DNA of 64,000 nt from an uncultured Acidimicrobiia bacterium (GCA_963836205.1 CAWIIV010000017.1:160001-224000), one strand, 5' to 3'; positions 1-64,000 are shown, numbered from the stretch's first letter. Notes: generated by a model not told the origin, from the sequence alone. Numbers and translations are program-made.

Positions 1-111
1 GGGCAAGTTCTTGCATTGGACGTGACGATCGACCAGATGGCGGCGATCACAGAGTTGCCATGGGTTGAGGCTCTGTCTCTGTCACACGAACTACGACCGC
101 TTCGATCCTGA
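1..111 (+). CDS. C-terminal part of a small propeptide/I9-inhibitor-like protein (5' end outside window), paralog of 2577..2843
   Basis: Frame 1 translates GQVLALDVTIDQMAAITELPWVEALSLSHELRPLRS*; aligns without gaps to the C-terminus of the 2577..2843 protein (15/35 identical, shared ALDxT...WVE..S.S..LRPL). Not in the ORF track. Confidence 0.75.
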   Translation, partial: GQVLALDVTIDQMAAITELPWVEALSLSHELRPLRS

Positions 112-724
112 TAACTCGTCGCTAGAAAGCCAGCTGAATGACGGGCGGACGACTGTTCGATCCCTATCAAGGAGGGTGAGGGTCCTTGGATGGTTGACCG
201 TCCCTCATAGCCAAATATCTCAGAGCACCAGGCCTTTGGAGGCTCCCAAAACTCGGGGTTGAGCCCACTGCGTGATGCGCTCGGGGCGTGCAGAATGCAA
301 TGCGGATTCGACAAGCCTAGGCATCCTGCGTGATCGTGGATCGGAAAAATGGCCTTAGCGTGAGTGCCGACGCGCGTAATAGCCGAGTACGGCTCGATTC
401 TTAGCTAGCTCAGGAGCACTCGGGTTCTTGAGTAGCTACCTCGGCCTCTGGGCCGGCACTCGGCAGCGTCAAAGTTTGAAGCAAACTGTAATCCTGTAGC
501 AATCCAGTAGAAACCCGCCCGTGTCACAGCATAGGGACGATGCACCAAGAGGAATGCGTTCAGCCAAAGATTTCGACTATGTCCAGATTCGAGAGAGCTG
601 CGATAGCGTCGTCGGGGAGCCCAAGTTGGCGAACACGACGTATCAGCGGCCCCCGCTCGGACTCTCAGGGAGGTGATAGCGCACGACTCGAGTCATCGTG
701 GATGGACGGCGGAGGGAGATGGGC

Positions 725-2521
725 ATGCACGACGACGACCCGCCTGACCAAGGCTCGGCACGTCTGCCAACGCCTAGATCGCATCGAAGCGGGCCCTTCC
801 CGGAGCATCCGCTCAGGAAGACTGGTCGCACGACCACCCACTCCTTCGCACCGAGCGAAAACCTTGCTCCACGTCGAGGAGCAAGGTCTCCGTGGGTCGA
901 GTCGGTTGTACCCCCGCTCCATGCCGATTCGTCGAACGGTCGCAAACAACTCTGTTGCGGACGCGGCCGCGACCCAAGGGTCGCCGCGATCGGTACGTTC
1001 GTCGGCTTAGTACGGTATTCTGCGGCGCTCGCAACGGCGGGTCGAGAACCCTTGGAGGCCGACGACTTGGAGGAGTGCAGCAGGCGGCTCGGGCTGCCGG
1101 TCGTCATTGATGGGAAGCAGTACACGGGCGATGGCGTGGTCGTTGGTATTGTGGACACTGGGGCTGATGCCTCCCATCCGGCCTTTAAGGACCGGATTCT
1201 ATCGGCTTGGGACCAGCAGAGCGTTGGCTTATACGGACGGCCGAGTGATCGAGGGTGGGGGTTCATTCTTGACGGTGACGACACTCGTTATCTCACCGAT
1301 CCTGAAGGCCACGGAACCCACGTTGCAGCAATAGCTGCTGGATCGAACCATCCAGTGGGAGTGGCACCCGGATCAGACCTAGTTATTGTTCGTTGCGACA
1401 AGAAGACATTCGGAATCCAGGCCGGGGTCGCCTGGATTTTTGAGATTGCAGAGAGCCTCGGGCGTCCTGCAGTCGTCAACGTCAGTTGGGGTGGGGTGCA
1501 TCTCGATCCTCACGACGGCACAGACAGCCTTTCGGAGGCTCTTGACCATCTCGTGGGGCCAGGACGCTTGGTGTGTGTCGCAGCTGGCAATGAGCAGCAT
1601 ATGCACCTTCACGTACGGGTCGAGCTTGGCCGGGACGAGCAGTTTCGGATCCCATTCATGTGGGGCGGTCCGCCATCCCTAGGCGACCTTATCTGGCTCT
1701 CTGGCTGGTGCAGCGGCGAGCTCCCCTCGGCCGTCGGCATTGAGATCGAGGGGGAGCGGATAATTGCTAGTGGATCCGGCGCAGTCGAAACCGCCACTCT
1801 TGGCAACACACCCGCGTACGTCGTTACGGATTGGGCTAGCAACAGACCGGGATTTCGAATCGGCATTCGTCCCCAATTATGTACGGGCGGGCAGGTTCGG
1901 GAGCAGGGAAAGGGTTGGCTCCTACTGAACGGGTGGTCTCTGACCGAGCCAACCAGGATTGACGTCTGGTCCAACGGGCAAGGACTTGAATTCTTCGATC
2001 ACACGAGGGCAGAGCGACCTGCCGCTACGTCAGTCTCTGACGAGTCCATGCTCGCCAGCCCGGCGTGTGCGAACGGGGTCATAACTGTTGGCGCTGTCTA
2101 TGGGCTTCTACAGTGGACGAATCGCCTCGGCCTGACTATTACTGCCGACCGACCCGTTGGTCAGGCCTGCGCCTTCTCTAACTCGGGTCCGACCATGGAC
2201 AATCGCCAAAAACCGGAGGCCGCTGCAGCGGGCTTCGGCGTACGGTCCGCCCGTTCACGACAGTTTGGGACTCAAGTCGGAGAGACAGATGCCGACATAC
2301 TCATGGTGGGAAAGTCCGGAACGAGCATGGCCGCACCGCAGGTCACTGGGCTACTCGCCCTTGGCTTGGAGGCCACAAATGGCGAGCTCGATCCGGACGG
2401 GGCGCGAGCGGCTCTGATCTCGGCGGGCGGCGGGAGGGCATGGAATCGACTGACGGGCTGGGGTGAGCCGGACGCGACTAGGTTCGTCGCCGGGCTGCTC
2501 GACTCCGTACACGAAGGGTAG
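725..2521 (+). CDS. S8 (subtilisin-like) serine peptidase, Csp-type with insertion domain, no signal peptide
   Basis: Catalytic motifs IVDTG, HGTHVA, AAGN, GTSMAAP; long insertion between AAGN and SPA; GGAGGGAG RBS at 711-718 before ATG 725. N-terminal region uncertain. Confidence 0.9.
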   Translation: MHDDDPPDQGSARLPTPRSHRSGPFPEHPLRKTGRTTTHSFAPSENLAPRRGARSPWVESVVPPLHADSSNGRKQLCCGRGRDPRVAAIGTFVGLVRYSAALATAGREPLEADDLEECSRRLGLPVVIDGKQYTGDGVVVGIVDTGADASHPAFKDRILSAWDQQSVGLYGRPSDRGWGFILDGDDTRYLTDPEGHGTHVAAIAAGSNHPVGVAPGSDLVIVRCDKKTFGIQAGVAWIFEIAESLGRPAVVNVSWGGVHLDPHDGTDSLSEALDHLVGPGRLVCVAAGNEQHMHLHVRVELGRDEQFRIPFMWGGPPSLGDLIWLSGWCSGELPSAVGIEIEGERIIASGSGAVETATLGNTPAYVVTDWASNRPGFRIGIRPQLCTGGQVREQGKGWLLLNGWSLTEPTRIDVWSNGQGLEFFDHTRAERPAATSVSDESMLASPACANGVITVGAVYGLLQWTNRLGLTITADRPVGQACAFSNSGPTMDNRQKPEAAAAGFGVRSARSRQFGTQVGETDADILMVGKSGTSMAAPQVTGLLALGLEATNGELDPDGARAALISAGGGRAWNRLTGWGEPDATRFVAGLLDSVHEG

Positions 2522-2576
2522 GGGTTGCGTTGAGCGGGTTCGTCCGAGCTACATGGCGGGGTAGGAGGAGCGTGTG

Positions 2577-2843
2577 ATGACCACGAAGATGGACCAGTCG
2601 AAACTGAGCACCGACCTTCGGCTCGCGCTGTGTGTCGGCGAGCGGGATCACTATCCCGTAGTCGTCCACCTTCTCGAGGCGGTGGATCTTGACATCGTTC
2701 GCAAGTTCGGCGAGGTACGTCTTGGTGCTGACAAGCGCGTGATCGCGCTCGACCTAACCGTCGAGGCCCTGGCGGACCTGTCGCAGCAATCATGGGTCGA
2801 ATCTGTATCGTCGTCGTACGACCTTCGACCGCTGTCGGGCTAG
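2577..2843 (+). CDS. Small stand-alone subtilisin propeptide/I9-inhibitor-like protein
   Basis: Strong RBS AGGAGGAG at 2563-2570; pattern KL...L..AL / VVVH / ALDLTVEALADLSQQSWVESV...LRPL resembles subtilase prodomains; in-window paralog at 1..111. Confidence 0.7.
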   Translation: MTTKMDQSKLSTDLRLALCVGERDHYPVVVHLLEAVDLDIVRKFGEVRLGADKRVIALDLTVEALADLSQQSWVESVSSSYDLRPLSG

Positions 2844-3072
2844 ACCTCTCGACTCAAAGTCCGTCGAATTCGCCCGCCGGCGGTACCAGCGCCTACTGAC
2901 CGCTACCGGGGCCAGCTCTAGGACGCGCGACCGTCACTCGCCTTGGCGATGACGAAGATGTAGCCGGTCGTAGACATCGACGCACCCGCCTTACCCCGCC
3001 CATCGCTGCCGATCGGAGGCAGTTGGTCGCGATCAAGACATGGCGGTCAACCGTCAAGCCGTACAGCGCGCA

Positions 3073-6000
3073 CTAGAGCCCGAGCGCCAGGTGTGGCGGC
3101 TCGATCGTGTACACCCGCTCGACGGTGCGATCGAGGCTCTCGCATGCTTCGGATGCGGCCCGCTGGCTGGCGTCGAAGGCGGTGTCGTCCCAACCACGTG
3201 AACGCCCGAGTGTGGTGACGTCGAAAGCGGCGCAGTGCTGGTCGATGCGAGCCGCCGCCTCATCCCACAGGTCGGCGGCAGCGCCCTGTGCGGGACGCGG
3301 GCCCAGGCGGTCGACGAGGTGGTCGGGCGGGTCGGCGATTAGCCCAGGTATCCGGGCGGCAAGGTCCCGGTCGAGTTCCCGGCGGATGCCATGGCGCTCC
3401 CGGTCGAGGCTGGGGCGCTCCCGTATGGTTGCCTGGGCTCGCTCAAGCGCCGCCTCCAGTTCGGGCCGGTGAGCGTCCAGCTCTGCCATCTCGGCGGTGC
3501 ACGCCTCGATGCGGCCCACCGCTTGGTTCAGGTTCCCCTGGGCCAGTGAGATCTCCGAGCGGTGCAGGCGCCACAGCAGGGGCCGATCGAAGGCTTCGAG
3601 GACGTCCTCGGACTTGTCCCGCGTGAGCTCGGCCTCGGCCAGGCGCCCGGCCAACTCGTCGTTGCGCTGCGTGCTCCGGTCGAGTTGTTCGCTGTACCTG
3701 CCTATAGCGTCCACCGCCCTCGACAGCGAGCGGGTGATCTCGTGCTCCCGCTCCAACAGCTTGCGTAGGTGCGCCCCCTCCAGCTGGTCTCCGAGCCCTC
3801 GGCCGTCGCCGTCGGGCTCCCGCCGTTGCAGCTCGGCCCGGCGGGCGATGGCGGGCTCGTCGATCCAGTCCCGGACCAATGCCTTGCCGACGAGGTCGAC
3901 GGCGGTCTGCTCACCCTGGAGAGCGACGAAGACCTCATTGCTCTGCCGGCCCCTGGTCATGGGCACGTAGACGCCGCGGGTGTCGGTGGGGCCGTCGAGG
4001 AAGAGCAGGGAGCGGTCTACGGTGCGGCCCTGGTTGGCGTGGCTGGTCTGGGCGTAGGCCAGCTCCAGGTGCTCGGCCACGTACTCGGCGGGAAGCCGGA
4101 CCGTGCCCGTGCGACCGGAGACGGTGACGTCGCCCCGGTGGACGTCGGCGACCTTCCACAGGTCGCGGTTCTTGACCATGAGGCCCCGGTCGGTGTGCAG
4201 CTCCCGGTCGTTGCGGCGGGTGGCCACGACGTCGCCCCGGAAGAACTGGTACTCCCCCACCGACACCGAAGGACCGAAGATGTCGATCTCGCCCGCTTCC
4301 GCCCGCAGGTCCTGGGCTCGCAGGTTCAGCTCCACCACGGTCTCGTTCGTCGGCGCCATCATGGCCACGCTCTCGCTCCGACCCCTGGCCTGCCACCAGG
4401 CGTCGACGACCGCCTCCTCCATCTGGCGAGGCGTTCCGCCGTGGAGACGGCCGTGGTGGTCGTAGAGGTGGAGGATCTCGGTGTCGCCCCGGCGCAGGGC
4501 CAGGCTGGCGTCGCGTTCCCACTCGTTGGCGAAGCGGTGGACCCGGTCCAGTTCGATGGCGCCGTAGCAGTTGATGAGATGGCCGAACATGCCCGAGCGC
4601 CCCACCGCGGAGAACTGCAGCGGGTCGCCGACCAGCGCCATGCGCCATCCCCGGGCGTCGGCCAGCTCCGCCAGCTCGGCCAGCTTCGGCGTCGAGACCA
4701 TGGCCGCCTCGTCGACCACGACGGTGGCTCCGGGGGGCAGGTCGTAGCGGTGGTCGGGTGGCCGGTCGAGGCGGTGCTCGACGAGGAGCTTGTCCAGGGT
4801 GTCCGAGGCTAGGCCGGCGTCGGTGCCCAGCACCTCGGCCGCCCCCGCCGAGGGGGCCACGCCAAAGACCGCCCGGCCGTCGGCCCGCAGCTGCTCCACC
4901 GCCGGAGCCACCGCAGAGGTCTTGCCGGTGCCGGCGGGACCGACGACCAGCGCCAGCTCCCGGTTGCCGGCCACCGCCCCCGCCACCTCCAACTGGGGCT
5001 TGGACAGGGCCAGGCTCACTCCCGACGCGTCCAGGGCGACGTCGCCGCCAACGGCGGCCAGGCGGCGCTCGGCCCAGGCGATGAGGCGCTCCTCCTGGGC
5101 GAGGATCTCGGGCGTGGTCAGGGCCCGATCGGCAACCGACTCGGTGATGGGCCGGCCATCGCGTCGCAGGGCCACGCCGTCGGGGATGGGCCTGGAGATG
5201 TCGACCAGGCGTTCGGCGATGACCGCCTCACCCAGCTGGTGCAGCCACGGCACGAGGATCTCGGCATCGAGGGCGACGTCGGTGGGCACGGCCGCCGCCA
5301 GCTCCCGGACCAGCTCGGCCGGCCGCCAGCTCGACTGGGTCTCGGTCAGGGCCTTGAGGGCTCGGGAGACGATCAGCTCCTGTGTCGCGGTGTCCATCGC
5401 CCGGCCGGCGCTCGGCTGCGACACGGCCGCGCCGACGACGTACTCGGGGTCGTGGCCGATGGCGGTGGCCCGCTCGGCCCACTCCGCGTGCAGCGACCAA
5501 GCGTCGTCGCCGTGGGACTTCGACGGCCGGCTCTCGGTCACCGCCTCCCGCTCCAGGCGCCAGCGCTCACGGGGGGTGGGGTCTCGCTCGAAGGACTCGA
5601 CGAAGCGCTCGAGCTTGTCCTCGATCCGCTCCTCCACCGCCTTGGTGCGGGAGGAGAACTCGGCCAGCACGTCGTCGGGGACGCCCTTCATTTCGGCGAT
5701 GCCGTGGACCGGCTCGGCCCACTCCACCCCCAGGGAGCGGGTCAGCTCGGTCCGCAGGCTGGCGTGGTAGAGGGCGGACAGCGTCCGCTGGTCGCACTTG
5801 ATGGTGCGGGCGTCCAGCGCCAGCCAGCGGCCGTCATCGGCGACGACCCGGTTGGCGATGACCACGTGGGTGTGCAGCTGGGGGTCCAGCGCCCGGCTGG
5901 TGTGCTGGCGGAAGCAGGCGGCGGCGATGCCCTCGGCGTCGAGCGTGCGGACCTGGCCGCCGATGCGGTAGCGGGTGTGGGCGTGGTCCTCGATCCAGTC

Positions 6001-6354
6001 GACCATGGCCACCACCGCGCTGTCGTGGGCGTCGAGCACCGCCGCCCGGGTGGCGTCGTCGCCCAGGGCGAAGAGCACCGACACCGACTTGGGCGCCGAG
6101 GCGGTGACGTCGAAGCCCCGCACCGATCCCTCGCCGTAGTTGCGACCGAGCGCCTCGCCGGTGCGGGGTTCGAGTCCGGCCATCAGCGCCAGGAAGGCGT
6201 CGTCGTCGACCTCGTTCACCAGCCCGAGTCGGCTGGCGCCGAAGCCCTGCCACGCGCCGGCGGGCTCGCCTGCGTCGAGGTAGTAGCTGGGCAGGGCCTC
6301 GACGTAGTAGAGGCCGGCGTCAGGGCCCTTGAGGGTCGTGACCCGAACGGTCAT
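3073..6354 (-). CDS. MOBF (TrwC/TraI-like) relaxase-helicase
   Basis: N-terminus MTVRVTTLKG...YY...YY, FDVTASAPKSVS, HUH motif QHTSRALDPQLHTHVV, Walker A GPAGTGKT, VVDEA, YAQTSHANQGRT; C-terminal coiled coil. Confidence 0.95.
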   Translation of the reverse strand: MTVRVTTLKGPDAGLYYVEALPSYYLDAGEPAGAWQGFGASRLGLVNEVDDDAFLALMAGLEPRTGEALGRNYGEGSVRGFDVTASAPKSVSVLFALGDDATRAAVLDAHDSAVVAMVDWIEDHAHTRYRIGGQVRTLDAEGIAAACFRQHTSRALDPQLHTHVVIANRVVADDGRWLALDARTIKCDQRTLSALYHASLRTELTRSLGVEWAEPVHGIAEMKGVPDDVLAEFSSRTKAVEERIEDKLERFVESFERDPTPRERWRLEREAVTESRPSKSHGDDAWSLHAEWAERATAIGHDPEYVVGAAVSQPSAGRAMDTATQELIVSRALKALTETQSSWRPAELVRELAAAVPTDVALDAEILVPWLHQLGEAVIAERLVDISRPIPDGVALRRDGRPITESVADRALTTPEILAQEERLIAWAERRLAAVGGDVALDASGVSLALSKPQLEVAGAVAGNRELALVVGPAGTGKTSAVAPAVEQLRADGRAVFGVAPSAGAAEVLGTDAGLASDTLDKLLVEHRLDRPPDHRYDLPPGATVVVDEAAMVSTPKLAELAELADARGWRMALVGDPLQFSAVGRSGMFGHLINCYGAIELDRVHRFANEWERDASLALRRGDTEILHLYDHHGRLHGGTPRQMEEAVVDAWWQARGRSESVAMMAPTNETVVELNLRAQDLRAEAGEIDIFGPSVSVGEYQFFRGDVVATRRNDRELHTDRGLMVKNRDLWKVADVHRGDVTVSGRTGTVRLPAEYVAEHLELAYAQTSHANQGRTVDRSLLFLDGPTDTRGVYVPMTRGRQSNEVFVALQGEQTAVDLVGKALVRDWIDEPAIARRAELQRREPDGDGRGLGDQLEGAHLRKLLEREHEITRSLSRAVDAIGRYSEQLDRSTQRNDELAGRLAEAELTRDKSEDVLEAFDRPLLWRLHRSEISLAQGNLNQAVGRIEACTAEMAELDAHRPELEAALERAQATIRERPSLDRERHGIRRELDRDLAARIPGLIADPPDHLVDRLGPRPAQGAAADLWDEAAARIDQHCAAFDVTTLGRSRGWDDTAFDASQRAASEACESLDRTVERVYTIEPPHLALGL

Positions 6355-6360
6355 CCGCGC

Positions 6361-6410
6361 CACCCGCCCGCGGGTGTGCACTCGTCTGTCCTGAATTGCG
6401 ACAGGGGGGT
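6361..6410. other. Candidate oriT/nic region
   Basis: Inverted repeat CACCCG-N4-CGGGTG followed by TGCACT, plus CTGTC...GACAG repeat, immediately upstream of the relaxase; GGGTGTG resembles the F-type nic core. Confidence 0.35.
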
Positions 6411-6443
6411 AGTCGGGAGGTTGCTCATGGTTGTCGGGGCCTC

Positions 6444-6806
6444 CTACTTGCTTGATGCGGATCGGGATCGCGTCACGTAGATGCCGGTGCCGGTCAGGTC
6501 GAGGACGTAGGTCGGCGGTTCGAATCGGCCGTGTGTCCTGGCTGTGGCGGTACGGATCACGTGGGCGCGGTGGAATTCGCGGAGTCGTCGGTAGACGGTG
6601 TCCTTCGACAGTCGCGGTAGGCGCTCGGCGATCTGACGGATGCTTGCCTGGACGACGAGTTGGTCCTCGCGCTGGAGAGCGTGGGTGATGAGATCGTGGA
6701 GGATGGCGATGGCATCGGGCCCGTGCCGCTCGACGAACGCGAAGGCCTGGGGATAGCGGTGCTCGATACGGATCTCGTCGATGAGGGCGAGGTTGTCGGA
6801 GCGCAT
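6444..6806 (-). CDS. Winged helix-turn-helix protein (relaxosome accessory or Rep-like)
   Basis: ASIRQIAERLPRLSKDTVYRRLREF HTH followed by a wing (PTYVLDL); co-oriented upstream of the relaxase. Confidence 0.7.
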   Translation of the reverse strand: MRSDNLALIDEIRIEHRYPQAFAFVERHGPDAIAILHDLITHALQREDQLVVQASIRQIAERLPRLSKDTVYRRLREFHRAHVIRTATARTHGRFEPPTYVLDLTGTGIYVTRSRSASSK

Positions 6807-6870
6807 GGATCACACCACCAGTGTTGGTCTTCACGTACGACGATCACTCTGCGAACAAAGAGAGTCCCAA

Positions 6871-6886
6871 ACTACAAGCGTGTAGT
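6871..6886. promoter_or_regulatory. Palindromic operator between divergent wHTH and XRE genes
   Basis: Perfect inverted repeat ACTACA-AGCG-TGTAGT. Confidence 0.45.
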
Positions 6887-6942
6887 GAAGTCGTCAATTG
6901 AGGGGAGCGGTCGCCTAGGATGAAGAGCGGAGGTAACCCGGG

Positions 6943-7623
6943 ATGACGAAGCGCCGGACCAAAGAAGAGCGCCAGGCACCGCTGTTCTGGGGCCTCACTC
7001 CAAATCAGCTCGTCGGGTACAACCTCTGGTGCGCCCGACAGGAACGAGGCTGGACGCAGGCGCAGGCGGCCGAGGCACTGGAGCCACACCTCGGGGTCCG
7101 CTGGACCGTCGCGCAGGTCTCAGCCGCCGAGCGATCGGTGGACGGGACCCGCGTGCGCCAGTTCACGGCCGACGACCTCGTCGCATTCGCGCAAGCCTTT
7201 GACGTCCCGATCACGTACTTCTTCATTCCGCCGAGACCTAGCGCGACGTGGAGCAAGGTCAAACCCGGGACGTCGGAGGACGCGCAGAACCGCACGATGG
7301 CGGTGATGATCGACCTCATCCTCGGCGACTCGACCGACGGTGCCCCGCTGCTGGCGAAACACCTCCACGAGGTGATGCGCGACCTCGACCCGGCACTGTT
7401 CTCCGATGCCCAGGAACGGATCTTCGCCCTGGCCCGGCTCCGCCTGCTCGGTGTCGTCGGGCACGCTGTCGGCAGCATCGGCGGGTGGCAGCAGTCGCTG
7501 CGCGCCCTCGCCGACGAGCTGGGCGCACTGGAGGACGACGTCGCCGTGATGCTCGCTCACTCGCTTCCGGATGTGACAGAGAAGGACTTCACGGGCCTCG
7601 CCGCCGAAGATGCGAAGGCCTGA
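6943..7623 (+). CDS. XRE-family HTH transcriptional regulator
   Basis: NLWCARQERGWTQAQAAEAL...WTVAQVSAAER...FTADDLVAFAQAFDVP; GGAGG RBS upstream. Confidence 0.85.
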   Translation: MTKRRTKEERQAPLFWGLTPNQLVGYNLWCARQERGWTQAQAAEALEPHLGVRWTVAQVSAAERSVDGTRVRQFTADDLVAFAQAFDVPITYFFIPPRPSATWSKVKPGTSEDAQNRTMAVMIDLILGDSTDGAPLLAKHLHEVMRDLDPALFSDAQERIFALARLRLLGVVGHAVGSIGGWQQSLRALADELGALEDDVAVMLAHSLPDVTEKDFTGLAAEDAKA

Positions 7624-7731
7624 TTACGAACCCGCCAGGGCGTGTCAAGGGCGGCGTCAGCCGTCCCGTGGGACCGGAGCGCAGCGGAGGCCCTTGACGG
7701 GCCCGGTCACGCCCGAGGGGACAATGGAAGG

Positions 7732-7753
7732 AGCCCGCCCCCTGGGGCGGGCT
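7732..7753. terminator. GC-rich hairpin between convergent XRE and xis genes
   Basis: AGCCCGCCCC-CT-GGGGCGGGCT. Confidence 0.5.
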
Positions 7754-7810
7754 TGGCCGACCATCCCGCTCGGATCCAGCCCGACCGAATCGCCGACCTA
7801 TGCGGCGCGA

Positions 7811-8146
7811 TCAGAACGGCAGGACAAGTTGATCGCCAGTGACGCGACGGTCGCGGCGCTTCGAACTCGGACGCCTGGCGCTGGTTGACGCAGTCGTGTC
7901 GCGCTCCACTGGCGGAGGTGGCTTGGGCTCCTCGGCGAGGGGTGGCCACTCGATCGCGAATCCCAGCCACGCCTCGAACTCGGCGCGGTAGATGAGGATC
8001 AGGCGGCCGATCCTGTGACAGGGGATGCCTTCCCGGCTATCGGGCGCCAGGAAGAGCCGGCACTGGACGTACGCACTCTGGCGTCCGATGCCGAGTACCT
8101 GACCCGCCTGCTCCACAGTCAGCACATCCTTCGATGCACGGCGCAT
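7811..8146 (-). CDS. Excisionase-like HTH_17 protein
   Basis: VLTVEQAGQVLGIGRQSAY...IPCHRIGRLILIYRAEFEAWL; TAGGAT -10 seven nt before ATG (leaderless); divergent from the integrase. Confidence 0.8.
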   Translation of the reverse strand: MRRASKDVLTVEQAGQVLGIGRQSAYVQCRLFLAPDSREGIPCHRIGRLILIYRAEFEAWLGFAIEWPPLAEEPKPPPPVERDTTASTSARRPSSKRRDRRVTGDQLVLPF

Positions 8147-8301
8147 ATCCTCTATCCTACAGATCACTCGACGGGCCTGCAGATAAGATGTGGACGGAGC
8201 ACGGAAGCGCAGGACCGTCGAACTCTGATGCCGGTACCAATCGGCACGACCTACGGCGCTCGGTGTGAGCCGTGCGGCAGGGATGGCTCAAGGAGGCAGC
8301 G

Positions 8302-9498
8302 ATGCGAGGTCACGTCGCAAAGAAGGGCAACCGCTACTACGCCGTCATCTACGAGGGCATCGATCAGGCCACTGGCCGCCAGCGCCACCGCTGGTACGCA
8401 GGCGGCGCCACCCGCAGGGAGGCCGAGAAGCTCCTCGCCGAGATGGTCAAGCGCAGTCACGACGGTGACTATCGGGCGCCCGAGCGGATCACCCTCGGTA
8501 CCTACCTCGAAGAGCGCTGGCTGCCTGCCAAGCGGGCCCAGCTCCGGCATTCGACCTGGGACTCATACCGGCGCAACGTCGAGATCCACGTCCAGCCCCG
8601 CATCGGCAACATCCCGCTGCAGCGGCTCACCCCGGAGGACCTCGACGCCTTCTACGCCGGGCTGCTCGTCGATGGGCGACGCAACGGTGCCGGTGGCGGC
8701 CTATCGCCCCGTTCGGTGCGGATCATCCACGGGATGCTGCGCAAGGCTCTCGCCGACGCCTGCCGCAAGGGCAGCCTGGTGCGCAATGTCGCCGATCTGG
8801 CCGACCCACCCAAACCCAGCGCGTACGGCAGCAAGGAGATGCGGGTCTGGATGCCGGCCCAGCTCCGCCAGTTCCTCGACGAGATCGACGACCACCGCCT
8901 CGCTCCGGCCTTCTTCCTCTCCGCCAACACCGGGATGCGGCGAGGCGAGGTGCTCGGGCTGCGATGGGACGACGTCGACCTCGACGCCGCTCGCATCTCG
9001 GTCCGTCACGCCGTGCTCAACGTCGCCTACGAGCTCATCCTCGCCGACGTGAAGACCAAGTCGAGCAGGCGCACGATCGACCTCGACGCCCGAACCGTCG
9101 CCGTGCTGCGGGGGTGGCGGAAAGCACAGCTGGAGGAACGACTCGCACTCGGGCGCCGGCCCGACGACGACGGGATCGTGTTCGCCGCGCCCGACGGTGG
9201 CCCGACTCACCCCGACCTGTTCAGCCAGACCTTCGACCGCCACGTCGCCAAGTCGACGCTGCCCCGCATCCGCCTGCACGACCTCCGCCATACACACGCC
9301 ACGATCCTGCTTAAGGCCAGAGTCCCCGTGAAGGTGGTCAGCGAGCGCTTGGGCCACAGCAGTCCGGCGTTCACCATGACCGTCTACCAGCACGTCTTGC
9401 CAGGCATGCAGGCCGATGCTGCGGCGATGTTCGGCGATGTGGTCTTCGGCGAGGAGCGGAACGCGCCACAGCAGCAGCCTGAAGCGAGTCCAGTCTGA
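8302..9498 (+). CDS. Tyrosine recombinase/integrase (ICEBs1-like, arm-binding N-terminus)
   Basis: TGMRRGEVLGLRW, HDLRHTHAT, VSERLGHSS, TMTVYQH; AGGAGG RBS at 8291-8296. Confidence 0.95.
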   Translation: MRGHVAKKGNRYYAVIYEGIDQATGRQRHRWYAGGATRREAEKLLAEMVKRSHDGDYRAPERITLGTYLEERWLPAKRAQLRHSTWDSYRRNVEIHVQPRIGNIPLQRLTPEDLDAFYAGLLVDGRRNGAGGGLSPRSVRIIHGMLRKALADACRKGSLVRNVADLADPPKPSAYGSKEMRVWMPAQLRQFLDEIDDHRLAPAFFLSANTGMRRGEVLGLRWDDVDLDAARISVRHAVLNVAYELILADVKTKSSRRTIDLDARTVAVLRGWRKAQLEERLALGRRPDDDGIVFAAPDGGPTHPDLFSQTFDRHVAKSTLPRIRLHDLRHTHATILLKARVPVKVVSERLGHSSPAFTMTVYQHVLPGMQADAAAMFGDVVFGEERNAPQQQPEASPV

Positions 9499-9547
9499 GG
9501 CGACCCCCGCCTTCGTTACGGTGTAGCCACATGCCGGGAAGGCGGGG

Positions 9548-11941
9548 GTGGTGACCAACAAGAAGGCGCTGAGCGAGTCGGACATCTGCGACCGCTTCAT
9601 CACGCCAGCGGTCACCAGGGCCGGCTGGGCGCCCAACCGATGGCGGCGCGAGTACGGGTTCACCGACGGCAAGATCATCGTTCGGGGCAAGCTGGTCGCA
9701 CGGGGCAAGCGCAAGCGCCTCGACTACCTGTTGTTCCACACGCCGAACCTGCCGATCGCCTTGATCGAGGCGAAGGACAACAGCTACTCGGTCGGCTCGG
9801 GCATGCAGCAGGCCCTCGCATACGCGGAGCTGCTCGACGTGCCGTTTGTATTCAGCTCGAACGGCGACGGGTTCCTGTTCCACGACCGAACCGGAACGCT
9901 CGCACACATCGAGCAGACGCTGACCCTCGATGAGTTCCCCTCGCCCGAGACCTTGTGGGACCACTACAGGCAGTGGCGCAGTCTCGAGAAGGCCGACGAG
10001 GACGTCGTCTCCAGCTCGAACTACGTCGAGGCCGGCGGCAAGGAGGCCCGGTACTACCAGCAACTCGCCATCAACCGCACCGTCGAGGCGGTCGCCCGGG
10101 GTCAGCGGCGCCTCTTGCTGGTCATGGCCACCGGGACAGGCAAGACCTACACCGCCTTCAACATCATCTGGCGGCTCTGGAAGAACAAGACCGCCAAGCG
10201 AGTGCTGTTCCTGGCTGATCGCAACATCCTCGTGGACCAGACGATCCAGAACGACTTCCGCCCTTTCGGCGGGGTCATGAAGAAGCTGAACCGGGGCCTG
10301 GTCGACGAGCACGGCCGTATCGACACCTCGTACGAGATCTACCTCGGGCTCTACCAGGCGATCATGGGCAGTGAGGACAAGGAGCCGATCTACGACAAGT
10401 TCCCGAAGGACTTCTTCGATCTCATAGTGATCGACGAGTGCCACCGGGGCTCAGCGGCGGAGGATTCGGCGTGGCGGGAAGTCCTCGCCTACTTCGACTC
10501 CGCCATCCAGCTAGGAATGACGGCCACTCCGAAGGAGACGAAGTACGTCTCGAACATCCACTACTTCGGTGAGCCGGTCTACACGTACTCCCTGAAGCAG
10601 GGCATCGAGGACGGGTTCCTCGCCCCCTACAAGGTGGTGCGCGTCGATCTCGACCACGATCTCCTCGGATGGCGCCCCGAGGAGGGCCAGGTCGACGACG
10701 CCGGCGAGCTGATCGAGGATCGTATCTACAACCCGAAGGACTTCGACCGCGACATCGTCTTCCCGCAGCGGGACACGCTCGTCGCCGAGCGAATCTCGTC
10801 GTTCCTGCACGGCACCGACCCGATGCACAAGACAATCGTGTTCTGCCAGAGCATCGACCACGCGGAGCGGATGCGGCAGGCCCTCGTGAATGTGCCCGAG
10901 AACGCACCCCTCGTCCACGTCGACCACCGCTACGTCATGCGGATCACGGGGGACAACGATGAGGGCAAGGCCCAGCTCGACAACTTCATCGACCCCAAGC
11001 GGCCCTACCCAGTGATCGCCACCACGTCGAAGCTGATGAGCACCGGCGTTGACGCCCAGACCTGCCATGTCATCGCCCTCGAACAGCGGATCCAATCGCT
11101 CACCGAGTTCAAGCAGATCATCGGCCGCGGTACCCGCCTGCGTCCCGACTACGGCAAGTACTTCTTCACGATCATCGACTTCCGAAAGGCCACCGAGCTG
11201 TTTGCCGACCCTGATTGGGACGGCCCACCAATCCAGATCTACGAGGTACCCGAGAGCGCCGAAGACGTCACCCCACCCGACCCGACTCTCGCCGACGAGC
11301 CGATTGAGGACGAGATCGACGTGATCCTCGCCGACCCCGACCACGTCATCGACGACGCCGAGCTCGACGACGATGACCGCCACGTCTACGTGGTGAGTGG
11401 CGTGACATTCACCGTGGTCGCCGAGCGGGTGCAGTACTACGACCGCGACGGCAAGCTAATCACCGAGTCGCTCAACGACTACACCCGGCGCACGGTGCAG
11501 GAGGAGTTCGCCACGCTCGGCGAGTTCCTCAAGCGGTGGAACAACGCCGAACGAAAGCAGGTGATCGTCGACGAGCTACTGGAGCGGGGCGTGCTGCTCG
11601 AAGCGCTGGAAGCCGCCACCGGCGGCGGGCTGGATCCGTTCGACCTGATCTGCCATGTTGCTTTCGACCAGCCGGCACTCAGCCGCCGGGAACGGGCCGA
11701 TAACGTGCGCAAGCGCGACGTGTTCACCAGGTACGGCGACCAGGCCCGTGAGGTCCTCTCCGCCCTCCTCGAGAAGTACGCCGACCAAGGCCTCGGCTCG
11801 ATGGGTGAGATCGAGGTCCTCAAGCTTGACCCGTTCCCCGAACTAGGGACACCCATCGAACTGGTCCGTAGGTTCGGCGGACGCGACCAGTACCTCGCCG
11901 CGCTGCGCGAGATCGATGCCGCCCTTTACGAACCCGCCTGA
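9548..11941 (+). CDS. hsdR: Type I restriction enzyme R subunit (EcoAI/EcoEI-like)
   Basis: D..IEAK nuclease motif, MATGTGKT, DECHRGSA, TATP, TGVD, QIIGRGTR; C-terminal DPFDLICHVAF. Confidence 0.95.
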   Translation: MVTNKKALSESDICDRFITPAVTRAGWAPNRWRREYGFTDGKIIVRGKLVARGKRKRLDYLLFHTPNLPIALIEAKDNSYSVGSGMQQALAYAELLDVPFVFSSNGDGFLFHDRTGTLAHIEQTLTLDEFPSPETLWDHYRQWRSLEKADEDVVSSSNYVEAGGKEARYYQQLAINRTVEAVARGQRRLLLVMATGTGKTYTAFNIIWRLWKNKTAKRVLFLADRNILVDQTIQNDFRPFGGVMKKLNRGLVDEHGRIDTSYEIYLGLYQAIMGSEDKEPIYDKFPKDFFDLIVIDECHRGSAAEDSAWREVLAYFDSAIQLGMTATPKETKYVSNIHYFGEPVYTYSLKQGIEDGFLAPYKVVRVDLDHDLLGWRPEEGQVDDAGELIEDRIYNPKDFDRDIVFPQRDTLVAERISSFLHGTDPMHKTIVFCQSIDHAERMRQALVNVPENAPLVHVDHRYVMRITGDNDEGKAQLDNFIDPKRPYPVIATTSKLMSTGVDAQTCHVIALEQRIQSLTEFKQIIGRGTRLRPDYGKYFFTIIDFRKATELFADPDWDGPPIQIYEVPESAEDVTPPDPTLADEPIEDEIDVILADPDHVIDDAELDDDDRHVYVVSGVTFTVVAERVQYYDRDGKLITESLNDYTRRTVQEEFATLGEFLKRWNNAERKQVIVDELLERGVLLEALEAATGGGLDPFDLICHVAFDQPALSRRERADNVRKRDVFTRYGDQAREVLSALLEKYADQGLGSMGEIEVLKLDPFPELGTPIELVRRFGGRDQYLAALREIDAALYEPA

Positions 11942-11952
11942 CCGGAGCGACC

Positions 11953-13416
11953 GTGTCCCTTTCGACCACCATCAAGTCCATCCAGGACATCATGCGCAAG
12001 GACGCCGGCGTGGACGGCGACGCCCAACGGATCGGTCAACTCGGCTGGATGTTGTTCTTCAAGATCTTCTCTGACCTCGAGATCCAAACCGAGCTCGAGG
12101 ACGATCACTACGAGTCTCCGGTCCCACCGTGGCTTCGGTGGGACGTATGGGCCAACGAGGACCTTGCCGGCACAAGCGCGCCGACCGGCGACGACCTCCT
12201 GGACCTCGTCGACAACTCCTTGTTCCCGGCGCTGAAAGAGCTGGACCTCGCGAGCTTCACCGGTGGGGCCCGCCTGCGGGCTGAGCTGCTACGCAGCGTC
12301 TTCGAAGGCGCCTTCAACTACATGAAGTCCGGCACGCTGATGCGTCAGGTGATCAACAAGATCAACCACGACCTCGACTTCAACGAGTCAAAGACCCGCC
12401 ACACGTTCGGCGAAATCTACGAGCAGATCCTCAAGGGCCTCCAGGGCGCCGGCAACGCCGGCGAGTTCTACACACCCCGCGCTGCCACGCAGTTCGCAGT
12501 CGACATGGTCAAGCCCCGATTCGGGGAGGTAGTGCTCGACCCGGCGTGTGGCACCGGCGGCTTTCTCACCTGCACCTACGAAAACGTTCGCCCTCAGGCC
12601 GACACCCTGCCGAGACTCACGCAGCTGAAGGCGAGTATCCGCGGCGTAGAGAAGAAGCCGCTCCCCCATCTGCTGTGCGTCACCAACCTTATGGTCCACG
12701 GGGTCGAGGTGCCGACGATCCGCCACGGCAACACTCTCGCCCGGCCGCTGCGCGATTACGGCCCGGCGGACCAGGTCGATGTGATCGTCACCAACCCGCC
12801 CTTCGGCGGAATGGAGGAGGACGGGATCGAGGGCAATTTCCCTGCCGAGTTTCGTACCCGGGAGACCGCTGACCTGTTTCTCGTGCTGGTGATGGAGCTC
12901 CTCAAGGACGGCGGTCGGGCGGCCATCATCCTGCCGGACGGGACGCTGTTCGGAGAAGGCATCAAGACCCGCATCAAGCGCAAGCTCCTGGAGGAGTGCG
13001 ACCTCCACACGATCGTCCGGCTCCCCAAGGGCGTCTTCGCGCCCTACACCACGATCAAGACGAACATCCTGTTCTTCACCAAAGGTGAGCCCACTAAAGG
13101 CGTCTGGTTCTATGAGCACCCATATCCCGAGGGCGCCAAGAGCTACTCGAAGACCAAGCCCATGCGGATCGAGGAGTTCGAGCCGGAAAAGGCGTGGTGG
13201 AACAACCGCGAGGAAACCGAGCGGGCCTGGATGGTCACCGCGGAGGATATCGCCAGTGGTGACTACAACCTCGACATCACCAACCCGAACACGGTCATCG
13301 AGGGCCACGAGGACCCCGACGTGCTGCTCGCCCGCTACGAGGAAGCGAACGCCGAGGTCGAAGAAGCCCGCGAGGCGTTGAAGTCCCTCCTCAGCGAATT
13401 ACTCGTTGGCGAGTGA
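11953..13416 (+). CDS. hsdM: Type I R-M methyltransferase subunit (N6-adenine)
   Basis: GEFYTPR, LDPACGTGGF, NPPF motif. Confidence 0.95.
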   Translation: MSLSTTIKSIQDIMRKDAGVDGDAQRIGQLGWMLFFKIFSDLEIQTELEDDHYESPVPPWLRWDVWANEDLAGTSAPTGDDLLDLVDNSLFPALKELDLASFTGGARLRAELLRSVFEGAFNYMKSGTLMRQVINKINHDLDFNESKTRHTFGEIYEQILKGLQGAGNAGEFYTPRAATQFAVDMVKPRFGEVVLDPACGTGGFLTCTYENVRPQADTLPRLTQLKASIRGVEKKPLPHLLCVTNLMVHGVEVPTIRHGNTLARPLRDYGPADQVDVIVTNPPFGGMEEDGIEGNFPAEFRTRETADLFLVLVMELLKDGGRAAIILPDGTLFGEGIKTRIKRKLLEECDLHTIVRLPKGVFAPYTTIKTNILFFTKGEPTKGVWFYEHPYPEGAKSYSKTKPMRIEEFEPEKAWWNNREETERAWMVTAEDIASGDYNLDITNPNTVIEGHEDPDVLLARYEEANAEVEEAREALKSLLSELLVGE

Positions 13417-15044
13417 TGTCCGCTCATACCTTGCTCGCGAACTTCGGCACGATCGTTGAGTCCCCCGACGGAGTTGCGCGCGCACGGACCCTCATCCTCG
13501 ATCTGGCAACGCTGGGACGGCTTACTGTGCGCATTCCGAATGACGACCAGCGCCGATCTTCGGACGACTCACGTTTAGACGAGCTCCCGCCGGGTTGGCG
13601 CTGGGTCCCCCTGGAGTCGACCGGCCGTCTCGTCACAGGGACGAGCGCGAACTCGCTCGCCAAGGAACGCCTGGCGAGCGTCCGATCTGGCGTCCCCTAC
13701 GTGGCAACCAAGGATGTCGGCTATGGAAATGAGGAGATCCGCTACGACACAGGCCTCCTGGTGCCCGAGGATTGCCTGGAGTATAAGCGTGCCCGTCCGG
13801 GTGCGGTCCTGCTGTGCCTCGAGGGCGGCAGCGCAGGCCGAAAGATGGGTATCACTGACCGTACGATCTGCTTCGGCAACAAGCTGCTCGCGAACGAGAC
13901 CTACGACGACGTCGACCCGACATATCTCCTCTATTGCTACCTATCGACGCGCTTCCAGACCGAGTTCAGGAGGAGGAAGACAGGGATCATCGGTGGAATC
14001 TCCAAGAAGGCAGTCGCCGAGATAGAGATCGCACTTCCTCCAATCGACGAACAGCACTTCATCGTTGCGAAGGTCGCTGAGCTGATGCGGCTCTGTGACC
14101 GACTCGAAGCCGGCCAAGCGCTCCGACAGCACGCTGCAACGCGGCTCAGGGAGTCCTCGCTCATGGCGCTGATCGCGGCCGAGAACCAAGAGAGTCTCAG
14201 CGCTGCTTGGTCTCGTCTTCGCGCCAACTGGAACGCTGTTACCAACGCCTCGAACGCAATCGACTCACTCCGCCAGACCGTTCTCCAGCTCGCCGTTCGG
14301 GGCAGATTGGTCCCGCGGGGCGAAACCTCGACCGGAACGGCAGGCGAGCTCGTCGAGGCCACGAGGGAGCGGCGCAAGCAGGTCGAGCACGAAAGGGGTC
14401 TTCGCCAACCGAAGAACCTCACCGAGATCAGCGAGGTTGCAAAACCCTTTGACCTACCAACGGGTTGGGCGTGGGCGCGGTTTTCCGAACTCGGTGAACT
14501 CGCCCGAGGCAGATCCCAGCACCGGCCGAGGAACGATCTGACGCTGTACGTCAATGGGGCCGTGCCTCTGATCCAGACGGGCGATGTGGCACGGGCCGTC
14601 GGCACGATTCAAACCTGGTCAACCACCTATAATGAGAAGGGCCTTGCCCAGAGCCGGCTTTGGCCAGCAGGCACGCTGTGTATCACGATCGCAGCAAACA
14701 TCGCCGACTCCGCCCTACTTGGCTTCGACGCGTGCTTTCCGGATAGCGTCGTGGGCTTTGTCCCATTCAAACCGATCCCGGACGCACGCTACTTCGAGTA
14801 CTTCATGCGAACCGCGCAGTCTTACCTCGAACAATTCGCTCCTTCTACGGCTCAGAAGAACATCAACCTCGCCATTCTCGACGAACTTCTGATTCCGCTC
14901 CCACCGGCCGAGGAGATGCACCGCATCGTGCAGCGGGTCGAGGCTCTGTTGGGTCTGTGTGACGTGCTCGAAGCACGACAGATGAACAGCGACACAGCCT
15001 CAGCCGAGCTCACAGGGTCCCTACTGCAAGCGATCGCGAGCTAG
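13416..15044 (+). CDS. hsdS: Type I R-M specificity subunit
   Basis: Two TRDs flanked by ELPPGW/DLPTGW and LPPIDEQ/LPPAEEM conserved regions; overlaps the hsdM stop. Confidence 0.9.
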   Translation: MSAHTLLANFGTIVESPDGVARARTLILDLATLGRLTVRIPNDDQRRSSDDSRLDELPPGWRWVPLESTGRLVTGTSANSLAKERLASVRSGVPYVATKDVGYGNEEIRYDTGLLVPEDCLEYKRARPGAVLLCLEGGSAGRKMGITDRTICFGNKLLANETYDDVDPTYLLYCYLSTRFQTEFRRRKTGIIGGISKKAVAEIEIALPPIDEQHFIVAKVAELMRLCDRLEAGQALRQHAATRLRESSLMALIAAENQESLSAAWSRLRANWNAVTNASNAIDSLRQTVLQLAVRGRLVPRGETSTGTAGELVEATRERRKQVEHERGLRQPKNLTEISEVAKPFDLPTGWAWARFSELGELARGRSQHRPRNDLTLYVNGAVPLIQTGDVARAVGTIQTWSTTYNEKGLAQSRLWPAGTLCITIAANIADSALLGFDACFPDSVVGFVPFKPIPDARYFEYFMRTAQSYLEQFAPSTAQKNINLAILDELLIPLPPAEEMHRIVQRVEALLGLCDVLEARQMNSDTASAELTGSLLQAIAS

Positions 15045-15061
15045 CGCGTCGATACCTTCGC

Positions 15062-15575
15062 GTGGCCGAGGCGGCGTCTGCTGGCTCGCGGCGAGCTCGA
15101 GGGCCGAGGACGCCCGTCCAAGAGGCGCTCATCCGCGCGCTCCTGCGTGGGAGACGAGCGGCCGCCGGTCCGCCGGGTTGGCTCGTCACGGTGGCGTGGC
15201 GGGCTTTCCTCGACATGGCGCGATCAGACACCGCACGTCGCGACCGAGATGTGCGGAACGGCAGGACGCCGCCGGCGGGTGCGGCCTCGAGTGCCGACGA
15301 CACCTTGCACCTGTACGAACCCTGCGCGCACCCGGACCTGACGCCCTCGTCGGCGGTGGCGGTGGCCCTGCGGTTGGCGGCCTGACCGCCGGAAAGATCG
15401 CGCAGGCCTACCTGGTCCCTGAACGCACGAGGGCACAGCGGATCAGCCGCGCGAAGCGGACGATCAGCGAGATCGGTGTCCAGGGCCCGGGCGACGCAGC
15501 CACCGTGATGCGGGCCCTCTACCTCGTCTTCAACGAGGGCTACTCCGGTGACGTCGATCTGGCCGCCGCCGGAGG
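15062..15575 (+). pseudogene. Truncated, frameshifted ECF sigma factor (ECF42/DUF6596-type)
   Basis: VQEALIRAL..GWLVTVAWRAFLD..DDTLHL..CAHPDL in one frame continues as GGLTAGKIAQAYLVPERTRAQRISRAK..LYLVFNEGY in another; both termini missing. Confidence 0.75.
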
Positions 15576-15695
15576 TAGGAGTGTCGTGCAGGCACCGGGT
15601 CACTGTCGCCCAGGTACCGGGGTCGCGTCCGGGAAGTGTCAGGTAGGTACCGGGGCCACGGTGTCCACTATGAACCGGGTCCGCACACAGGACCC

Positions 15696-15726
15696 CGTTA
15701 GAAGACGTTAGAAGAAACGTTAGAAG
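15696..15726 (+). repeat. Three direct repeats CGTTAGAAG (putative integrase arm-type sites)
   Basis: Copies at 15696-15704, 15706-15714 and 15718-15726, about 60 nt from the tRNA 3' end. Confidence 0.7.
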
Positions 15727-15743
15727 TCGGCCCGGGAACGCAG

Positions 15744-15769
15744 AGGGCCGGTGCTCTCGCACCGGCCCT
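15744..15769 (-). terminator. Hairpin downstream of tRNA-fMet
   Basis: AGGGCCGGTGC-TCTC-GCACCGGCCCT perfect 11-bp stem. Confidence 0.7.
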
Positions 15770-15784
15770 GACCTGCTCGTTTCT

Positions 15785-15861
<77 letters not shown>

Positions 15862-15882
15862 GCGTAGAAAACAGGTTACCAC

Positions 15883-18813
15883 TCAGGCGGTGGCTGTGGT
15901 CGTCGGGGTCGTCGCGGGGGTGGGCGGCGACGCCGCGCTGACGGCGTCGGATGCCTGCTTGACGAGGGCCTTGGCCGCGTCCAACTCCTTCTGGTAGGTC
16001 CCCAGGTCGCCCCGGCGGAGGGCCTCGTCGGCGGCGGTGAAGTGGGCGTTGGCCTGGTCGAGGAGGCCGGCAATGGTGACGTCGACGACCGGCGGGGGCG
16101 TCTCCCCACCCGGCGGCGGCGTCCCGCCCGTGGGCGCGCCCTCGCCCTGGCGCTCGAGGGTGGACGGCGAGCTGCCGAACAGCACGGTCAGCGATTCCCG
16201 GAGCGAATCACGCATGACCACCCGGTCGCCCGCGACCACGATCACCTTCTTGAGCTGGGGGATGGGGGTGCCCTCGGCCTGGACGTACAGCGGCTGGATG
16301 TAGATCAGCGACTGGTTGACGGGGATGACCAGCAGGTTCCCGAACCGGACGTTCGAGCCGCCGGTGCCCAACAGGGTGATCTGCTGCGAGATCTCCGGTT
16401 GCTGGTTGATGCGGGCGCTCACGATGGCCGGCCCGTCGGTCTGTTTGGCCCGGGGCATGACGAACGCCTCCAGCCGGCCGTAGTTCGACGGATCGCTCTT
16501 GGCCACCATGAAGGCGGTGAGGTCCTTACGGCTGTCGTTGCGGGAGAAGGGGACGAACGGCTGCAGGATCAGGAAGTCCTCCCGCTCCTCGCCCGGCAGG
16601 CGCATGAGGAGGTGGTAGGGCTCCATCCGCTCCTCCCGGGCGACTGCGGGGGCCCCGCCCGGGGTCGTGGGATTCACGCCGCCGGGGGCGGTGGGGCCGA
16701 TCACGCCCGGCTTCTGGGCGATTTCCCAGGCGTCGGTGCGGTTGTAGAAGTTGGCCGGATCGGTGATGTGGTAGAGGCCGAACATGTTGGTCTGCACCCG
16801 GAAGATGTCCTCCGGGTAGCGGAAGTGGGCTCGCAGCTCGGCGGGGACCGACTCGCCGGCGGTGAACATCCCCGGGAACGCCTCGTCGTAGGCCTTGATG
16901 ATGGGGTCGTTGGGGTCGACGATGTAGAAGGTCATCTTGCCGTTGTAGGCGTCGATGACAACCTTCACCGAGTTGCGCACATAGTTGAAGTTGACGTTGA
17001 GGTCGCTGGTGTTCGGCAGCCGCGACGTGTCCGCCCGCTGCGAGTAGGGGTAGCGGCTGGTGGTCGTGTAGGCGTCGTAGATCCACTTGATCTGACCGTC
17101 GATGATCACCGGGTAGGGGTCGGAGTCGAAGCGGAGGAAAGGGGCCGCCTTGCGCACCCGCTCGTCGATGTTGCGGACGTAGATCGCCCGCGACTCCGAC
17201 GTGACCAGGCTGGAGATGAGCGGGTTCAGGTCGCCGAAGCGCAGGGCCAGCGCCGCCTGGCGGACGAAGGAGTTCATCCGCACCCCGCCGTCGCCCGAGT
17301 AGACGGTGGTGTGGTTGGTGCCGTCAGTGCCGGTGTAGTCGATCTCGGCCTGATTGGTCTTGACGATCGCGTAGCCGTCGACTCCCTGCCCGTAGTAGAT
17401 GGCGGGCTGACGCAGCGCGGGCTCGCCCACCGGCGGCAGGTCCTTCAGGCGGAAGTCGGGGTTGCTGTCGGGGGCGACGCCGGTGCTGGGCGTGAGGACA
17501 GCGCCGTAGCCGTGGGTGTAGACGAGGTGCTGGTTGACCCACGACTGGGACGGGATGCCGTTGACGTTGAGCTCCCGTACCGAGATGAGCGCCTGGGTGT
17601 CGAGGCCGTCGAGCGGGTAGCGATCCACGTCGACATCGTTGATCTGATAAAAGGTCCGGACCTCCTGGAGGCGGCGGTAGGTGTCCCGGACGATCGCCGG
17701 GTCCCAGAGCCGGATGTTGCGGATGGTGGCCTGGTTCTGCTCCAGGTCGGCGGCGGTGAGGGTGGTGTTGGCCTCGAAATCTCGTAGCTCGGTATTTCGG
17801 AGGTTGAACGCTTCCCGGGTGGCGGTGATGTTTCGCTCGATATAGGGGCGTTCCTTGGTGGACTCGGTGGGCTGCACCCGGAACTTCTGCACCGCGGCCG
17901 GGTAGGCGGCACCGATGACCACCGAGATGAGGGCCCACACCCCCACCGCGATCACGGGCAGGACCCATCCCCGGCGGAGGATGTTGACCAGGAACAGGGC
18001 GCAGGCGAAGAGGCTGATGAGCACCAGCAGGTTGAGGGCCGGAAGCTGGGCCTTCACGTCGGTGTAGCCGGCCCCGTCGACCACGCCCCGGCTGGAGTAC
18101 ACCAGCTCGTAGCGCTGGAGGAAGTACCCGGCCGCCTTGAGCAGGGCCAGCACCGCCAGCAGCACCGACAGGTGGGCCTTCACCTGCGGCGTCACCTTCT
18201 GCATCGGGGTCTGGAAGCGGATCCCGCCGTTGAGGTAGTGGGCGACGGCGGTGACGATGAGCACGATGACGATCGCGGCGAAGAGCCAGTCGGCCACGAA
18301 CTTCACGAAGGGCAGCTCGAAGACGTAGAAGCCGATGTCGCGCTTGAAGAGGGCGTCGTTGGCGCCGAAGGACTGCTGGTTGCGGAACAGCAGCCACGAT
18401 TGCCACTGGCCGGCAGCGCCGGGGCCTGCGACCAGGGCGAAGAGGGCGGCCACGCCGAGGCGAACCAGGCCGGCCCGGGCCCCGACCACCTCGTGATAGC
18501 GCTCGATGAACTGCTCCTCCGGCCCCATCGGTCGGAAGGTGGGGGCGAGGACGTCGGCGATGGCCAGGTTGGCCCACACGATGGCGAAGAACAGCAGCGA
18601 GAAGACGATGGCCAGGCCCACCTTGGCCCCGAGGACGCCCTGCCAGACGTCGGTGAGCCCGATCTCGTCGAACCACAAATAGTCGGTGTAGAAGCCGGCG
18701 ATCCCCCGCAGCGAGATGACGAGGAAGAAGACGGCCAGACCGATGACGACGAGGGCGACCCGCCGGGACGTGGAACCCCGTCGACGCCGGGGGAGATCGG
18801 TGGGCGCGCGCAT
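15883..18813 (-). CDS. UPF0182 family membrane protein
   Basis: FYTDYLWF, DIGFYVFELP, GAGYTDV, NIRLWDP, HLVYTHGYG, NYVRNSVK; usual position upstream of tRNA-Met in Actinobacteria. Confidence 0.95.
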   Translation of the reverse strand: MRAPTDLPRRRRGSTSRRVALVVIGLAVFFLVISLRGIAGFYTDYLWFDEIGLTDVWQGVLGAKVGLAIVFSLLFFAIVWANLAIADVLAPTFRPMGPEEQFIERYHEVVGARAGLVRLGVAALFALVAGPGAAGQWQSWLLFRNQQSFGANDALFKRDIGFYVFELPFVKFVADWLFAAIVIVLIVTAVAHYLNGGIRFQTPMQKVTPQVKAHLSVLLAVLALLKAAGYFLQRYELVYSSRGVVDGAGYTDVKAQLPALNLLVLISLFACALFLVNILRRGWVLPVIAVGVWALISVVIGAAYPAAVQKFRVQPTESTKERPYIERNITATREAFNLRNTELRDFEANTTLTAADLEQNQATIRNIRLWDPAIVRDTYRRLQEVRTFYQINDVDVDRYPLDGLDTQALISVRELNVNGIPSQSWVNQHLVYTHGYGAVLTPSTGVAPDSNPDFRLKDLPPVGEPALRQPAIYYGQGVDGYAIVKTNQAEIDYTGTDGTNHTTVYSGDGGVRMNSFVRQAALALRFGDLNPLISSLVTSESRAIYVRNIDERVRKAAPFLRFDSDPYPVIIDGQIKWIYDAYTTTSRYPYSQRADTSRLPNTSDLNVNFNYVRNSVKVVIDAYNGKMTFYIVDPNDPIIKAYDEAFPGMFTAGESVPAELRAHFRYPEDIFRVQTNMFGLYHITDPANFYNRTDAWEIAQKPGVIGPTAPGGVNPTTPGGAPAVAREERMEPYHLLMRLPGEEREDFLILQPFVPFSRNDSRKDLTAFMVAKSDPSNYGRLEAFVMPRAKQTDGPAIVSARINQQPEISQQITLLGTGGSNVRFGNLLVIPVNQSLIYIQPLYVQAEGTPIPQLKKVIVVAGDRVVMRDSLRESLTVLFGSSPSTLERQGEGAPTGGTPPPGGETPPPVVDVTIAGLLDQANAHFTAADEALRRGDLGTYQKELDAAKALVKQASDAVSAASPPTPATTPTTTATA

Positions 18814-18825
18814 GGCGCGGTCAGC

Positions 18826-21621
18826 CTACGTTGAGCCGGCGCTACCCGAAACGGCGCCCCCCGAGACCGCGACCAGCAGGCAGCGGCAACCGAGGTGGGC
18901 CGGCGGGTGGTCCTGCCCGGTGGGGAAGGGCTCGCCCTTGGGGGTGGGCCCGGCCAGGGTGTTGTCGAAGCAGTCGGGGCACGGGCCCTCGTCGTCGACC
19001 ACCCACCGCAACAGGGTGCCGGCGGCAGTGGCGGCGTAGGCACCGAGGGCGTGGGCGGCGGCGGTGTGATGGCGGACCAGCTGCTCGATCTCCTGCAGCT
19101 TGGTGAGGCGGTAGGCGGCCCGGATGGCCTCGGCCAGCTCCTCCAGGTCGTCGCCGGCGGCGGCCACCACCCGTTGGAGGCGCTCCCGCAGGGGCCCGAC
19201 CAGGTCGTCGGCCAGCTTGCCGCCGAGGGCGGAGCCGGTGGTGTCGTCGGGTTCGGCGCCGCCGGCCTGGTAGGCGGCGGCCAGCACAGGCGCCGCGGCT
19301 GCGGTGAAGGCGCTCGCCTGCTGTTGGAGTTCGCCGATCACCGACGAGGCCCCCGCCTTCCCCCCCTCACGGAGGCGCTCGAGGACCTCGTTCTGGTCGT
19401 CCTGGAGGATGCGCTTGAGGGTGCGGGTGAGGTCGGCGTCGAGGGAGTCGAGTTGCTGGTCGCGCCGGGCGAGGGCGCCCTCCTCGACGACGTCGTCGGA
19501 CGGGGCGGTGGGCCCGGGGGCGGCCTCGGGCTCCGGGACTTGGTGGCGGAGGCGGGCGAAGAGCTCGTCGACCGGCGCCGCGCCGGGCGCCGAGTCGCGG
19601 ACGGCGGGCTGCTCGGAGGTGGCCAGTTCGGGCGGCTGCTCGGGCGCGGCCGCCGGTACCTCCAGGGGCAGGTCGGGCGGGATCGGGCGCAGGCCGGTGG
19701 AGCTCGGGGGCGGGCTGGTGCGTACCGCACCCGGTGCGGCCGACATGGTGGCCGCTCGGCCGCCAGCGGGAACAGGCACCGGCGCCGCGGACCGGCTGTA
19801 CGGAATGCTGTCGGCCACGGTCTGGGGCCGGAGGGTGGGACGGGTCGGCATCGGGCCGGCCGACGCCGAGGGGGTGGAGGGCGGGTTCCCGGCGGGCGCG
19901 GACGAGGGGCCGCCGTTGGGCGGGCGGGGCGAAGGGCCGGCACCGGGCGTGGATGAGGGGGAAGGGCCGCCGTTGCGCGGGCCAGACGAGGAGCCGCGAT
20001 CGGCCGGGTCGGCTGGGGACGCGCCGCCGGGCGTGGATGAGGACGGAGGGCCGCCGCCGGGCTGGCTGGACGAGACGCCACCGGCCGTAGACGACGCCGG
20101 AAGACCGCCACCGGACGGGACGGACGAGCCGCCTCCACCAGGTGGGTTGGACGAGGTGCCGCCGCCGCGAGGGGCGGACGAAGTGCTGCTACCGGGCGTG
20201 GACGACCACGGACGCTCGGGGTCGGCCTGCCCGCCGCTCGCCTCGGTGGCCGGGGAATCGGATGGCGACGGCGGGGTGGGCTCCGGTGGGCGGCCCTTGT
20301 CGCGAGGCAGGCCGAAGCCGGCTCCGGCCCAGGTGCCGGGATCGGCGGGGTCGAAGACGGGCTCGGGGGGGTGTCCCCCACCGACACCGGCGGCAGGGGT
20401 GAGGACGGGAGGAGGTGGCGGGGGAGACGGTGCTCGGCCCGCCCGTTCGATCCACCCGGGAGGGACCGGCGGCCGATCGGGCCGCTCGGAATCCGTCGCA
20501 TCCGGCGCCGACATCGGTGGCGGCGCCGGGTGCGACGGTTGGAGCGAGGGGTTGTAGGCGGGAGGGATCTCGGAGGGCCAGAAGCCGGACGCCGCCGGCC
20601 GGCCGGGCTGCTCGGAGGCGTGATCGGGCGTCTCCGGGCGGCGCATCGGGGCCACCGAACCCGGGCCCGACGACATCGGTGGCGGGGGCATCGGCTCCGA
20701 CCGCATCGACGACGACATCGGTGGCGGGGGCATCGGGGGAAGCGGCGGCATCGAGGGCATCGGCGGCAGCGGGGCGGCCCCGGTGGACGCCATCCGCAGC
20801 GGGGGTTCGGCGATCCGCAGCGGGGGTTCGGCGATCCGCAGCGGGGGGTGGGCGTCGGCGTCGGAGAGGCGTCGGCCGACCGCCTCCGCCGCCAGCCGCG
20901 CCTCGGGCTCGGCCGCGGCCAGCTCGGCGGTGACCTCCTCGAGCGTGCGGCGGACGACGTCGTAGGCCTGGACCAGGCGCTCCCGGGCCACCCGGAGCTG
21001 CTCCAGCTGCACCTCGGCCACCCGGCGGCGGCGGGCCAGGTCGCCCAACATCCGTTCCCGGACGGCCCGGGCCTCGGCCACCATCTCCTTGCCGTGGGAC
21101 CGGGCCGCCTGGATGGCCGCCTCGGCCTCGGCCTGGGCCTGGTCGCGGACCGCTCGGGCGTCGGCCTCGGCCGACTGGCGGAGGCTGGCCGACACGCCGT
21201 CGGCTTCGTCGACCCGGCGGGCCATGAGGGTGTCGGCCTCCTGGCGGATGCGGGCGATGCGGTACTCGGCGTCGCGCAGGGTGGCGGCCGCGGTGCGCTC
21301 GGCCTCGGCGGTGATGGCCGCGGCCGTCTCCCGGGCGCTGGCGATCAGTCGGCCCGCGTGCTCGCCCAGGCTGCTGGTGAGGGCCGCCTCGTCGAGCTCG
21401 GGATGGGCGGCCCGGTTCTGGGCGTCGTGCAGGGCCCGCCGCAGCTCCGCCTCCCGGGCCGCGGCCGCGCCCACCTCGTCGGCCACCCGCTTGAGGAACT
21501 GGCGGACCTCGGCCGGCTGGTAGCCGCGCAGCACGGTGGTGAAGCCCTTGCCGGCGACCGCCTCCGCGGAGATCGCCGCGCTGGAGGAGATGACGATCCT
21601 CTCGTCCCTCTCTTCGTCCAT
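18826..21621 (-). CDS. DivIVA-domain coiled-coil protein with long Pro-rich linker and C-terminal MuF-like Cys/His domain
   Basis: N-terminal FTTVLRGYQPAEVRQFL DivIVA motif; C-terminal RWVVDDEGPCPDC..N...GEPFPTGQDHPPAHLGCRCLL. Confidence 0.8.
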   Translation of the reverse strand: MDEERDERIVISSSAAISAEAVAGKGFTTVLRGYQPAEVRQFLKRVADEVGAAAAREAELRRALHDAQNRAAHPELDEAALTSSLGEHAGRLIASARETAAAITAEAERTAAATLRDAEYRIARIRQEADTLMARRVDEADGVSASLRQSAEADARAVRDQAQAEAEAAIQAARSHGKEMVAEARAVRERMLGDLARRRRVAEVQLEQLRVARERLVQAYDVVRRTLEEVTAELAAAEPEARLAAEAVGRRLSDADAHPPLRIAEPPLRIAEPPLRMASTGAAPLPPMPSMPPLPPMPPPPMSSSMRSEPMPPPPMSSGPGSVAPMRRPETPDHASEQPGRPAASGFWPSEIPPAYNPSLQPSHPAPPPMSAPDATDSERPDRPPVPPGWIERAGRAPSPPPPPPVLTPAAGVGGGHPPEPVFDPADPGTWAGAGFGLPRDKGRPPEPTPPSPSDSPATEASGGQADPERPWSSTPGSSTSSAPRGGGTSSNPPGGGGSSVPSGGGLPASSTAGGVSSSQPGGGPPSSSTPGGASPADPADRGSSSGPRNGGPSPSSTPGAGPSPRPPNGGPSSAPAGNPPSTPSASAGPMPTRPTLRPQTVADSIPYSRSAAPVPVPAGGRAATMSAAPGAVRTSPPPSSTGLRPIPPDLPLEVPAAAPEQPPELATSEQPAVRDSAPGAAPVDELFARLRHQVPEPEAAPGPTAPSDDVVEEGALARRDQQLDSLDADLTRTLKRILQDDQNEVLERLREGGKAGASSVIGELQQQASAFTAAAAPVLAAAYQAGGAEPDDTTGSALGGKLADDLVGPLRERLQRVVAAAGDDLEELAEAIRAAYRLTKLQEIEQLVRHHTAAAHALGAYAATAAGTLLRWVVDDEGPCPDCFDNTLAGPTPKGEPFPTGQDHPPAHLGCRCLLVAVSGGAVSGSAGST

Positions 21622-21690
21622 CGCCGCAAAAGCCTACGCCTTCCCCGTCCGAAAATCGGGGATCGGCGCCCGGCCCGGCTCAGGTCGAGG

Positions 21691-22926
21691 TCACCCCCCG
21701 CCCAGGCCCCGCAACAAGCCGTTCAGCGCCTGCACCAGGGCATTGATCGTCTGGTCGATGAGGGGGATGCCGGTGTTGACGGGACCGATGTCGGGATTGT
21801 CGGGCGCGGGCTGGGGGACCGTCGTGGGCACGGCGCGCGCCGGTGGCGACCCCGGCACGGTGGGAGCGGTGGAGCCCCCCGACGGCGGCACCGACGAGCC
21901 ACCCCCGCCCGGGCTGGTGGTGCCACCATTGGGCGAGCCGCCCCCGCCCGGGAGCGGGATCGTCTCGAACGACCGCGGCCCGCGGCCGATAGCCTGGTCG
22001 ACGGCCGCCAGCAGGGAGGTCCGGGTCACCCCCTGGTCGAGGGCGACCAGGCCCCACTGGGCACCCTCGTCGCGGAAGGTGAAGATGGCCGCCCAGCGGG
22101 CGTCGAAGGAGCCCCGGGTGCCCTCCAGGGCTATGGCGGCACCGACCAGGGACTCGCCCGGCGAGCGAAGGGCGTCGAACAGCGAAAGCCCGAACGAGGG
22201 CTGGTCGGCGAGCCCGGGCAGGAGCCCGACCAGGAACTCGACCGTGCGACCGTCGGTGGAGCCGAGCTGGGCGGTGAAGCCCTTGCTCCGCGCCTCCAGG
22301 TCGTTGCCCGTCTCGATGGCGTCGCCCAGCAGGCGGCGGTCCCACGAGTCGTCGGCGTTGTACGACAGCGGCACCGGGCGGTCGGGCACCTGGCCGTCGG
22401 CGGCGATCGAGAGCTCGCGCAACGCGGGGAGAGTCGTCGACCGGTCGCCGGAGCGAAGCTCGACCTCGCCCTCGTACGACGACACCACCAGCACCGGCCC
22501 CCGGGAGACCTGGGCGGCGGCGCTCACGATCACGTCGGGACCCTCGGTGGACACCGTCAGGCGGGCGTCCGCAGGCGCGTGCACCAGCAGGTCGTTCTCC
22601 AGGAGGCGGGGCTGGGGGACCGACCCGTCCCCGTCGACCTCCGCCTTCTCCAGCACGACGTTGGTGCCGGTGCGCAGCTCGAGCTCCCGGCCCCGGTCGA
22701 GGCGGATGACGGCCGTGCCCTCGAGCACCTTGACCCGGTCCCCGAACTTGACCGTCCGGCTGCCGCGCTCCTCCTGGGCTTCCCCGCCCGCCGAGGCCAC
22801 CTCGGCCCGGCCGGTGACGGTGAGCCGGCCGGCGTCGTCGTCGCCACCCCCGGAGCAGGCCGCACCCACGACCAGCAGGACCAGGGCGGCGAGGCCGAGC
22901 CGCGCCTTCTTCGGCAGGCGGTTCAC
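21691..22926 (-). CDS. Putative lipoprotein with FecR-like beta domain
   Basis: GTG start overlapping the kinase stop (GTGA); lipobox-like VGAAC; VKFGDRVKVLEGTAVIRL and VSSYEGEVEL FecR-like segments. Confidence 0.6.
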   Translation of the reverse strand: MNRLPKKARLGLAALVLLVVGAACSGGGDDDAGRLTVTGRAEVASAGGEAQEERGSRTVKFGDRVKVLEGTAVIRLDRGRELELRTGTNVVLEKAEVDGDGSVPQPRLLENDLLVHAPADARLTVSTEGPDVIVSAAAQVSRGPVLVVSSYEGEVELRSGDRSTTLPALRELSIAADGQVPDRPVPLSYNADDSWDRRLLGDAIETGNDLEARSKGFTAQLGSTDGRTVEFLVGLLPGLADQPSFGLSLFDALRSPGESLVGAAIALEGTRGSFDARWAAIFTFRDEGAQWGLVALDQGVTRTSLLAAVDQAIGRGPRSFETIPLPGGGGSPNGGTTSPGGGGSSVPPSGGSTAPTVPGSPPARAVPTTVPQPAPDNPDIGPVNTGIPLIDQTINALVQALNGLLRGLGGG

Positions 22927-25574
22927 GTACGGGTCCGGCGGCGGGCACGGGCGGGCGCGAGCGGGAGCACCATGGAGAACCTCGACCCCTTTCCGGGCAC
23001 TGTCTTGCAGGTCAGCTCGCCCTGGTGGGCCTCGACGATGCGCCGGACGAGGGCCAGGCCGAGGCCGAGCCCGCCGAACATGCGCGTCGGCGAGCTGTCG
23101 CCCTGGGCGAAGTCCTCGAAGATCCCCTCCATACGGTCGGCGGGGATGCCGATTCCGTGGTCGCGCACCGAGATGTCGACCGACCGACCGCCGTCGCCGT
23201 TGTCGTCGGACACGCGGGCGGTGACGTTGACCGGCCCCCCGTCGGGCGAGAACTTCACCGCGTTGTCGACCAGCTCGTCGAGGCAGCGCTCGAGCAGGGC
23301 GCGGTCGCCGACCAGGTCGGGGATGCTGCGGCCGACGCGGGTGGTGATGGGGTGACGGTCGTCGACCCGGGTCCGCCACCGACTCACGACCGACTCGAGC
23401 ATCGGTCCTACCTGTACACGGTCGCGGCGCATAGCGCTGGGCGCGGCCTCCTGGGCGGCCACGTCGAGGAGGCGCTGCACGACGGCCTCCAACCGGTCGG
23501 CGGCCTCCACGATCTCCTCCAGCGACTCCCGGGCCGTGTCGGGCGGGACGTCGCGCCGCAGGAGGAGCTCGGCGTAGCCCTTGATGGGGACGAGGGGGGT
23601 GCGCAGCTCGTGGCTGATGTTGGACAGCAGCTCGCTCTTGGCCCGCTCCGCCTCCCGCTCCCGGCGCATGTCGCGGAGCACGTAGACGCCGCCGACGATC
23701 TGGTCGCCCGATCCCCGCAGCCCGCCGGCGGACAGGGCCACCGGCACCAGCAGGCCGTCCTGGCGGACGACGATGGCGCTCTCGCTCCACCCCGACTCCG
23801 GGGGGGTGGCCAGCCTGGCCGTCAGGGGCGTGCCGTTCTCGGCGGTGATGGTGGCCACGTCGCCCACCTTGCCCCCCAACGCCGTGCGGGCAGGGACGCC
23901 GAAAAGCTCCTCGGCGGCGCCGTTGAAGGTGGCGATGCGACCGTCGCCGTCGACCGCCAGCAGGGCCTCGCCCATGCCCGCCACCACTGCCTCCAGCCGG
24001 TTGCGGACCTGGGCCTCCTCGTCCGCGCTCTGGCGCAGCTCCCGAGCCAGGGTCTCGATGGAACCGGCCATGGAGTCGAACGTCTGGCCCAGGATGCCGA
24101 CCTCGTCCCGGCTCGACATCGCCGCCCGCACCGACAGGTCGCCGGCCTCGATCTCCTTGGCCGCCTTGGTGAGGCGGCGGATGCCGGTGCCGATGCGCTC
24201 CCCCACGATGACGGCGATGACGAAGGCGGTGAGGGCGGCGGCCAGCGCCACCAGGAAGAGGGTCTTGAACAGGTCGGTGCGGGTCGTGTCGACGACATCG
24301 GTGGGGACCGACGCGATGATCGCCACCCGCTTGGGCGCGGTCGGCGAGGCGTCGGCGGGAACGGCCCTCGCCACCAGGAAGGATCCGCTGCTCTTGGCCG
24401 AGACGCTCTCCGGGCCGCCTTCGGCCAGTGCCCCGTCGGCCAGGCTGAACACCACCTCCTGGGGGGGCTGGATGGTGCCGGACAACCCCAGTTGGTGCTC
24501 GCGGTCGGCCAGGATCAGGGTGACGTCCTTCGTGAAGCTGCGGTCGTTGAGGTACTCGGAGTCGAGCTCCTCCATGGCGACGACCACGCCGGCCACGAGC
24601 TGTCTCCCGTCGGGCAGCTTCACCGTCACCCCGTACACACCCATCGCCAGGGCCCGGCCGGGGAAGGCGATCACCGAGCTGGCCACCGGCTCACCGGCGC
24701 CGGACCAGTCGATCACCTTGGTCACCGCGTCCGACCCGACCACCGCCGCCGCCTCGGCCCCGTTGAGCCGGGGGCCGGTTGTGACGATCACCCGCCGGCC
24801 GGCGGTGGCGAACAGGAGGGGGCCCGAGGTCGGCAGCAGCGGGGTGATCGTGCCCAGGTTGGTTCCGATGGCGTCCGCGCCGGGTGACTGCTCGCCATCG
24901 AGGGACAGGGCGAGGACCTGGTTGCTGTTGCTTCCCTGGATCGTGAGGGCGGAGATCTTGGCGCTGGTCTCGGCGTCCTTGAGCCCCGACACCGTGATCT
25001 CCTGGGCCTGGGCCTGGGCCCGGACGTCGATGCTCTTGAACGCCTCCGCCTCCACCGTGCGGGCGATCACCACCGACAGGGCGACCGACACCGCCAGCAC
25101 GACCACCAGGAGGATTGCGCCCACGCTGACGGTGATCCGGGCGCTGATCGAGCGCCGGGCCGACATGAGCAGCACCAGGCCGGCGAAGAGGGCGCCGCTG
25201 CCGCGCACCCAGTCGGAGGTGGTGGGCTCGCCCAGCAGGGTGAGGCACTCGGCCATCGCCATGAACACGAGCGCCAGCCACAGCAGCCGGCGGGGGCCCC
25301 GGTCGGTGCCCCATCCCAGGGTGCCGAGGGCCAGCAGTCCGATGCCCACGCACCGGAAGACGACGACCGGCGTCTCCCGGGCATCGGTGAGGAGGGACCC
25401 GTGGAGGAAGGCGGCCGCAGCCACGCAGATGAAGCCGGGGACGAGGACGCTGCGCGACCGGCGACCGGCCCCCACCAGGTCGGGCCGGGTCATGACGATG
25501 GCCGCGCCGGCCACCATCACGAGGAAGGAGGCGAACTCGACCGCGAACCGGAGCTGGGCGGCGGCAGTGGACAT
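22923..25574 (-). CDS. Membrane sensor histidine kinase (multi-TM, HAMP, PAS, HisKA, HATPase)
   Basis: DEVGILGQTFDSM HAMP, NISHELRTPL H-box, NAVKFS, DHGIGI, GLGLGL. Confidence 0.92.
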   Translation of the reverse strand: MSTAAAQLRFAVEFASFLVMVAGAAIVMTRPDLVGAGRRSRSVLVPGFICVAAAAFLHGSLLTDARETPVVVFRCVGIGLLALGTLGWGTDRGPRRLLWLALVFMAMAECLTLLGEPTTSDWVRGSGALFAGLVLLMSARRSISARITVSVGAILLVVVLAVSVALSVVIARTVEAEAFKSIDVRAQAQAQEITVSGLKDAETSAKISALTIQGSNSNQVLALSLDGEQSPGADAIGTNLGTITPLLPTSGPLLFATAGRRVIVTTGPRLNGAEAAAVVGSDAVTKVIDWSGAGEPVASSVIAFPGRALAMGVYGVTVKLPDGRQLVAGVVVAMEELDSEYLNDRSFTKDVTLILADREHQLGLSGTIQPPQEVVFSLADGALAEGGPESVSAKSSGSFLVARAVPADASPTAPKRVAIIASVPTDVVDTTRTDLFKTLFLVALAAALTAFVIAVIVGERIGTGIRRLTKAAKEIEAGDLSVRAAMSSRDEVGILGQTFDSMAGSIETLARELRQSADEEAQVRNRLEAVVAGMGEALLAVDGDGRIATFNGAAEELFGVPARTALGGKVGDVATITAENGTPLTARLATPPESGWSESAIVVRQDGLLVPVALSAGGLRGSGDQIVGGVYVLRDMRREREAERAKSELLSNISHELRTPLVPIKGYAELLLRRDVPPDTARESLEEIVEAADRLEAVVQRLLDVAAQEAAPSAMRRDRVQVGPMLESVVSRWRTRVDDRHPITTRVGRSIPDLVGDRALLERCLDELVDNAVKFSPDGGPVNVTARVSDDNGDGGRSVDISVRDHGIGIPADRMEGIFEDFAQGDSSPTRMFGGLGLGLALVRRIVEAHQGELTCKTVPGKGSRFSMVLPLAPARARRRTRT

Positions 25575-25828
25575 CTAGCGGGAGTGGAGCAGGCCCCCCT
25601 CCCGGCCCCCCCTCGCGGCGGCCGGCCGGCGGCCGGCGGCGGACTCGGCGGGAGGCAGGGACGACCCGGTGATCGACGCCGGCGCCGGTGCCCGCCCACC
25701 GTCGGACGTCCCACCCGGGCAGGGGCGCCCGGCACGCTCGAACGGGGCCTGAGGCCGGCACTTCATCGCTCTCATCGTACCGCCCGACCGTCACCGTCGG
25801 TGGTGCCGGTCCTACGGTCCGCCGTGAT

Positions 25829-26887
25829 TCAGGTCCCCCGGGCCGGGCCGCCCTCGGGGGGGCCGAGGGCAAGGGCGTTGCTCCCCTCGAGGCTTCCCAG
25901 GACCCGTAGGGCGTCGTCGAAGGAGTCGACGGGCAGGACCTGGAGGTCGCCGGCCCGGGAGCGGGCCTCGTCCAGGTTGGCCGACGGCACCAGGAACACG
26001 TCGGCCCCGGCCCGGCGCACAGTGATGGCCTTCTGGGCCACCCCGCCGATGGGACCGACGGTGCCGTCGGTGCGGAGGTCGCCGGTGGCCGCCACCACCA
26101 TGCCCCCGGTGAGCTCGCCCGGGGTGAGGACGTCGAGCAGTTCGAGGGCGTAGGCCAGGCCGGCCGAGGGTCCCACCACCTTGCCCGAGTCGATCGTGAT
26201 CTCGAAGGGCAGCTTGACCCGGGTGGTGAGGCGGACGCCGAGCAGGGGCCCCCCGTCGTCGCTCCGCCCGAGGGGAGCGTCGATCTCGACCGGCCGACCG
26301 TCGCGCTCGACCCGAAGGTGCACGACGTCGCCCGCCTGGCGGGCCTGGATGCCGGTGACCACGTCGACGGTGTCGGTGACCGGGAGGTCGTCGATGGCCA
26401 CGATGACGTCGAGCGCCCGCAGCAGGGACGACGCCGGCAGCGAGGGGGCGACGTCGACGATCTCGGCCCCGTCGCCCAGGTCGTCGAAGCCGAGGTGGCG
26501 CAGGGCCAGGACCTGGGCCGTGGTCTTGGAGTCGGCCATGGCCTCGATGTTCATCTGCTTGAAGTCGTCGGGGGAGGTGTCGCCCCGGAGATCCTCCTCG
26601 GGGAAGACGTCGGTGTCGGCATCGAGCCACCCGGCCAGGGCCTCGTAGGGATTCACCCTCTCCCGGACGGAGACGGTGGTGTAAAGAAGCTGGCCCCGGG
26701 GAGGGTAGGAGGGATGTCCCGTCACCGTCACCACCCCGTTGACGGCCCGGGCCGATCCCGGCCCGATGCTGTCGTACGGCAGGCTCACGAAGCGGGCCCC
26801 GATTGCCACCATCGAGATCACCAGGCTCACGCCGACCAGCACCACCATCCACGGTCGGATCGGCCTGTGCCCCGGCGGGGCGGGCAT
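25829..26887 (-). CDS. PDZ-domain Lon-like (S16, YlbL-type) protease
   Basis: GPSAGLAYALE, ATGDL..DGTVGPIGGVAQK; PDZ segment; N-terminal TM. Confidence 0.88.
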   Translation of the reverse strand: MPAPPGHRPIRPWMVVLVGVSLVISMVAIGARFVSLPYDSIGPGSARAVNGVVTVTGHPSYPPRGQLLYTTVSVRERVNPYEALAGWLDADTDVFPEEDLRGDTSPDDFKQMNIEAMADSKTTAQVLALRHLGFDDLGDGAEIVDVAPSLPASSLLRALDVIVAIDDLPVTDTVDVVTGIQARQAGDVVHLRVERDGRPVEIDAPLGRSDDGGPLLGVRLTTRVKLPFEITIDSGKVVGPSAGLAYALELLDVLTPGELTGGMVVAATGDLRTDGTVGPIGGVAQKAITVRRAGADVFLVPSANLDEARSRAGDLQVLPVDSFDDALRVLGSLEGSNALALGPPEGGPARGT

Positions 26888-26930
26888 CGACCAGTCGGTG
26901 CGATACCCCTTTGACGAGATCGGATCAGAC

Positions 26931-27299
26931 GTGTCGACGCTCCTTGGCCCTGCCGTGGTGCTGGTCGCGATCATCGCAACCATCCGGATTGCCCTGAGCC
27001 AGTCCGACCAGCCCGACCAGACTGCCACGACGAAAACCCAATCCGACCGCACCCCGAGCCCCGAGGGTGCCAGGCCGGCCCGGGCGCCCGATCACGCCCG
27101 CCGGCGCGCCCCCTCACCCGTGCCGATGACCCCTGCCCTGCCGGCCGGCTTCCAATGGGTCGAGGCCGGGCCCGTGCCCCGGTTCCGGGCCGGATTCGCC
27201 TTGGTGGTGGTGCTGGCGGTGGTGGGCGCCCTGCTGGCGGTGGCCGTCGCCGCCGTCGTGGTCGCGGCGTCGGTCGCGGTGCGAGGCTCGCTGGGTTAG
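26931..27299 (+). CDS. Small membrane protein
   Basis: Two hydrophobic segments; fills the gap between YlbL and sortase. Confidence 0.5.
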   Translation: MSTLLGPAVVLVAIIATIRIALSQSDQPDQTATTKTQSDRTPSPEGARPARAPDHARRRAPSPVPMTPALPAGFQWVEAGPVPRFRAGFALVVVLAVVGALLAVAVAAVVVAASVAVRGSLG

Positions 27300-27308
27300 C
27301 GGCAGCCC

Positions 27309-27968
27309 CTATGTGGCCAGGGCCAGTTTCACCACGAAGCGGTAGGCGGCGGAGCCGGGGGGGTGGCAGGCGTAGAGGGTGCCGGTCGGCTCCGGGGTCT
27401 GGTCGGCGATCCACGTGTCGGAGGGCGTGACCACCAGGTTCCCCGTGACGCGGTAGACGGAGCGGGTCTCGCCCACGGTGAAGATCACCTCGTCGCCCTC
27501 GACCAGGGCGTCGAGGTCGCGGAAGGGGCGGGAGTTGGTGATGCGGTGGCCGGCGAAGACGGTGTTGCCAGGCTGCCCGGGCTCGGCCGTGCCCGTCCAG
27601 TGGCTGGGGCCGAGGTCGATGTTGTGGAGGGTGACGCCGTCGTAGATGGTGCTGGTCATCCCCAGGGCGGGGATCTCCATGGTGCCGATCTCGCGCACCG
27701 GCTCGGGGGCGTAGGAGTCTTCGGGGATGATGACCGGCCGGGGGAGATCGGGAAGGGTGGTGGTGGGGATGGGCGGGGCGGCCGTCGTCGTCGGAGGCGC
27801 GAGAATCGGGTCGTCCAGCCCCCGGCCCATGGTGGACGGAGGGACGTCGTAGCGGTCGCTGCCGTAGCCCCGGGAGCAGGCTGCGCCCGCGGCCAGCAGG
27901 GTCGTCGCCGACAGCAGCGACACGAGGGAGACGAGGGCCCGATGGCGAGAGGTTCCGGACGGCCCCAT
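27309..27968 (-). CDS. Sortase (class E/D-like)
   Basis: GPSHWTGTAEPGQPGNTVFAGHR, TLYACHPP..R catalytic motifs. Confidence 0.88.
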   Translation of the reverse strand: MGPSGTSRHRALVSLVSLLSATTLLAAGAACSRGYGSDRYDVPPSTMGRGLDDPILAPPTTTAAPPIPTTTLPDLPRPVIIPEDSYAPEPVREIGTMEIPALGMTSTIYDGVTLHNIDLGPSHWTGTAEPGQPGNTVFAGHRITNSRPFRDLDALVEGDEVIFTVGETRSVYRVTGNLVVTPSDTWIADQTPEPTGTLYACHPPGSAAYRFVVKLALAT

Positions 27969-28634
27969 CCCCCCGAGGATCGCACACCGACCCCGGACGG
28001 CGGGCGTCGGGGGCGCGGCGGCGGGGGCGCCCGGCGGGCGGCGGCCATCGCCGGTCACACCGGGGACGAGGCCACCGCCCGGGCTCTGCTGGCGGGTACC
28101 GACGACGACGGCGGCGGCGACGACGACGACGACGGGTCGCCCGCCGTGCGGGCCACGGCCCTGGCTGCCCTCGCCCGGATGGGGGCGGCCACCGACGCCG
28201 ACGTGGCCGCCGCCCTCGCCGACGGCGTGGCCGAGGTCCGCCGGCGGGCGTGCGAGGTGGCCGTCGCCCACCCCGCGGTCGACCTCCGACCCCTCCTGGC
28301 CGACGTCGACCCCATGGTCGTGGAGGCGGCGGCGTGGGCGCTCGGGGAACGGGGCGCCGACGCCGCCGGTGCGGTGGACACCCTCGTCGGGGTGGCGGGA
28401 GGTCACGCCGACGCCCTCTGCCGGGAGGCGGCGGTGGCTGCCCTGGGCGCCATCGGCGACGAGCGGGGCCTGCCCGCCATCTTGGCGGCCACGTCCGACA
28501 AGCCCGCGGTGCGGCGGCGGGCGGTCATCGCGCTGGCCCCCTTCGACGGCCCCGAGGTCGACGCCGCCCTCCTCCGAGCCCGTGACGACCGCGACTGGCA
28601 GGTCCGCCAGGCCGCCGAGGACCTTTCGGACTGA
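27942..28634 (+). CDS. HEAT-repeat protein (start uncertain)
   Basis: Repeated VRATALAAL / VVEAAAWALGE / REAAVAALGAIGD / DWQVRQAA. Confidence 0.75.
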   Translation: MARGSGRPHPPEDRTPTPDGGRRGRGGGGARRAAAIAGHTGDEATARALLAGTDDDGGGDDDDDGSPAVRATALAALARMGAATDADVAAALADGVAEVRRRACEVAVAHPAVDLRPLLADVDPMVVEAAAWALGERGADAAGAVDTLVGVAGGHADALCREAAVAALGAIGDERGLPAILAATSDKPAVRRRAVIALAPFDGPEVDAALLRARDDRDWQVRQAAEDLSD

Positions 28635-28653
28635 ACCACTCCGGAGTGGCGGG

Positions 28654-29118
28654 TTACTGGCAGAAGTAGTCCGGAACGACGCCTTCGAGGGTGGGGCCGC
28701 CGTCGAACACGTCGACGATGAAGGGCATGTCGCAGTTGCCGGGCTTGGCGAAATACGTCCACCGGTAGCTGATCACGAGCGATGTGTACGTGCCCGTCTT
28801 GTACGGCAGGCCGAACCGACCGCACTCGTAGCCGGCGGCGGCGTAGTGGGCGTGGGTGTTCGACATGAGCTGCACGTAGGACTGGCCGACGCCGTTCCAG
28901 GTGATCCACTGCAGAGGCACGTCGTAGTCGGCGAAGGCCGAGCTGTAGCTGGCACCCAGGCCGGGAGTGCCGAGCCAGGCCCCGTTGTAGGGAAACTCCG
29001 AATAGCAGGCGGTTGGGGTCCAGCCCCGCTCGCCGGCGGCAGCGGCGGGCGCGGGGGCGGCGAGGGTGAGCAGCGGCGCGGTCAGCGCCAGCAGGAAGGC
29101 CAGGATCCGTCTTCTCAT
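28654..29118 (-). CDS. Secreted protein with LGFP-repeat-like segment
   Basis: Signal peptide; GGAAAGGG RBS-like sequence; HAHYAAAGYECGRFGLP resembles an LGFP repeat. Confidence 0.6.
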   Translation of the reverse strand: MRRRILAFLLALTAPLLTLAAPAPAAAAGERGWTPTACYSEFPYNGAWLGTPGLGASYSSAFADYDVPLQWITWNGVGQSYVQLMSNTHAHYAAAGYECGRFGLPYKTGTYTSLVISYRWTYFAKPGNCDMPFIVDVFDGGPTLEGVVPDYFCQ

Positions 29119-29176
29119 CCCTTTCCCTCCTCTGTTCTTCCGGCGCGGGTTGGCCCTCGCCGAACGTGGCGATCAG

Positions 29177-30181
29177 TTAACGATCGGCACCCATGAACAA
29201 AACCTTGAGGGATTCGAATGCTTCCAGGCACTTCCCGGCCCCCAGGACGACGCATTCAAGGGGCGCGTCGACCAGATGGACGGGAAGTGACGTCTCCTCC
29301 GACAGCCGCTGGTCGAAGCCGCGCAGCATGCCGCCGCCGCCGACGAGGTGGATGCCCTGGCGGATGAGGTCCTGGGCCAGCTCCGGAGGGGCGAAGCCGA
29401 GGCAGCGCACCACGGAGTCGACGATCGCCCGCACCTGCTCGCTGATCGCCTCCCGGATCTCCTCGGGGGCGAGGATGGCGGTCTTGGGCAGGCCGCTCAT
29501 GAGGTCGCGACCCCGGACCTCGGCCTTGAGCTCGTCGACGGTGGGATAGGCCGACCCGATGGCCAGCTTGATCTCCTCGGCTGTCCGCTCGCCGATGGCC
29601 ATCCCGTACTCGCGCCGGACGTAGGACTGGATGGAGGCGTCGATGTCGAAGGACCCGACGCGGATCGCCTCCAGGGCCACGATCCCGCCCAGGGAGATCA
29701 TCGCCGTCTCCGACGTGCCGCCGCCGATGTCGACGACCATGTTCCCCAGCGGCTCGTGGATGGGCAGGCCGGCACCGATGGCGGCGGCCATGGGCTGAGC
29801 CACCAACTGGGCGTCGGTGGCGCCCGCCTGGCGGGCCGCCTCCTTCACCGCCCGCCGCTCCACCTCGGTGATGGCCGACGGGACGCAGAGCAGGACCCGG
29901 GGCCGCTGGAACCGCGACAGGCCCGCCCGTTGGAGCAGGAGCCGGATCATGCGCTGGGTGATCTCGAAGTCGGTGATGGCGCCCTGGCGCAGGGGCCGCA
30001 CGGCGCGGATGTAGCCGGGCGTGCGGCCGATCATCTGCCACGCCTGGTGGCCCATGGCGAGGACGTCGCGCGTCTGCTCGTTGAGGGCGATCACCGTCGG
30101 CTCGTTGAGGACGATCCCCCTGCCCTTGGCGTAGACCAGGGTGTTGGCCGTGCCCAAGTCGATGGCGAGGTCCCTAGCCAG
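29177..30181 (-). CDS. mreB: Rod shape-determining protein MreB (probable CTG start)
   Basis: (M)ARDLAIDLGTANT, DIGGGT, GERTAEEIK, LVGGG; GGAGAGG RBS 8 nt before CTG at 30181. Confidence 0.93.
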   Translation of the reverse strand: MARDLAIDLGTANTLVYAKGRGIVLNEPTVIALNEQTRDVLAMGHQAWQMIGRTPGYIRAVRPLRQGAITDFEITQRMIRLLLQRAGLSRFQRPRVLLCVPSAITEVERRAVKEAARQAGATDAQLVAQPMAAAIGAGLPIHEPLGNMVVDIGGGTSETAMISLGGIVALEAIRVGSFDIDASIQSYVRREYGMAIGERTAEEIKLAIGSAYPTVDELKAEVRGRDLMSGLPKTAILAPEEIREAISEQVRAIVDSVVRCLGFAPPELAQDLIRQGIHLVGGGGMLRGFDQRLSEETSLPVHLVDAPLECVVLGAGKCLEAFESLKVLFMGADR

Positions 30182-30398
30182 GGCGGCGGCCTCTCCGGGG
30201 GGGAGCCCGCCACGGCGCGACCGGGCGGACCGTCGGGGACGTTGGTCCCGGAGAATCGGGGGCGAGGGCCTCCAACTCCCGGGCGAAGGCCCGGATGTGG
30301 GCGTCGACCGACCGGGGCGGCCGGTTGCGGACCCACAGCACGAAGAAGCCGATCGCGCTCAGCACGGCCGCGATCCCGAGGAAGATGAGGGCGCTCAA
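30174..30398 (-). CDS. Small membrane protein
   Basis: TTG start overlapping the moaE stop; TM helix then RNRPPRSVDAHIRAFARELEALAP; stop overlaps the mreB start. Confidence 0.6.
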   Translation of the reverse strand: MSALIFLGIAAVLSAIGFFVLWVRNRPPRSVDAHIRAFARELEALAPDSPGPTSPTVRPVAPWRAPPRRGRRPG

Positions 30399-30910
30399 CG
30401 AGCCTCGCTCATGGGGGCCTCGCTCATGGGGGCCTCGCGCAGGGAACCGACCTCGGAGATGGAGGCGTGGCCGGTCGACCAGTCGTCGCCACCGGCCCAC
30501 GCCTCCCGCTTCCAGATGGGGACGGTGGTCTTCAGGGTGTCGATGCAGTAGCGGGCGGCCTCGAAGGCGGTGTCGCGATGGGGCGACGACGCCACCACGA
30601 CCACCGACGATTCCCCCACGGCCAGGTCGCCGAGGCGGTGGAGCAGGACCAGGCGGACGACGTCGGGCCACCGGGCGCGGGCGTCGGCGGCGATGGCGGC
30701 CAGCCGGGGCTCGACCTCCTCCTCGTACGCCTCGTAGGAGAGACGGTGCACGCCCGGCCGCCCCGGGGAGAAGTCGCGGACGTTGCCCGTGAACAGGACC
30801 GCGGCTCCACAACTCGGCAGCCCGGCCCACCTCAGGGCATCGTCGAGGGGAAGCGGGTCGGCGGTGAGGCCCACCCAGTCGTTACGAGCGCACGGAGGCG
30901 CGAGGCCCAT
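30395..30910 (-). CDS. moaE: Molybdopterin synthase large subunit
   Basis: GAAVLFTGNVR, LSYEAY, HRLGDLAVGE, SSPHRDTAFEA, LKTTVPIWKRE. Confidence 0.9.
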   Translation of the reverse strand: MGLAPPCARNDWVGLTADPLPLDDALRWAGLPSCGAAVLFTGNVRDFSPGRPGVHRLSYEAYEEEVEPRLAAIAADARARWPDVVRLVLLHRLGDLAVGESSVVVVASSPHRDTAFEAARYCIDTLKTTVPIWKREAWAGGDDWSTGHASISEVGSLREAPMSEAPMSEAR

Positions 30911-31043
30911 CGGCCACCATGGTACCGGGGGGGTGGCCGCCGGACCCGATCCTCCCGTACCGAGGCTCGCCACCGACCGGGCGGCGGACTTTCGGGGCCG
31001 GGCCGCGACCGTCCCGGAGGGCGCCCCCGATAAGCTGCGAGGG

Positions 31044-32299
31044 ATGGAGTTCGTCGAGCCAGAGGACGAACCCGGCCTGTTCCGGAACCCTCTCCCACCC
31101 GACGACCGCCTGTGGCGCCATCCGTCGGAAGTGGGCGCCGGCCTGCCCCCCATTTTACCGCCGGCGGACTGGGCGCCAGCCTCGCCGGCGGGCCCACGCT
31201 CTCCGGGGCAATCGACGAGGCTCGGCCGTCGATGTGGCTGGTGGCGGCGGTATCGGCGGTGAGCGCGGGCTTGCTGGCCACCGGCCTGGTGATGGTCACG
31301 GTCGGCCTGGTGGGCACCGGCGAACAGCTCCGACCGGCGGTGGAGCGCCAGATGGAGCCTCGGCCCATCGACGCCGTCAGCACCGGGGTGGTCGACGTCG
31401 CCGCCCAGGCCCGGGAGGCGGTGGTCCAGCTCCGGCTCGGCGGCACCTCCACCGTCGTCGGCTCCGGCGTCATCTTCCGCAGCGACGGCCACCTGCTCAC
31501 CAGCGCGGCGGTGCTCGGCACCGCCTCCTGGGTCCGGGTCCGGTTCGACAGCGGCCGAGAGGTCACCGGCCGGGTGCTCGGCACCGACGTCGCCACCGAC
31601 CTGGCGGTGATCAAGCTGGACGGGAGCGGCCCCTTCCCCTCCGCGGTGCTGGGCAGCTCGGGCGACCTGCGGGTGGGCGAGCAGGCGGTGGCCATCGGCT
31701 GCCCGATCGAGCTCGTCGGCGGACCGTCGGTCACGGTGGGCATGATCAGCGCCCTCCACCGCTCGGTCCCGCTCGGCGGCGGCGGCATGCTCTTCGACCT
31801 GATCCAGACCGACGCCCGGGTGCCCACCGGGTGGCCCGGTGGCGCCCTGCTCGACTCGTCCGGCAGCGTGATCGGGATCACCACCTCCGCCGGCACCTCG
31901 GCCGGCACCACCGCGACCGCGACCGGCGGCTTCGGGTTCGCCATCCCCATCGACCAGGCTCGCTTCGTGGCCGATCAGATCGTCACCACCGGCCGGGTCG
32001 CCCACGTGTGGCTGGGGGTCAAGGGCGGCGACGTCGAAGAGGCCACCGCGGCCGCCCTCGACGTCACCGGCGGGGCCGTCGTGGGCGCGGTCATGACCGG
32101 GAGCCCGGCCGAGCAGGTCGGCCTTTCTCCCTACGACACCATCGTCGCCGTCGACGGGGTGGCGGTTGCCTCCATGGACCAGCTGGTGGTCGCCCTCCGC
32201 CGGCACCGGCCGGGCGACACCGTCCACCTCGACATCGTGCGCGACCACGTGCCGATGTCGATGGCGGTCGTGCTCACCGAACGCCCGACCTCGGCCTAA
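31044..32299 (+). CDS. HtrA/DegP-like trypsin-PDZ protein with substituted catalytic residues; apparent frameshift near 31146-31156
   Basis: TAAGCT -10 seven nt before ATG 31044 (MEFVE..PPDDRLWRHPSE); main frame has GSGVIF, TDLAVIK, IQTDA and PDZ, but TSAAV and TGWPGG replace TNxHV and PGNSGG. Confidence 0.8.
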
Positions 32300-32309
32300 G
32301 GTCGCGGCC

Positions 32310-33473
32310 ATGAGCGAAGGAGGTCCGGGCGGGGAGAACCCGTTCGAGGGCCTGCCCATGTTCCGCGACCTGGCCCGCCTCTTCGCCGGGCAGGGGCCCG
32401 TCAACTGGGACATCGCCCGCCAGATCGCACTGTGGACGGCCACCGAGGGCGAGGCCGAGCCCAACGTCGACCCGATGGAGCGAATCCACCTGGAGGAGCT
32501 GCTGCGGGTCGCCGACCTGCACGTGAGCAACGCCACCGGCCTGCCCACCGCCATCGGCGGCGGGCTGCTGAGCGCGGCCCCCACGACGAGGTCCGACTGG
32601 GCCCTGCGCACCCTCCAGGCGTGGCGCCCGTTCCTCGAACGGCTGGCCATCGCGGTGTCGGCCGCGGGCGAGGCCGAGGGGACGGGGCCCGACCCCGCCA
32701 CCCAACTGCTGGGCGACCTGGGCCGCGTCGTCGGGCCGGTGCTGCTGGGCATGCAGTCCGGCTACATGGTCGGCCACCTCGGCCGGCGGGCGTTGGGCCA
32801 GTACGACCTGCCCCTGCCCCGGGGCACGTCCGACCAGCTCCTGGTCGTCCCGGCCAACATCAAGGCCTTCGCCGGCGAGTGGTCGATCCCCGAGGACGAC
32901 CTCCGGCTCTGGATCCTCCTGGAGGAGCTCACCCACCACGCGGTGCTGGGCCGGCCCCACGTGCGGGCCCGCCTGGAGGCGCTGGTCGACGACTACGTGA
33001 GCCGGTTCGAGATCGACGGCAACGCCCTCGAGGGCAGCTTCGCCGACATCGACCCCACCGACCCGTCGTCGTTCGCCAAGGCCCTCAGCCCGGAGACGCT
33101 GCTGGGGATCATGCAGACGCCGGGGCAACGGGAGGTGGCCGTCCGCATCGAGACGCTGCTGGCCGCCCTCGCCGGCTACGTCGACCACGTCCTCGACACC
33201 GTCGGCCACGGCCTGGTGGGCACCCACCGGCGGATCTCGGAGGCCCTGCGCCGGCGCCGGGTGGAGTCGTCCGAGGGCACCCGCTTCGCCGAGCGCCTCC
33301 TCGGCCTGCAGCTGGGTCCGGCCCAGTACGAGAAGGGCACCGCCTTCGTCAGCGGAGTCCTGGAGCGGGCCGGCGAGGAAGGCCTGGCCCGCCTGTGGCA
33401 CTCGGAGCGGGAGCTGCCCACCCCCGCCGAGCTGGAGGCCCCCGGCCTCTGGCTGGCCCGCATCGACCTGTAG
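32310..33473 (+). CDS. Zincin-like metalloprotease / putative hydrolase (actinobacterial Zincin_2 family)
   Basis: GPVNWDIARQ, LGQYDLPLP, EELTHH, QYEKGTAFV, LPTPAELEAPGLWLARI. Confidence 0.85.
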   Translation: MSEGGPGGENPFEGLPMFRDLARLFAGQGPVNWDIARQIALWTATEGEAEPNVDPMERIHLEELLRVADLHVSNATGLPTAIGGGLLSAAPTTRSDWALRTLQAWRPFLERLAIAVSAAGEAEGTGPDPATQLLGDLGRVVGPVLLGMQSGYMVGHLGRRALGQYDLPLPRGTSDQLLVVPANIKAFAGEWSIPEDDLRLWILLEELTHHAVLGRPHVRARLEALVDDYVSRFEIDGNALEGSFADIDPTDPSSFAKALSPETLLGIMQTPGQREVAVRIETLLAALAGYVDHVLDTVGHGLVGTHRRISEALRRRRVESSEGTRFAERLLGLQLGPAQYEKGTAFVSGVLERAGEEGLARLWHSERELPTPAELEAPGLWLARIDL

Positions 33474-33663
33474 CCACCAGCGTCCGATCGCCGGACGGCC
33501 GGGCGAACAGAGGTGGTATCCCCTACGCCAAGGAGGGGAGCCCCTCCCCCAAAGAGGGGAGCTAGCCCCCTTGAAGGGGGGTGGAAGAAGCACCCAATTG
33601 GGAGTCGAACAGCGTGACCCGACGCCGGCAAGTGGCCGGGGGGGTGCGCGAAGGGAGACGATC

Positions 33664-34737
33664 ATGAGGGTAATCAGGTTCGGCGAACGCGGGGGCCGGT
33701 TGCTCGTCGCCATCGCGGTCATCGCCGCGACGGTGACAATCAGCCTGGCCACGTCACAGCGGGAGGCGAGGGCAGACACCCAGACGGTGTGCCTCAGCTC
33801 CCCCATTCCATCGGGTTGGGTCGTCACGTCGTTCCGGTACAGCTTGAGCTGCGGGCCGGGCACCGGCGGTTACAACGCGATGACGATCGCGAAACCTTTC
33901 AACGGGATTGTGGCCTGCTACGGCTCGACCATCCCGTCGGGTTGGGTCATCACCGGGTACCGGTCCACCCCGATCTGCGGGTCGACGTCCACCTACAACG
34001 CGATGACGATCTCGACGCCCCGCGAAGGGATCGTCGCCTGCTTCGCGTCGACCATCCCGCCGGGGTGGGTCATCACCGGGTACCAGACCTCCCCCAATTG
34101 CGGGTCAACGTTCGGCGGGCCGAACGCATTCGTTCTCTCGTCGACCGCAACGCCACCGCCGCCGGCGGTGCACGGCTCCATCAGCGCCAGCCCGAGCACC
34201 CTCACCCTCCCGCCGGGCACGACTGGCTCGACGGTGGTGTCGTGGAGCGTGTCTGGCTTCGCCACGGAAGTCGACGTGTATGTCCGCCTCGAGGGGGGCT
34301 CGCAGAGCCTGTTCTCGAGCAGCAAGGATGACGGCTCGGCCACCGCCACCTGGATCGTCGCCCCACAGGTGTACGTGTTCAGCCTCTACCAGGACGGGTA
34401 CTCCGACCCCGCGCACCTGCTGGCATCGACCACCGTCAGGGGCGTTCTGGCGCCTACGTCGACGATCAGCGCCAGTCCGAGCGTCGTGACGCTGCCGCCG
34501 GACACGCCCGGCTCGACGGTGGTTTCGTGGAACGCCACGCCGGGCACCAACGTCGACGTCTACGTCACCCTCGACGGTGGCGCCCAGAGCCCGATGGCCA
34601 CTGGTGGAGCCACCGGCTCGGTCACCGCGCCCTGGATCGTGGCCCCCCACCAGTACGTGTTCAAGCTGTACCCGACGGGGTACTCCGACCCGGCCCACCT
34701 GCTGGCCTCGACCACTGTGCACGGTGTCCTTGCGTAG
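33664..34737 (+). CDS. Secreted protein with three Cys-containing IPxGWV repeats and two Ig-like repeats
   Basis: Signal peptide; CxxSxIP(S/P)GWV(V/I)T x3; ISASPS..GSTVVSW..GYSDPAHLLASTTV x2. Confidence 0.75.
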   Translation: MRVIRFGERGGRLLVAIAVIAATVTISLATSQREARADTQTVCLSSPIPSGWVVTSFRYSLSCGPGTGGYNAMTIAKPFNGIVACYGSTIPSGWVITGYRSTPICGSTSTYNAMTISTPREGIVACFASTIPPGWVITGYQTSPNCGSTFGGPNAFVLSSTATPPPPAVHGSISASPSTLTLPPGTTGSTVVSWSVSGFATEVDVYVRLEGGSQSLFSSSKDDGSATATWIVAPQVYVFSLYQDGYSDPAHLLASTTVRGVLAPTSTISASPSVVTLPPDTPGSTVVSWNATPGTNVDVYVTLDGGAQSPMATGGATGSVTAPWIVAPHQYVFKLYPTGYSDPAHLLASTTVHGVLA

Positions 34738-34788
34738 CCGACCTCCCGGGGTAAGGCGTGGTGAGGAGCGGTGGTGGCGCCCCGCTCC

Positions 34789-36093
34789 TCACTGCGTGTC
34801 TGGTCGGCGGACGTCGCCCGCCTGGGAGGGATCGTCCCTGGTCGAGAGCAACTCCTGGTTGTGCTTGGCGGTGGCGATGCCGCCCAGGTAGCTGAAGAAG
34901 GCCAGGGCGGTGGCGAGGGCGATGACGTCGATGCCGGTACCGGTCTCGATGGCCAGAACCACCGGGATGAAGGCGCCCGCGACCCAGACCAGCTGGAAAC
35001 GGGTCTCGAAGCGGGCGAAGGTGCGGCCCCGGACGGCGTCGGGGGCGTCCCGCTGGACGATGCTGTCGAAGGCGAGCTTGCCCGCGGCCGCGGCCACACC
35101 CGTCGCCCCCGCCACCAGGCAGAACGCGGCCAGGCCACCCATGCGCCCGGCGACGAAGCTGACGACGGCCACCAGGACCAGCCCACCCAGGAGGATGCGC
35201 TCCTCGGCCAGGAACCGGCGCAGCGGCGGGGCGGCGACGTTTCCGACGAGGGTGCCGCCCAGGCTGGCGGCCAGCACCGCCCCGTACCACCACGACGGCG
35301 AACCCCCGGCCCGGAAGGCGAAGGCGACGAAGAAGGTGAGGAAGCCCACCGACCCCCGCAGGACGGCCATGCTGGTGGCCGCCATGCGGATGGAGATGGC
35401 GTGCAGCTCCTCGTCGGCCCGGACCGCGGCCGCGCCCCCCTCGCCCCGGGGGGCGGGCTTGGGAATGCGTACGGCGGCGATGGCGGCCGCCGCGAACGCC
35501 ACCGCCGCCAGCCGGACCACCCATGGCCCCCCGAGGAACCCGACCTTGAGGATGATCACGCCCGGGATCGCGGCCGCGAACCCGGCCAGCACCGAGAGCA
35601 CCGCCAACCGGGAGTTGGCCGTCACCAGCTCCCGTTCGTCGGGCACGATCATGGGCACCAGCGCGCTCTTGGTGACCATGTGGGCCTTGGAGAGCACGAG
35701 CACGCCGAAGGCCTCGGGGAACAACCACAGGCCCTGGAGGTGTCCCGCCATCGACAGGCAGATCAGGGCCCGGCTCCCCGCGCCGGCGATGAGGATCAGC
35801 CGCCGACCCGACGGCGTGCGGTCGAGGACCGGTCCGAGAAACGGGGCCACCACCGCGAACGGGGCCATGGTGAGGAGCAGGTAGAGGGCGACCCGTCCCC
35901 GGGCCGCGGAGGGCGAGATGGAGAAGAACAAAGACCCGGCCAGGGCCATGGTGACCAGGGTGTCGCCGGCCATGGCCAGCACGTGGGCGACCGCCAACCG
36001 GGAGAACGGCGACTGCGCCACCGGGCCCCGCCGGTCGGGCTTGTGCAGCGGCTCCCAGCCCTTCTTGGAGTCGCCCTGCCTGGAGTCGGCCAC
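34789..36093 (-). CDS. MFS transporter (actinobacterial type)
   Basis: ALAGSLFF, LYLLLTMAPFAVVAP, FDSIVQRDAP..RFETRFQ; multiple TMs. Confidence 0.88.
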   Translation of the reverse strand: MADSRQGDSKKGWEPLHKPDRRGPVAQSPFSRLAVAHVLAMAGDTLVTMALAGSLFFSISPSAARGRVALYLLLTMAPFAVVAPFLGPVLDRTPSGRRLILIAGAGSRALICLSMAGHLQGLWLFPEAFGVLVLSKAHMVTKSALVPMIVPDERELVTANSRLAVLSVLAGFAAAIPGVIILKVGFLGGPWVVRLAAVAFAAAAIAAVRIPKPAPRGEGGAAAVRADEELHAISIRMAATSMAVLRGSVGFLTFFVAFAFRAGGSPSWWYGAVLAASLGGTLVGNVAAPPLRRFLAEERILLGGLVLVAVVSFVAGRMGGLAAFCLVAGATGVAAAAGKLAFDSIVQRDAPDAVRGRTFARFETRFQLVWVAGAFIPVVLAIETGTGIDVIALATALAFFSYLGGIATAKHNQELLSTRDDPSQAGDVRRPDTQ

Positions 36094-36126
36094 CGCCCGC
36101 AATCGTAGGTGTGCAGGCGAGCCCGC

Positions 36127-37431
36127 TCAGCCGAACGGGCGCAGTTCCTTCTCGTCCGCCGAGGCGGTCGAGGGCAAGGGGGTGGCGGTGCCGGGGATGG
36201 CCGCCGCCGGGAGGTGGAGGATGAACGTCGACCCCAGGCCCTCCTCGGAGTCGACCTCCACCGTGCCCTGGTGGTTGGCCACCACGTTGCGCACGATGCT
36301 CAACCCCAGCCCGGTTCCGCCGGCGGCGACGCTCCGGGTCGACTCCACCCGGTAGAAGCGCTCGAAGATGCGCTCGTGATCGCGCTCGTGGATGCCGATG
36401 CCCTCGTCGCGCACGCTGATCTCGACCTGCCCGTCGGGCTCCCCCTCCTCATCCTTCCCCGGCCGGCCCCGCACCTCGACCAGCGACCCTGCGGGCGAGA
36501 ACTTCACCGCGTTCTCCAGCAGGTTGTAGACGGCCGACACCAGCTGGCGGCGATCGCCCATCACCCACAGCCGTTGCGGCGGCTCGCCGAAGTTGATCGT
36601 CATCTCCTTGTCCTGGGCCAGGTGGCGGACCCGCTCCGCGGCCTGGGCCACGATGAGGTGGACGGCCACCGGCTCCCGCACCGGGTCCTCCTCCGACTGC
36701 AACCGGCTCAGGTCGATGAGGTCGTCGACCACCCGCTCCACCCGCTTGGCCTCCACCTGCACCCGCCGGGCCAGCCGGTTGACCACCACCAGGTCGCTCT
36801 CGGTGGACAGGGTCTCCGCCAGCAGGGCCAGCGCCCCCACCGGGGTCTTGAGCTCGTGGCTGATGTTGGACACGAAGTCGCGCCGCACGCCCTCCTGGCG
36901 CTGCTGCTCGGACTGGTCGCCCAGCACCAGCACGCCGCCCACCGTGCGCCACTTGTCGTCGAGGGGGACGGCACTCACGGTGAGGGACAGGGCGGGCGGG
37001 CCGGGGATGTCGAGGGTGCGCTCGGCGCCCCTGCCCTCGGTGGCCGACAGCAGGAGGTCGTGGACCTTGGCCTCCACCGACGGCTCGGGTTCCACCCCCA
37101 GCAGGCGGATGGACTGGGCGTTCTGGAACACGGTGCGGCCCTGGTCGTCGCCGATGATCACGCCCAGCTCGAGCTGGTCGAGGGCCCGCTCCAGGCGGGT
37201 GCTGGCCACGCCGGTGTCGCCGGTGGTGGTCATCTTGGCGTCGACCAGCTTCTCCAGCTGGGTGAGCACCTCGTCCATGCCCCGGGACTCGAGCTTGAGC
37301 TCCTCGTCGCCCAAGCGGGCGTTGAGGGCCGACAGCCTCCGGACGGGGCCGCGGCGGGAGAGGTGGAGGACCACCGCGCCGAGCATGACGATGCCGACGG
37401 CGACCAGGACGGGGACGAGGTCAGACGGCAT
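36127..37431 (-). CDS. Sensor histidine kinase, SenX3/PhoR-like
   Basis: RRDFVSNISHELKTPVGALALLAE, NLLENAVKFS, IFERFYRV, GTGLGLSIV. Confidence 0.9.
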   Translation of the reverse strand: MPSDLVPVLVAVGIVMLGAVVLHLSRRGPVRRLSALNARLGDEELKLESRGMDEVLTQLEKLVDAKMTTTGDTGVASTRLERALDQLELGVIIGDDQGRTVFQNAQSIRLLGVEPEPSVEAKVHDLLLSATEGRGAERTLDIPGPPALSLTVSAVPLDDKWRTVGGVLVLGDQSEQQRQEGVRRDFVSNISHELKTPVGALALLAETLSTESDLVVVNRLARRVQVEAKRVERVVDDLIDLSRLQSEEDPVREPVAVHLIVAQAAERVRHLAQDKEMTINFGEPPQRLWVMGDRRQLVSAVYNLLENAVKFSPAGSLVEVRGRPGKDEEGEPDGQVEISVRDEGIGIHERDHERIFERFYRVESTRSVAAGGTGLGLSIVRNVVANHQGTVEVDSEEGLGSTFILHLPAAAIPGTATPLPSTASADEKELRPFG

Positions 37432-37497
37432 TGCGGTCCACCCTAGATTCCGGACCCGCCGGAACCGGGGCAAGCCGGGGAACGATCGGAACTGCCC

Positions 37498-37791
37498 TCA
37501 GCCGGCCCCGGAACCGTCGTCGTCCTCGGGGACACCGAGGTCCCAGTCGAGGAGGAGCAGCTCCCGCTCGGCGTCGCGCACGACCCGCTCCCGGTTGCGG
37601 CGGAACTGGGGGTCGTGGGGCGGGAGCAGCAGCAGCCGGGCCAGTGCCCGTTGGCGGAACTCCTCGATCAGGTTACGATCCCCGAAGTCGGACGCGACCT
37701 CCCAATGGGGCGCGACCGGACCCAGGTAGACGATCCGGACGTGGCCGCGAGGCGGCTGCGGCTCCTCGGACTCCTCCGGCAACTGGGACAT
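37498..37791 (-). CDS. Hypothetical protein
   Basis: Natural-looking sequence (HVRIVYLGPVAPHWEV..); TAGGCT -10 six nt before ATG. Confidence 0.7.
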   Translation of the reverse strand: MSQLPEESEEPQPPRGHVRIVYLGPVAPHWEVASDFGDRNLIEEFRQRALARLLLLPPHDPQFRRNRERVVRDAERELLLLDWDLGVPEDDDGSGAG

Positions 37792-37872
37792 ACAGGGAGC
37801 CTACAAGCCTCCCGGCAGGGACCGATCAGGGCCCAAGACGGGCGTCGGACGGGGTCTGCACCGAAAATTCAT

Positions 37873-37898
37873 GAAACTTCCGGCGATCCATGCTCGTC
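37873..37898 (+). promoter_or_regulatory. ECF-type promoter upstream of whiB
   Basis: GAAAC-N17-CGTC. Confidence 0.45.
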
Positions 37899-37978
37899 TC
37901 CACCTTCGTAGTAGCCGAGAAGGGAACCAACCGACCCGGTCACGCGTTGTAGGGGTAGGGCCCGAACGAGGAGGGGCA

Positions 37979-38236
37979 ATGGACACGAACTGGATGGCTA
38001 CCGGCAATTGCCGCACGGAACCGCCATCGCTCTTCTTCCCCAGCGACGGCGTCGGCGTCGAGGTGGCCCGCAAGATCTGCGCCACCTGCCCGGCCAAGGA
38101 ACCCTGCCTCGAGTACGCCCTGGCCAACGGCATCGACCACGGGGTGTGGGGCGGTGCCTCCGAACGTGAGCGGCGCCGCATCGCCCGCCGCCGGAGGTTG
38201 GAGGCGGCCGCCGCCGCCGCATCGCCCCGCCGCTGA
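37979..38236 (+). CDS. WhiB-family Fe-S regulator
   Basis: C..LFFP..CATC..C, GVWGG, SERERR. Confidence 0.92.
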   Translation: MDTNWMATGNCRTEPPSLFFPSDGVGVEVARKICATCPAKEPCLEYALANGIDHGVWGGASERERRRIARRRRLEAAAAAASPRR

Positions 38237-38259
38237 CGTCAGGGGTCAGGAGTCAGGGG

Positions 38260-39261
38260 TCAGGCAAGGGGCTGGATCAGGGTCCGGGCCACGCTCCGCA
38301 GCCGCTCCAGCACCGACGGATTGCGCGTCGCCGGCACCGGTAGGTCACGGGCAGCGGTGAGCACCTGGTCGAGGGGCGCGTCGCTGACCACCGTGTACAC
38401 CGTCGGACCGGCCTGCCACAGCACCACCTGGCCCCCGGGCCAGGCGTAGCGCCAGCCGGCCGCCTTCCCCACCGGCACCGGGCCCCCCTCCTCGCCCAGC
38501 TCCTGGCGGTCGAGCGCGCCCCGCCGCTGGAACACCGACAGCTCGTAGATCCCGTCGCTGTAGAGCACCTGGACGACACCGTCCCGCTTGTAGACGCCGA
38601 CCCGCGTGTAGCCGTCGGCCAGCCGGGCGGGAGCTAGGTCGGCCGACGACAGGCTGGCCGGCGCCACCGCCTCGGGGGCCTGGTTGTCCGACTTGGCCGG
38701 CGACGGCGGGGGCGCGGTGGCGGGGTCGATCACCAGCGTGGTGAAGCCGACGACCCGGGCCACGGTGCCGTCGGGAGCGAACTGGCGGCGCTCGAGGAGC
38801 AGGTCGGTGGCCGAGTCGAGGAAGACCTTCTCCCGCAGGACCGACTGCTGGCGGACGTCGACCACGATCGTGGCTCGGCCGGCAACCGGCGGCCCGTCCT
38901 CCTCGACAGTCTGGTACTTGAGGGCGGGATCGGGTCCGTCGACGCGGTCGAGGGCCGGGGGCCACAGCAGGTTCCAGCCACCGTCCTCGTGCTGCACCAG
39001 CCGCTCCGACGTGGCCGAGACCATCACCTGGTTGCCGCCCCGCAGCAGCAGCGACCCGGCGGCGGACTGCACCGTGACCTGCTCGTGGTGCTCGGTGCCA
39101 CCGTCGAGCCAGCGGACCTCGACCGTCCCCGTGAACGAGACCCGGGCCGCCGCCTCCCGGGCCCGGTCGAAGGGGTCGTCGACCGCGCCGGCCGCACCCG
39201 CCGTGGAGGCGACGGACGTGGCCAGGAGGCCGGCCACCAGGCCGGCGACCAGCACCTTCAC
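38260..39261 (-). CDS. MucB/RseB-like secreted protein
   Basis: Signal peptide; SFTGTV, VAGRAT..V, LDSATDLLLERRQF, LYSDGIYELSVFQ (RseB C-terminal motif). Confidence 0.75.
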   Translation of the reverse strand: MKVLVAGLVAGLLATSVASTAGAAGAVDDPFDRAREAAARVSFTGTVEVRWLDGGTEHHEQVTVQSAAGSLLLRGGNQVMVSATSERLVQHEDGGWNLLWPPALDRVDGPDPALKYQTVEEDGPPVAGRATIVVDVRQQSVLREKVFLDSATDLLLERRQFAPDGTVARVVGFTTLVIDPATAPPPSPAKSDNQAPEAVAPASLSSADLAPARLADGYTRVGVYKRDGVVQVLYSDGIYELSVFQRRGALDRQELGEEGGPVPVGKAAGWRYAWPGGQVVLWQAGPTVYTVVSDAPLDQVLTAARDLPVPATRNPSVLERLRSVARTLIQPLA

Positions 39262-39695
39262 CGGCTGATGGTGACGGGGACGCCGGCGGGCGCCAGGTTG
39301 GTGACGGGGTCACCCTCGCCGACGGAGGTGGCGTGGGCCTCGATGAGGGTGGCGACCGACGGGTCGACCGGCGGCTGGGGGGCGGGCGCCACGCTCACCA
39401 GCACCGCGGCCACGGCGGCGGCCGCCCCCACGAAGGCCATGGCGATCCGCCGGCGCCCGGGCCGGTAGGGGACGAGCATGCGCTCGTAGAGGCCGAACGG
39501 GGGCTCGACCGGAGGCAGGGCCCGGAGCCAGAGCCGGGCCACCCGCACCATCTCCATCTCGTGCCGGCAGGCCATGCACGTCACCAGGTGGGCCTGGACC
39601 TCGGCCTCCTGGGCCGGCGACAGCTCACCGTCGAGGAGGGCGCTGAGCGAGTCGCCCGCGTGCTGCACGTCGCCCGACGAACCGGGGGCGGTCAC
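39258..39695 (-). CDS. Zinc-binding anti-sigma factor (ZAS, RseA-like)
   Basis: LSALLDGEL, HLVTCMAC, TM helix. Confidence 0.88.
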   Translation of the reverse strand: MTAPGSSGDVQHAGDSLSALLDGELSPAQEAEVQAHLVTCMACRHEMEMVRVARLWLRALPPVEPPFGLYERMLVPYRPGRRRIAMAFVGAAAAVAAVLVSVAPAPQPPVDPSVATLIEAHATSVGEGDPVTNLAPAGVPVTISR

Positions 39696-40192
39696 GCCAG
39701 GACCTCCCGGAGCATGGCCCGGCCCCGGTGGATGCGGCTGCGGACGGTGCCCACGGGCACGTCGAGGGCGGCCGCGATCTCCTGGTAGGGCAGCCCGACC
39801 ACGTCGCAGAGCACCACCGCGGCCCGGTAGTCGGCGGGCAGGCCCCGGAGGGCGGACTGCACGTCGTCGGGAAGGGCGCCGCCGGCCAGTACCTCGTCGG
39901 CAGCCATGGAGGGCGGCAGGGCGCGGTCGGGGTTCTCGGGGAGGGGGTCGACCGGGCGGCGTCGGCGCCGGCGGACCTCGTCGAGGAACGTGTTGGTGGT
40001 GATGCGGCTCAGCCAGCCTTCCAGGGATCCCGGCCGGTAGGTCTCGAGGCCCTTGCGGACCCGGAGGAGGACCTCCTGCACGAGATCTTGCGCGTCGTCG
40101 TCGTCACCGGTGAGGCGGTAGGCCACCGTGTAGAGGAAGCGACCGTGGTCGCGTGCGACGTCCTCCCACGAGGGAACCTTTCCATCTGTCAT
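39692..40192 (-). CDS. sigE: ECF sigma factor SigE-like
   Basis: PSWEDV, AYRLTG, PGSLEGWLSRITTN, GTVRSRIHRGR. Confidence 0.85.
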   Translation of the reverse strand: MTDGKVPSWEDVARDHGRFLYTVAYRLTGDDDDAQDLVQEVLLRVRKGLETYRPGSLEGWLSRITTNTFLDEVRRRRRRPVDPLPENPDRALPPSMAADEVLAGGALPDDVQSALRGLPADYRAAVVLCDVVGLPYQEIAAALDVPVGTVRSRIHRGRAMLREVLA

Positions 40193-40196
40193 CGAG

Positions 40197-40222
40197 AACG
40201 ACGGCCGCAGCCGCCGGGTTCC
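40197..40222 (-). promoter_or_regulatory. ECF (SigE/SigH-type) promoter of sigE
   Basis: GGAAC-N17-CGTT four nt before the sigE ATG. Confidence 0.7.
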
Positions 40223-40492
40223 CTACTCGGAGGGAGATTCCTTGCGGGCCTGGGCTTCCCGCTCCGAGAGCAGGGCGTCGAGCTCGGCCTGGGTCATGGT
40301 GACCTTGTCGGTCGGCTTGGGCCGGCTGTCCAACGCCTTGGCGTCGTCCTTGCCGCCGTCGCTCACGCCCTTCTTGAACTCCTGCGACGCCTCACCGATG
40401 GAACGGGCCAGCTTGGGCAGCTTGGTCGAACCGAAGAGCAGCAGCACGACGACCAAGACGATGATGAGCTCGAGCGGGCCAATGTTCGGCAT
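40223..40492 (-). CDS. tatA: Twin-arginine translocase TatA
   Basis: IGPLELII..LLFGSTKLPKLARSIGE..EFKKG. Confidence 0.9.
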   Translation of the reverse strand: MPNIGPLELIIVLVVVLLLFGSTKLPKLARSIGEASQEFKKGVSDGGKDDAKALDSRPKPTDKVTMTQAELDALLSEREAQARKESPSE

Positions 40493-40497
40493 AGACC

Positions 40498-41490
40498 TCA
40501 GAGCGTACAGGCCAGGGCCAGGATTTCGAGGCCGTCGTCGGCAGGCACCGAGAACGGCATCGCGCCCGGGGCGACCACGACGGTGGACACGTCCAGGCCG
40601 GCCCACCCTTGCAGTTGGGCTCGGACGTCATCCACCGTTCCCACCAGCCGGCCCCGGCGCCACTCGTCGAGGGTCGCGCCGCCGAGTCCGCCCGGCGTGG
40701 TCGCCCGCAGGCGCTCGAACCGGCGGGCGAGGTCGGCGCCGTCCTCCCCCACCAGGGCGTACAGGCCCACCGAGCGACTGACGGTGGCCGGGTCTCGCCC
40801 GGCCCGGTCGCAGGCGGCAACGAGCACGTCCAGCCGCTCCCCGTAGGCCTCGGGCGTCGCCACCCACGCCGTGTTCCAACCGTCGGCCTCGCGGGCCACG
40901 AGATCGAGCAGGCGGTCGCCCCGGCCGCCGACCCAGATCGGCGGACCGGGGGCCTGCACCGGCCGCGGCAGGCACATGGCCTCGACTGCGTGCTCGTAGC
41001 GGCCGTCGAAGGTGAACGGTCCGCCACCGAAGAGGCCCCGGGTGACGAGGATCGACTCCTCCAGGTGGCGCAGTCGCCCAGCCGGGTGGCGGAAGGGGAC
41101 GCCGGCCACCCGGAACTCGTCCTCGTTCCAGCCCGCGCCCAGGCCGACGGTGAGCCGTCCGCCGGAGAGGACGTCGATGGTGGCGAGCTGTTTGGCGGTG
41201 ACGGTGGCCGGCCGGAGCGGGGCGCAGAGGGTGAGGGTCCCCAGGCCGACCCGGTCGGTGACCCGGGCGAGGGCGCCGAGGGCGGGAAGGGGGTCGAAGC
41301 CGGGGTACCGGCCGGGCGGGCCGCCGTAGCGGGACCGGTCGACGAACAGGTGGTCGGACAGCCACAGGGAGTCGAAGCCCAGTTCCTCGGCCCGGCGGGC
41401 GGTGGCCTCGACGGTGGCCCACGGGACGCGGCCCGGCTCCGGCTCGGCAGAGAAGAAGTCGTACTGCGGCAGCGCCAGCCCGATCTCCAC
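40498..41490 (-). CDS. LLM-class (F420/flavin-dependent) oxidoreductase
   Basis: GFDSLWLSDHL, AKQLATIDVLSGGRL..GLGAGW, PIWVGG. Confidence 0.9.
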   Translation of the reverse strand: MEIGLALPQYDFFSAEPEPGRVPWATVEATARRAEELGFDSLWLSDHLFVDRSRYGGPPGRYPGFDPLPALGALARVTDRVGLGTLTLCAPLRPATVTAKQLATIDVLSGGRLTVGLGAGWNEDEFRVAGVPFRHPAGRLRHLEESILVTRGLFGGGPFTFDGRYEHAVEAMCLPRPVQAPGPPIWVGGRGDRLLDLVAREADGWNTAWVATPEAYGERLDVLVAACDRAGRDPATVSRSVGLYALVGEDGADLARRFERLRATTPGGLGGATLDEWRRGRLVGTVDDVRAQLQGWAGLDVSTVVVAPGAMPFSVPADDGLEILALACTL

Positions 41491-41513
41491 CGGGACAGTC
41501 TTGCTGTGCGAGC

Positions 41514-42326
41514 GTGGGGACCGTGCTCGAGTGCGTGGTCAACGTGAGCGAGGGACGGGACCGGGCGGTGATCGCGGCCTTGGCCGCGGCTGCCGGTGCC
41601 CGGTGCCTGCTCGACGTCCACACCGATGCCCACCACCACCGGTCGGTGTTGACGCTGGCGGGCGACGGGGTCGAAACCGCGGCCCGGGCGGTGGCGGCGG
41701 AGGCGGTGGCCCGGCTCGACCTGGGCCGGCACTCGGGCGTCCATCCCCGGCTGGGCGTGGTCGACGTGGTGCCGTTCGTCCCCCTCGGGCCGTCGACCCT
41801 GGCCGACGCCGTCGCCGCCCGAGACCGGTTCCTGGCCTGGGCGGCCGGCGGGCTGGACCTGCCCGGGTTCGCCTACGGGCCGCCGCCCGACCGGTCGTTG
41901 CCGGAGGTGCGGCGGGAGGCATTCACCACGTTGGCGCCGACGGCGGGGCCGCGCGTGCCTCATCCCACCGCGGGGGCGGTCTGCGTCGGCGCCCGGCCGG
42001 TGCTGGTGGCCTACAACGTGTGGCTGGCCGACGGGGTTGGCGTGGACGAGGCCCGGCGGGTGGCGGCGGCGGTGCGCCGGCCGGGGGTGGTGCGGGCACT
42101 CGGCCTCGACGTGGGCGGGCGGGCCCAGGTGTCGATGAACCTGGTGGACCCGCTGGCGGTGGGCCCGGGGGCCGCGTTCGACGCGGTGCGGGCGCTGGTG
42201 GCGGTGGACGGGGCCGAGCTGGTGGGGCTGGTGCCGGCGGCGGTGCTCGATGCGATCCCGCGCTCGCGGTGGGCGGAGCTCGACCTCGACCCGTCGCGCA
42301 CGATCGAGGAACGGCTCGGGCGGTGA
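41514..42326 (+). CDS. Glutamate formiminotransferase
   Basis: ECVVNVSEGRD, DAHHHRSV, HSGVHPRLGVVDVVPFVP, GARPVLVAYNV, QVSMNL. Confidence 0.9.
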   Translation: MGTVLECVVNVSEGRDRAVIAALAAAAGARCLLDVHTDAHHHRSVLTLAGDGVETAARAVAAEAVARLDLGRHSGVHPRLGVVDVVPFVPLGPSTLADAVAARDRFLAWAAGGLDLPGFAYGPPPDRSLPEVRREAFTTLAPTAGPRVPHPTAGAVCVGARPVLVAYNVWLADGVGVDEARRVAAAVRRPGVVRALGLDVGGRAQVSMNLVDPLAVGPGAAFDAVRALVAVDGAELVGLVPAAVLDAIPRSRWAELDLDPSRTIEERLGR

Positions 42327-42387
42327 ACCTGGCGACACCGGGCACGGTCGTGGATGTGCCCGGTGTCGCCAGAGACCAGAGGCCGAG

Positions 42388-42678
42388 TCAGGCGGTGGCG
42401 GCCGAATCCCGGCTGGCGACGGTGCGCTCCCGGCGGATGCGACGTCGTTCGCGCTCGCTGAGCCCGCCCCAGATGCCGAACTTCTCGCCGTTGATCAGGG
42501 CGTACTCCAGGCATTCCGAGCGCACGACGCAGCCTCGGCACACCGCCTTGGCCTCCCTGGTCGAGGCCCCCCGCTCGGGGAAGAACAGGTCGGGGTCGAC
42601 CCCCAGGCAGTTGGCCTGCCACTGCCATGTTCGGTCCCCGAAGTCGAACCTGTGTCCTCGTCGTTGCTCCACGGCCAC
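42388..42678 (-). CDS. whiB: WhiB2/WhmD-type regulator (start uncertain)
   Basis: WQWQANCLGVDPDLFFPERGASTREAKAVC..GIWGGLSERERRR. Confidence 0.9.
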   Translation of the reverse strand: MAVEQRRGHRFDFGDRTWQWQANCLGVDPDLFFPERGASTREAKAVCRGCVVRSECLEYALINGEKFGIWGGLSERERRRIRRERTVASRDSAATA

Positions 42679-42765
42679 TCCCCTCACGTCCCCTTTGGTG
42701 CCGCCCTTTGACGTGGTTGTAATTACACCGATGTGATCTTGCTCCAAACGTCAGTGGTGGCGCAA

Positions 42766-43265
<500 letters not shown>

Positions 43266-43293
<28 letters not shown>

Positions 43294-43550
43294 CGGTCGG
43301 CGTCAGGAGTCGCCGGAGCCTTTCGCCGACGGACGAGGCGTTCGGGATGGCGCCGGTCGTCCTCGATCCGCTCGACAAGTGCCCGATTGGCCAAGAACCT
43401 CGCCTCCAGCTCTGACATCACCACGGCCGGCGTGAGGACAATTGTTCCGTCTGGTTGCTCGATGGCGAGATAGCGCCGGTGCTCCGGGCGGCCCAGCTTC
43501 CCGAGGCTGACCCGCCGCCGGGCATCGAGCTTGATGAGGATTTCGTCCGT
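43266..43550 (-). pseudogene. AbrB/MazE-type antitoxin-like ORF lacking a canonical start (ACG)
   Basis: Hand translation (T)DEILIKLDARRRVSLGKLGRPEHRRYLAIEQPDGTIVLTPAVVMSELEARFLAN..; TACTGT -10 at 43561-43566. Confidence 0.6.
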
Positions 43551-43584
43551 ATCGGTCTCGACAGTACGGCGTCGATTCGGCTGA

Positions 43585-45617
43585 TCAGGCGGTGCGGCCC
43601 CGACCCCGGGTGCCCCGCAGGGCTCGCTTCTGGTCGAGGAAGTCGACCAGGACGTAGCTGCCGAGGTTTTCGGGGGTGGTGAAGAAGATGCGGCCGCGGT
43701 TGAGCTTGGCCATGCGCTCGACGAAGGCTTGGAGGTCGGGGGTGGCGTCGAGCATGAACGTGTTGATGCGGATGTTCTCGGCCGTGCAGCGGGCCACCTC
43801 GGCCAGCGTCGCCCGCAGCGTCTCCGGCGCCGGCGGGTAGGAGAAGAACGGCTCTCCCCCAGGGAGGATGTGGGCCGTCGGCTCGCCGTCGGTGATCATC
43901 AGCACCTGGCGGGTGCCGGGCTGGCGGGACAGCATCTGCCGGGCCAACAACAACGCGTGCTGGATGTTGGTGCCGAAGTTGAAGTCCCACGACACCCGGG
44001 GCAGCTCGGCCGGGCGCAGGGTACGGGCCACCTCGCCGAACACGACCAGCCCCAGGAAGTCCCGCGGGTACTGGGTCGAGATGAGTGAGTGGAGGGCGAC
44101 GGCGACCTTCTTGGCGGCCAGGAAGTTGTCCTTCATGGGCATCGACAGGGATAGGTCCAGCAGGAGGACCGTGCTCGACCGGGTGAGCGTCTCCGTGCGC
44201 TCGACCTCGAAGTCGTCCGGCTCCAACGCCACCGGGGTGCCCGACCCGCCCCGGGTGACGGCGTTGCGCAGGGTGCGCTGGATGTCGAGGTTGAAGGGGT
44301 CGCCCCACTCGTAGGGCTTGGTGGAGTAGCTCCGCTCGTGCCCGGGGCCTTCCCGTTCCACCTGGTGCCGGCCCACCCGGTCCTTCTCCAGCCCCTGGAA
44401 CAGGTCGCCCAGGGCGTTGCGCCCGATGGCCCGCAGGCCCCGGGGCGTCAGCTCCAGCCGGCCCTCCCGGTTCTCGATCAACCCGGCCTCCGTCAGCAGG
44501 CGGGCCAGCTCGGCCAGGCGCTCCAGGCTGCGAGCGCCGTCGTCGCCCAGGAGGTCGCGGGCCACGTCGAAGTCGACCTCGGCCAGGGCGCCGGGCGACG
44601 GGGCCGACGACAGCAGGTGCTCCAGCTGGTCGAGGTTGCCCAGCCGCTCCATGAGGTCGACCGCCTCGCCCATGCCCAGGGGGTCGCGGCCCCGGGTCTG
44701 GAACCGCCGCTCCCACCCCTCGCCCGGGAAGGCGCCCTGGAGGTGCTGCTGGAGGCGGTCGACCTGCCAGCGCAGGTCCATGTCGTCGAGGAGCTGGGCC
44801 GACAGGGCCGACAGCTGGGCTCGCTGCTCGGGCGACAGCGAGTTGAGGAAGGCCTGCATGGCCGCCATCCGCCGGGCCATCGACTCCAGCAGCTCGTCGA
44901 GCGTCTGCGGGTTCTCAGGGAACATGTCGCCGTACCGGGCCATGAAGCCCTCGAAGTCGGGCTCCTCTCCCTTTCCTGCCATGAATTGGGCCCGCTCGTC
45001 GAGCATCGCGTTCAGGGCCGACAGCATGTCCTTGAACCGGGCCATCTCCTCCGGCGTGGTGCTCTCCATGGCCCCGCCATCGACTGGAACTGGCTGTCGA
45101 GGAGCTGGCGGCGGAGCTCGTCCATCAGCTTCTGGAAGGCCTGGGCCGCGGCCGGCGAGACGAAGTCGTACGCCTCCAGCGCCTTGACCTGTCCGGCCAG
45201 GTCGGGAGGCAGGAGGTCGAGCTGCATGCGCCGGTCGGCCATGGCCTGGCCCGTGACGTCCTGGCGGCGGGGGTCGCCCGACTCCCGGGCCTGGCGGTCG
45301 AGGTCGTCGACGGCGGCCCGCTCCGCCTCCACCACGTCACGGAGCGCCTTGGCGATGTCGTCGTAGACGCCGCCCAGGTCGTGCTTGGCCAGCTCCTCCT
45401 TCCGCCGCTGGCGGAGGCGCTCGATCAGCTCCCGCAGGCCGGCCAGGCGGTTGCCGTCGGCGTCGCGCACCCCGTCCTGAAGGAGGCGGCGGAGGGCAGC
45501 GTCGAGCTCGCCGTGGTAGAGGAGATCGTCGGTGAGCTCTGCCAAGAGGGTGTCGGCGTCGAGCTCGAAGCCCTGCTGGGTGCCGTCCCACCGGGAGTAG
45601 CGGAACGAGCCGGGCAT
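43585..45617 (-). CDS. VWA-domain protein, split by a 1-nt frameshift at a G-run near 45072
   Basis: FRYSRWDGTQ N-terminus (45012..45617) continues in 43585..45069 with DLSLSM MIDAS and ITDGEPT. Confidence 0.85.
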
Positions 45618-45620
45618 CGG

Positions 45621-47021
45621 TTACCGGCCCCGGTAGGCGGCCCGGGCGCCGGCGGCGTCCTTGTTCAACCGGCGGGACAGGTGCAGCCCTTCCAACACCA
45701 GCTCGACCGCGGCGGCCATCGCCCCGGGAGACTCGGAGCCGGCCAGGGGCAGCGCCGCCGCCCGCAGCGCCGGGAGCTGCGACAACGCCTCCACGTAGGT
45801 GGACGACGCCACGTCGTCGCCGGTGTGGAAGATCGTGCCCCCGTCGAACTCGGCCAGCAGCGGCCGGAGGCTCTCAGCCAGGACATGGGCCTTGAACACC
45901 GAGAGCACCGCCGCCTTCACCAGACGGTCGAGGACCTCCTCGTCGCCCCCATCGTCGAGCGTCTCCACCTCGACCTTGCCCACGGTCGACGCCGGCACCG
46001 CCTCCAGGTCGCATACGCGGGGCACCGCCTCCGACTCGCCCAGCCGCAGCGCCCGGCGGGTGGCGTTGGCCACGACCGTCTCGTAGTTGGCGATCGTGAG
46101 CCGGACGGACACGCCCGAGCGCTGGTTGACGTGGGGACTGCGGCGGGCGCCGTGGCTGATGGCGGCCACGATCTCGGCCATGTGGCCCGGCACCTCCACC
46201 CGGACGCCGTCGACCTCGAGCGGCCGGGCCTCCTGGGCCACCACCGCCAGCTCGGTGTCGGCGTCGAGGGGGTAGTGGGTGCGGATCTGCGACCCGAAGC
46301 GGTCCTTGAGCGGGGTGATGATACGGCCCCGGTTGGTGTAGTCCTCGGGGTTGGCGGAGGCGACGAGGAGGATGTCGAGGGGCAGGCGGATGCGGTAGCC
46401 CCGCACCTGCACGTCGCGCTCCTCCAGCACGTTGAGCAGGCCCACCTGGATGCGCTCGGCCAGGTCGGGCAGCTCGTTGATGGCGAACATGCCCCGGTTG
46501 GTGCGGGGGACGAGGCCGTAGTGGAGGGTGAGCTCGTCGGACAGGTAGCGGCCCTCGGCCACCTTGATGGGGTCGACCTCGCCGATGAGGTCGGCGATCG
46601 ACGTGTCGGGCGTGGCCAGCTTCTCGCCGAAGCGGTCGGACCGGTGGACCCATTCGATCGGAGTGTCGTCGTCCTTGTCCCGGACCAGCTCCCTCGCGTG
46701 GCGGGAGACGGGCCCGTACGGATCGTCGTTGATCTCCGACCCGGCCACGATCGGCATCCACTCGTCGAGCAGGTCGGTGAGCGAACGGATGATGCGGGTC
46801 TTGGCCTGGCCCCGCTCCCCCAGGAAGACGATGTCGTGCCCCGCCAGCAGGGCGTTCTCGAGCTGCGGGAGGACGGTGTCGTCGAAGCCGAGCACCCCTT
46901 CCACCATGCGCTGGCCGGCCGCGATCCGGCGGGCGGCGTTGGCCCTGACCTCGTCCTTGACGGTGCGGGACTGCCAGCCTGACTGGCGGAGCTGGCCGAG
47001 GGTGGCCGGGCGCGTCGACAT
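45621..47021 (-). CDS. AAA+ ATPase (Mg-chelatase/MoxR-like), partner of the VWA protein
   Basis: GERGQAKT, INELPDL, ANPEDYTNRGRIITPLKDRFG. Confidence 0.9.
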   Translation of the reverse strand: MSTRPATLGQLRQSGWQSRTVKDEVRANAARRIAAGQRMVEGVLGFDDTVLPQLENALLAGHDIVFLGERGQAKTRIIRSLTDLLDEWMPIVAGSEINDDPYGPVSRHARELVRDKDDDTPIEWVHRSDRFGEKLATPDTSIADLIGEVDPIKVAEGRYLSDELTLHYGLVPRTNRGMFAINELPDLAERIQVGLLNVLEERDVQVRGYRIRLPLDILLVASANPEDYTNRGRIITPLKDRFGSQIRTHYPLDADTELAVVAQEARPLEVDGVRVEVPGHMAEIVAAISHGARRSPHVNQRSGVSVRLTIANYETVVANATRRALRLGESEAVPRVCDLEAVPASTVGKVEVETLDDGGDEEVLDRLVKAAVLSVFKAHVLAESLRPLLAEFDGGTIFHTGDDVASSTYVEALSQLPALRAAALPLAGSESPGAMAAAVELVLEGLHLSRRLNKDAAGARAAYRGR

Positions 47022-47047
47022 CGCCGGTCCAACGTAACCTTCCGGCC

Positions 47048-47800
47048 GTGAGACGGGGATTCATCTACGCGCTGACCCTCGTCACCGGCGCGGTCCTGGC
47101 CGTCAGCGCGGCCCGCTTCGTCGCCTCCCGGGGCGGGGACGACGTGGTGGCCGACACCAGGGTCCCCGTGACCCGCATCCTCCCCGCGGCCGGCCAGTCG
47201 TTCGTCACCGGCGAGATCGACTTCCTCTCCGCGGACGACGCCCAGACCACGCCCATCCCCGTCCCCTTCACCCTCACGTCCGTCGACCGGGGCATCGGCA
47301 AGGGAACCATCGAGAACGCGCTCGTCGACGGCAAGCGCACCACCATCTTCTGGGGCGGCGGGACCCCGCTGCCCCTGAGCGGCGAGGGCGGTGGGGTCGA
47401 CGTCAACGGCGCGGTGGTGGAGGTGGGGCCGGCGGGCGTGACGTGGACGATCTCGGGGGGCCGCAAGCTCCTACCCGGCTCCTATTTCGCCGGGGCGCCG
47501 GTGGCCGTCGGCATCACCGGCCTGGGCGTGCCCCGCGACTCGGTGTCGTTCACCGCCGACGACCGCACCGTCCTCAACACGACCGCCGGGGTGGCCGTGA
47601 TCCTCGACCCGCAACGGCTGGAGGTCACCGGCCCGGGACGGGTGTCGGCGCGAGGCAGGCTCACCATCACCGACACGTCCGGCACCCGCACCGCCTCCGC
47701 CATCGACTTCGCCGCCGGCCCCTACCGGGTGCTCGTCACCCCCCAAGGCGCCAAGATCGTCCTCGACGCGACCCTCCAAGGGCCACTCACCGCGACCTAG
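47048..47800 (+). CDS. Secreted/membrane-anchored hypothetical protein
   Basis: N-terminal TM, beta-rich; TAACCT -10 seven nt before GTG. Confidence 0.7.
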   Translation: MRRGFIYALTLVTGAVLAVSAARFVASRGGDDVVADTRVPVTRILPAAGQSFVTGEIDFLSADDAQTTPIPVPFTLTSVDRGIGKGTIENALVDGKRTTIFWGGGTPLPLSGEGGGVDVNGAVVEVGPAGVTWTISGGRKLLPGSYFAGAPVAVGITGLGVPRDSVSFTADDRTVLNTTAGVAVILDPQRLEVTGPGRVSARGRLTITDTSGTRTASAIDFAAGPYRVLVTPQGAKIVLDATLQGPLTAT

Positions 47801-48064
47801 GCGACGCGTCTAGTGAGTGATGACTTGGGCTCTCCCGGCCAGACGATGTCCGTCACCTCGGCCCGAGCCCTCTGGACGTTGTAGCACCACCTGCCGAACT
47901 TCCCGGGGACTGGCTCGCCTAGACCGGTGTCTATCGTCGATCGGGTCGAGCACCCAGTCGAAGAGCTGGAGACATTGAGCGCGCGACGGCCGGAACACGC
48001 GCATCCAGTCCTCCCGTTGGGCGTCCCACAGCACCGCCAGACTGGATACACGGCGTCGAGACGA

Positions 48065-48271
48065 CTACTGCGAGGGAGGGATTTCCTCGGCGAGTCGCCT
48101 ACGGACGGCCTCGACCTTCCGGTGAAACTCCGGGTCCTGGAGTCGGCTGGCGAACGTTCGCTCGAGCGGCTCGCAGGCCGCGGCGGACATCGGGTGGCAG
48201 TTCGGGCGTGCGGTGGCGGCGGGTTCGTCGTGACGGGAAGGTTCAGCCGAAGGATCCACACTGCTGCTCAT
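48065..48271 (-). CDS. Small hypothetical protein, possible antitoxin
   Basis: GAGGAGG RBS before ATG 48271; LQDPEFHRKVEAVRRRL helix. Confidence 0.4.
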   Translation of the reverse strand: MSSSVDPSAEPSRHDEPAATARPNCHPMSAAACEPLERTFASRLQDPEFHRKVEAVRRRLAEEIPPSQ

Positions 48272-48381
48272 CAGGTCCTCCTCGTACCGACGTCGACTCG
48301 AACTACATGATATACGCCGACAAGCGTCCACGTGGACCGGCCGGAACGGGGGCCGGGCCGGCAGGTGGGAGTATCAGAGGC

Positions 48382-50145
48382 GTGGAAGTCCGACGGCACA
48401 CGTTCGACGCCGTGATCGTGGGCGCAGGGGGGGCGGGGCTGCGGGCGGCCATCGAGACGGCGGGGAAATGCCGGACGGCGGTGCTCACCAAGCTCTACCC
48501 GACCCGGTCCCACACGGGCGCGGCCCAGGGCGGGATGTGCGCGGCCCTGGCCAACGTGGAGGAGGACTCGTGGGAGTGGCACGCGTTCGACACGGTCAAG
48601 GGCGGTGACTACCTGGTCGACCAGCCTGCGGCCGAGATCATGTGCCGGGAGGCGATCGACGCCGTCATCGAGTTGGAGCACTTCGGCCTGCCCTTCAATC
48701 GCACCGAGAAGGGCCTGATCGACCAGCGCCGGTTCGGTGGCCACACCCGCAACCACGGCGAGGCGCCCGTGCGCCGGGCCTGCTTCGCCGCCGACCGCAC
48801 CGGCCACATGATCCTCCAGACCCTCTACCAGCAGTGCGTGGCCCGGGGCGTGGTCTTCTTCAACGAGTTCCAGGTGCTCGACGTGGCCTTCGTGGACGAC
48901 GACCCTCGCCGAGGCGTCAGCGGCGTGGTCGCCTACGAGCAGGCCACCGGCGACCTCCACGTCTTCTCCTGCCGGGCCGCCCTCTTCGCCACCGGCGGCT
49001 TCGGACGCATGTTCAAGGTCTCGTCCAACGCCCACACCCTCACCGGCGACGGTCCCGGCCTCCTCTTCCGGCGAGGCGTCCCCCTCCAGGACATGGAGTT
49101 CTTCCAGTTCCACCCCACCGGCATCTACAAGCTCGGCATCCTCCTTTCGGAGGCGGCTCGGGGCGAGGGCGGACTGCTGCGCAACGCCGAGGGCGAGCGG
49201 TTCATGGAGCGATACGCCCCCACGGTGAAGGACCTGGCGCCGAGGGACATGGTGAGCCGGGCCATGCTCACCGAGATCCGCCAGGGGCGGGGCATCGGCC
49301 CGGCCAAGGATTACCTCCACCTCGACCTCACCCACCTCCCGCCCGAGCAGATCGACGAGAAGCTGCCCGACATCGCCGAGTTCGTCCGCACCTACCTGGG
49401 CATCGAACCCAAGACCGCCCTCATCCCCATCCAGCCGACGGCCCACTACGCCATGGGCGGCATACCGACCAACGTGCAGGCCGAGGTCGTGCTCGACGCC
49501 GACGGCACCGTCGCCCCCGGCCTCTACGCCGCCGGCGAGTGCGCCTGCGTGTCGGTCCACGGGGCCAACCGCCTGGGCACCAACTCCCTGCTCGACATCG
49601 TGGTCTTCGGCCGGCGAGGCGGAGCCGCCCTGGCCGCGTTCGTCAAGGAAGGCGGCGCCGGCGACGTCCCCGAGGCCGCCACGGGCGTGGAGGACGTGAC
49701 GGTGGCCGCCATCGGGGGGCTCACGTCGTCGAAGGGCGCCGAGAACGTGGCCGACATCCGCGCCGAGCTCCAGGCGGAGATGACCGACAAGGCGTCCGTC
49801 TTCCGCACCGACGAGCTGCTGCGCCAGGCGGGGGCAACCGTGGGCCAGCTGCGGGAGCGGTACCGGTCGGCCCGGATCGACGACAAGGGCAAGGTCTTCA
49901 ACTTCGACCTCACCGAGGCCCTCGAGCTCGGCTACCTGCTCGACCTGGCCGACGCCCTGGTCTTGGCCGCCCTGGCTCGCACCGAGAGCAGGGGCGCCCA
50001 CTTCCGCGACGACTTCCCGACCCGGGACGACGCCAACTGGCGCCGCCACAGCCTCACCCACCGCGACCCCAAGACGGGCGCCGTCCGCCTGGGCTACAAG
50101 CCCGTGGTCGGGGGTTCCTACCTCCCCATGGAACGGAAATACTGA
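48382..50145 (+). CDS. sdhA: Succinate dehydrogenase flavoprotein subunit
   Basis: GAGGAG, RSHTGAAQGG, FQFHPTG, HYAMGGIP, HGANRLGTNSL, ESRGAH. Confidence 0.96.
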   Translation: MEVRRHTFDAVIVGAGGAGLRAAIETAGKCRTAVLTKLYPTRSHTGAAQGGMCAALANVEEDSWEWHAFDTVKGGDYLVDQPAAEIMCREAIDAVIELEHFGLPFNRTEKGLIDQRRFGGHTRNHGEAPVRRACFAADRTGHMILQTLYQQCVARGVVFFNEFQVLDVAFVDDDPRRGVSGVVAYEQATGDLHVFSCRAALFATGGFGRMFKVSSNAHTLTGDGPGLLFRRGVPLQDMEFFQFHPTGIYKLGILLSEAARGEGGLLRNAEGERFMERYAPTVKDLAPRDMVSRAMLTEIRQGRGIGPAKDYLHLDLTHLPPEQIDEKLPDIAEFVRTYLGIEPKTALIPIQPTAHYAMGGIPTNVQAEVVLDADGTVAPGLYAAGECACVSVHGANRLGTNSLLDIVVFGRRGGAALAAFVKEGGAGDVPEAATGVEDVTVAAIGGLTSSKGAENVADIRAELQAEMTDKASVFRTDELLRQAGATVGQLRERYRSARIDDKGKVFNFDLTEALELGYLLDLADALVLAALARTESRGAHFRDDFPTRDDANWRRHSLTHRDPKTGAVRLGYKPVVGGSYLPMERKY

Positions 50146-50149
50146 GGCC

Positions 50150-50848
50150 GTGGAGCTCACCCTCCGCATCAAGCGGTTCAACCCCGAGGCCGACAGGCGG
50201 CCCCACTGGGAGACCTACACCGTCGAGGTCGACGAGTCCGACCGGGTCCTCGACGCCCTCCACCAGATCAAATGGCACGTCGACGGCACCCTCAGCTTCC
50301 GCCGGTCCTGCGCCCACGGGGTGTGCGGGTCGGATGCCATGGTCATAAACGGCCAGAACCGGCTGGCGTGCGTCCTCCTCGTGCGGGACGTCGGCTCCGA
50401 GATCACTATCGAGCCCATCCGGGGGCTGCCGGTGATCAAGGACCTCGTGGTCGACATGGAGCCGTTCTTCGAGGGCTACCGGTCGGTGCTGCCGGTGCTG
50501 ACCGCCCACGACGACCCCGGGCCGCGGGAGCGCATCCAGTCCCCCGAGGAACGGGCCCGCTTCGACGACACCACCAAGTGCATCCTGTGCGCGGCCTGCA
50601 CCACCTCGTGCCCGGTGTTCTGGGCCAACGACACCTACGTGGGGCCGGCCGCCATCGTCAACGCCCACCGCTTCATCTTCGACTCCCGGGACGACGCCGC
50701 CGCCAAGCGCCTGGAGATCCTCGACGAGCGCACCGGAATGTGGGGCTGCCGTACCGCCTTCAACTGCACCGATGCCTGTCCCCGGGGCATTAAGGTCACC
50801 CAGGCCATCCAGGAGGTCAAGCGGGAAGCGCTCGGCGGCGACGGCTGA
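50150..50848 (+). CDS. sdhB: Succinate dehydrogenase Fe-S subunit
   Basis: SCAHGVCGSD, CILCAACTTSCP, CRTAFNCTDACP. Confidence 0.96.
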   Translation: MELTLRIKRFNPEADRRPHWETYTVEVDESDRVLDALHQIKWHVDGTLSFRRSCAHGVCGSDAMVINGQNRLACVLLVRDVGSEITIEPIRGLPVIKDLVVDMEPFFEGYRSVLPVLTAHDDPGPRERIQSPEERARFDDTTKCILCAACTTSCPVFWANDTYVGPAAIVNAHRFIFDSRDDAAAKRLEILDERTGMWGCRTAFNCTDACPRGIKVTQAIQEVKREALGGDG

Positions 50849-50971
50849 GCTTGCGTTTGTACCCCTGTTGAGACGGCGGTAAACCAAATTTCTTCAAGAA
50901 AGTTGAAGGATCGGGCGTTCGCGCGCCGAAACTATGTCCTGAGGGGGAACAAGGGGCTGGGCCGGCTGTCC

Positions 50972-52144
50972 ATGATCGACGTGGCGCCGAGGGTCGAGCA
51001 ACAGGCCCGAAGACGCATGCTCACGACTCCGGCGCGGCCCTCCGCTCCTCCCGCACCCGCCCCGCCCCCGGCGCCCGCGGCGCATCCGGCCGCGGCCCGC
51101 CCCAGCCGGCAGTCGACCCGGCAGGTCCGCGCCCTCACCACCCGGCGGCTGACCAAGGGCAACCTGTGCGCGGCGGTGGTCCTGGCCAGCCTGGGCCTGG
51201 CCGCGGTGCAGGGCGAGTTCAGTGTCGAGCGGATCTCCGACCAGGGATTCGTCGAGGGACGGGTGGCTCCCCCGTTCGCCGCCCTCGGCCGAGCCACCGA
51301 CGCCGCGGTGGCCGCCCCCACAGCCCCGTCAGCCCCCGTGGTGGCGGTGAAGGCCATGCCGACGGGCAAGGGGATGTGGATCTACGAGTTCCCCCGCACC
51401 GAGGGCGGCAACATGGACGCCATCGTGGCCAAGGCCGTCGCCACCGGCATCACCCACGTCTACCCCCGCATGGGCTCCCACTGGGACGGCTTCAACGCCC
51501 GTAAGTACATGGACGCCTTCCTCCCCGTCGCCCACGCCGCCGGGCTCAAGGTCTTCGGGTGGGACTTCCCCCGGCTGGGCGACTCGCTCCCGTCCGACAT
51601 CGAGCGGGCCCGGACGATGATCACCTACACCAGCCCCAGCGGCGACCGCCTCGACGGGTTCTCGGCCGACATCGAGACGATCAACGAGGGCAGCCACGTG
51701 ACCGCGGAGGTGGCGTCGGCCTACGGCAGGGCCATCCGGGAGATCGCCGGTCCCGACTTCACCCTCATCGCCACCGTCCCCCGCCCGTCGCCCCGGAACC
51801 GGCCCACCTACCCCTACGCCGAGATCGTCGAGAGCTTCGACGCCATCGCCCCCATGATCTACTGGCTCAACCGCCAGCCCGACACCGACGTGGTCGGGGC
51901 CATGGACGAGCTGGCCAAGTTCGGCAAGCCCGTCTTCCCGGTGGGCCAGGCCTACGACGGCAAGGCCGAGGGCGGCCGGGCCGGGGTGCCGCCGCCGGAG
52001 GAGCTGCAGCGGTTCATGCGGACCTCGTTGGAGAAGGGGGCCGCCGGCGTGTCGTTCTGGTCGTGGCAGGCGGCCAACGGCACCGCCTGGGCCGCCATCC
52101 GGGACGCCTGGGAGTTCCGCGGCCCGGGCCAGGCGCCGATCTGA
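50972..52144 (+). CDS. Membrane-anchored protein with glycoside-hydrolase-like TIM barrel
   Basis: TM helix; GKGMWIYE, LDGFSADIE, DAIAPMIYW, GVSFWSWQ. Confidence 0.7.
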   Translation: MIDVAPRVEQQARRRMLTTPARPSAPPAPAPPPAPAAHPAAARPSRQSTRQVRALTTRRLTKGNLCAAVVLASLGLAAVQGEFSVERISDQGFVEGRVAPPFAALGRATDAAVAAPTAPSAPVVAVKAMPTGKGMWIYEFPRTEGGNMDAIVAKAVATGITHVYPRMGSHWDGFNARKYMDAFLPVAHAAGLKVFGWDFPRLGDSLPSDIERARTMITYTSPSGDRLDGFSADIETINEGSHVTAEVASAYGRAIREIAGPDFTLIATVPRPSPRNRPTYPYAEIVESFDAIAPMIYWLNRQPDTDVVGAMDELAKFGKPVFPVGQAYDGKAEGGRAGVPPPEELQRFMRTSLEKGAAGVSFWSWQAANGTAWAAIRDAWEFRGPGQAPI

Positions 52145-52341
52145 GCCACCCGACGTAAAACGGGTCGGGCTCCTCCAGTCGGGCGGCGGGCGAGCCGATA
52201 CCCCGCGATGCGGCGGAACAGTATCTGAGCGTCGCGCTCGTACGACCGTCGACCGGTGGCGGCCGATACCGGTGACCGGGACGGTCGGGCATGGTGTCAT
52301 CGCCGGCGGCTCGGTCCATTCCCTGGCCATGTGACGCCCGC

Positions 52342-53116
52342 CTACGAGGTGCGCGGTGGGGTCAGCCGCTCGATCCAGCCCACGCCCGACTCGAACCGGC
52401 AGAGGACCCGGTCGAGCCGGCTCCGGCGGCCGTCCCCGCCGGGGATGACGACGGGGGCGTGGGCCAGGAGCGTCGGCGGCGACGCCCTCGATGGTGGCCC
52501 CCACGACGAGCCCGTCGGCGTCGGTGGCCACGTCGATGTCGGTCGCGCCGCCGGCCCACGACCACGGGTCGGCGCTCCACCAGTCGCGGTCGCCCCACCG
52601 GTGGGTGCGCCAGCCGACACCGTCGAGCTCGAGCCGTTCGGCGCCGACCAGCACCTCTCCGTGCACGGTGCACGACTGCTGGTAACCGTCCGCAGCGCCT
52701 GGCAGGGCGTGGTCGTCGGCCTCCCATTCCAGATCCATCCCCAGCGCGCAGAGATCGCCCCGCTCCCCGCCGAAGGCCTCCAGGGGGTCGTCGAGCGCCA
52801 CCCCGAAGGCCTCGAGGCCCACGGTCCAGTGCTCGAGGGCCGTCTCGCAGGTGTGGTCGGCCCACAGGCCCGAGGTCCGCACCTCCAACGAGCGGCCCCG
52901 GGGTAGCGGGACGTCGTGGTCGCGGACGAGCACCAGCGGCCGATCGGGACCCACCACTGCGGCCCAGTACCAGGCCCCGCCGTCGCCCGGACGCAGCCCG
53001 AGGCGCACGTAGCCGCCGACCGAGCCGTCCCGGGCGGCGAAGTCGAAGCCGTACGACTCCTCCCAGTGCCGGCCCGGCCCCGGTTGGTGACGGCCTTCCT
53101 CGGCCCGCTCGGTCAT
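52342..53116 (-). CDS. Tocopherol-cyclase/lipocalin-like beta-barrel hypothetical protein, frameshifted near 52475
   Basis: WEESYGFDF..GGYVRLG..YQQSCTVHGEV..HRWGDRDW, continuing in another frame as LLAHAPVVI..LCRFESGVGWIE. Confidence 0.6.
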
Positions 53117-53133
53117 GCACCATGATGGGTCGG

Positions 53134-53529
53134 ATGGCACGGTTCCTGAGCGAGGAGTGGTTCGCCCTGGTCCGGGCCGCGCTCCCGGGCGGCGACGAGG
53201 AGGACCACGGCGACGACGGGGGCGGCGGCGGTGTCACTGTCCGTCACCGGGTGACCGAGGGCCCCGACGGCGACGTCGACTACGTGGTGCGGGCCTGCCC
53301 CGGGCGGTTCTCGGTCGAACCGGGGCTGGCGGGCCCGGTCGACATAGAGATCATCGAGACCTACGCCAGTGCCGCCGCCATCAGCCAGGGCGTGCTCACC
53401 CCGGCCGCCGCCTTCGCCGCCGGCAAGCTCAAGCTGGCGGGCGACGTCGCCCTCCTGGCCGAACGCCAGGGCGACTTCGCCGCCCTCGGCCAGCTGCTCG
53501 CCCCGCTGCGGGCCTCGACCACCTACTGA
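53134..53529 (+). CDS. SCP2 sterol-binding domain protein
   Basis: FLSEEW..AFAAGKLKLAGD. Confidence 0.8.
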   Translation: MARFLSEEWFALVRAALPGGDEEDHGDDGGGGGVTVRHRVTEGPDGDVDYVVRACPGRFSVEPGLAGPVDIEIIETYASAAAISQGVLTPAAAFAAGKLKLAGDVALLAERQGDFAALGQLLAPLRASTTY

Positions 53530-53536
53530 GCGGCCA

Positions 53537-54103
53537 GTGGCCACCCACTACGAGCTGCTGGGCCTTCCCCCCCACGCTTCCCAGGACGAGATCCGGGCCG
53601 CCTACCGCGCCCTCGCCCGCCGCCACCACCCCGACACCCAGTACGACGTCGACGCCGCCGCGGCCGACCGGTCCCGTCAGACCATGGCCGCCCTCAACGC
53701 GGCGTGGGCGGTGCTGGGCGACCCTGCCCGCCGCCGGGCCTACGACGCCGAGTTGGGCGGCGGCCGGCTGGGCCCCCGGGCGGCCGGGCCGGTGGGCGCC
53801 ACCGGCAACGCCAACCGGACGGGCTGGGACTGGAAGCCGTTCAGCGAGTACGACGACGACCCCGAGGACCTCGACGACGAGCCCTACGGCGACCCCCCGC
53901 CCCGCCGCCCGGCGGACTCGGTGGTGATGGCCCCGGTGCTGCTCGTCCTCCTCGCCGTCGGCCTGTTCTTCTTCTCGACCATGGTCCAGTCCGCCGGCCT
54001 GCGGACGATGGCCATCCTCCTTCTCCCCATCGCGGGCGTCGGCTTCATCGCCGCCCCCCTGTTCGTGATGGTCCGGGGCCGGTCCCGTCCCGACGAGGGC
54101 TAG
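53537..54103 (+). CDS. J-domain membrane protein
   Basis: HYELLG, AYRALARRHHPD, AWAVLGDPARRRAYD; two C-terminal TMs. Confidence 0.88.
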   Translation: MATHYELLGLPPHASQDEIRAAYRALARRHHPDTQYDVDAAAADRSRQTMAALNAAWAVLGDPARRRAYDAELGGGRLGPRAAGPVGATGNANRTGWDWKPFSEYDDDPEDLDDEPYGDPPPRRPADSVVMAPVLLVLLAVGLFFFSTMVQSAGLRTMAILLLPIAGVGFIAAPLFVMVRGRSRPDEG

Positions 54104-55044
54104 GCCGGTCCCGGGCGGGCCAGGGCGAGGACGTCGATCTGCTTGACGCGCACCGCCTCCGCCGCCGCCCGCAGGTCCTCGAGCTCGTCGGCGGTGAGCG
54201 CGACCTCGACCACTTCCCGCACACCTTCCCGGCCCAGGCGAGCAGGAACGCCCAGGTACACGCCCGAGATCCCGTACTGGCCGTCGACCCAGGCCGCCAC
54301 CGGCATGACCTCGCCGCTGTCGGTGACCACCGCCCGCACCATGGCCTCGGCCGCCGCCGCGGGGGCGTAGTAGGCCGACCCGGTCACCAGCAGGCCCACG
54401 ATCTCGGCCCCACCGTCCCTCGTCCGCCGAACCAGGTCGTCGACGGCGGCGTCGTCGACCAGCTCCGCCAGCGGCCGTCCGCCGACCGTCACGAGCGACG
54501 GCACCGGCACCATGGTGTCGCCGTGGGAGCCGAGGGTGATGGCCTCCACCGCGGAGGGCGACACACCCAGGTGCTCGGCCACGAAGTGCTTGAACCGGGC
54601 CGTGTCGAGCATCCCCGCCTGGCCCATGACCCGGTGGCGGGGCAGGCCGGTGACCTCGGCGGCCAGGGCCGTCATCTCGTCGAGAGGGTTGGACACCACG
54701 ATCAGGACCGTCTCGGGCGACGTCTCCACCAGCCGCAGGGCGACCTCGCCCACGATCCCGGCGTTGACCTCCAGCAGGTCCATCCGGCTCATGCCCGGCT
54801 TTCGGGGCAGGCCGGCGGTGATCACGCACACGTCGGACCCGGCCGTCTCCTCGTAGCGGTTGGTGCCCACGATGCGGGTGTCGAAGCCGGCGATCGACCG
54901 GCTCTGCATCATGTCGAGGGCCAGGCCCTGGGGTTTGCCCTCCACGATGTCGGTCAGCACGACCTCGTCCGCGTACCCCCTCTCCGCCACCCGCAGGGCG
55001 AGGGTGGAGCCGTAGAACCCGGCGCCCACGACCGTCACCTTCAC
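54100..55044 (-). CDS. mdh: Malate dehydrogenase (LDH-like)
   Basis: VVGAGFYG, TAGLPRKPGMSRMDLL, VSNPLD, LDTARF, GSHGD. Confidence 0.94.
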   Translation of the reverse strand: MKVTVVGAGFYGSTLALRVAERGYADEVVLTDIVEGKPQGLALDMMQSRSIAGFDTRIVGTNRYEETAGSDVCVITAGLPRKPGMSRMDLLEVNAGIVGEVALRLVETSPETVLIVVSNPLDEMTALAAEVTGLPRHRVMGQAGMLDTARFKHFVAEHLGVSPSAVEAITLGSHGDTMVPVPSLVTVGGRPLAELVDDAAVDDLVRRTRDGGAEIVGLLVTGSAYYAPAAAAEAMVRAVVTDSGEVMPVAAWVDGQYGISGVYLGVPARLGREGVREVVEVALTADELEDLRAAAEAVRVKQIDVLALARPGPA

Positions 55045-55057
55045 TGCCGCCAGGCCT

Positions 55058-55100
55058 TTCTGGAGGAAAAGCGACACAGAATGTCGTTTTTCCTCCAGAA
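55058..55100. repeat. Long intergenic inverted repeat between icd and mdh
   Basis: TTCTGGAGGAAAAGCGACA-N5-TGTCGTTTTTCCTCCAGAA. Confidence 0.75.
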
Positions 55101-55108
55101 CCAGGTAG

Positions 55109-56322
<1,214 letters not shown>

Positions 56323-56338
56323 AGACGGGTGAGCCTAG

Positions 56339-58161
56339 GACGCCGCTGATCTAATCGGCCGACCATCCACCACCGGCCGACTCCGGCACCCGAGACTTGG
56401 TCATGGGGATCGGGGCTGCGGTCAAGCAGGGCCAGTTCGAGGACTCGGCGGTGGTGCTGGGCGAGCGGTTGGCCCCGGGTTCGATCTATCGGCTGCTGGC
56501 CGACGAGGGCCACGTCCTTTTCCCGGACACCTACTTCGCCGACCTGTTCAAGGACACCCCCCGGGGACGTCCCAGCATCCCCGCCCGCACGGTGGCCACG
56601 GTGATGCTGCTGCAGAGCTTCGAAGGCCTGTCTGATCGGGAGGCGTGCGACCACCTTGTCTTTGACTTGCGTTGGCAGGCGGCGGCGGGCCTGACGACCA
56701 GGGCCGAGTCGTTCCACCCCACGGTGCTGGTGGGCATGCGCAACCGTCTGCGGCGCTCCGATCGTCGCTATCGCCTCCACGAGGACACCCTCGTCCCGGC
56801 CCGGGCCGCGGGGGTGCTCAAGGACCGGGCCCGGGTGCTGGACTCGACCGCCCTCTACGACTCGGTGGCCACCCAGGACACCGTGACCCAGCTGCGCTCT
56901 GCCATCCGCAAGGTGCTCTCGGTCGTCGGTCCCCTGGCTGTGCTCGTGCGGGCGGCCCTGGCTCGTGACGACGACTACGCCTCGATCGGCAAGCCGCCCT
57001 GTGACTGGGACGACGCCGCCGCCCGCGAAGCCCTGGTCGATGCCCTGGTCAAAGACGCCTTGGCCGCCCTGGCCGTGCTCGACGGCCACAGCCTGGAGGG
57101 GCCAGCAGCCGAGGCGGCGGCGCTGCTGGCCCGGGTGGCGGGACAGGACGTGGCCGAGGGCGACGACGGGGTGTTCCGCATCGTGCGGGGCACAGCCGCC
57201 GACCGCATCATCTCCACCGTCGACCCCGAGGCCCGCCACGGCCACAAGAGCCGCAGCCGCCACATCGACGGCTACAAGACCCACCTGTCCGTCGACCCCG
57301 ACTCCGAGATCATCGCCGCCGCCACCGTCACCCCGGCCAACACCGCGGACCGGGACGCCGTCGAGGAGCTGCTGGAGGAGCCGGGACCCGATGCGCAGGC
57401 GAGCACCGACCCCGGCTCCAAGCCGGCAGTGGTGGGCGACTCGGCCTACGCCGATGGGGCCACGCTCGCCGCCCTGGCCGAGGCTGGGCGGGAGGTCCTG
57501 TCCAAGGTCCCCCCCGCCCGCAACATGACCGGAGGCTTCTCCAAGGACCGCTTCGCCATCGACCTCGACAGCCGCACTGTCACCTGCCCCGCGGGCCAGA
57601 TCGTGCCCATTGTCCTGGGCCTGCGCGGTGGCCGGGCCAGCTTCGGCCCCCACTGCGGGGACTGTCCTCTGCGGGCCGATTGCACCGCCTCGGCCAAGGG
57701 CCGCTCGATCACCATCCACCGCCACGAGGACGCCCTCCAGCGGGCCAAGGCGGCCCAGCGCAGCGAGGAGTGGAAGGCCCGCTACCGGGCCGACCGCCCG
57801 ATCGTGGAGCGCAGGATCTCCCACTTCACCCGCCGGGCCTGGGGCGGGCGCAAGGCCCGCACCCGGGGCGTGGATCGCATCCGCATCGATGTCGCCACCC
57901 GGGCCGGCGTCTTGAACTGGGCCCGCCTCGCCGTTCTCGGGCTGCGCTCGACGCCGACCGGCTGGGCCGTCGCCTGATCCGGACGAATGAGGCTCCTATC
58001 GGGCACCGGAGAGCCCCGAACCGCCCCTGTGGCGCTCCCCGGTGCCTCCAGCGACGACGGTGACCGCAGGTTGTCCTCGAGAGGACATCCCCCGCTTCCA
58101 CCGCAGCCGCCCTCCGTGGAAGCCCGTCGGACGCCCGACGGGTCTTTAGAACAGCACCCTC
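56339..58161 (+). mobile_element. IS1182-family insertion sequence with CTAG target duplication
   Basis: Imperfect terminal IRs GACGCCGCTGATCTAA / TTAGAACAGCACCCTC; CTAG at 56335-56338 and 58162-58165. Confidence 0.85.
56403..57977 (+). CDS. IS1182-family DDE transposase
   Basis: GRPSIP, GLSDREA, LDST, STVDPEARHGHK, GYKTH, GDSAY, TCPAG, CGDCPLRADC, RPIVER. Confidence 0.92.
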   Translation: MGIGAAVKQGQFEDSAVVLGERLAPGSIYRLLADEGHVLFPDTYFADLFKDTPRGRPSIPARTVATVMLLQSFEGLSDREACDHLVFDLRWQAAAGLTTRAESFHPTVLVGMRNRLRRSDRRYRLHEDTLVPARAAGVLKDRARVLDSTALYDSVATQDTVTQLRSAIRKVLSVVGPLAVLVRAALARDDDYASIGKPPCDWDDAAAREALVDALVKDALAALAVLDGHSLEGPAAEAAALLARVAGQDVAEGDDGVFRIVRGTAADRIISTVDPEARHGHKSRSRHIDGYKTHLSVDPDSEIIAAATVTPANTADRDAVEELLEEPGPDAQASTDPGSKPAVVGDSAYADGATLAALAEAGREVLSKVPPARNMTGGFSKDRFAIDLDSRTVTCPAGQIVPIVLGLRGGRASFGPHCGDCPLRADCTASAKGRSITIHRHEDALQRAKAAQRSEEWKARYRADRPIVERRISHFTRRAWGGRKARTRGVDRIRIDVATRAGVLNWARLAVLGLRSTPTGWAVA

Positions 58162-58187
58162 CTAGGGCGGGCGGCCCAGCCGACCCG

Positions 58188-59054
58188 TCAGACGTCGAGC
58201 CTCCGGCGGCGGGCGGCGGCGTCGACCGCGTTGCGCAGGAGCATGGCGACCGTGGTCGGCCCGACTCCACCCAGGCGGGGGGTGACCCAGCCCGCGACCT
58301 CGGCCACCGACTCGTCGACATCGCTCACCAGCCGCTTTCCGGCCCACGAGATGCCCCCGCCGACGACGGCCGCGCCCGGTCGAACGTCGCCCGGACCGAT
58401 CATGTTGGGCACGCCGGCCGCCCCCACCACGATGTCGGCCTCGCGGGTGTAGTCGGCCCAGTCGGGCACACCCGTGTGGACGACGGTGACGGCCGCGTTG
58501 GCCCCCGGCCGCTTGAGCGACAGGAGCATGGCCAGGGGCCGTCCGAGGGTGGGACCCCGGCCCACGATCACCACGTGCCGTCCCGCCACCGGCACCTGGT
58601 AGTGGCCCAGGAGGGCCTGGATGCCCGCCGGGGTGCACGGCACCGGCCCGTCGACCCCGAGCGCCAGCCGGCCCAGGTTGGACGGGTGGAGGCCGTCGGC
58701 GTCCTTGTCGGGGTCCATGGCGGCCAGGGCGGCGTTGAAGTCGAGGCCGGCGGGCACCGGGTTCTGGATGAGGAAGGCGTCGACCGCGTCGTCGTCGTTG
58801 AACGCCTCCACCGCCGCCAGCAGCTCGGCCTGGGACGCGGTCGCCGGCAGCTGCACGTTGAACGACCGAATGCCCGTGGCCTCGCTGGCCTCGTGCTTCT
58901 TGCGGATGTAGCCGGAGCTGGCGGGGTCGTCGCCGACGAGAATCGTGCCCAGGCCGACGGTGACGCCCGCGTCGGCCAGGGCCGCCACCCGGCGCGTCAC
59001 CTCTGCCGTCACCGCCTCCACGACCGGCGCGCCGGCCATGATCACGGCCGCCAT
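58188..59054 (-). CDS. folD: Methylene-THF dehydrogenase/cyclohydrolase
   Basis: LVGDDPAS, KDADGLHP, PCTPAG, GGVGPTT. Confidence 0.94.
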   Translation of the reverse strand: MAAVIMAGAPVVEAVTAEVTRRVAALADAGVTVGLGTILVGDDPASSGYIRKKHEASEATGIRSFNVQLPATASQAELLAAVEAFNDDDAVDAFLIQNPVPAGLDFNAALAAMDPDKDADGLHPSNLGRLALGVDGPVPCTPAGIQALLGHYQVPVAGRHVVIVGRGPTLGRPLAMLLSLKRPGANAAVTVVHTGVPDWADYTREADIVVGAAGVPNMIGPGDVRPGAAVVGGGISWAGKRLVSDVDESVAEVAGWVTPRLGGVGPTTVAMLLRNAVDAAARRRRLDV

Positions 59055-60562
59055 CAGTGGCGAAATTGGCGCTCGCCGGTGATCACCATGGCCATGCCGT
59101 GGGCGTCGGCCGCGGCTACCGCGGCGGCGTCGCGGATGCTCCCCCCCGGCTGCACCACCACGGCGACACCGGACGCGGCCGCCACCTCGACGCCGTCGGG
59201 GAACGGGTAGAAGCCGTCGGTGGCGCTGGCCCCGCCCTTGGCCCGGTCGCCGGCCTTGCGCAGGGCCACCTCGGCCGCGTCGACCCGGCTCTGCTGGCCG
59301 GCGCCGATGCCCACCGCCTGGCCGCCCCGCACCAGCACGACCGCGTTGGACTTGGTGTGGCCGCACAGCCGCCACGCCAGCTCGGCGTCGACCCACTGGT
59401 CGTCGGTGGGCCTGGCCTCGCTGACGACCCGCCACGTCGAGCGGTCGGCCACGAACCGGTTCGGCTCCTGGACGAGGAATCCGCCCGCGAAAGCCCGGAG
59501 GTGGAGGGCGTCGAGGGTGGGCGCGGGCGCCGACAGCAGCCGGGTGTTCTTGCGCTTCCTGGCCAGGCGCTCGACGGTGCCGGGCTCGTAGGAGGGGGCG
59601 ATGACGACGTCGGCCTGGGCCGCCTGCTCCATCGCCGCCACCGTGGCCTCGTCAACGGGACGGTTGAGGGCGACGATCCCCCCGAAGGCCGACGTGGGGT
59701 CGCCCTCGAACGCCAGCTGGTAGGCGGTGGCCAGGTCGTCCGCCACCGCCGCCCCGCACGGGTTGGCGTGCTTGATGATCGCCACTGCCGGCCGCTCGCC
59801 CAGGTCGTGGACGAGGAGCCAGGCGGCCTCCGCGTCGCACAGGTTGAGGTACGACAGCGCCATCCCCCCGTGCTGCGCGACACCGTCCCACCAGCCCGAA
59901 CGCCCCACGGTGCGGTAACGGGACGCCTTTTGGTGGGGGTTCTCGCCGTAGCGGAGGTCGTCGGCCTTCTCCAGGGCGAGGTGGAGGGTGGGGGGGAGGA
60001 CGCCGACGTCACCGTCGCCCTCGTCGAACCACCCGGTGATAGCGGCGTCGTAGGCGGCGGTGGAGGCGAACGCCTTGCGCGCCAGGCGCCGGCGGGTGCC
60101 GTCGGACAGGCTGCCCGCGGCCCGCAGCTCCTCGAGCACGCCGTCGTAGTCGGACGGGTCGACCACCACTCCTACCGAGGCGTGGTTCTTGGCCGCCGCC
60201 CGCACCATGGTGGGCCCGCCCACGTCGATCATCTCCACCGACGGCTGCTGGCGGAAGGGGTAGAGGTTGCAGACGACGAGGTCGATGAGGGCGATGCCGC
60301 GGGCCTCGACGTCGGCCATGTGGTCGGGCTTCGACCGGTCGGCCAGGATGCCGCCGGCGATGGCGGGGTGGAGCGTCTTGACCCGTCCCCCGAGCATCTC
60401 GGGGGCGCCGGTGACCTCGGCCACCTCGGTGCAGGCGATCCCGGCCTCGGTGAGGGCGCCCGCCGTCCCCCCACTCGAGAGCAGCTCCCAGCCCAGGTCG
60501 GACAGGCCCCGGGCCAAGTCCAACAGCCCCGCCTTGTCGTAGACGGAGACCAGCGCTCTCAT
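59054..60562 (-). CDS. purH: AICAR transformylase/IMP cyclohydrolase
   Basis: ALVSVYDK, GRVKTLHP, RAAAKN, LRYGENPHQ, KHANPCG, QPGGSIRD, RQFRH. Confidence 0.96.
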   Translation of the reverse strand: MRALVSVYDKAGLLDLARGLSDLGWELLSSGGTAGALTEAGIACTEVAEVTGAPEMLGGRVKTLHPAIAGGILADRSKPDHMADVEARGIALIDLVVCNLYPFRQQPSVEMIDVGGPTMVRAAAKNHASVGVVVDPSDYDGVLEELRAAGSLSDGTRRRLARKAFASTAAYDAAITGWFDEGDGDVGVLPPTLHLALEKADDLRYGENPHQKASRYRTVGRSGWWDGVAQHGGMALSYLNLCDAEAAWLLVHDLGERPAVAIIKHANPCGAAVADDLATAYQLAFEGDPTSAFGGIVALNRPVDEATVAAMEQAAQADVVIAPSYEPGTVERLARKRKNTRLLSAPAPTLDALHLRAFAGGFLVQEPNRFVADRSTWRVVSEARPTDDQWVDAELAWRLCGHTKSNAVVLVRGGQAVGIGAGQQSRVDAAEVALRKAGDRAKGGASATDGFYPFPDGVEVAAASGVAVVVQPGGSIRDAAAVAAADAHGMAMVITGERQFRH

Positions 60563-60668
60563 CGATTGCGCGCCCGTCCGGCCCTCACGATCGGGCACCG
60601 TACCAGCCCCTTTCCATCCGCCGGACGGCGTGCTCTACTACGGGCACTTCTCGGCCAAGGGGGACCGC

Positions 60669-61091
60669 ATGGACTTCAAGAAGTTGACGCAGGGCGAGCG
60701 AATCGTGCTCGTCGCGGGGTTGCTGCTCATCATCGACCTCCTCTTCCTGCCGTGGCACCACATCGACCTGGGCGTCTTGGGCAGCGCCGACCGTAAGGGA
60801 GTCCAGTCGCCGAACTCGTTCTACGGCGTGCTCGCCCTCCTGCTCGCCATCGTGATGGTCGGCCAGATCGCGGCCACCAAGCTCGCCAACGCCAAGCTTC
60901 CCGCCCTGCCGATCGGCTGGGGCCAGGTCCACATGATCGCCGGCATCGCCATCCTCGTCCTGCTGCTTCTCAAGCTGGTCGTCGAAACCGACTTCCTCGG
61001 CTTCGGCGCCTACCTGGGCATCCTGCTGGCGGCCGCGATCGCCTTCGGCGGGTTCTCCATCAACAAGGAGAGCACCAGCCGCACGTTCTGA
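60669..61091 (+). CDS. Four-TM membrane protein
   Basis: Hydrophobic helices; FLPW motif. Confidence 0.75.
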   Translation: MDFKKLTQGERIVLVAGLLLIIDLLFLPWHHIDLGVLGSADRKGVQSPNSFYGVLALLLAIVMVGQIAATKLANAKLPALPIGWGQVHMIAGIAILVLLLLKLVVETDFLGFGAYLGILLAAAIAFGGFSINKESTSRTF

Positions 61092-61101
61092 GGACGACGG
61101 A

Positions 61102-61983
61102 CTAGCGGCCGAGGACCTCGGCGGTGCGACGACCCAGCTCGGTGGGATCTCGCACCACCGAGGCCCCCGCCGCTTCGAGGGCGGCGATCTTGGCCGCGGC
61201 CCCTCCTGACGAGCCCGACACGATGGCCCCGGCGTGGCCCATCTTCCGGCCCGGAGGAGCGGTAACGCCGGCCACGTAGGCGATGACGGGCGTCGACATC
61301 TCGGAGCCGATGAAGGCCGCCGCCGCCTCCTCGTCCGACCCGCCGATCTCGCCGATGAGGATGACCGCGCCCGTGTCGGGGTCGTCCTCGAACAGGCGCA
61401 GGCAGTCGATGAAGCCCGTACCGGGGACGGGGTCGCCGCCGATGCCGATGCAGGTGGTCTGGCCGATGCCCTGGCGGGTGAGCTCGTAAAGCGCCTGGTA
61501 GGTGAGCGTGCCCGACCGCGACACCACGCCCACCGGGCCCCCGCCGAGGCCGATCTCGGGGGGGATGATCCCGATGTTGCACCGTCCGGGGGTGATCACG
61601 CCCGGGCAGTTGGGGCCGAGCAGGCGGGTGCCGGGGGCGTGGTGGCGCAGGTGGCTCACCACCCGGGCCTCGTCGTGAAGGGGGATGCCCTCGGTGATGC
61701 ACACCACCAGGGCGATGCCGGCGTCGGCCGACTCGATCACCGCCGCCGCCGCGAACCGGGCCGGGACGAGGACGAGGCTGGCGTCGGCGCCGGTGGCCGC
61801 CACCGCCTCGGCCACGGTGTCGAACACGGGGATGCCGTCGACGTCGGACCCGCCCTTGCCCGGGGTGACGCCGGCCACCACCTGGGTGCCGTAGGCCCGG
61901 TTCCGCAGCCCGTGGAACCGCCCCTGACTCCCGGTGAGTCCCTGCACCAACACCCGGGTGGTCTCGTCGACGAGCACGCTCAC
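61102..61983 (-). CDS. sucD: Succinyl-CoA synthetase alpha subunit
   Basis: [25 protein letters not shown]. Confidence 0.95.
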
Positions 61984-62004
61984 CGGACGCCCCGCCCGAC
62001 CCAA

Positions 62005-62135
62005 TGCGAACCGGTGACGGAAAAGGTCGTGTGGCGACCGAAAACGTCACCGGTTGCGAGGCCGCCGCCGCCCGCCCCGTGCGAACCGGTGACAGAAAGG
62101 GTCGTGTGGCGAGCGAAAGCGTCACCGGTTCGCAC
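62005..62135. repeat. Two tandem palindromic REP-like units between sucC and sucD
   Basis: TGCGAACCGGTGAC..GGTCGTGTGGCGA..GTCACCGGTT(C)GC at 62005-62058 and 62079-62135. Confidence 0.75.
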
Positions 62136-62146
62136 GTGAGGGGTGG

Positions 62147-63298
62147 TCACGACGATCGTGCCTCGGCCAGGGCGACCGCGGTGCGGGCGGCCTCGGACAT
62201 GGTGGGCTCCGACCGGAGGGAGTCGGACAGGTGGCCGGCGAGGATGGCGCGGCCCTCCTCGGCGTTGGTGCCGTCGAGCCGGACGACGATGGGGGGGCCG
62301 ATGGCGGCCACCGCCAGCGCCTGGAGGATGCCGTTGGCGACCTCGTCGCAGCGGGTGATCCCGCCGAAGATGTTGACCAGGATGGCGCCCACCTTCTCGT
62401 CGCTCGCGACCACGTCGAGGGCAGCGGCGATGACCTCGGCGCTCGCCCCGCCGCCCACGTCGAGGAAGTTGGCCGCCGATCCGCCCGCCTGGCTGACGAC
62501 GTCGAGGGTGGCCATCACCAGACCGGCCCCGTTGCCGATGATCCCGACGGTGCCGTCGAGGCCGACGTAGTTGAGCCCCTTCTCCCGGGCCCGCCGCTCC
62601 CGGGGGTCGAGCTCCTCCGACGCCCGCCACTCGGCCCACTCGGGGTGGCGGAAGGCGGCGTTGTCGTCGAGCGTCACCTTGGCGTCGAGCGCGACCACGT
62701 CGCCGGCACCGGTGAGGACGAGGGGGTTGATCTCGATCAGGTCGGCGTCGGCGGCCACGTAGGCCGCGAACAGCGTCGGCAGCAGCGCGGCCACCCCGGC
62801 GGCCGCCACACCGTCGAGCCCGGCCCGGGCGACGAGATCGCGAGCGGCGTCGACGCTCAGGCCGTCGATGGGATCGACGTGGATGCGGGCCACCGCCTGG
62901 GGGTCACGGTGGGCGACCTCCTCGATGTCGACGCCGCCCTGGGCCGACAGCAGGCCCAGGTGGAGGCGGGCGGCGCGGTCGAAGGTGAAGCTGGCGTAAT
63001 ACTCGGCGGCGATGTCGCAGGCGGGCTCGACCAGGACGACGCCGACGGTGTGACCCTTGATGTCGAGGCCGAGGATCGCCTCTCCGGCGGCGGCCGCGGC
63101 GGCGGCGTCGCCCACCACCTTCACCCCGCCCGCCTTCCCCCGTCCGCCGATCCGCACCTGGGCCTTGACCACCGCCGGGTACCCGTGGGCGTCGGCGGCG
63201 GCGACCACCTCGTCGACGGTGCGGGCCACGGTGCCGCTCGACGCGGGCACGCCGGCCGCGGCCAACAGCTGCTTGCCCTGGTACTCGAGGAGGTCCAT
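62147..63298 (-). CDS. sucC: Succinyl-CoA synthetase beta subunit
   Basis: [46 protein letters not shown]. Confidence 0.95.
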   Translation of the reverse strand: MDLLEYQGKQLLAAAGVPASSGTVARTVDEVVAAADAHGYPAVVKAQVRIGGRGKAGGVKVVGDAAAAAAAGEAILGLDIKGHTVGVVLVEPACDIAAEYYASFTFDRAARLHLGLLSAQGGVDIEEVAHRDPQAVARIHVDPIDGLSVDAARDLVARAGLDGVAAAGVAALLPTLFAAYVAADADLIEINPLVLTGAGDVVALDAKVTLDDNAAFRHPEWAEWRASEELDPRERRAREKGLNYVGLDGTVGIIGNGAGLVMATLDVVSQAGGSAANFLDVGGGASAEVIAAALDVVASDEKVGAILVNIFGGITRCDEVANGILQALAVAAIGPPIVVRLDGTNAEEGRAILAGHLSDSLRSEPTMSEAARTAVALAEARSS

Positions 63299-63756
63299 CA
63301 GCCGGCGGCCCGCCCGGCCTGCCCGGCCTGCCCGGCCGGCCGCGGGCCCCCGGCGGCGGCCCGGCCGTCGAGCTCGGCCCGCAGCCAGCCGGAGATGGTC
63401 GCCAACCGGGTGCCCGGTCCGAAGAGGGCGGCCACGCCCGCGGCCCGCAGCCGGTCGGCGTCGGCCGGCGGGATGATCCCCCCGCCGAACACCACCACCT
63501 CGCCCGCGCCTTGCTCCTCGAGGGCGGCCAGCAGGCGGGGGAAGTGCACCAGGTGGGCGCCGGTGAGCGTCGACAGCCCCACCGCGTCGGCCTCCACCCG
63601 CACCGCCAGGTCGGCCACCTGCTCCGGCGTCTGGCGCAGGCCGGCGTAGACGACGTCGAACCCGTACCCCTGCAAGGCCCGCACGACGACCTTGGCCCCA
63701 CGGTCGTGGCCGTCGAGGCCGGGCTTGGCCACCACGACCCGGTAGGGGCGCTCCAT
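63298..63756 (-). CDS. Cobalamin-binding domain protein (acyl-CoA mutase small subunit)
   Basis: [24 protein letters not shown]. Confidence 0.9.
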
Positions 63757-63824
63757 GGACGCATACTAGGAGCGTGGCCCCGCCTCTCCCTCCGGGGCGC
63801 CCCATCCAGCGGACGCCGAGGGGC

Positions 63825-64000
63825 ATGACCGTCGTGCTCACCGGCATCGCCGGAGTCCTCGGCGGCATCCTCGTCTTCGTGATCGTCGCCAATCTCGTCG
63901 GCTCCCGGGCCGACACGGCCGACTCGCCCGCGGCCACGTTCGACGTCGGCTCGGCGGACGACAGGGCCCGCACCATCGCCGAGGGTGGTCCCATCCTCTT
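63825..64000 (+). CDS. Membrane-anchored hypothetical protein (runs off the window)
   Basis: MTVVLTGIAGVLGGILVFVIV..FDVGSA..RTIAEGGPIL open to the window end. Confidence 0.55.
   Translation, partial: MTVVLTGIAGVLGGILVFVIVANLVGSRADTADSPAATFDVGSADDRARTIAEGGPIL

Follow-up and report, generated by a model that had tools for sequence, protein, structure and literature searches.

The window analysed here, a 64,000-nucleotide stretch of DNA from an uncultured Acidimicrobiia bacterium, opens with a locus that we interpret, at a probability of about 0.65, as encoding a cytoplasmic Csp-like protease of the subtilisin family together with two separately encoded prodomain copies, which would serve as folding helper and active-site plug. 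Computation supports a predicted partnership of the protease with a prodomain-like inhibitor or chaperone supplied in trans. On sequence comparison, the split form seen here (no fused prodomain, two free paralogues) is a rare variant of a widespread two-gene module. This module is apparently undescribed in the literature; a full-text search returned no description of a Csp-like protease paired with a separate prodomain paralogue. The features of the locus and of the island around it are as follows.

1..111, plus strand: 3′ end of small ORF A (whole gene G000:C17:159821-160111, or L002 17821-18111; 96 aa)
112..1066, no strand: ~955-nt spacer in which no gene is recognised; the long protease ORF reaches into it by a spurious 5′ extension (698-1066)
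1054..1058, plus strand: Shine-Dalgarno-like GGAGG, 8 nt 5′ of TTG 1067; read from the sequence, with the choice of start inferred
1067..2521, plus strand: Csp-like S8 serine protease, 484 aa, stop codon 2519-2521; Pfam S8 match and alignments
2563..2568, plus strand: AGGAGG, putative ribosome-binding site of ORF B, 8 nt 5′ of ATG 2577; read from the sequence
2577..2843, plus strand: small ORF B, 88 aa; AF2 model, fold matches, hhalign and predicted complex
3073..6834, minus strand: TrwC-type relaxase/helicase of the mobile island; Pfam TrwC E 1.9e-76, AAA_30 E 2.6e-49
8272..9498, plus strand: tyrosine integrase; Pfam match
9548..15044, plus strand: type I restriction-modification genes hsdR, hsdM and hsdS; Pfam matches

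The protease scores 131.9 bits on Pfam Peptidase_S8 (PF00082; cut-off 21.8, E 3.6e-38). Its catalytic residues D30, H82 and S420 (numbered from 1067) keep the Asp-His-Ser order and are invariant across all 69 aligned relatives, and the oxyanion residue N175 is conserved in at least 90% of them. Moreover, a crude hydropathy test detected no hydrophobic segment at the N-terminus of the protease or of the small ORFs. An initial sequence-only reading had described an S8 protease without signal peptide and with intact D, H, N and S motifs, and the Pfam match, the alignments and the hydropathy test bear this out. The long S8 ORF spans 698-2521, but its first ~120 codons (698-1066) have no counterpart in relatives and their codon-position GC is flat; the likely start is the TTG at 1067, behind its GGAGG. 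Alignment shows that the fused prodomain is missing from the protease and that the jellyroll insert is kept. The closest solved sequences are Tk-SP (9ues_B and 3afg_A; E ~1e-21) and CspB (E 5e-14), and the closest relative of all, P0002 (445 aa, 46-50% identity), likewise lacks the N-domain.

ORF B begins 55 nt after the protease stop and has its own ribosome-binding site, as the sequence-only reading had stated. That reading had further placed a paralogue just upstream of the protease. The paralogue is there, since ORF A ends at 111 and shares 40% identity with ORF B (E 6.4e-14 in a search of its own genome), but ~955 nt separate it from the protease. In the same genome there is a single protease of this type (1 strong match), flanked by two small paralogues (2 matches). 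Contrary to what had been supposed, the module is therefore not repeated; a single protease lies between two small paralogues. The spacer (112-1066) shows no coding signal, its codon-position GC being flat, and tRNA and Rfam scans found no RNA genes in the upstream 5 kb that includes it. Searches of the spacer for a remnant of the N-domain found none (all E above 0.05), no promoter or terminator consensus exceeded chance in 1-3100, a repeat search gave short chance-like matches only, and no other copy of the spacer was found in the genome.

Both small proteins carry the same motif near the C-terminus, ORF A ending in LRPL plus two residues and ORF B in LRPL-SG. ORF A scores 18.9 bits on a stand-alone-type HMM versus 4.5 on a fused-N-domain HMM, and its codon-position GC of 0.60/0.41/0.64 shows coding periodicity. 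ORF B is the counterpart of a conserved gene found 3′ of the protease in relatives. In the split clade, all 5 stand-alone proteins are matched by the fused-N-domain HMM (E 5e-8 to 7e-5 for each sequence). In hhalign these proteins match the N-domain family at 93.3% and the downstream-small family at 98.1% (E 9.6e-14, 82 columns). HMM scores favour their descent from the downstream type over the N-domain type. An unrooted tree, built from 34 of 123 rows by taking one in three small proteins and one in five N-domains, does not place the split-clade proteins decisively with either type. The small gene is under purifying selection, with dN/dS of 0.13-0.49 in the pairs that could be read, 6 out of 8.

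The AF2 model of ORF B (pLDDT 88.7, pTM 0.78) has a compact alpha/beta prodomain fold, a four-stranded sheet against two helices, with an extra N-terminal helix preceding the core. Its best chain in VIA is ProN-Tk-SP (3afg_A; Z 9.4, rmsd 2.7, 83 aligned), and among its other matches are the Tk-subtilisin propeptide (2z58_B, Z 7.6), the BPN′ prosegment (Z 6.6-6.9), the I9 inhibitor POIA1 from its subtilisin complex (1v5i_B; Z 6.0, rmsd 2.5, 63 aligned) and the CspB prodomain (4i0w_A, Z 5.8). The top 18 VIA rows (Z 9.4 to 5.8) comprise 17 subtilase prodomains or pro-enzymes and POIA1. The proposal that the 88-aa protein resembles a subtilase prodomain thus holds, both in the predicted fold and in its homology to the fused N-domains. 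ORF B matches 0 Pfam families at E up to 1, and neither Pfam nor NCBIfam holds a model for the small protein. Inhibitor_I9 (PF05922) gives sub-threshold matches only, in 18 of 123 relatives (best E 0.012), as does CspB_prodomain (PF18425) in 2 of 123 (best E 0.18), and a PDB sequence search with the small-protein profile returned only chance-level matches to ribosomal protein L28 (E 1.2-1.4).

Folding and docking covered ORF B of the two small ORFs. The protease and ORF B are predicted to form a complex with an ipSAE of 0.88 (0.88, 0.88 and 0.87 in three runs) versus 0.01 for the best of 3 controls. Of solved complexes, 116 of 157 attain this mark, as do 2 of 215 mismatched pairs, a calibration that holds only roughly here because our own alignments were used. 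In the model the partner has a pLDDT of at least 86, and at least 97% of contacts are common to the runs. On the protease side the predicted interface comprises D30-31, H82-85, N174-175 and 416-421; on the side of ORF B it comprises residues 80-88, which touch D30, H82, N175 and S420; Leu86 of ORF B contacts Ser420, and Leu83 contacts 112-117 and 141-142. In the model the C-terminal LRPL sits in the active-site cleft, as the sequence-only reading had anticipated. However, complexes of propeptides with subtilases and of Csp proteins have already been solved, and the result may therefore only reflect likeness to them.

Relatives of the protease are Csp-like proteins of ~575 aa with a prodomain, a subtilase domain and a jellyroll insert, and the family numbers ~1400 or more. 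The N-terminal prodomain is fused in 80 of the 80 genome loci examined, and a stand-alone paralogue of ~90 aa lies 3′ of the protease on the same strand in 58 of them, within 700 nt in 53 of these; a small gene upstream or on the other strand was found at 0 of the 80. The small gene is missing nearby in the remaining 22 loci, only 4 of which have less than 400 nt of DNA downstream. Searching 400 genomes of the same order with the small protein gave matches in 5, every one abutting a family S8 gene (4 of 4 if G347, which is unpublished, is left aside). Where cyanobacterial genomes lack the gene at the locus, the small partner was found elsewhere in 3 of 3 tested, 17 kb to 1.46 Mb away, whilst the 2 of 2 Streptomyces genomes tested yielded no free small copy at E up to 0.001. 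Among 42 downstream proteins, 18 extend 9-12 residues beyond the motif; with about half of them running past it, not all can be mimics of a pre-cut product.

Full-length proteins (564-682 aa) make up 115 of the 119 relatives listed. The four shorter ones are P0002 and P0004, without the N-domain, P0003, a C-terminal piece, and P0111, which is cut within the N-domain. P0002 and the stand-alone protein P0123 are singletons with the same sources and the same longest contig (149,284), indirect evidence that P0002 probably shares a contig with P0123 as its partner. An apparent contig-length match that placed P0124 on L099 proved to be coincidence, which weakens this argument but does not void it. 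A metagenome scan with four split-clade proteases returned 80 loci, none of which holds P0002, P0003, P0004 or P0122-P0124; three of the loci (L083-L085) are further fused forms with a small gene downstream. The calcium-dependent protease PrcA (Alr1381) of Anabaena may be a studied member of the family; published passages place it beside futA.

Among the closest known systems are the clostridial Csp germination proteases (CspB, CspA and CspC), which act on pro-SleC in spore germination, and the fused relatives share their prodomain, subtilase domain and jellyroll insert. The model of the fused relative P0043 (pLDDT 91.8, pTM 0.90) falls under pLDDT 50 only in the linker that follows the N-domain (106-112). 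As a single body, model residues 28-578 superpose on CspA/CspC (9pr8_B; Z 41.8, rmsd 2.5, 473 aligned), residues 2-578 on ProN-Tk-SP (Z 40.6) and residues 44-578 on unprocessed pro-subtilisins (Z ~35), whilst plain subtilisins align over 260-333 residues. Across Csp structures, Foldseek gives E 1.7e-37 to 6e-33 with TM 0.73-0.82, and VIA gives Z 41-42 over 418-483 aligned residues. By sequence, too, Csp is the best named family, the fused relatives matching NCBIfam CspBA at E 1e-31 to 9e-37. However, scores stay far below the curated cut-offs: on CspBA (NF040809, cut-off 1250) the window protein reaches 37.6 bits and fused relatives reach 109-126, and on CspC (NF040808, cut-off 675) the window protein reaches 18.1 bits. 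The family also differs from Csp in its hosts, which are cyanobacteria, actinobacteria and others without endospores, and in its context: neither the tandem cspABC arrangement nor a SleC setting is seen at family loci, and no SleC-like neighbour appears in the Pfam panels of the window, the 14 other-phylum loci or the 3 same-order loci. Moreover, family loci have in addition a prodomain paralogue with a gene of its own, an arrangement that we have not found described for Csp loci, and the window protease lacks any cis prodomain.

Tk-SP and Tk-subtilisin of Thermococcus kodakarensis are the closest solved proteins to the protease by sequence and their propeptides are the top fold matches of ORF B; however, these archaeal enzymes are secreted, carry their propeptide in cis, have no free paralogue and lack the Csp-type insert (363 residues aligned versus 473-483 for Csp). 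The I9 inhibitors, stand-alone proteins of small size, each inhibit a cognate subtilase and share with the ORF B model the fold of a subtilase prodomain. Those listed in PMC6993865 are Pleurotus POIA1, yeast PBI2, Arabidopsis SPI-1, Toxoplasma MIC5 and Plasmodium SUB1-ProM, the last encoded beside subtilase genes; the examples given there are all eukaryotic, and its authors suggest convergence. The small protein here differs in being bacterial, cytoplasmic and usually operonic, in being demonstrably paralogous to the prodomain of the enzyme itself, and in falling short of the Pfam Inhibitor_I9 threshold. To our knowledge, free prodomain mimics that restrain a subtilase are known mainly from eukaryotes. 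Some secreted S8 proteases use an external folding chaperone, and among bacterial proteases Csp is notable for keeping its prodomain as a gate.

CspB offers a guide to how the pair may work. As described in PMC3567191, its prodomain stays bound and occludes the active site, the C-terminal P3-P1 residues form the gate, and a prodomain supplied in trans both restores folding and blocks the active site. By analogy, the free prodomain-like protein would bind the catalytic domain in the manner of a cis prodomain and assist its folding. It would then stay bound as a plug, with LRPL in the S4-S1 pockets and Leu86 positioned, in the prediction, on the catalytic Ser. As LRPL fills these pockets the active site would stay shut, an inhibition suggested by CspB and the I9 inhibitors, and proteolysis would begin once the plug was removed or degraded. 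More speculatively, one paralogue may be mainly a foldase and the other the gatekeeper. Counting against this interpretation are that the free partner is not obligatory in the family, the ~955-nt spacer and the uncertain protease start.

The island has a GC content of 0.59-0.67 versus 0.72-0.77 in the flanks, and carries the TrwC relaxase, integrases and integrase fragments, HsdR, HsdM and HsdS, and a Gp49/HTH pair, in agreement with the earlier claim of a mobile island with type I restriction-modification. The window's copy of the module is alone in lying on an island that bears a relaxase, integrases and type I restriction-modification. Its distribution is sporadic: searches found it in neither of 2 other genomes from the genus and in none of 9 from the family. 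Gene neighbours lack conservation across 14 loci from other phyla and are mostly housekeeping, a pattern repeated at 3 same-order loci; peptide deformylase, amylase, ATP synthase and UvrB are examples. The sequence-only reading had looked to neighbourhoods for linkage and for defence-island enrichment: homologues of the small ORF are indeed linked to S8 genes, but their neighbours are mostly housekeeping.

That reading had interpreted the trans protease-inhibitor pair as an addiction or guard-type defence module. The structural half of this is supported, whilst the defence half keeps the position on the mobile island as its sole support. The protease would here be a toxin held by a labile inhibitor, and loss of the island or phage interference with that inhibitor would free proteolysis and kill or arrest the cell. 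The company of relaxase, integrases, type I restriction-modification and the Gp49/HTH pair on low-GC DNA fits such a role, as does the sporadic distribution, and a cytoplasmic protease that is tightly plugged, as predicted, would follow toxin-antitoxin logic. S8 proteases are part of known defence systems. The PADLOC 'subtilase' model PDLC03014 matches the protease (E 2e-26), but more weakly than the generic Pfam S8 model does; a bacterial gasdermin preprint names subtilases only in a figure legend. IetAS resembles the locus in using an S8 protease intracellularly and on mobile DNA; however, the window protease scores 19.3 bits (E 7e-5) with IetS of PADLOC and 12 bits with IteS of NCBIfam (cut-off 900), its relatives score 28-47 bits with these models, and IetS is ~750 aa. 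No IetA-like ATPase lies next to the protease, whose neighbours are ORF A, ORF B and the TrwC relaxase. Moreover, unconserved housekeeping neighbours argue against defence as the family's role, the small partner can be unlinked or not found, and fused relatives already have an inhibitor in cis. Taken together, we consider a defence role distinctly unlikely.

The split form could instead be a decaying relic, a broken and nonfunctional copy of a fused gene carried by the island. The missing N-domain, the 955-nt upstream stretch without coding signal, the integrase fragments on the island and the rarity of the split form speak for this. However, all three ORFs are intact and each has a ribosome-binding site, the catalytic residues are all present, and coding periodicity is seen in the small ORFs. 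The identity between ORF A and ORF B is just 40%, which points to an old duplication of which both copies were kept. P0002 also lacks an N-domain and probably lies on a contig with P0123, and the complex is predicted with confidence. We therefore regard decay as quite improbable. Least probable of all is that the small proteins help folding only, with no later inhibition: the absence of a cis prodomain from the protease and the restored folding of CspB fit this, but the trans prodomain of CspB also blocks the active site (PMC3567191), the predicted tail of ORF B lies on the catalytic Ser, and fused relatives own a cis foldase yet retain the free paralogue.

Returning to the proposed latch on the Csp-like protease, a bolder and unlikely extension is that the paralogue is a regulated gate, that the island copy is an addiction or abortive-infection switch, and that the usual form in filamentous cyanobacteria and actinobacteria is a Csp-style trigger for exit from dormancy, outside the endospore formers. 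If so, a signal or gene loss would remove the plug and set off proteolysis. The pairing of a cytoplasmic Csp-like protease with a separate paralogue of its own prodomain spans several phyla. The window offers an experiment of nature, in that the cis prodomain is lost and two trans copies are left, which makes the foldase and gatekeeper roles genetically separable. Should the island copy prove to serve defence, addiction modules would gain a protease-inhibitor type. More broadly, the module raises the question of what purpose tightly latched proteases may serve in the cytoplasm of cyanobacteria and actinobacteria.

The protease gene lies in a long ORF whose flanks carry the following features; L002 is the stretch of the same contig that reaches upstream of the window.

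1-111, forward strand: 3′ end (frame 1) of ORF A, 96 aa; whole gene at L002 17821-18111
112-1066: spacer of ~955 nt separating ORF A from the protease
698-2521, forward strand: long ORF, Pfam Peptidase_S8 (E 3.6e-38)
1054-1058, forward strand: GGAGG, read from the sequence as preceding a TTG at 1067
2519-2521, forward strand: protease stop
2563-2568, forward strand: AGGAGG ahead of the ORF B ATG
2577-2843, forward strand: ORF B, 88 aa, ATG at 2577, 55 nt past the protease stop

The first ~125 residues of the long ORF show no homology, relatives aligning only from near residue 125, and codon-position GC stays flat as far as about 1066. Because these observations coincide with the GGAGG before the TTG, we infer that the gene is 1067-2521, encoding 484 aa, and number residues from that start. 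The S8 protease with intact D/H/N/S motifs of the sequence-only reading was borne out, D30, H82 and S420 being invariant in 69/69 aligned sequences and N175 present in at least 90%, as were the downstream ORF with its own ribosome-binding site and the upstream paralogue, ORF A being 40% identical to ORF B (E 6.4e-14). The same reading called the module repeated; the whole genome holds two small genes and only one protease of this kind, so it is instead a single protease flanked by two paralogues. The spacer contains no coding periodicity, Rfam match, tRNA match or N-domain remnant, has no second copy in the genome and holds no repeat.

A search with the catalytic part returned 1445 proteins at E <=0.001 among 8000 scored candidates. 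The 120 matches listed comprise the window's own gene call, 115 proteins of 564-682 aa and four shorter ones (337, 445, 488 and 496 aa). The long relatives open with an N-terminal domain of ~110 residues that the window protease lacks. A profile of this N-domain matches 5/5 stand-alone small proteins (per-sequence E 5e-8 to 7e-5), namely ORF A, ORF B and the sole three other ORF B matches (85-101 aa) in 1.8 billion representatives; since it matches all five, the small ORFs are, by sequence, homologues of the family's N-terminal domain. None of 116 long proteins has an N-terminal hydrophobic segment above threshold, and the family is presumably cytoplasmic.

ORF B, folded with 123 relatives, gave a model with pLDDT 88.7 and pTM 0.78. 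Foldseek gave weak E values (0.03-0.3), not surprising for so small an alpha/beta domain, and the top chains were still subtilase propeptides. By VIA, the best match was ProN-Tk-SP (Z 9.4, rmsd 2.7, 83 aligned), followed by the propeptide of Tk-subtilisin (Z 7.6), the prosegment of BPN' (Z 6.6-6.9), POIA1, an I9 inhibitor (Z 6.0), and the prodomain of CspB (Z 5.8). The modelled fold is thus consistent with the proposed prodomain resemblance; by sequence, ORF B falls short of the I9 family. In the ESM Atlas, a downstream small protein from a relative's locus (L057:7556-7825) matches unnamed ~90-aa clusters from Cyanobacteriota and Actinomycetota. Its next cluster comprises 62 free-standing 97-aa Bacillota proteins with Pfam CspB_prodomain, a lead that free copies may also lie beside true Csp proteases.

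In complex prediction, the window protease paired with ORF B scored 0.88, 0.88 and 0.87 in three runs, against 0.01 for the best of three controls. The mark applied is reached by 116/157 solved complexes and 2/215 mismatched pairs; because similar complexes have been solved and alignments built for this analysis were supplied, passing it points to likeness to solved complexes and is not proof of binding. The partner's pLDDT does not fall below 86, and the runs have 97% or more of their contacts in common. ORF B residues 80-88 are placed against D30, H82, N175 and the 416-421 loop, with Leu86, the last of the C-terminal LRPL, contacting Ser420 and Leu83 contacting 112-117 and 141-142. LRPL in the active-site cleft had been named beforehand as support for the pairing, and this is the placement predicted.

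We examined 80 genome loci with relatives (L003-L082), drawn from cyanobacteria, Streptomyces, Acidimicrobiales, Planctomycetota, Blastocatellia, Poribacteria and others. All 80 proteases carry a fused N-domain, and 58 loci have, downstream and on the protease's strand, a separate ORF of the same family (~90-100 aa). It lies within 700 nt at 53 of the 58 and abuts or overlaps the protease stop at several; at 0/80 loci was it upstream or on the opposite strand. No small gene lies nearby at 22 loci, four of which have <400 nt of DNA downstream. Whole-genome checks of five of the 22 found a free prodomain paralogue elsewhere in 3/3 cyanobacterial genomes (1.46 Mb from the protease in G401, locus L036; 166 kb in G402, L056; 17 kb in G403, L080) and in 0/2 Streptomyces genomes (L010, L012) at E <=0.001. 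Conversely, the small proteins match five of 400 genomes of the window's order, with 0/2 in the same genus and 0/9 in the same family. Every such match abuts an S8 gene of the same family, in keeping with the expected co-occurrence, and the four published genomes (the fifth, G347, is unpublished) have a fused N-domain plus a small ORF overlapping the protease 3′ end. The dN/dS of the small gene is 0.13-0.49 in the six readable of eight pairs (one misaligned, one saturated); the gene is under purifying selection.

An animal-haem-peroxidase-family gene adjoins the module in three same-order genomes (L079:4126-5565, L171:3242-4708, L172:2541-4007), which may be plain shared synteny of close kin. 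Heterocystous cyanobacteria that form akinetes supply most of these 80 best-matching loci, and Streptomyces some. Dormant cells occur in both groups, and Csp proteases, the closest characterised relatives, function in spore germination; this predominance may be sampling bias.

The downstream-type profile scores ORF A at 18.9 and ORF B at 25.8 bits, against 4.5 and 12.0 bits for the fused-N-domain profile. In an unrooted tree of 34/123 sequences, the five stand-alone proteins of the split clade group together (100/100), separate from the N-domains (100/98). The window thus represents a rare derived form, marked by loss of the cis domain and duplication of the free paralogue. P0002 (445 aa), the closest relative, likewise lacks the N-domain; on indirect evidence, it and the free protein P0123 probably lie on one contig of 149,284 nt, although a size coincidence of the same kind for another protein pair proved to be chance.

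An addiction or guard-type defence role had been proposed for the pair. The window copy does lie in a low-GC mobile island that holds, besides the type I R-M noted earlier, integrases, a TrwC relaxase and a Gp49/HTH pair, and the module was not found in the same-genus and same-family genomes searched. However, this copy is a contextual exception: the neighbourhood survey found non-conserved, mostly housekeeping neighbours at 14 loci of diverse phyla and at three of the same order, and neither the window protease nor its relatives reached the cut-offs of the defence models. We therefore regard such a role as an unlikely, minority possibility; of the original proposal, the predicted binding and prodomain fold stand.

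Three tyrosine-integrase genes or fragments are present, two upstream of the window (L002:8154-8504 and L002:15589-16509) and one at window 8272-9498. The 116-aa fragment L002:8154-8504 duplicates C-terminal sequence of the L002:15589-16509 integrase, which suggests that islands inserted in tandem, or one within another, at a single site. The Gp49-like (HigB-type) gene followed by the HTH gene (L002:8632-9449, reverse strand), in the same low-GC region, is probably a toxin-antitoxin pair. To the right of the island, UPF0182 and DivIVA-domain genes of high GC (window 15883-21621, reverse strand) mark the return to core chromosome.

A model of the fused relative P0043 (pLDDT 91.8, pTM 0.90; the linker after the N-domain is its sole disordered stretch) superposes as one body, N-domain included, on C. 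difficile CspA/CspC (Z 41.8, 473 aligned), CspB, ProN-Tk-SP and unprocessed pro-subtilisins. Some 150 more residues align here than with plain subtilisins, and they correspond to the Csp jellyroll insert. NCBIfam CspBA is the top-ranked model for the family, which scores far below its cut-off; the family is Csp-like in build, not a Csp orthologue. Free prodomain mimics as such are already known, those listed in PMC6993865 (POIA1, PBI2, SPI-1, MIC5, SUB1-ProM) being eukaryotic. In the main text of open-access papers, full-text searching gave no description of a cytoplasmic Csp-like protease paired with a free prodomain. For CspB, the closest solved relative with the same build, PMC3567191 reports that a trans prodomain rescues folding of the enzyme lacking its own prodomain and prevents labelling of the active site, and that removing the prodomain's last 3-4 residues reopens the site. 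With a probability of roughly two in three, we propose that the trans prodomain would act both as chaperone for, and as gate on, a latent cytoplasmic protease.
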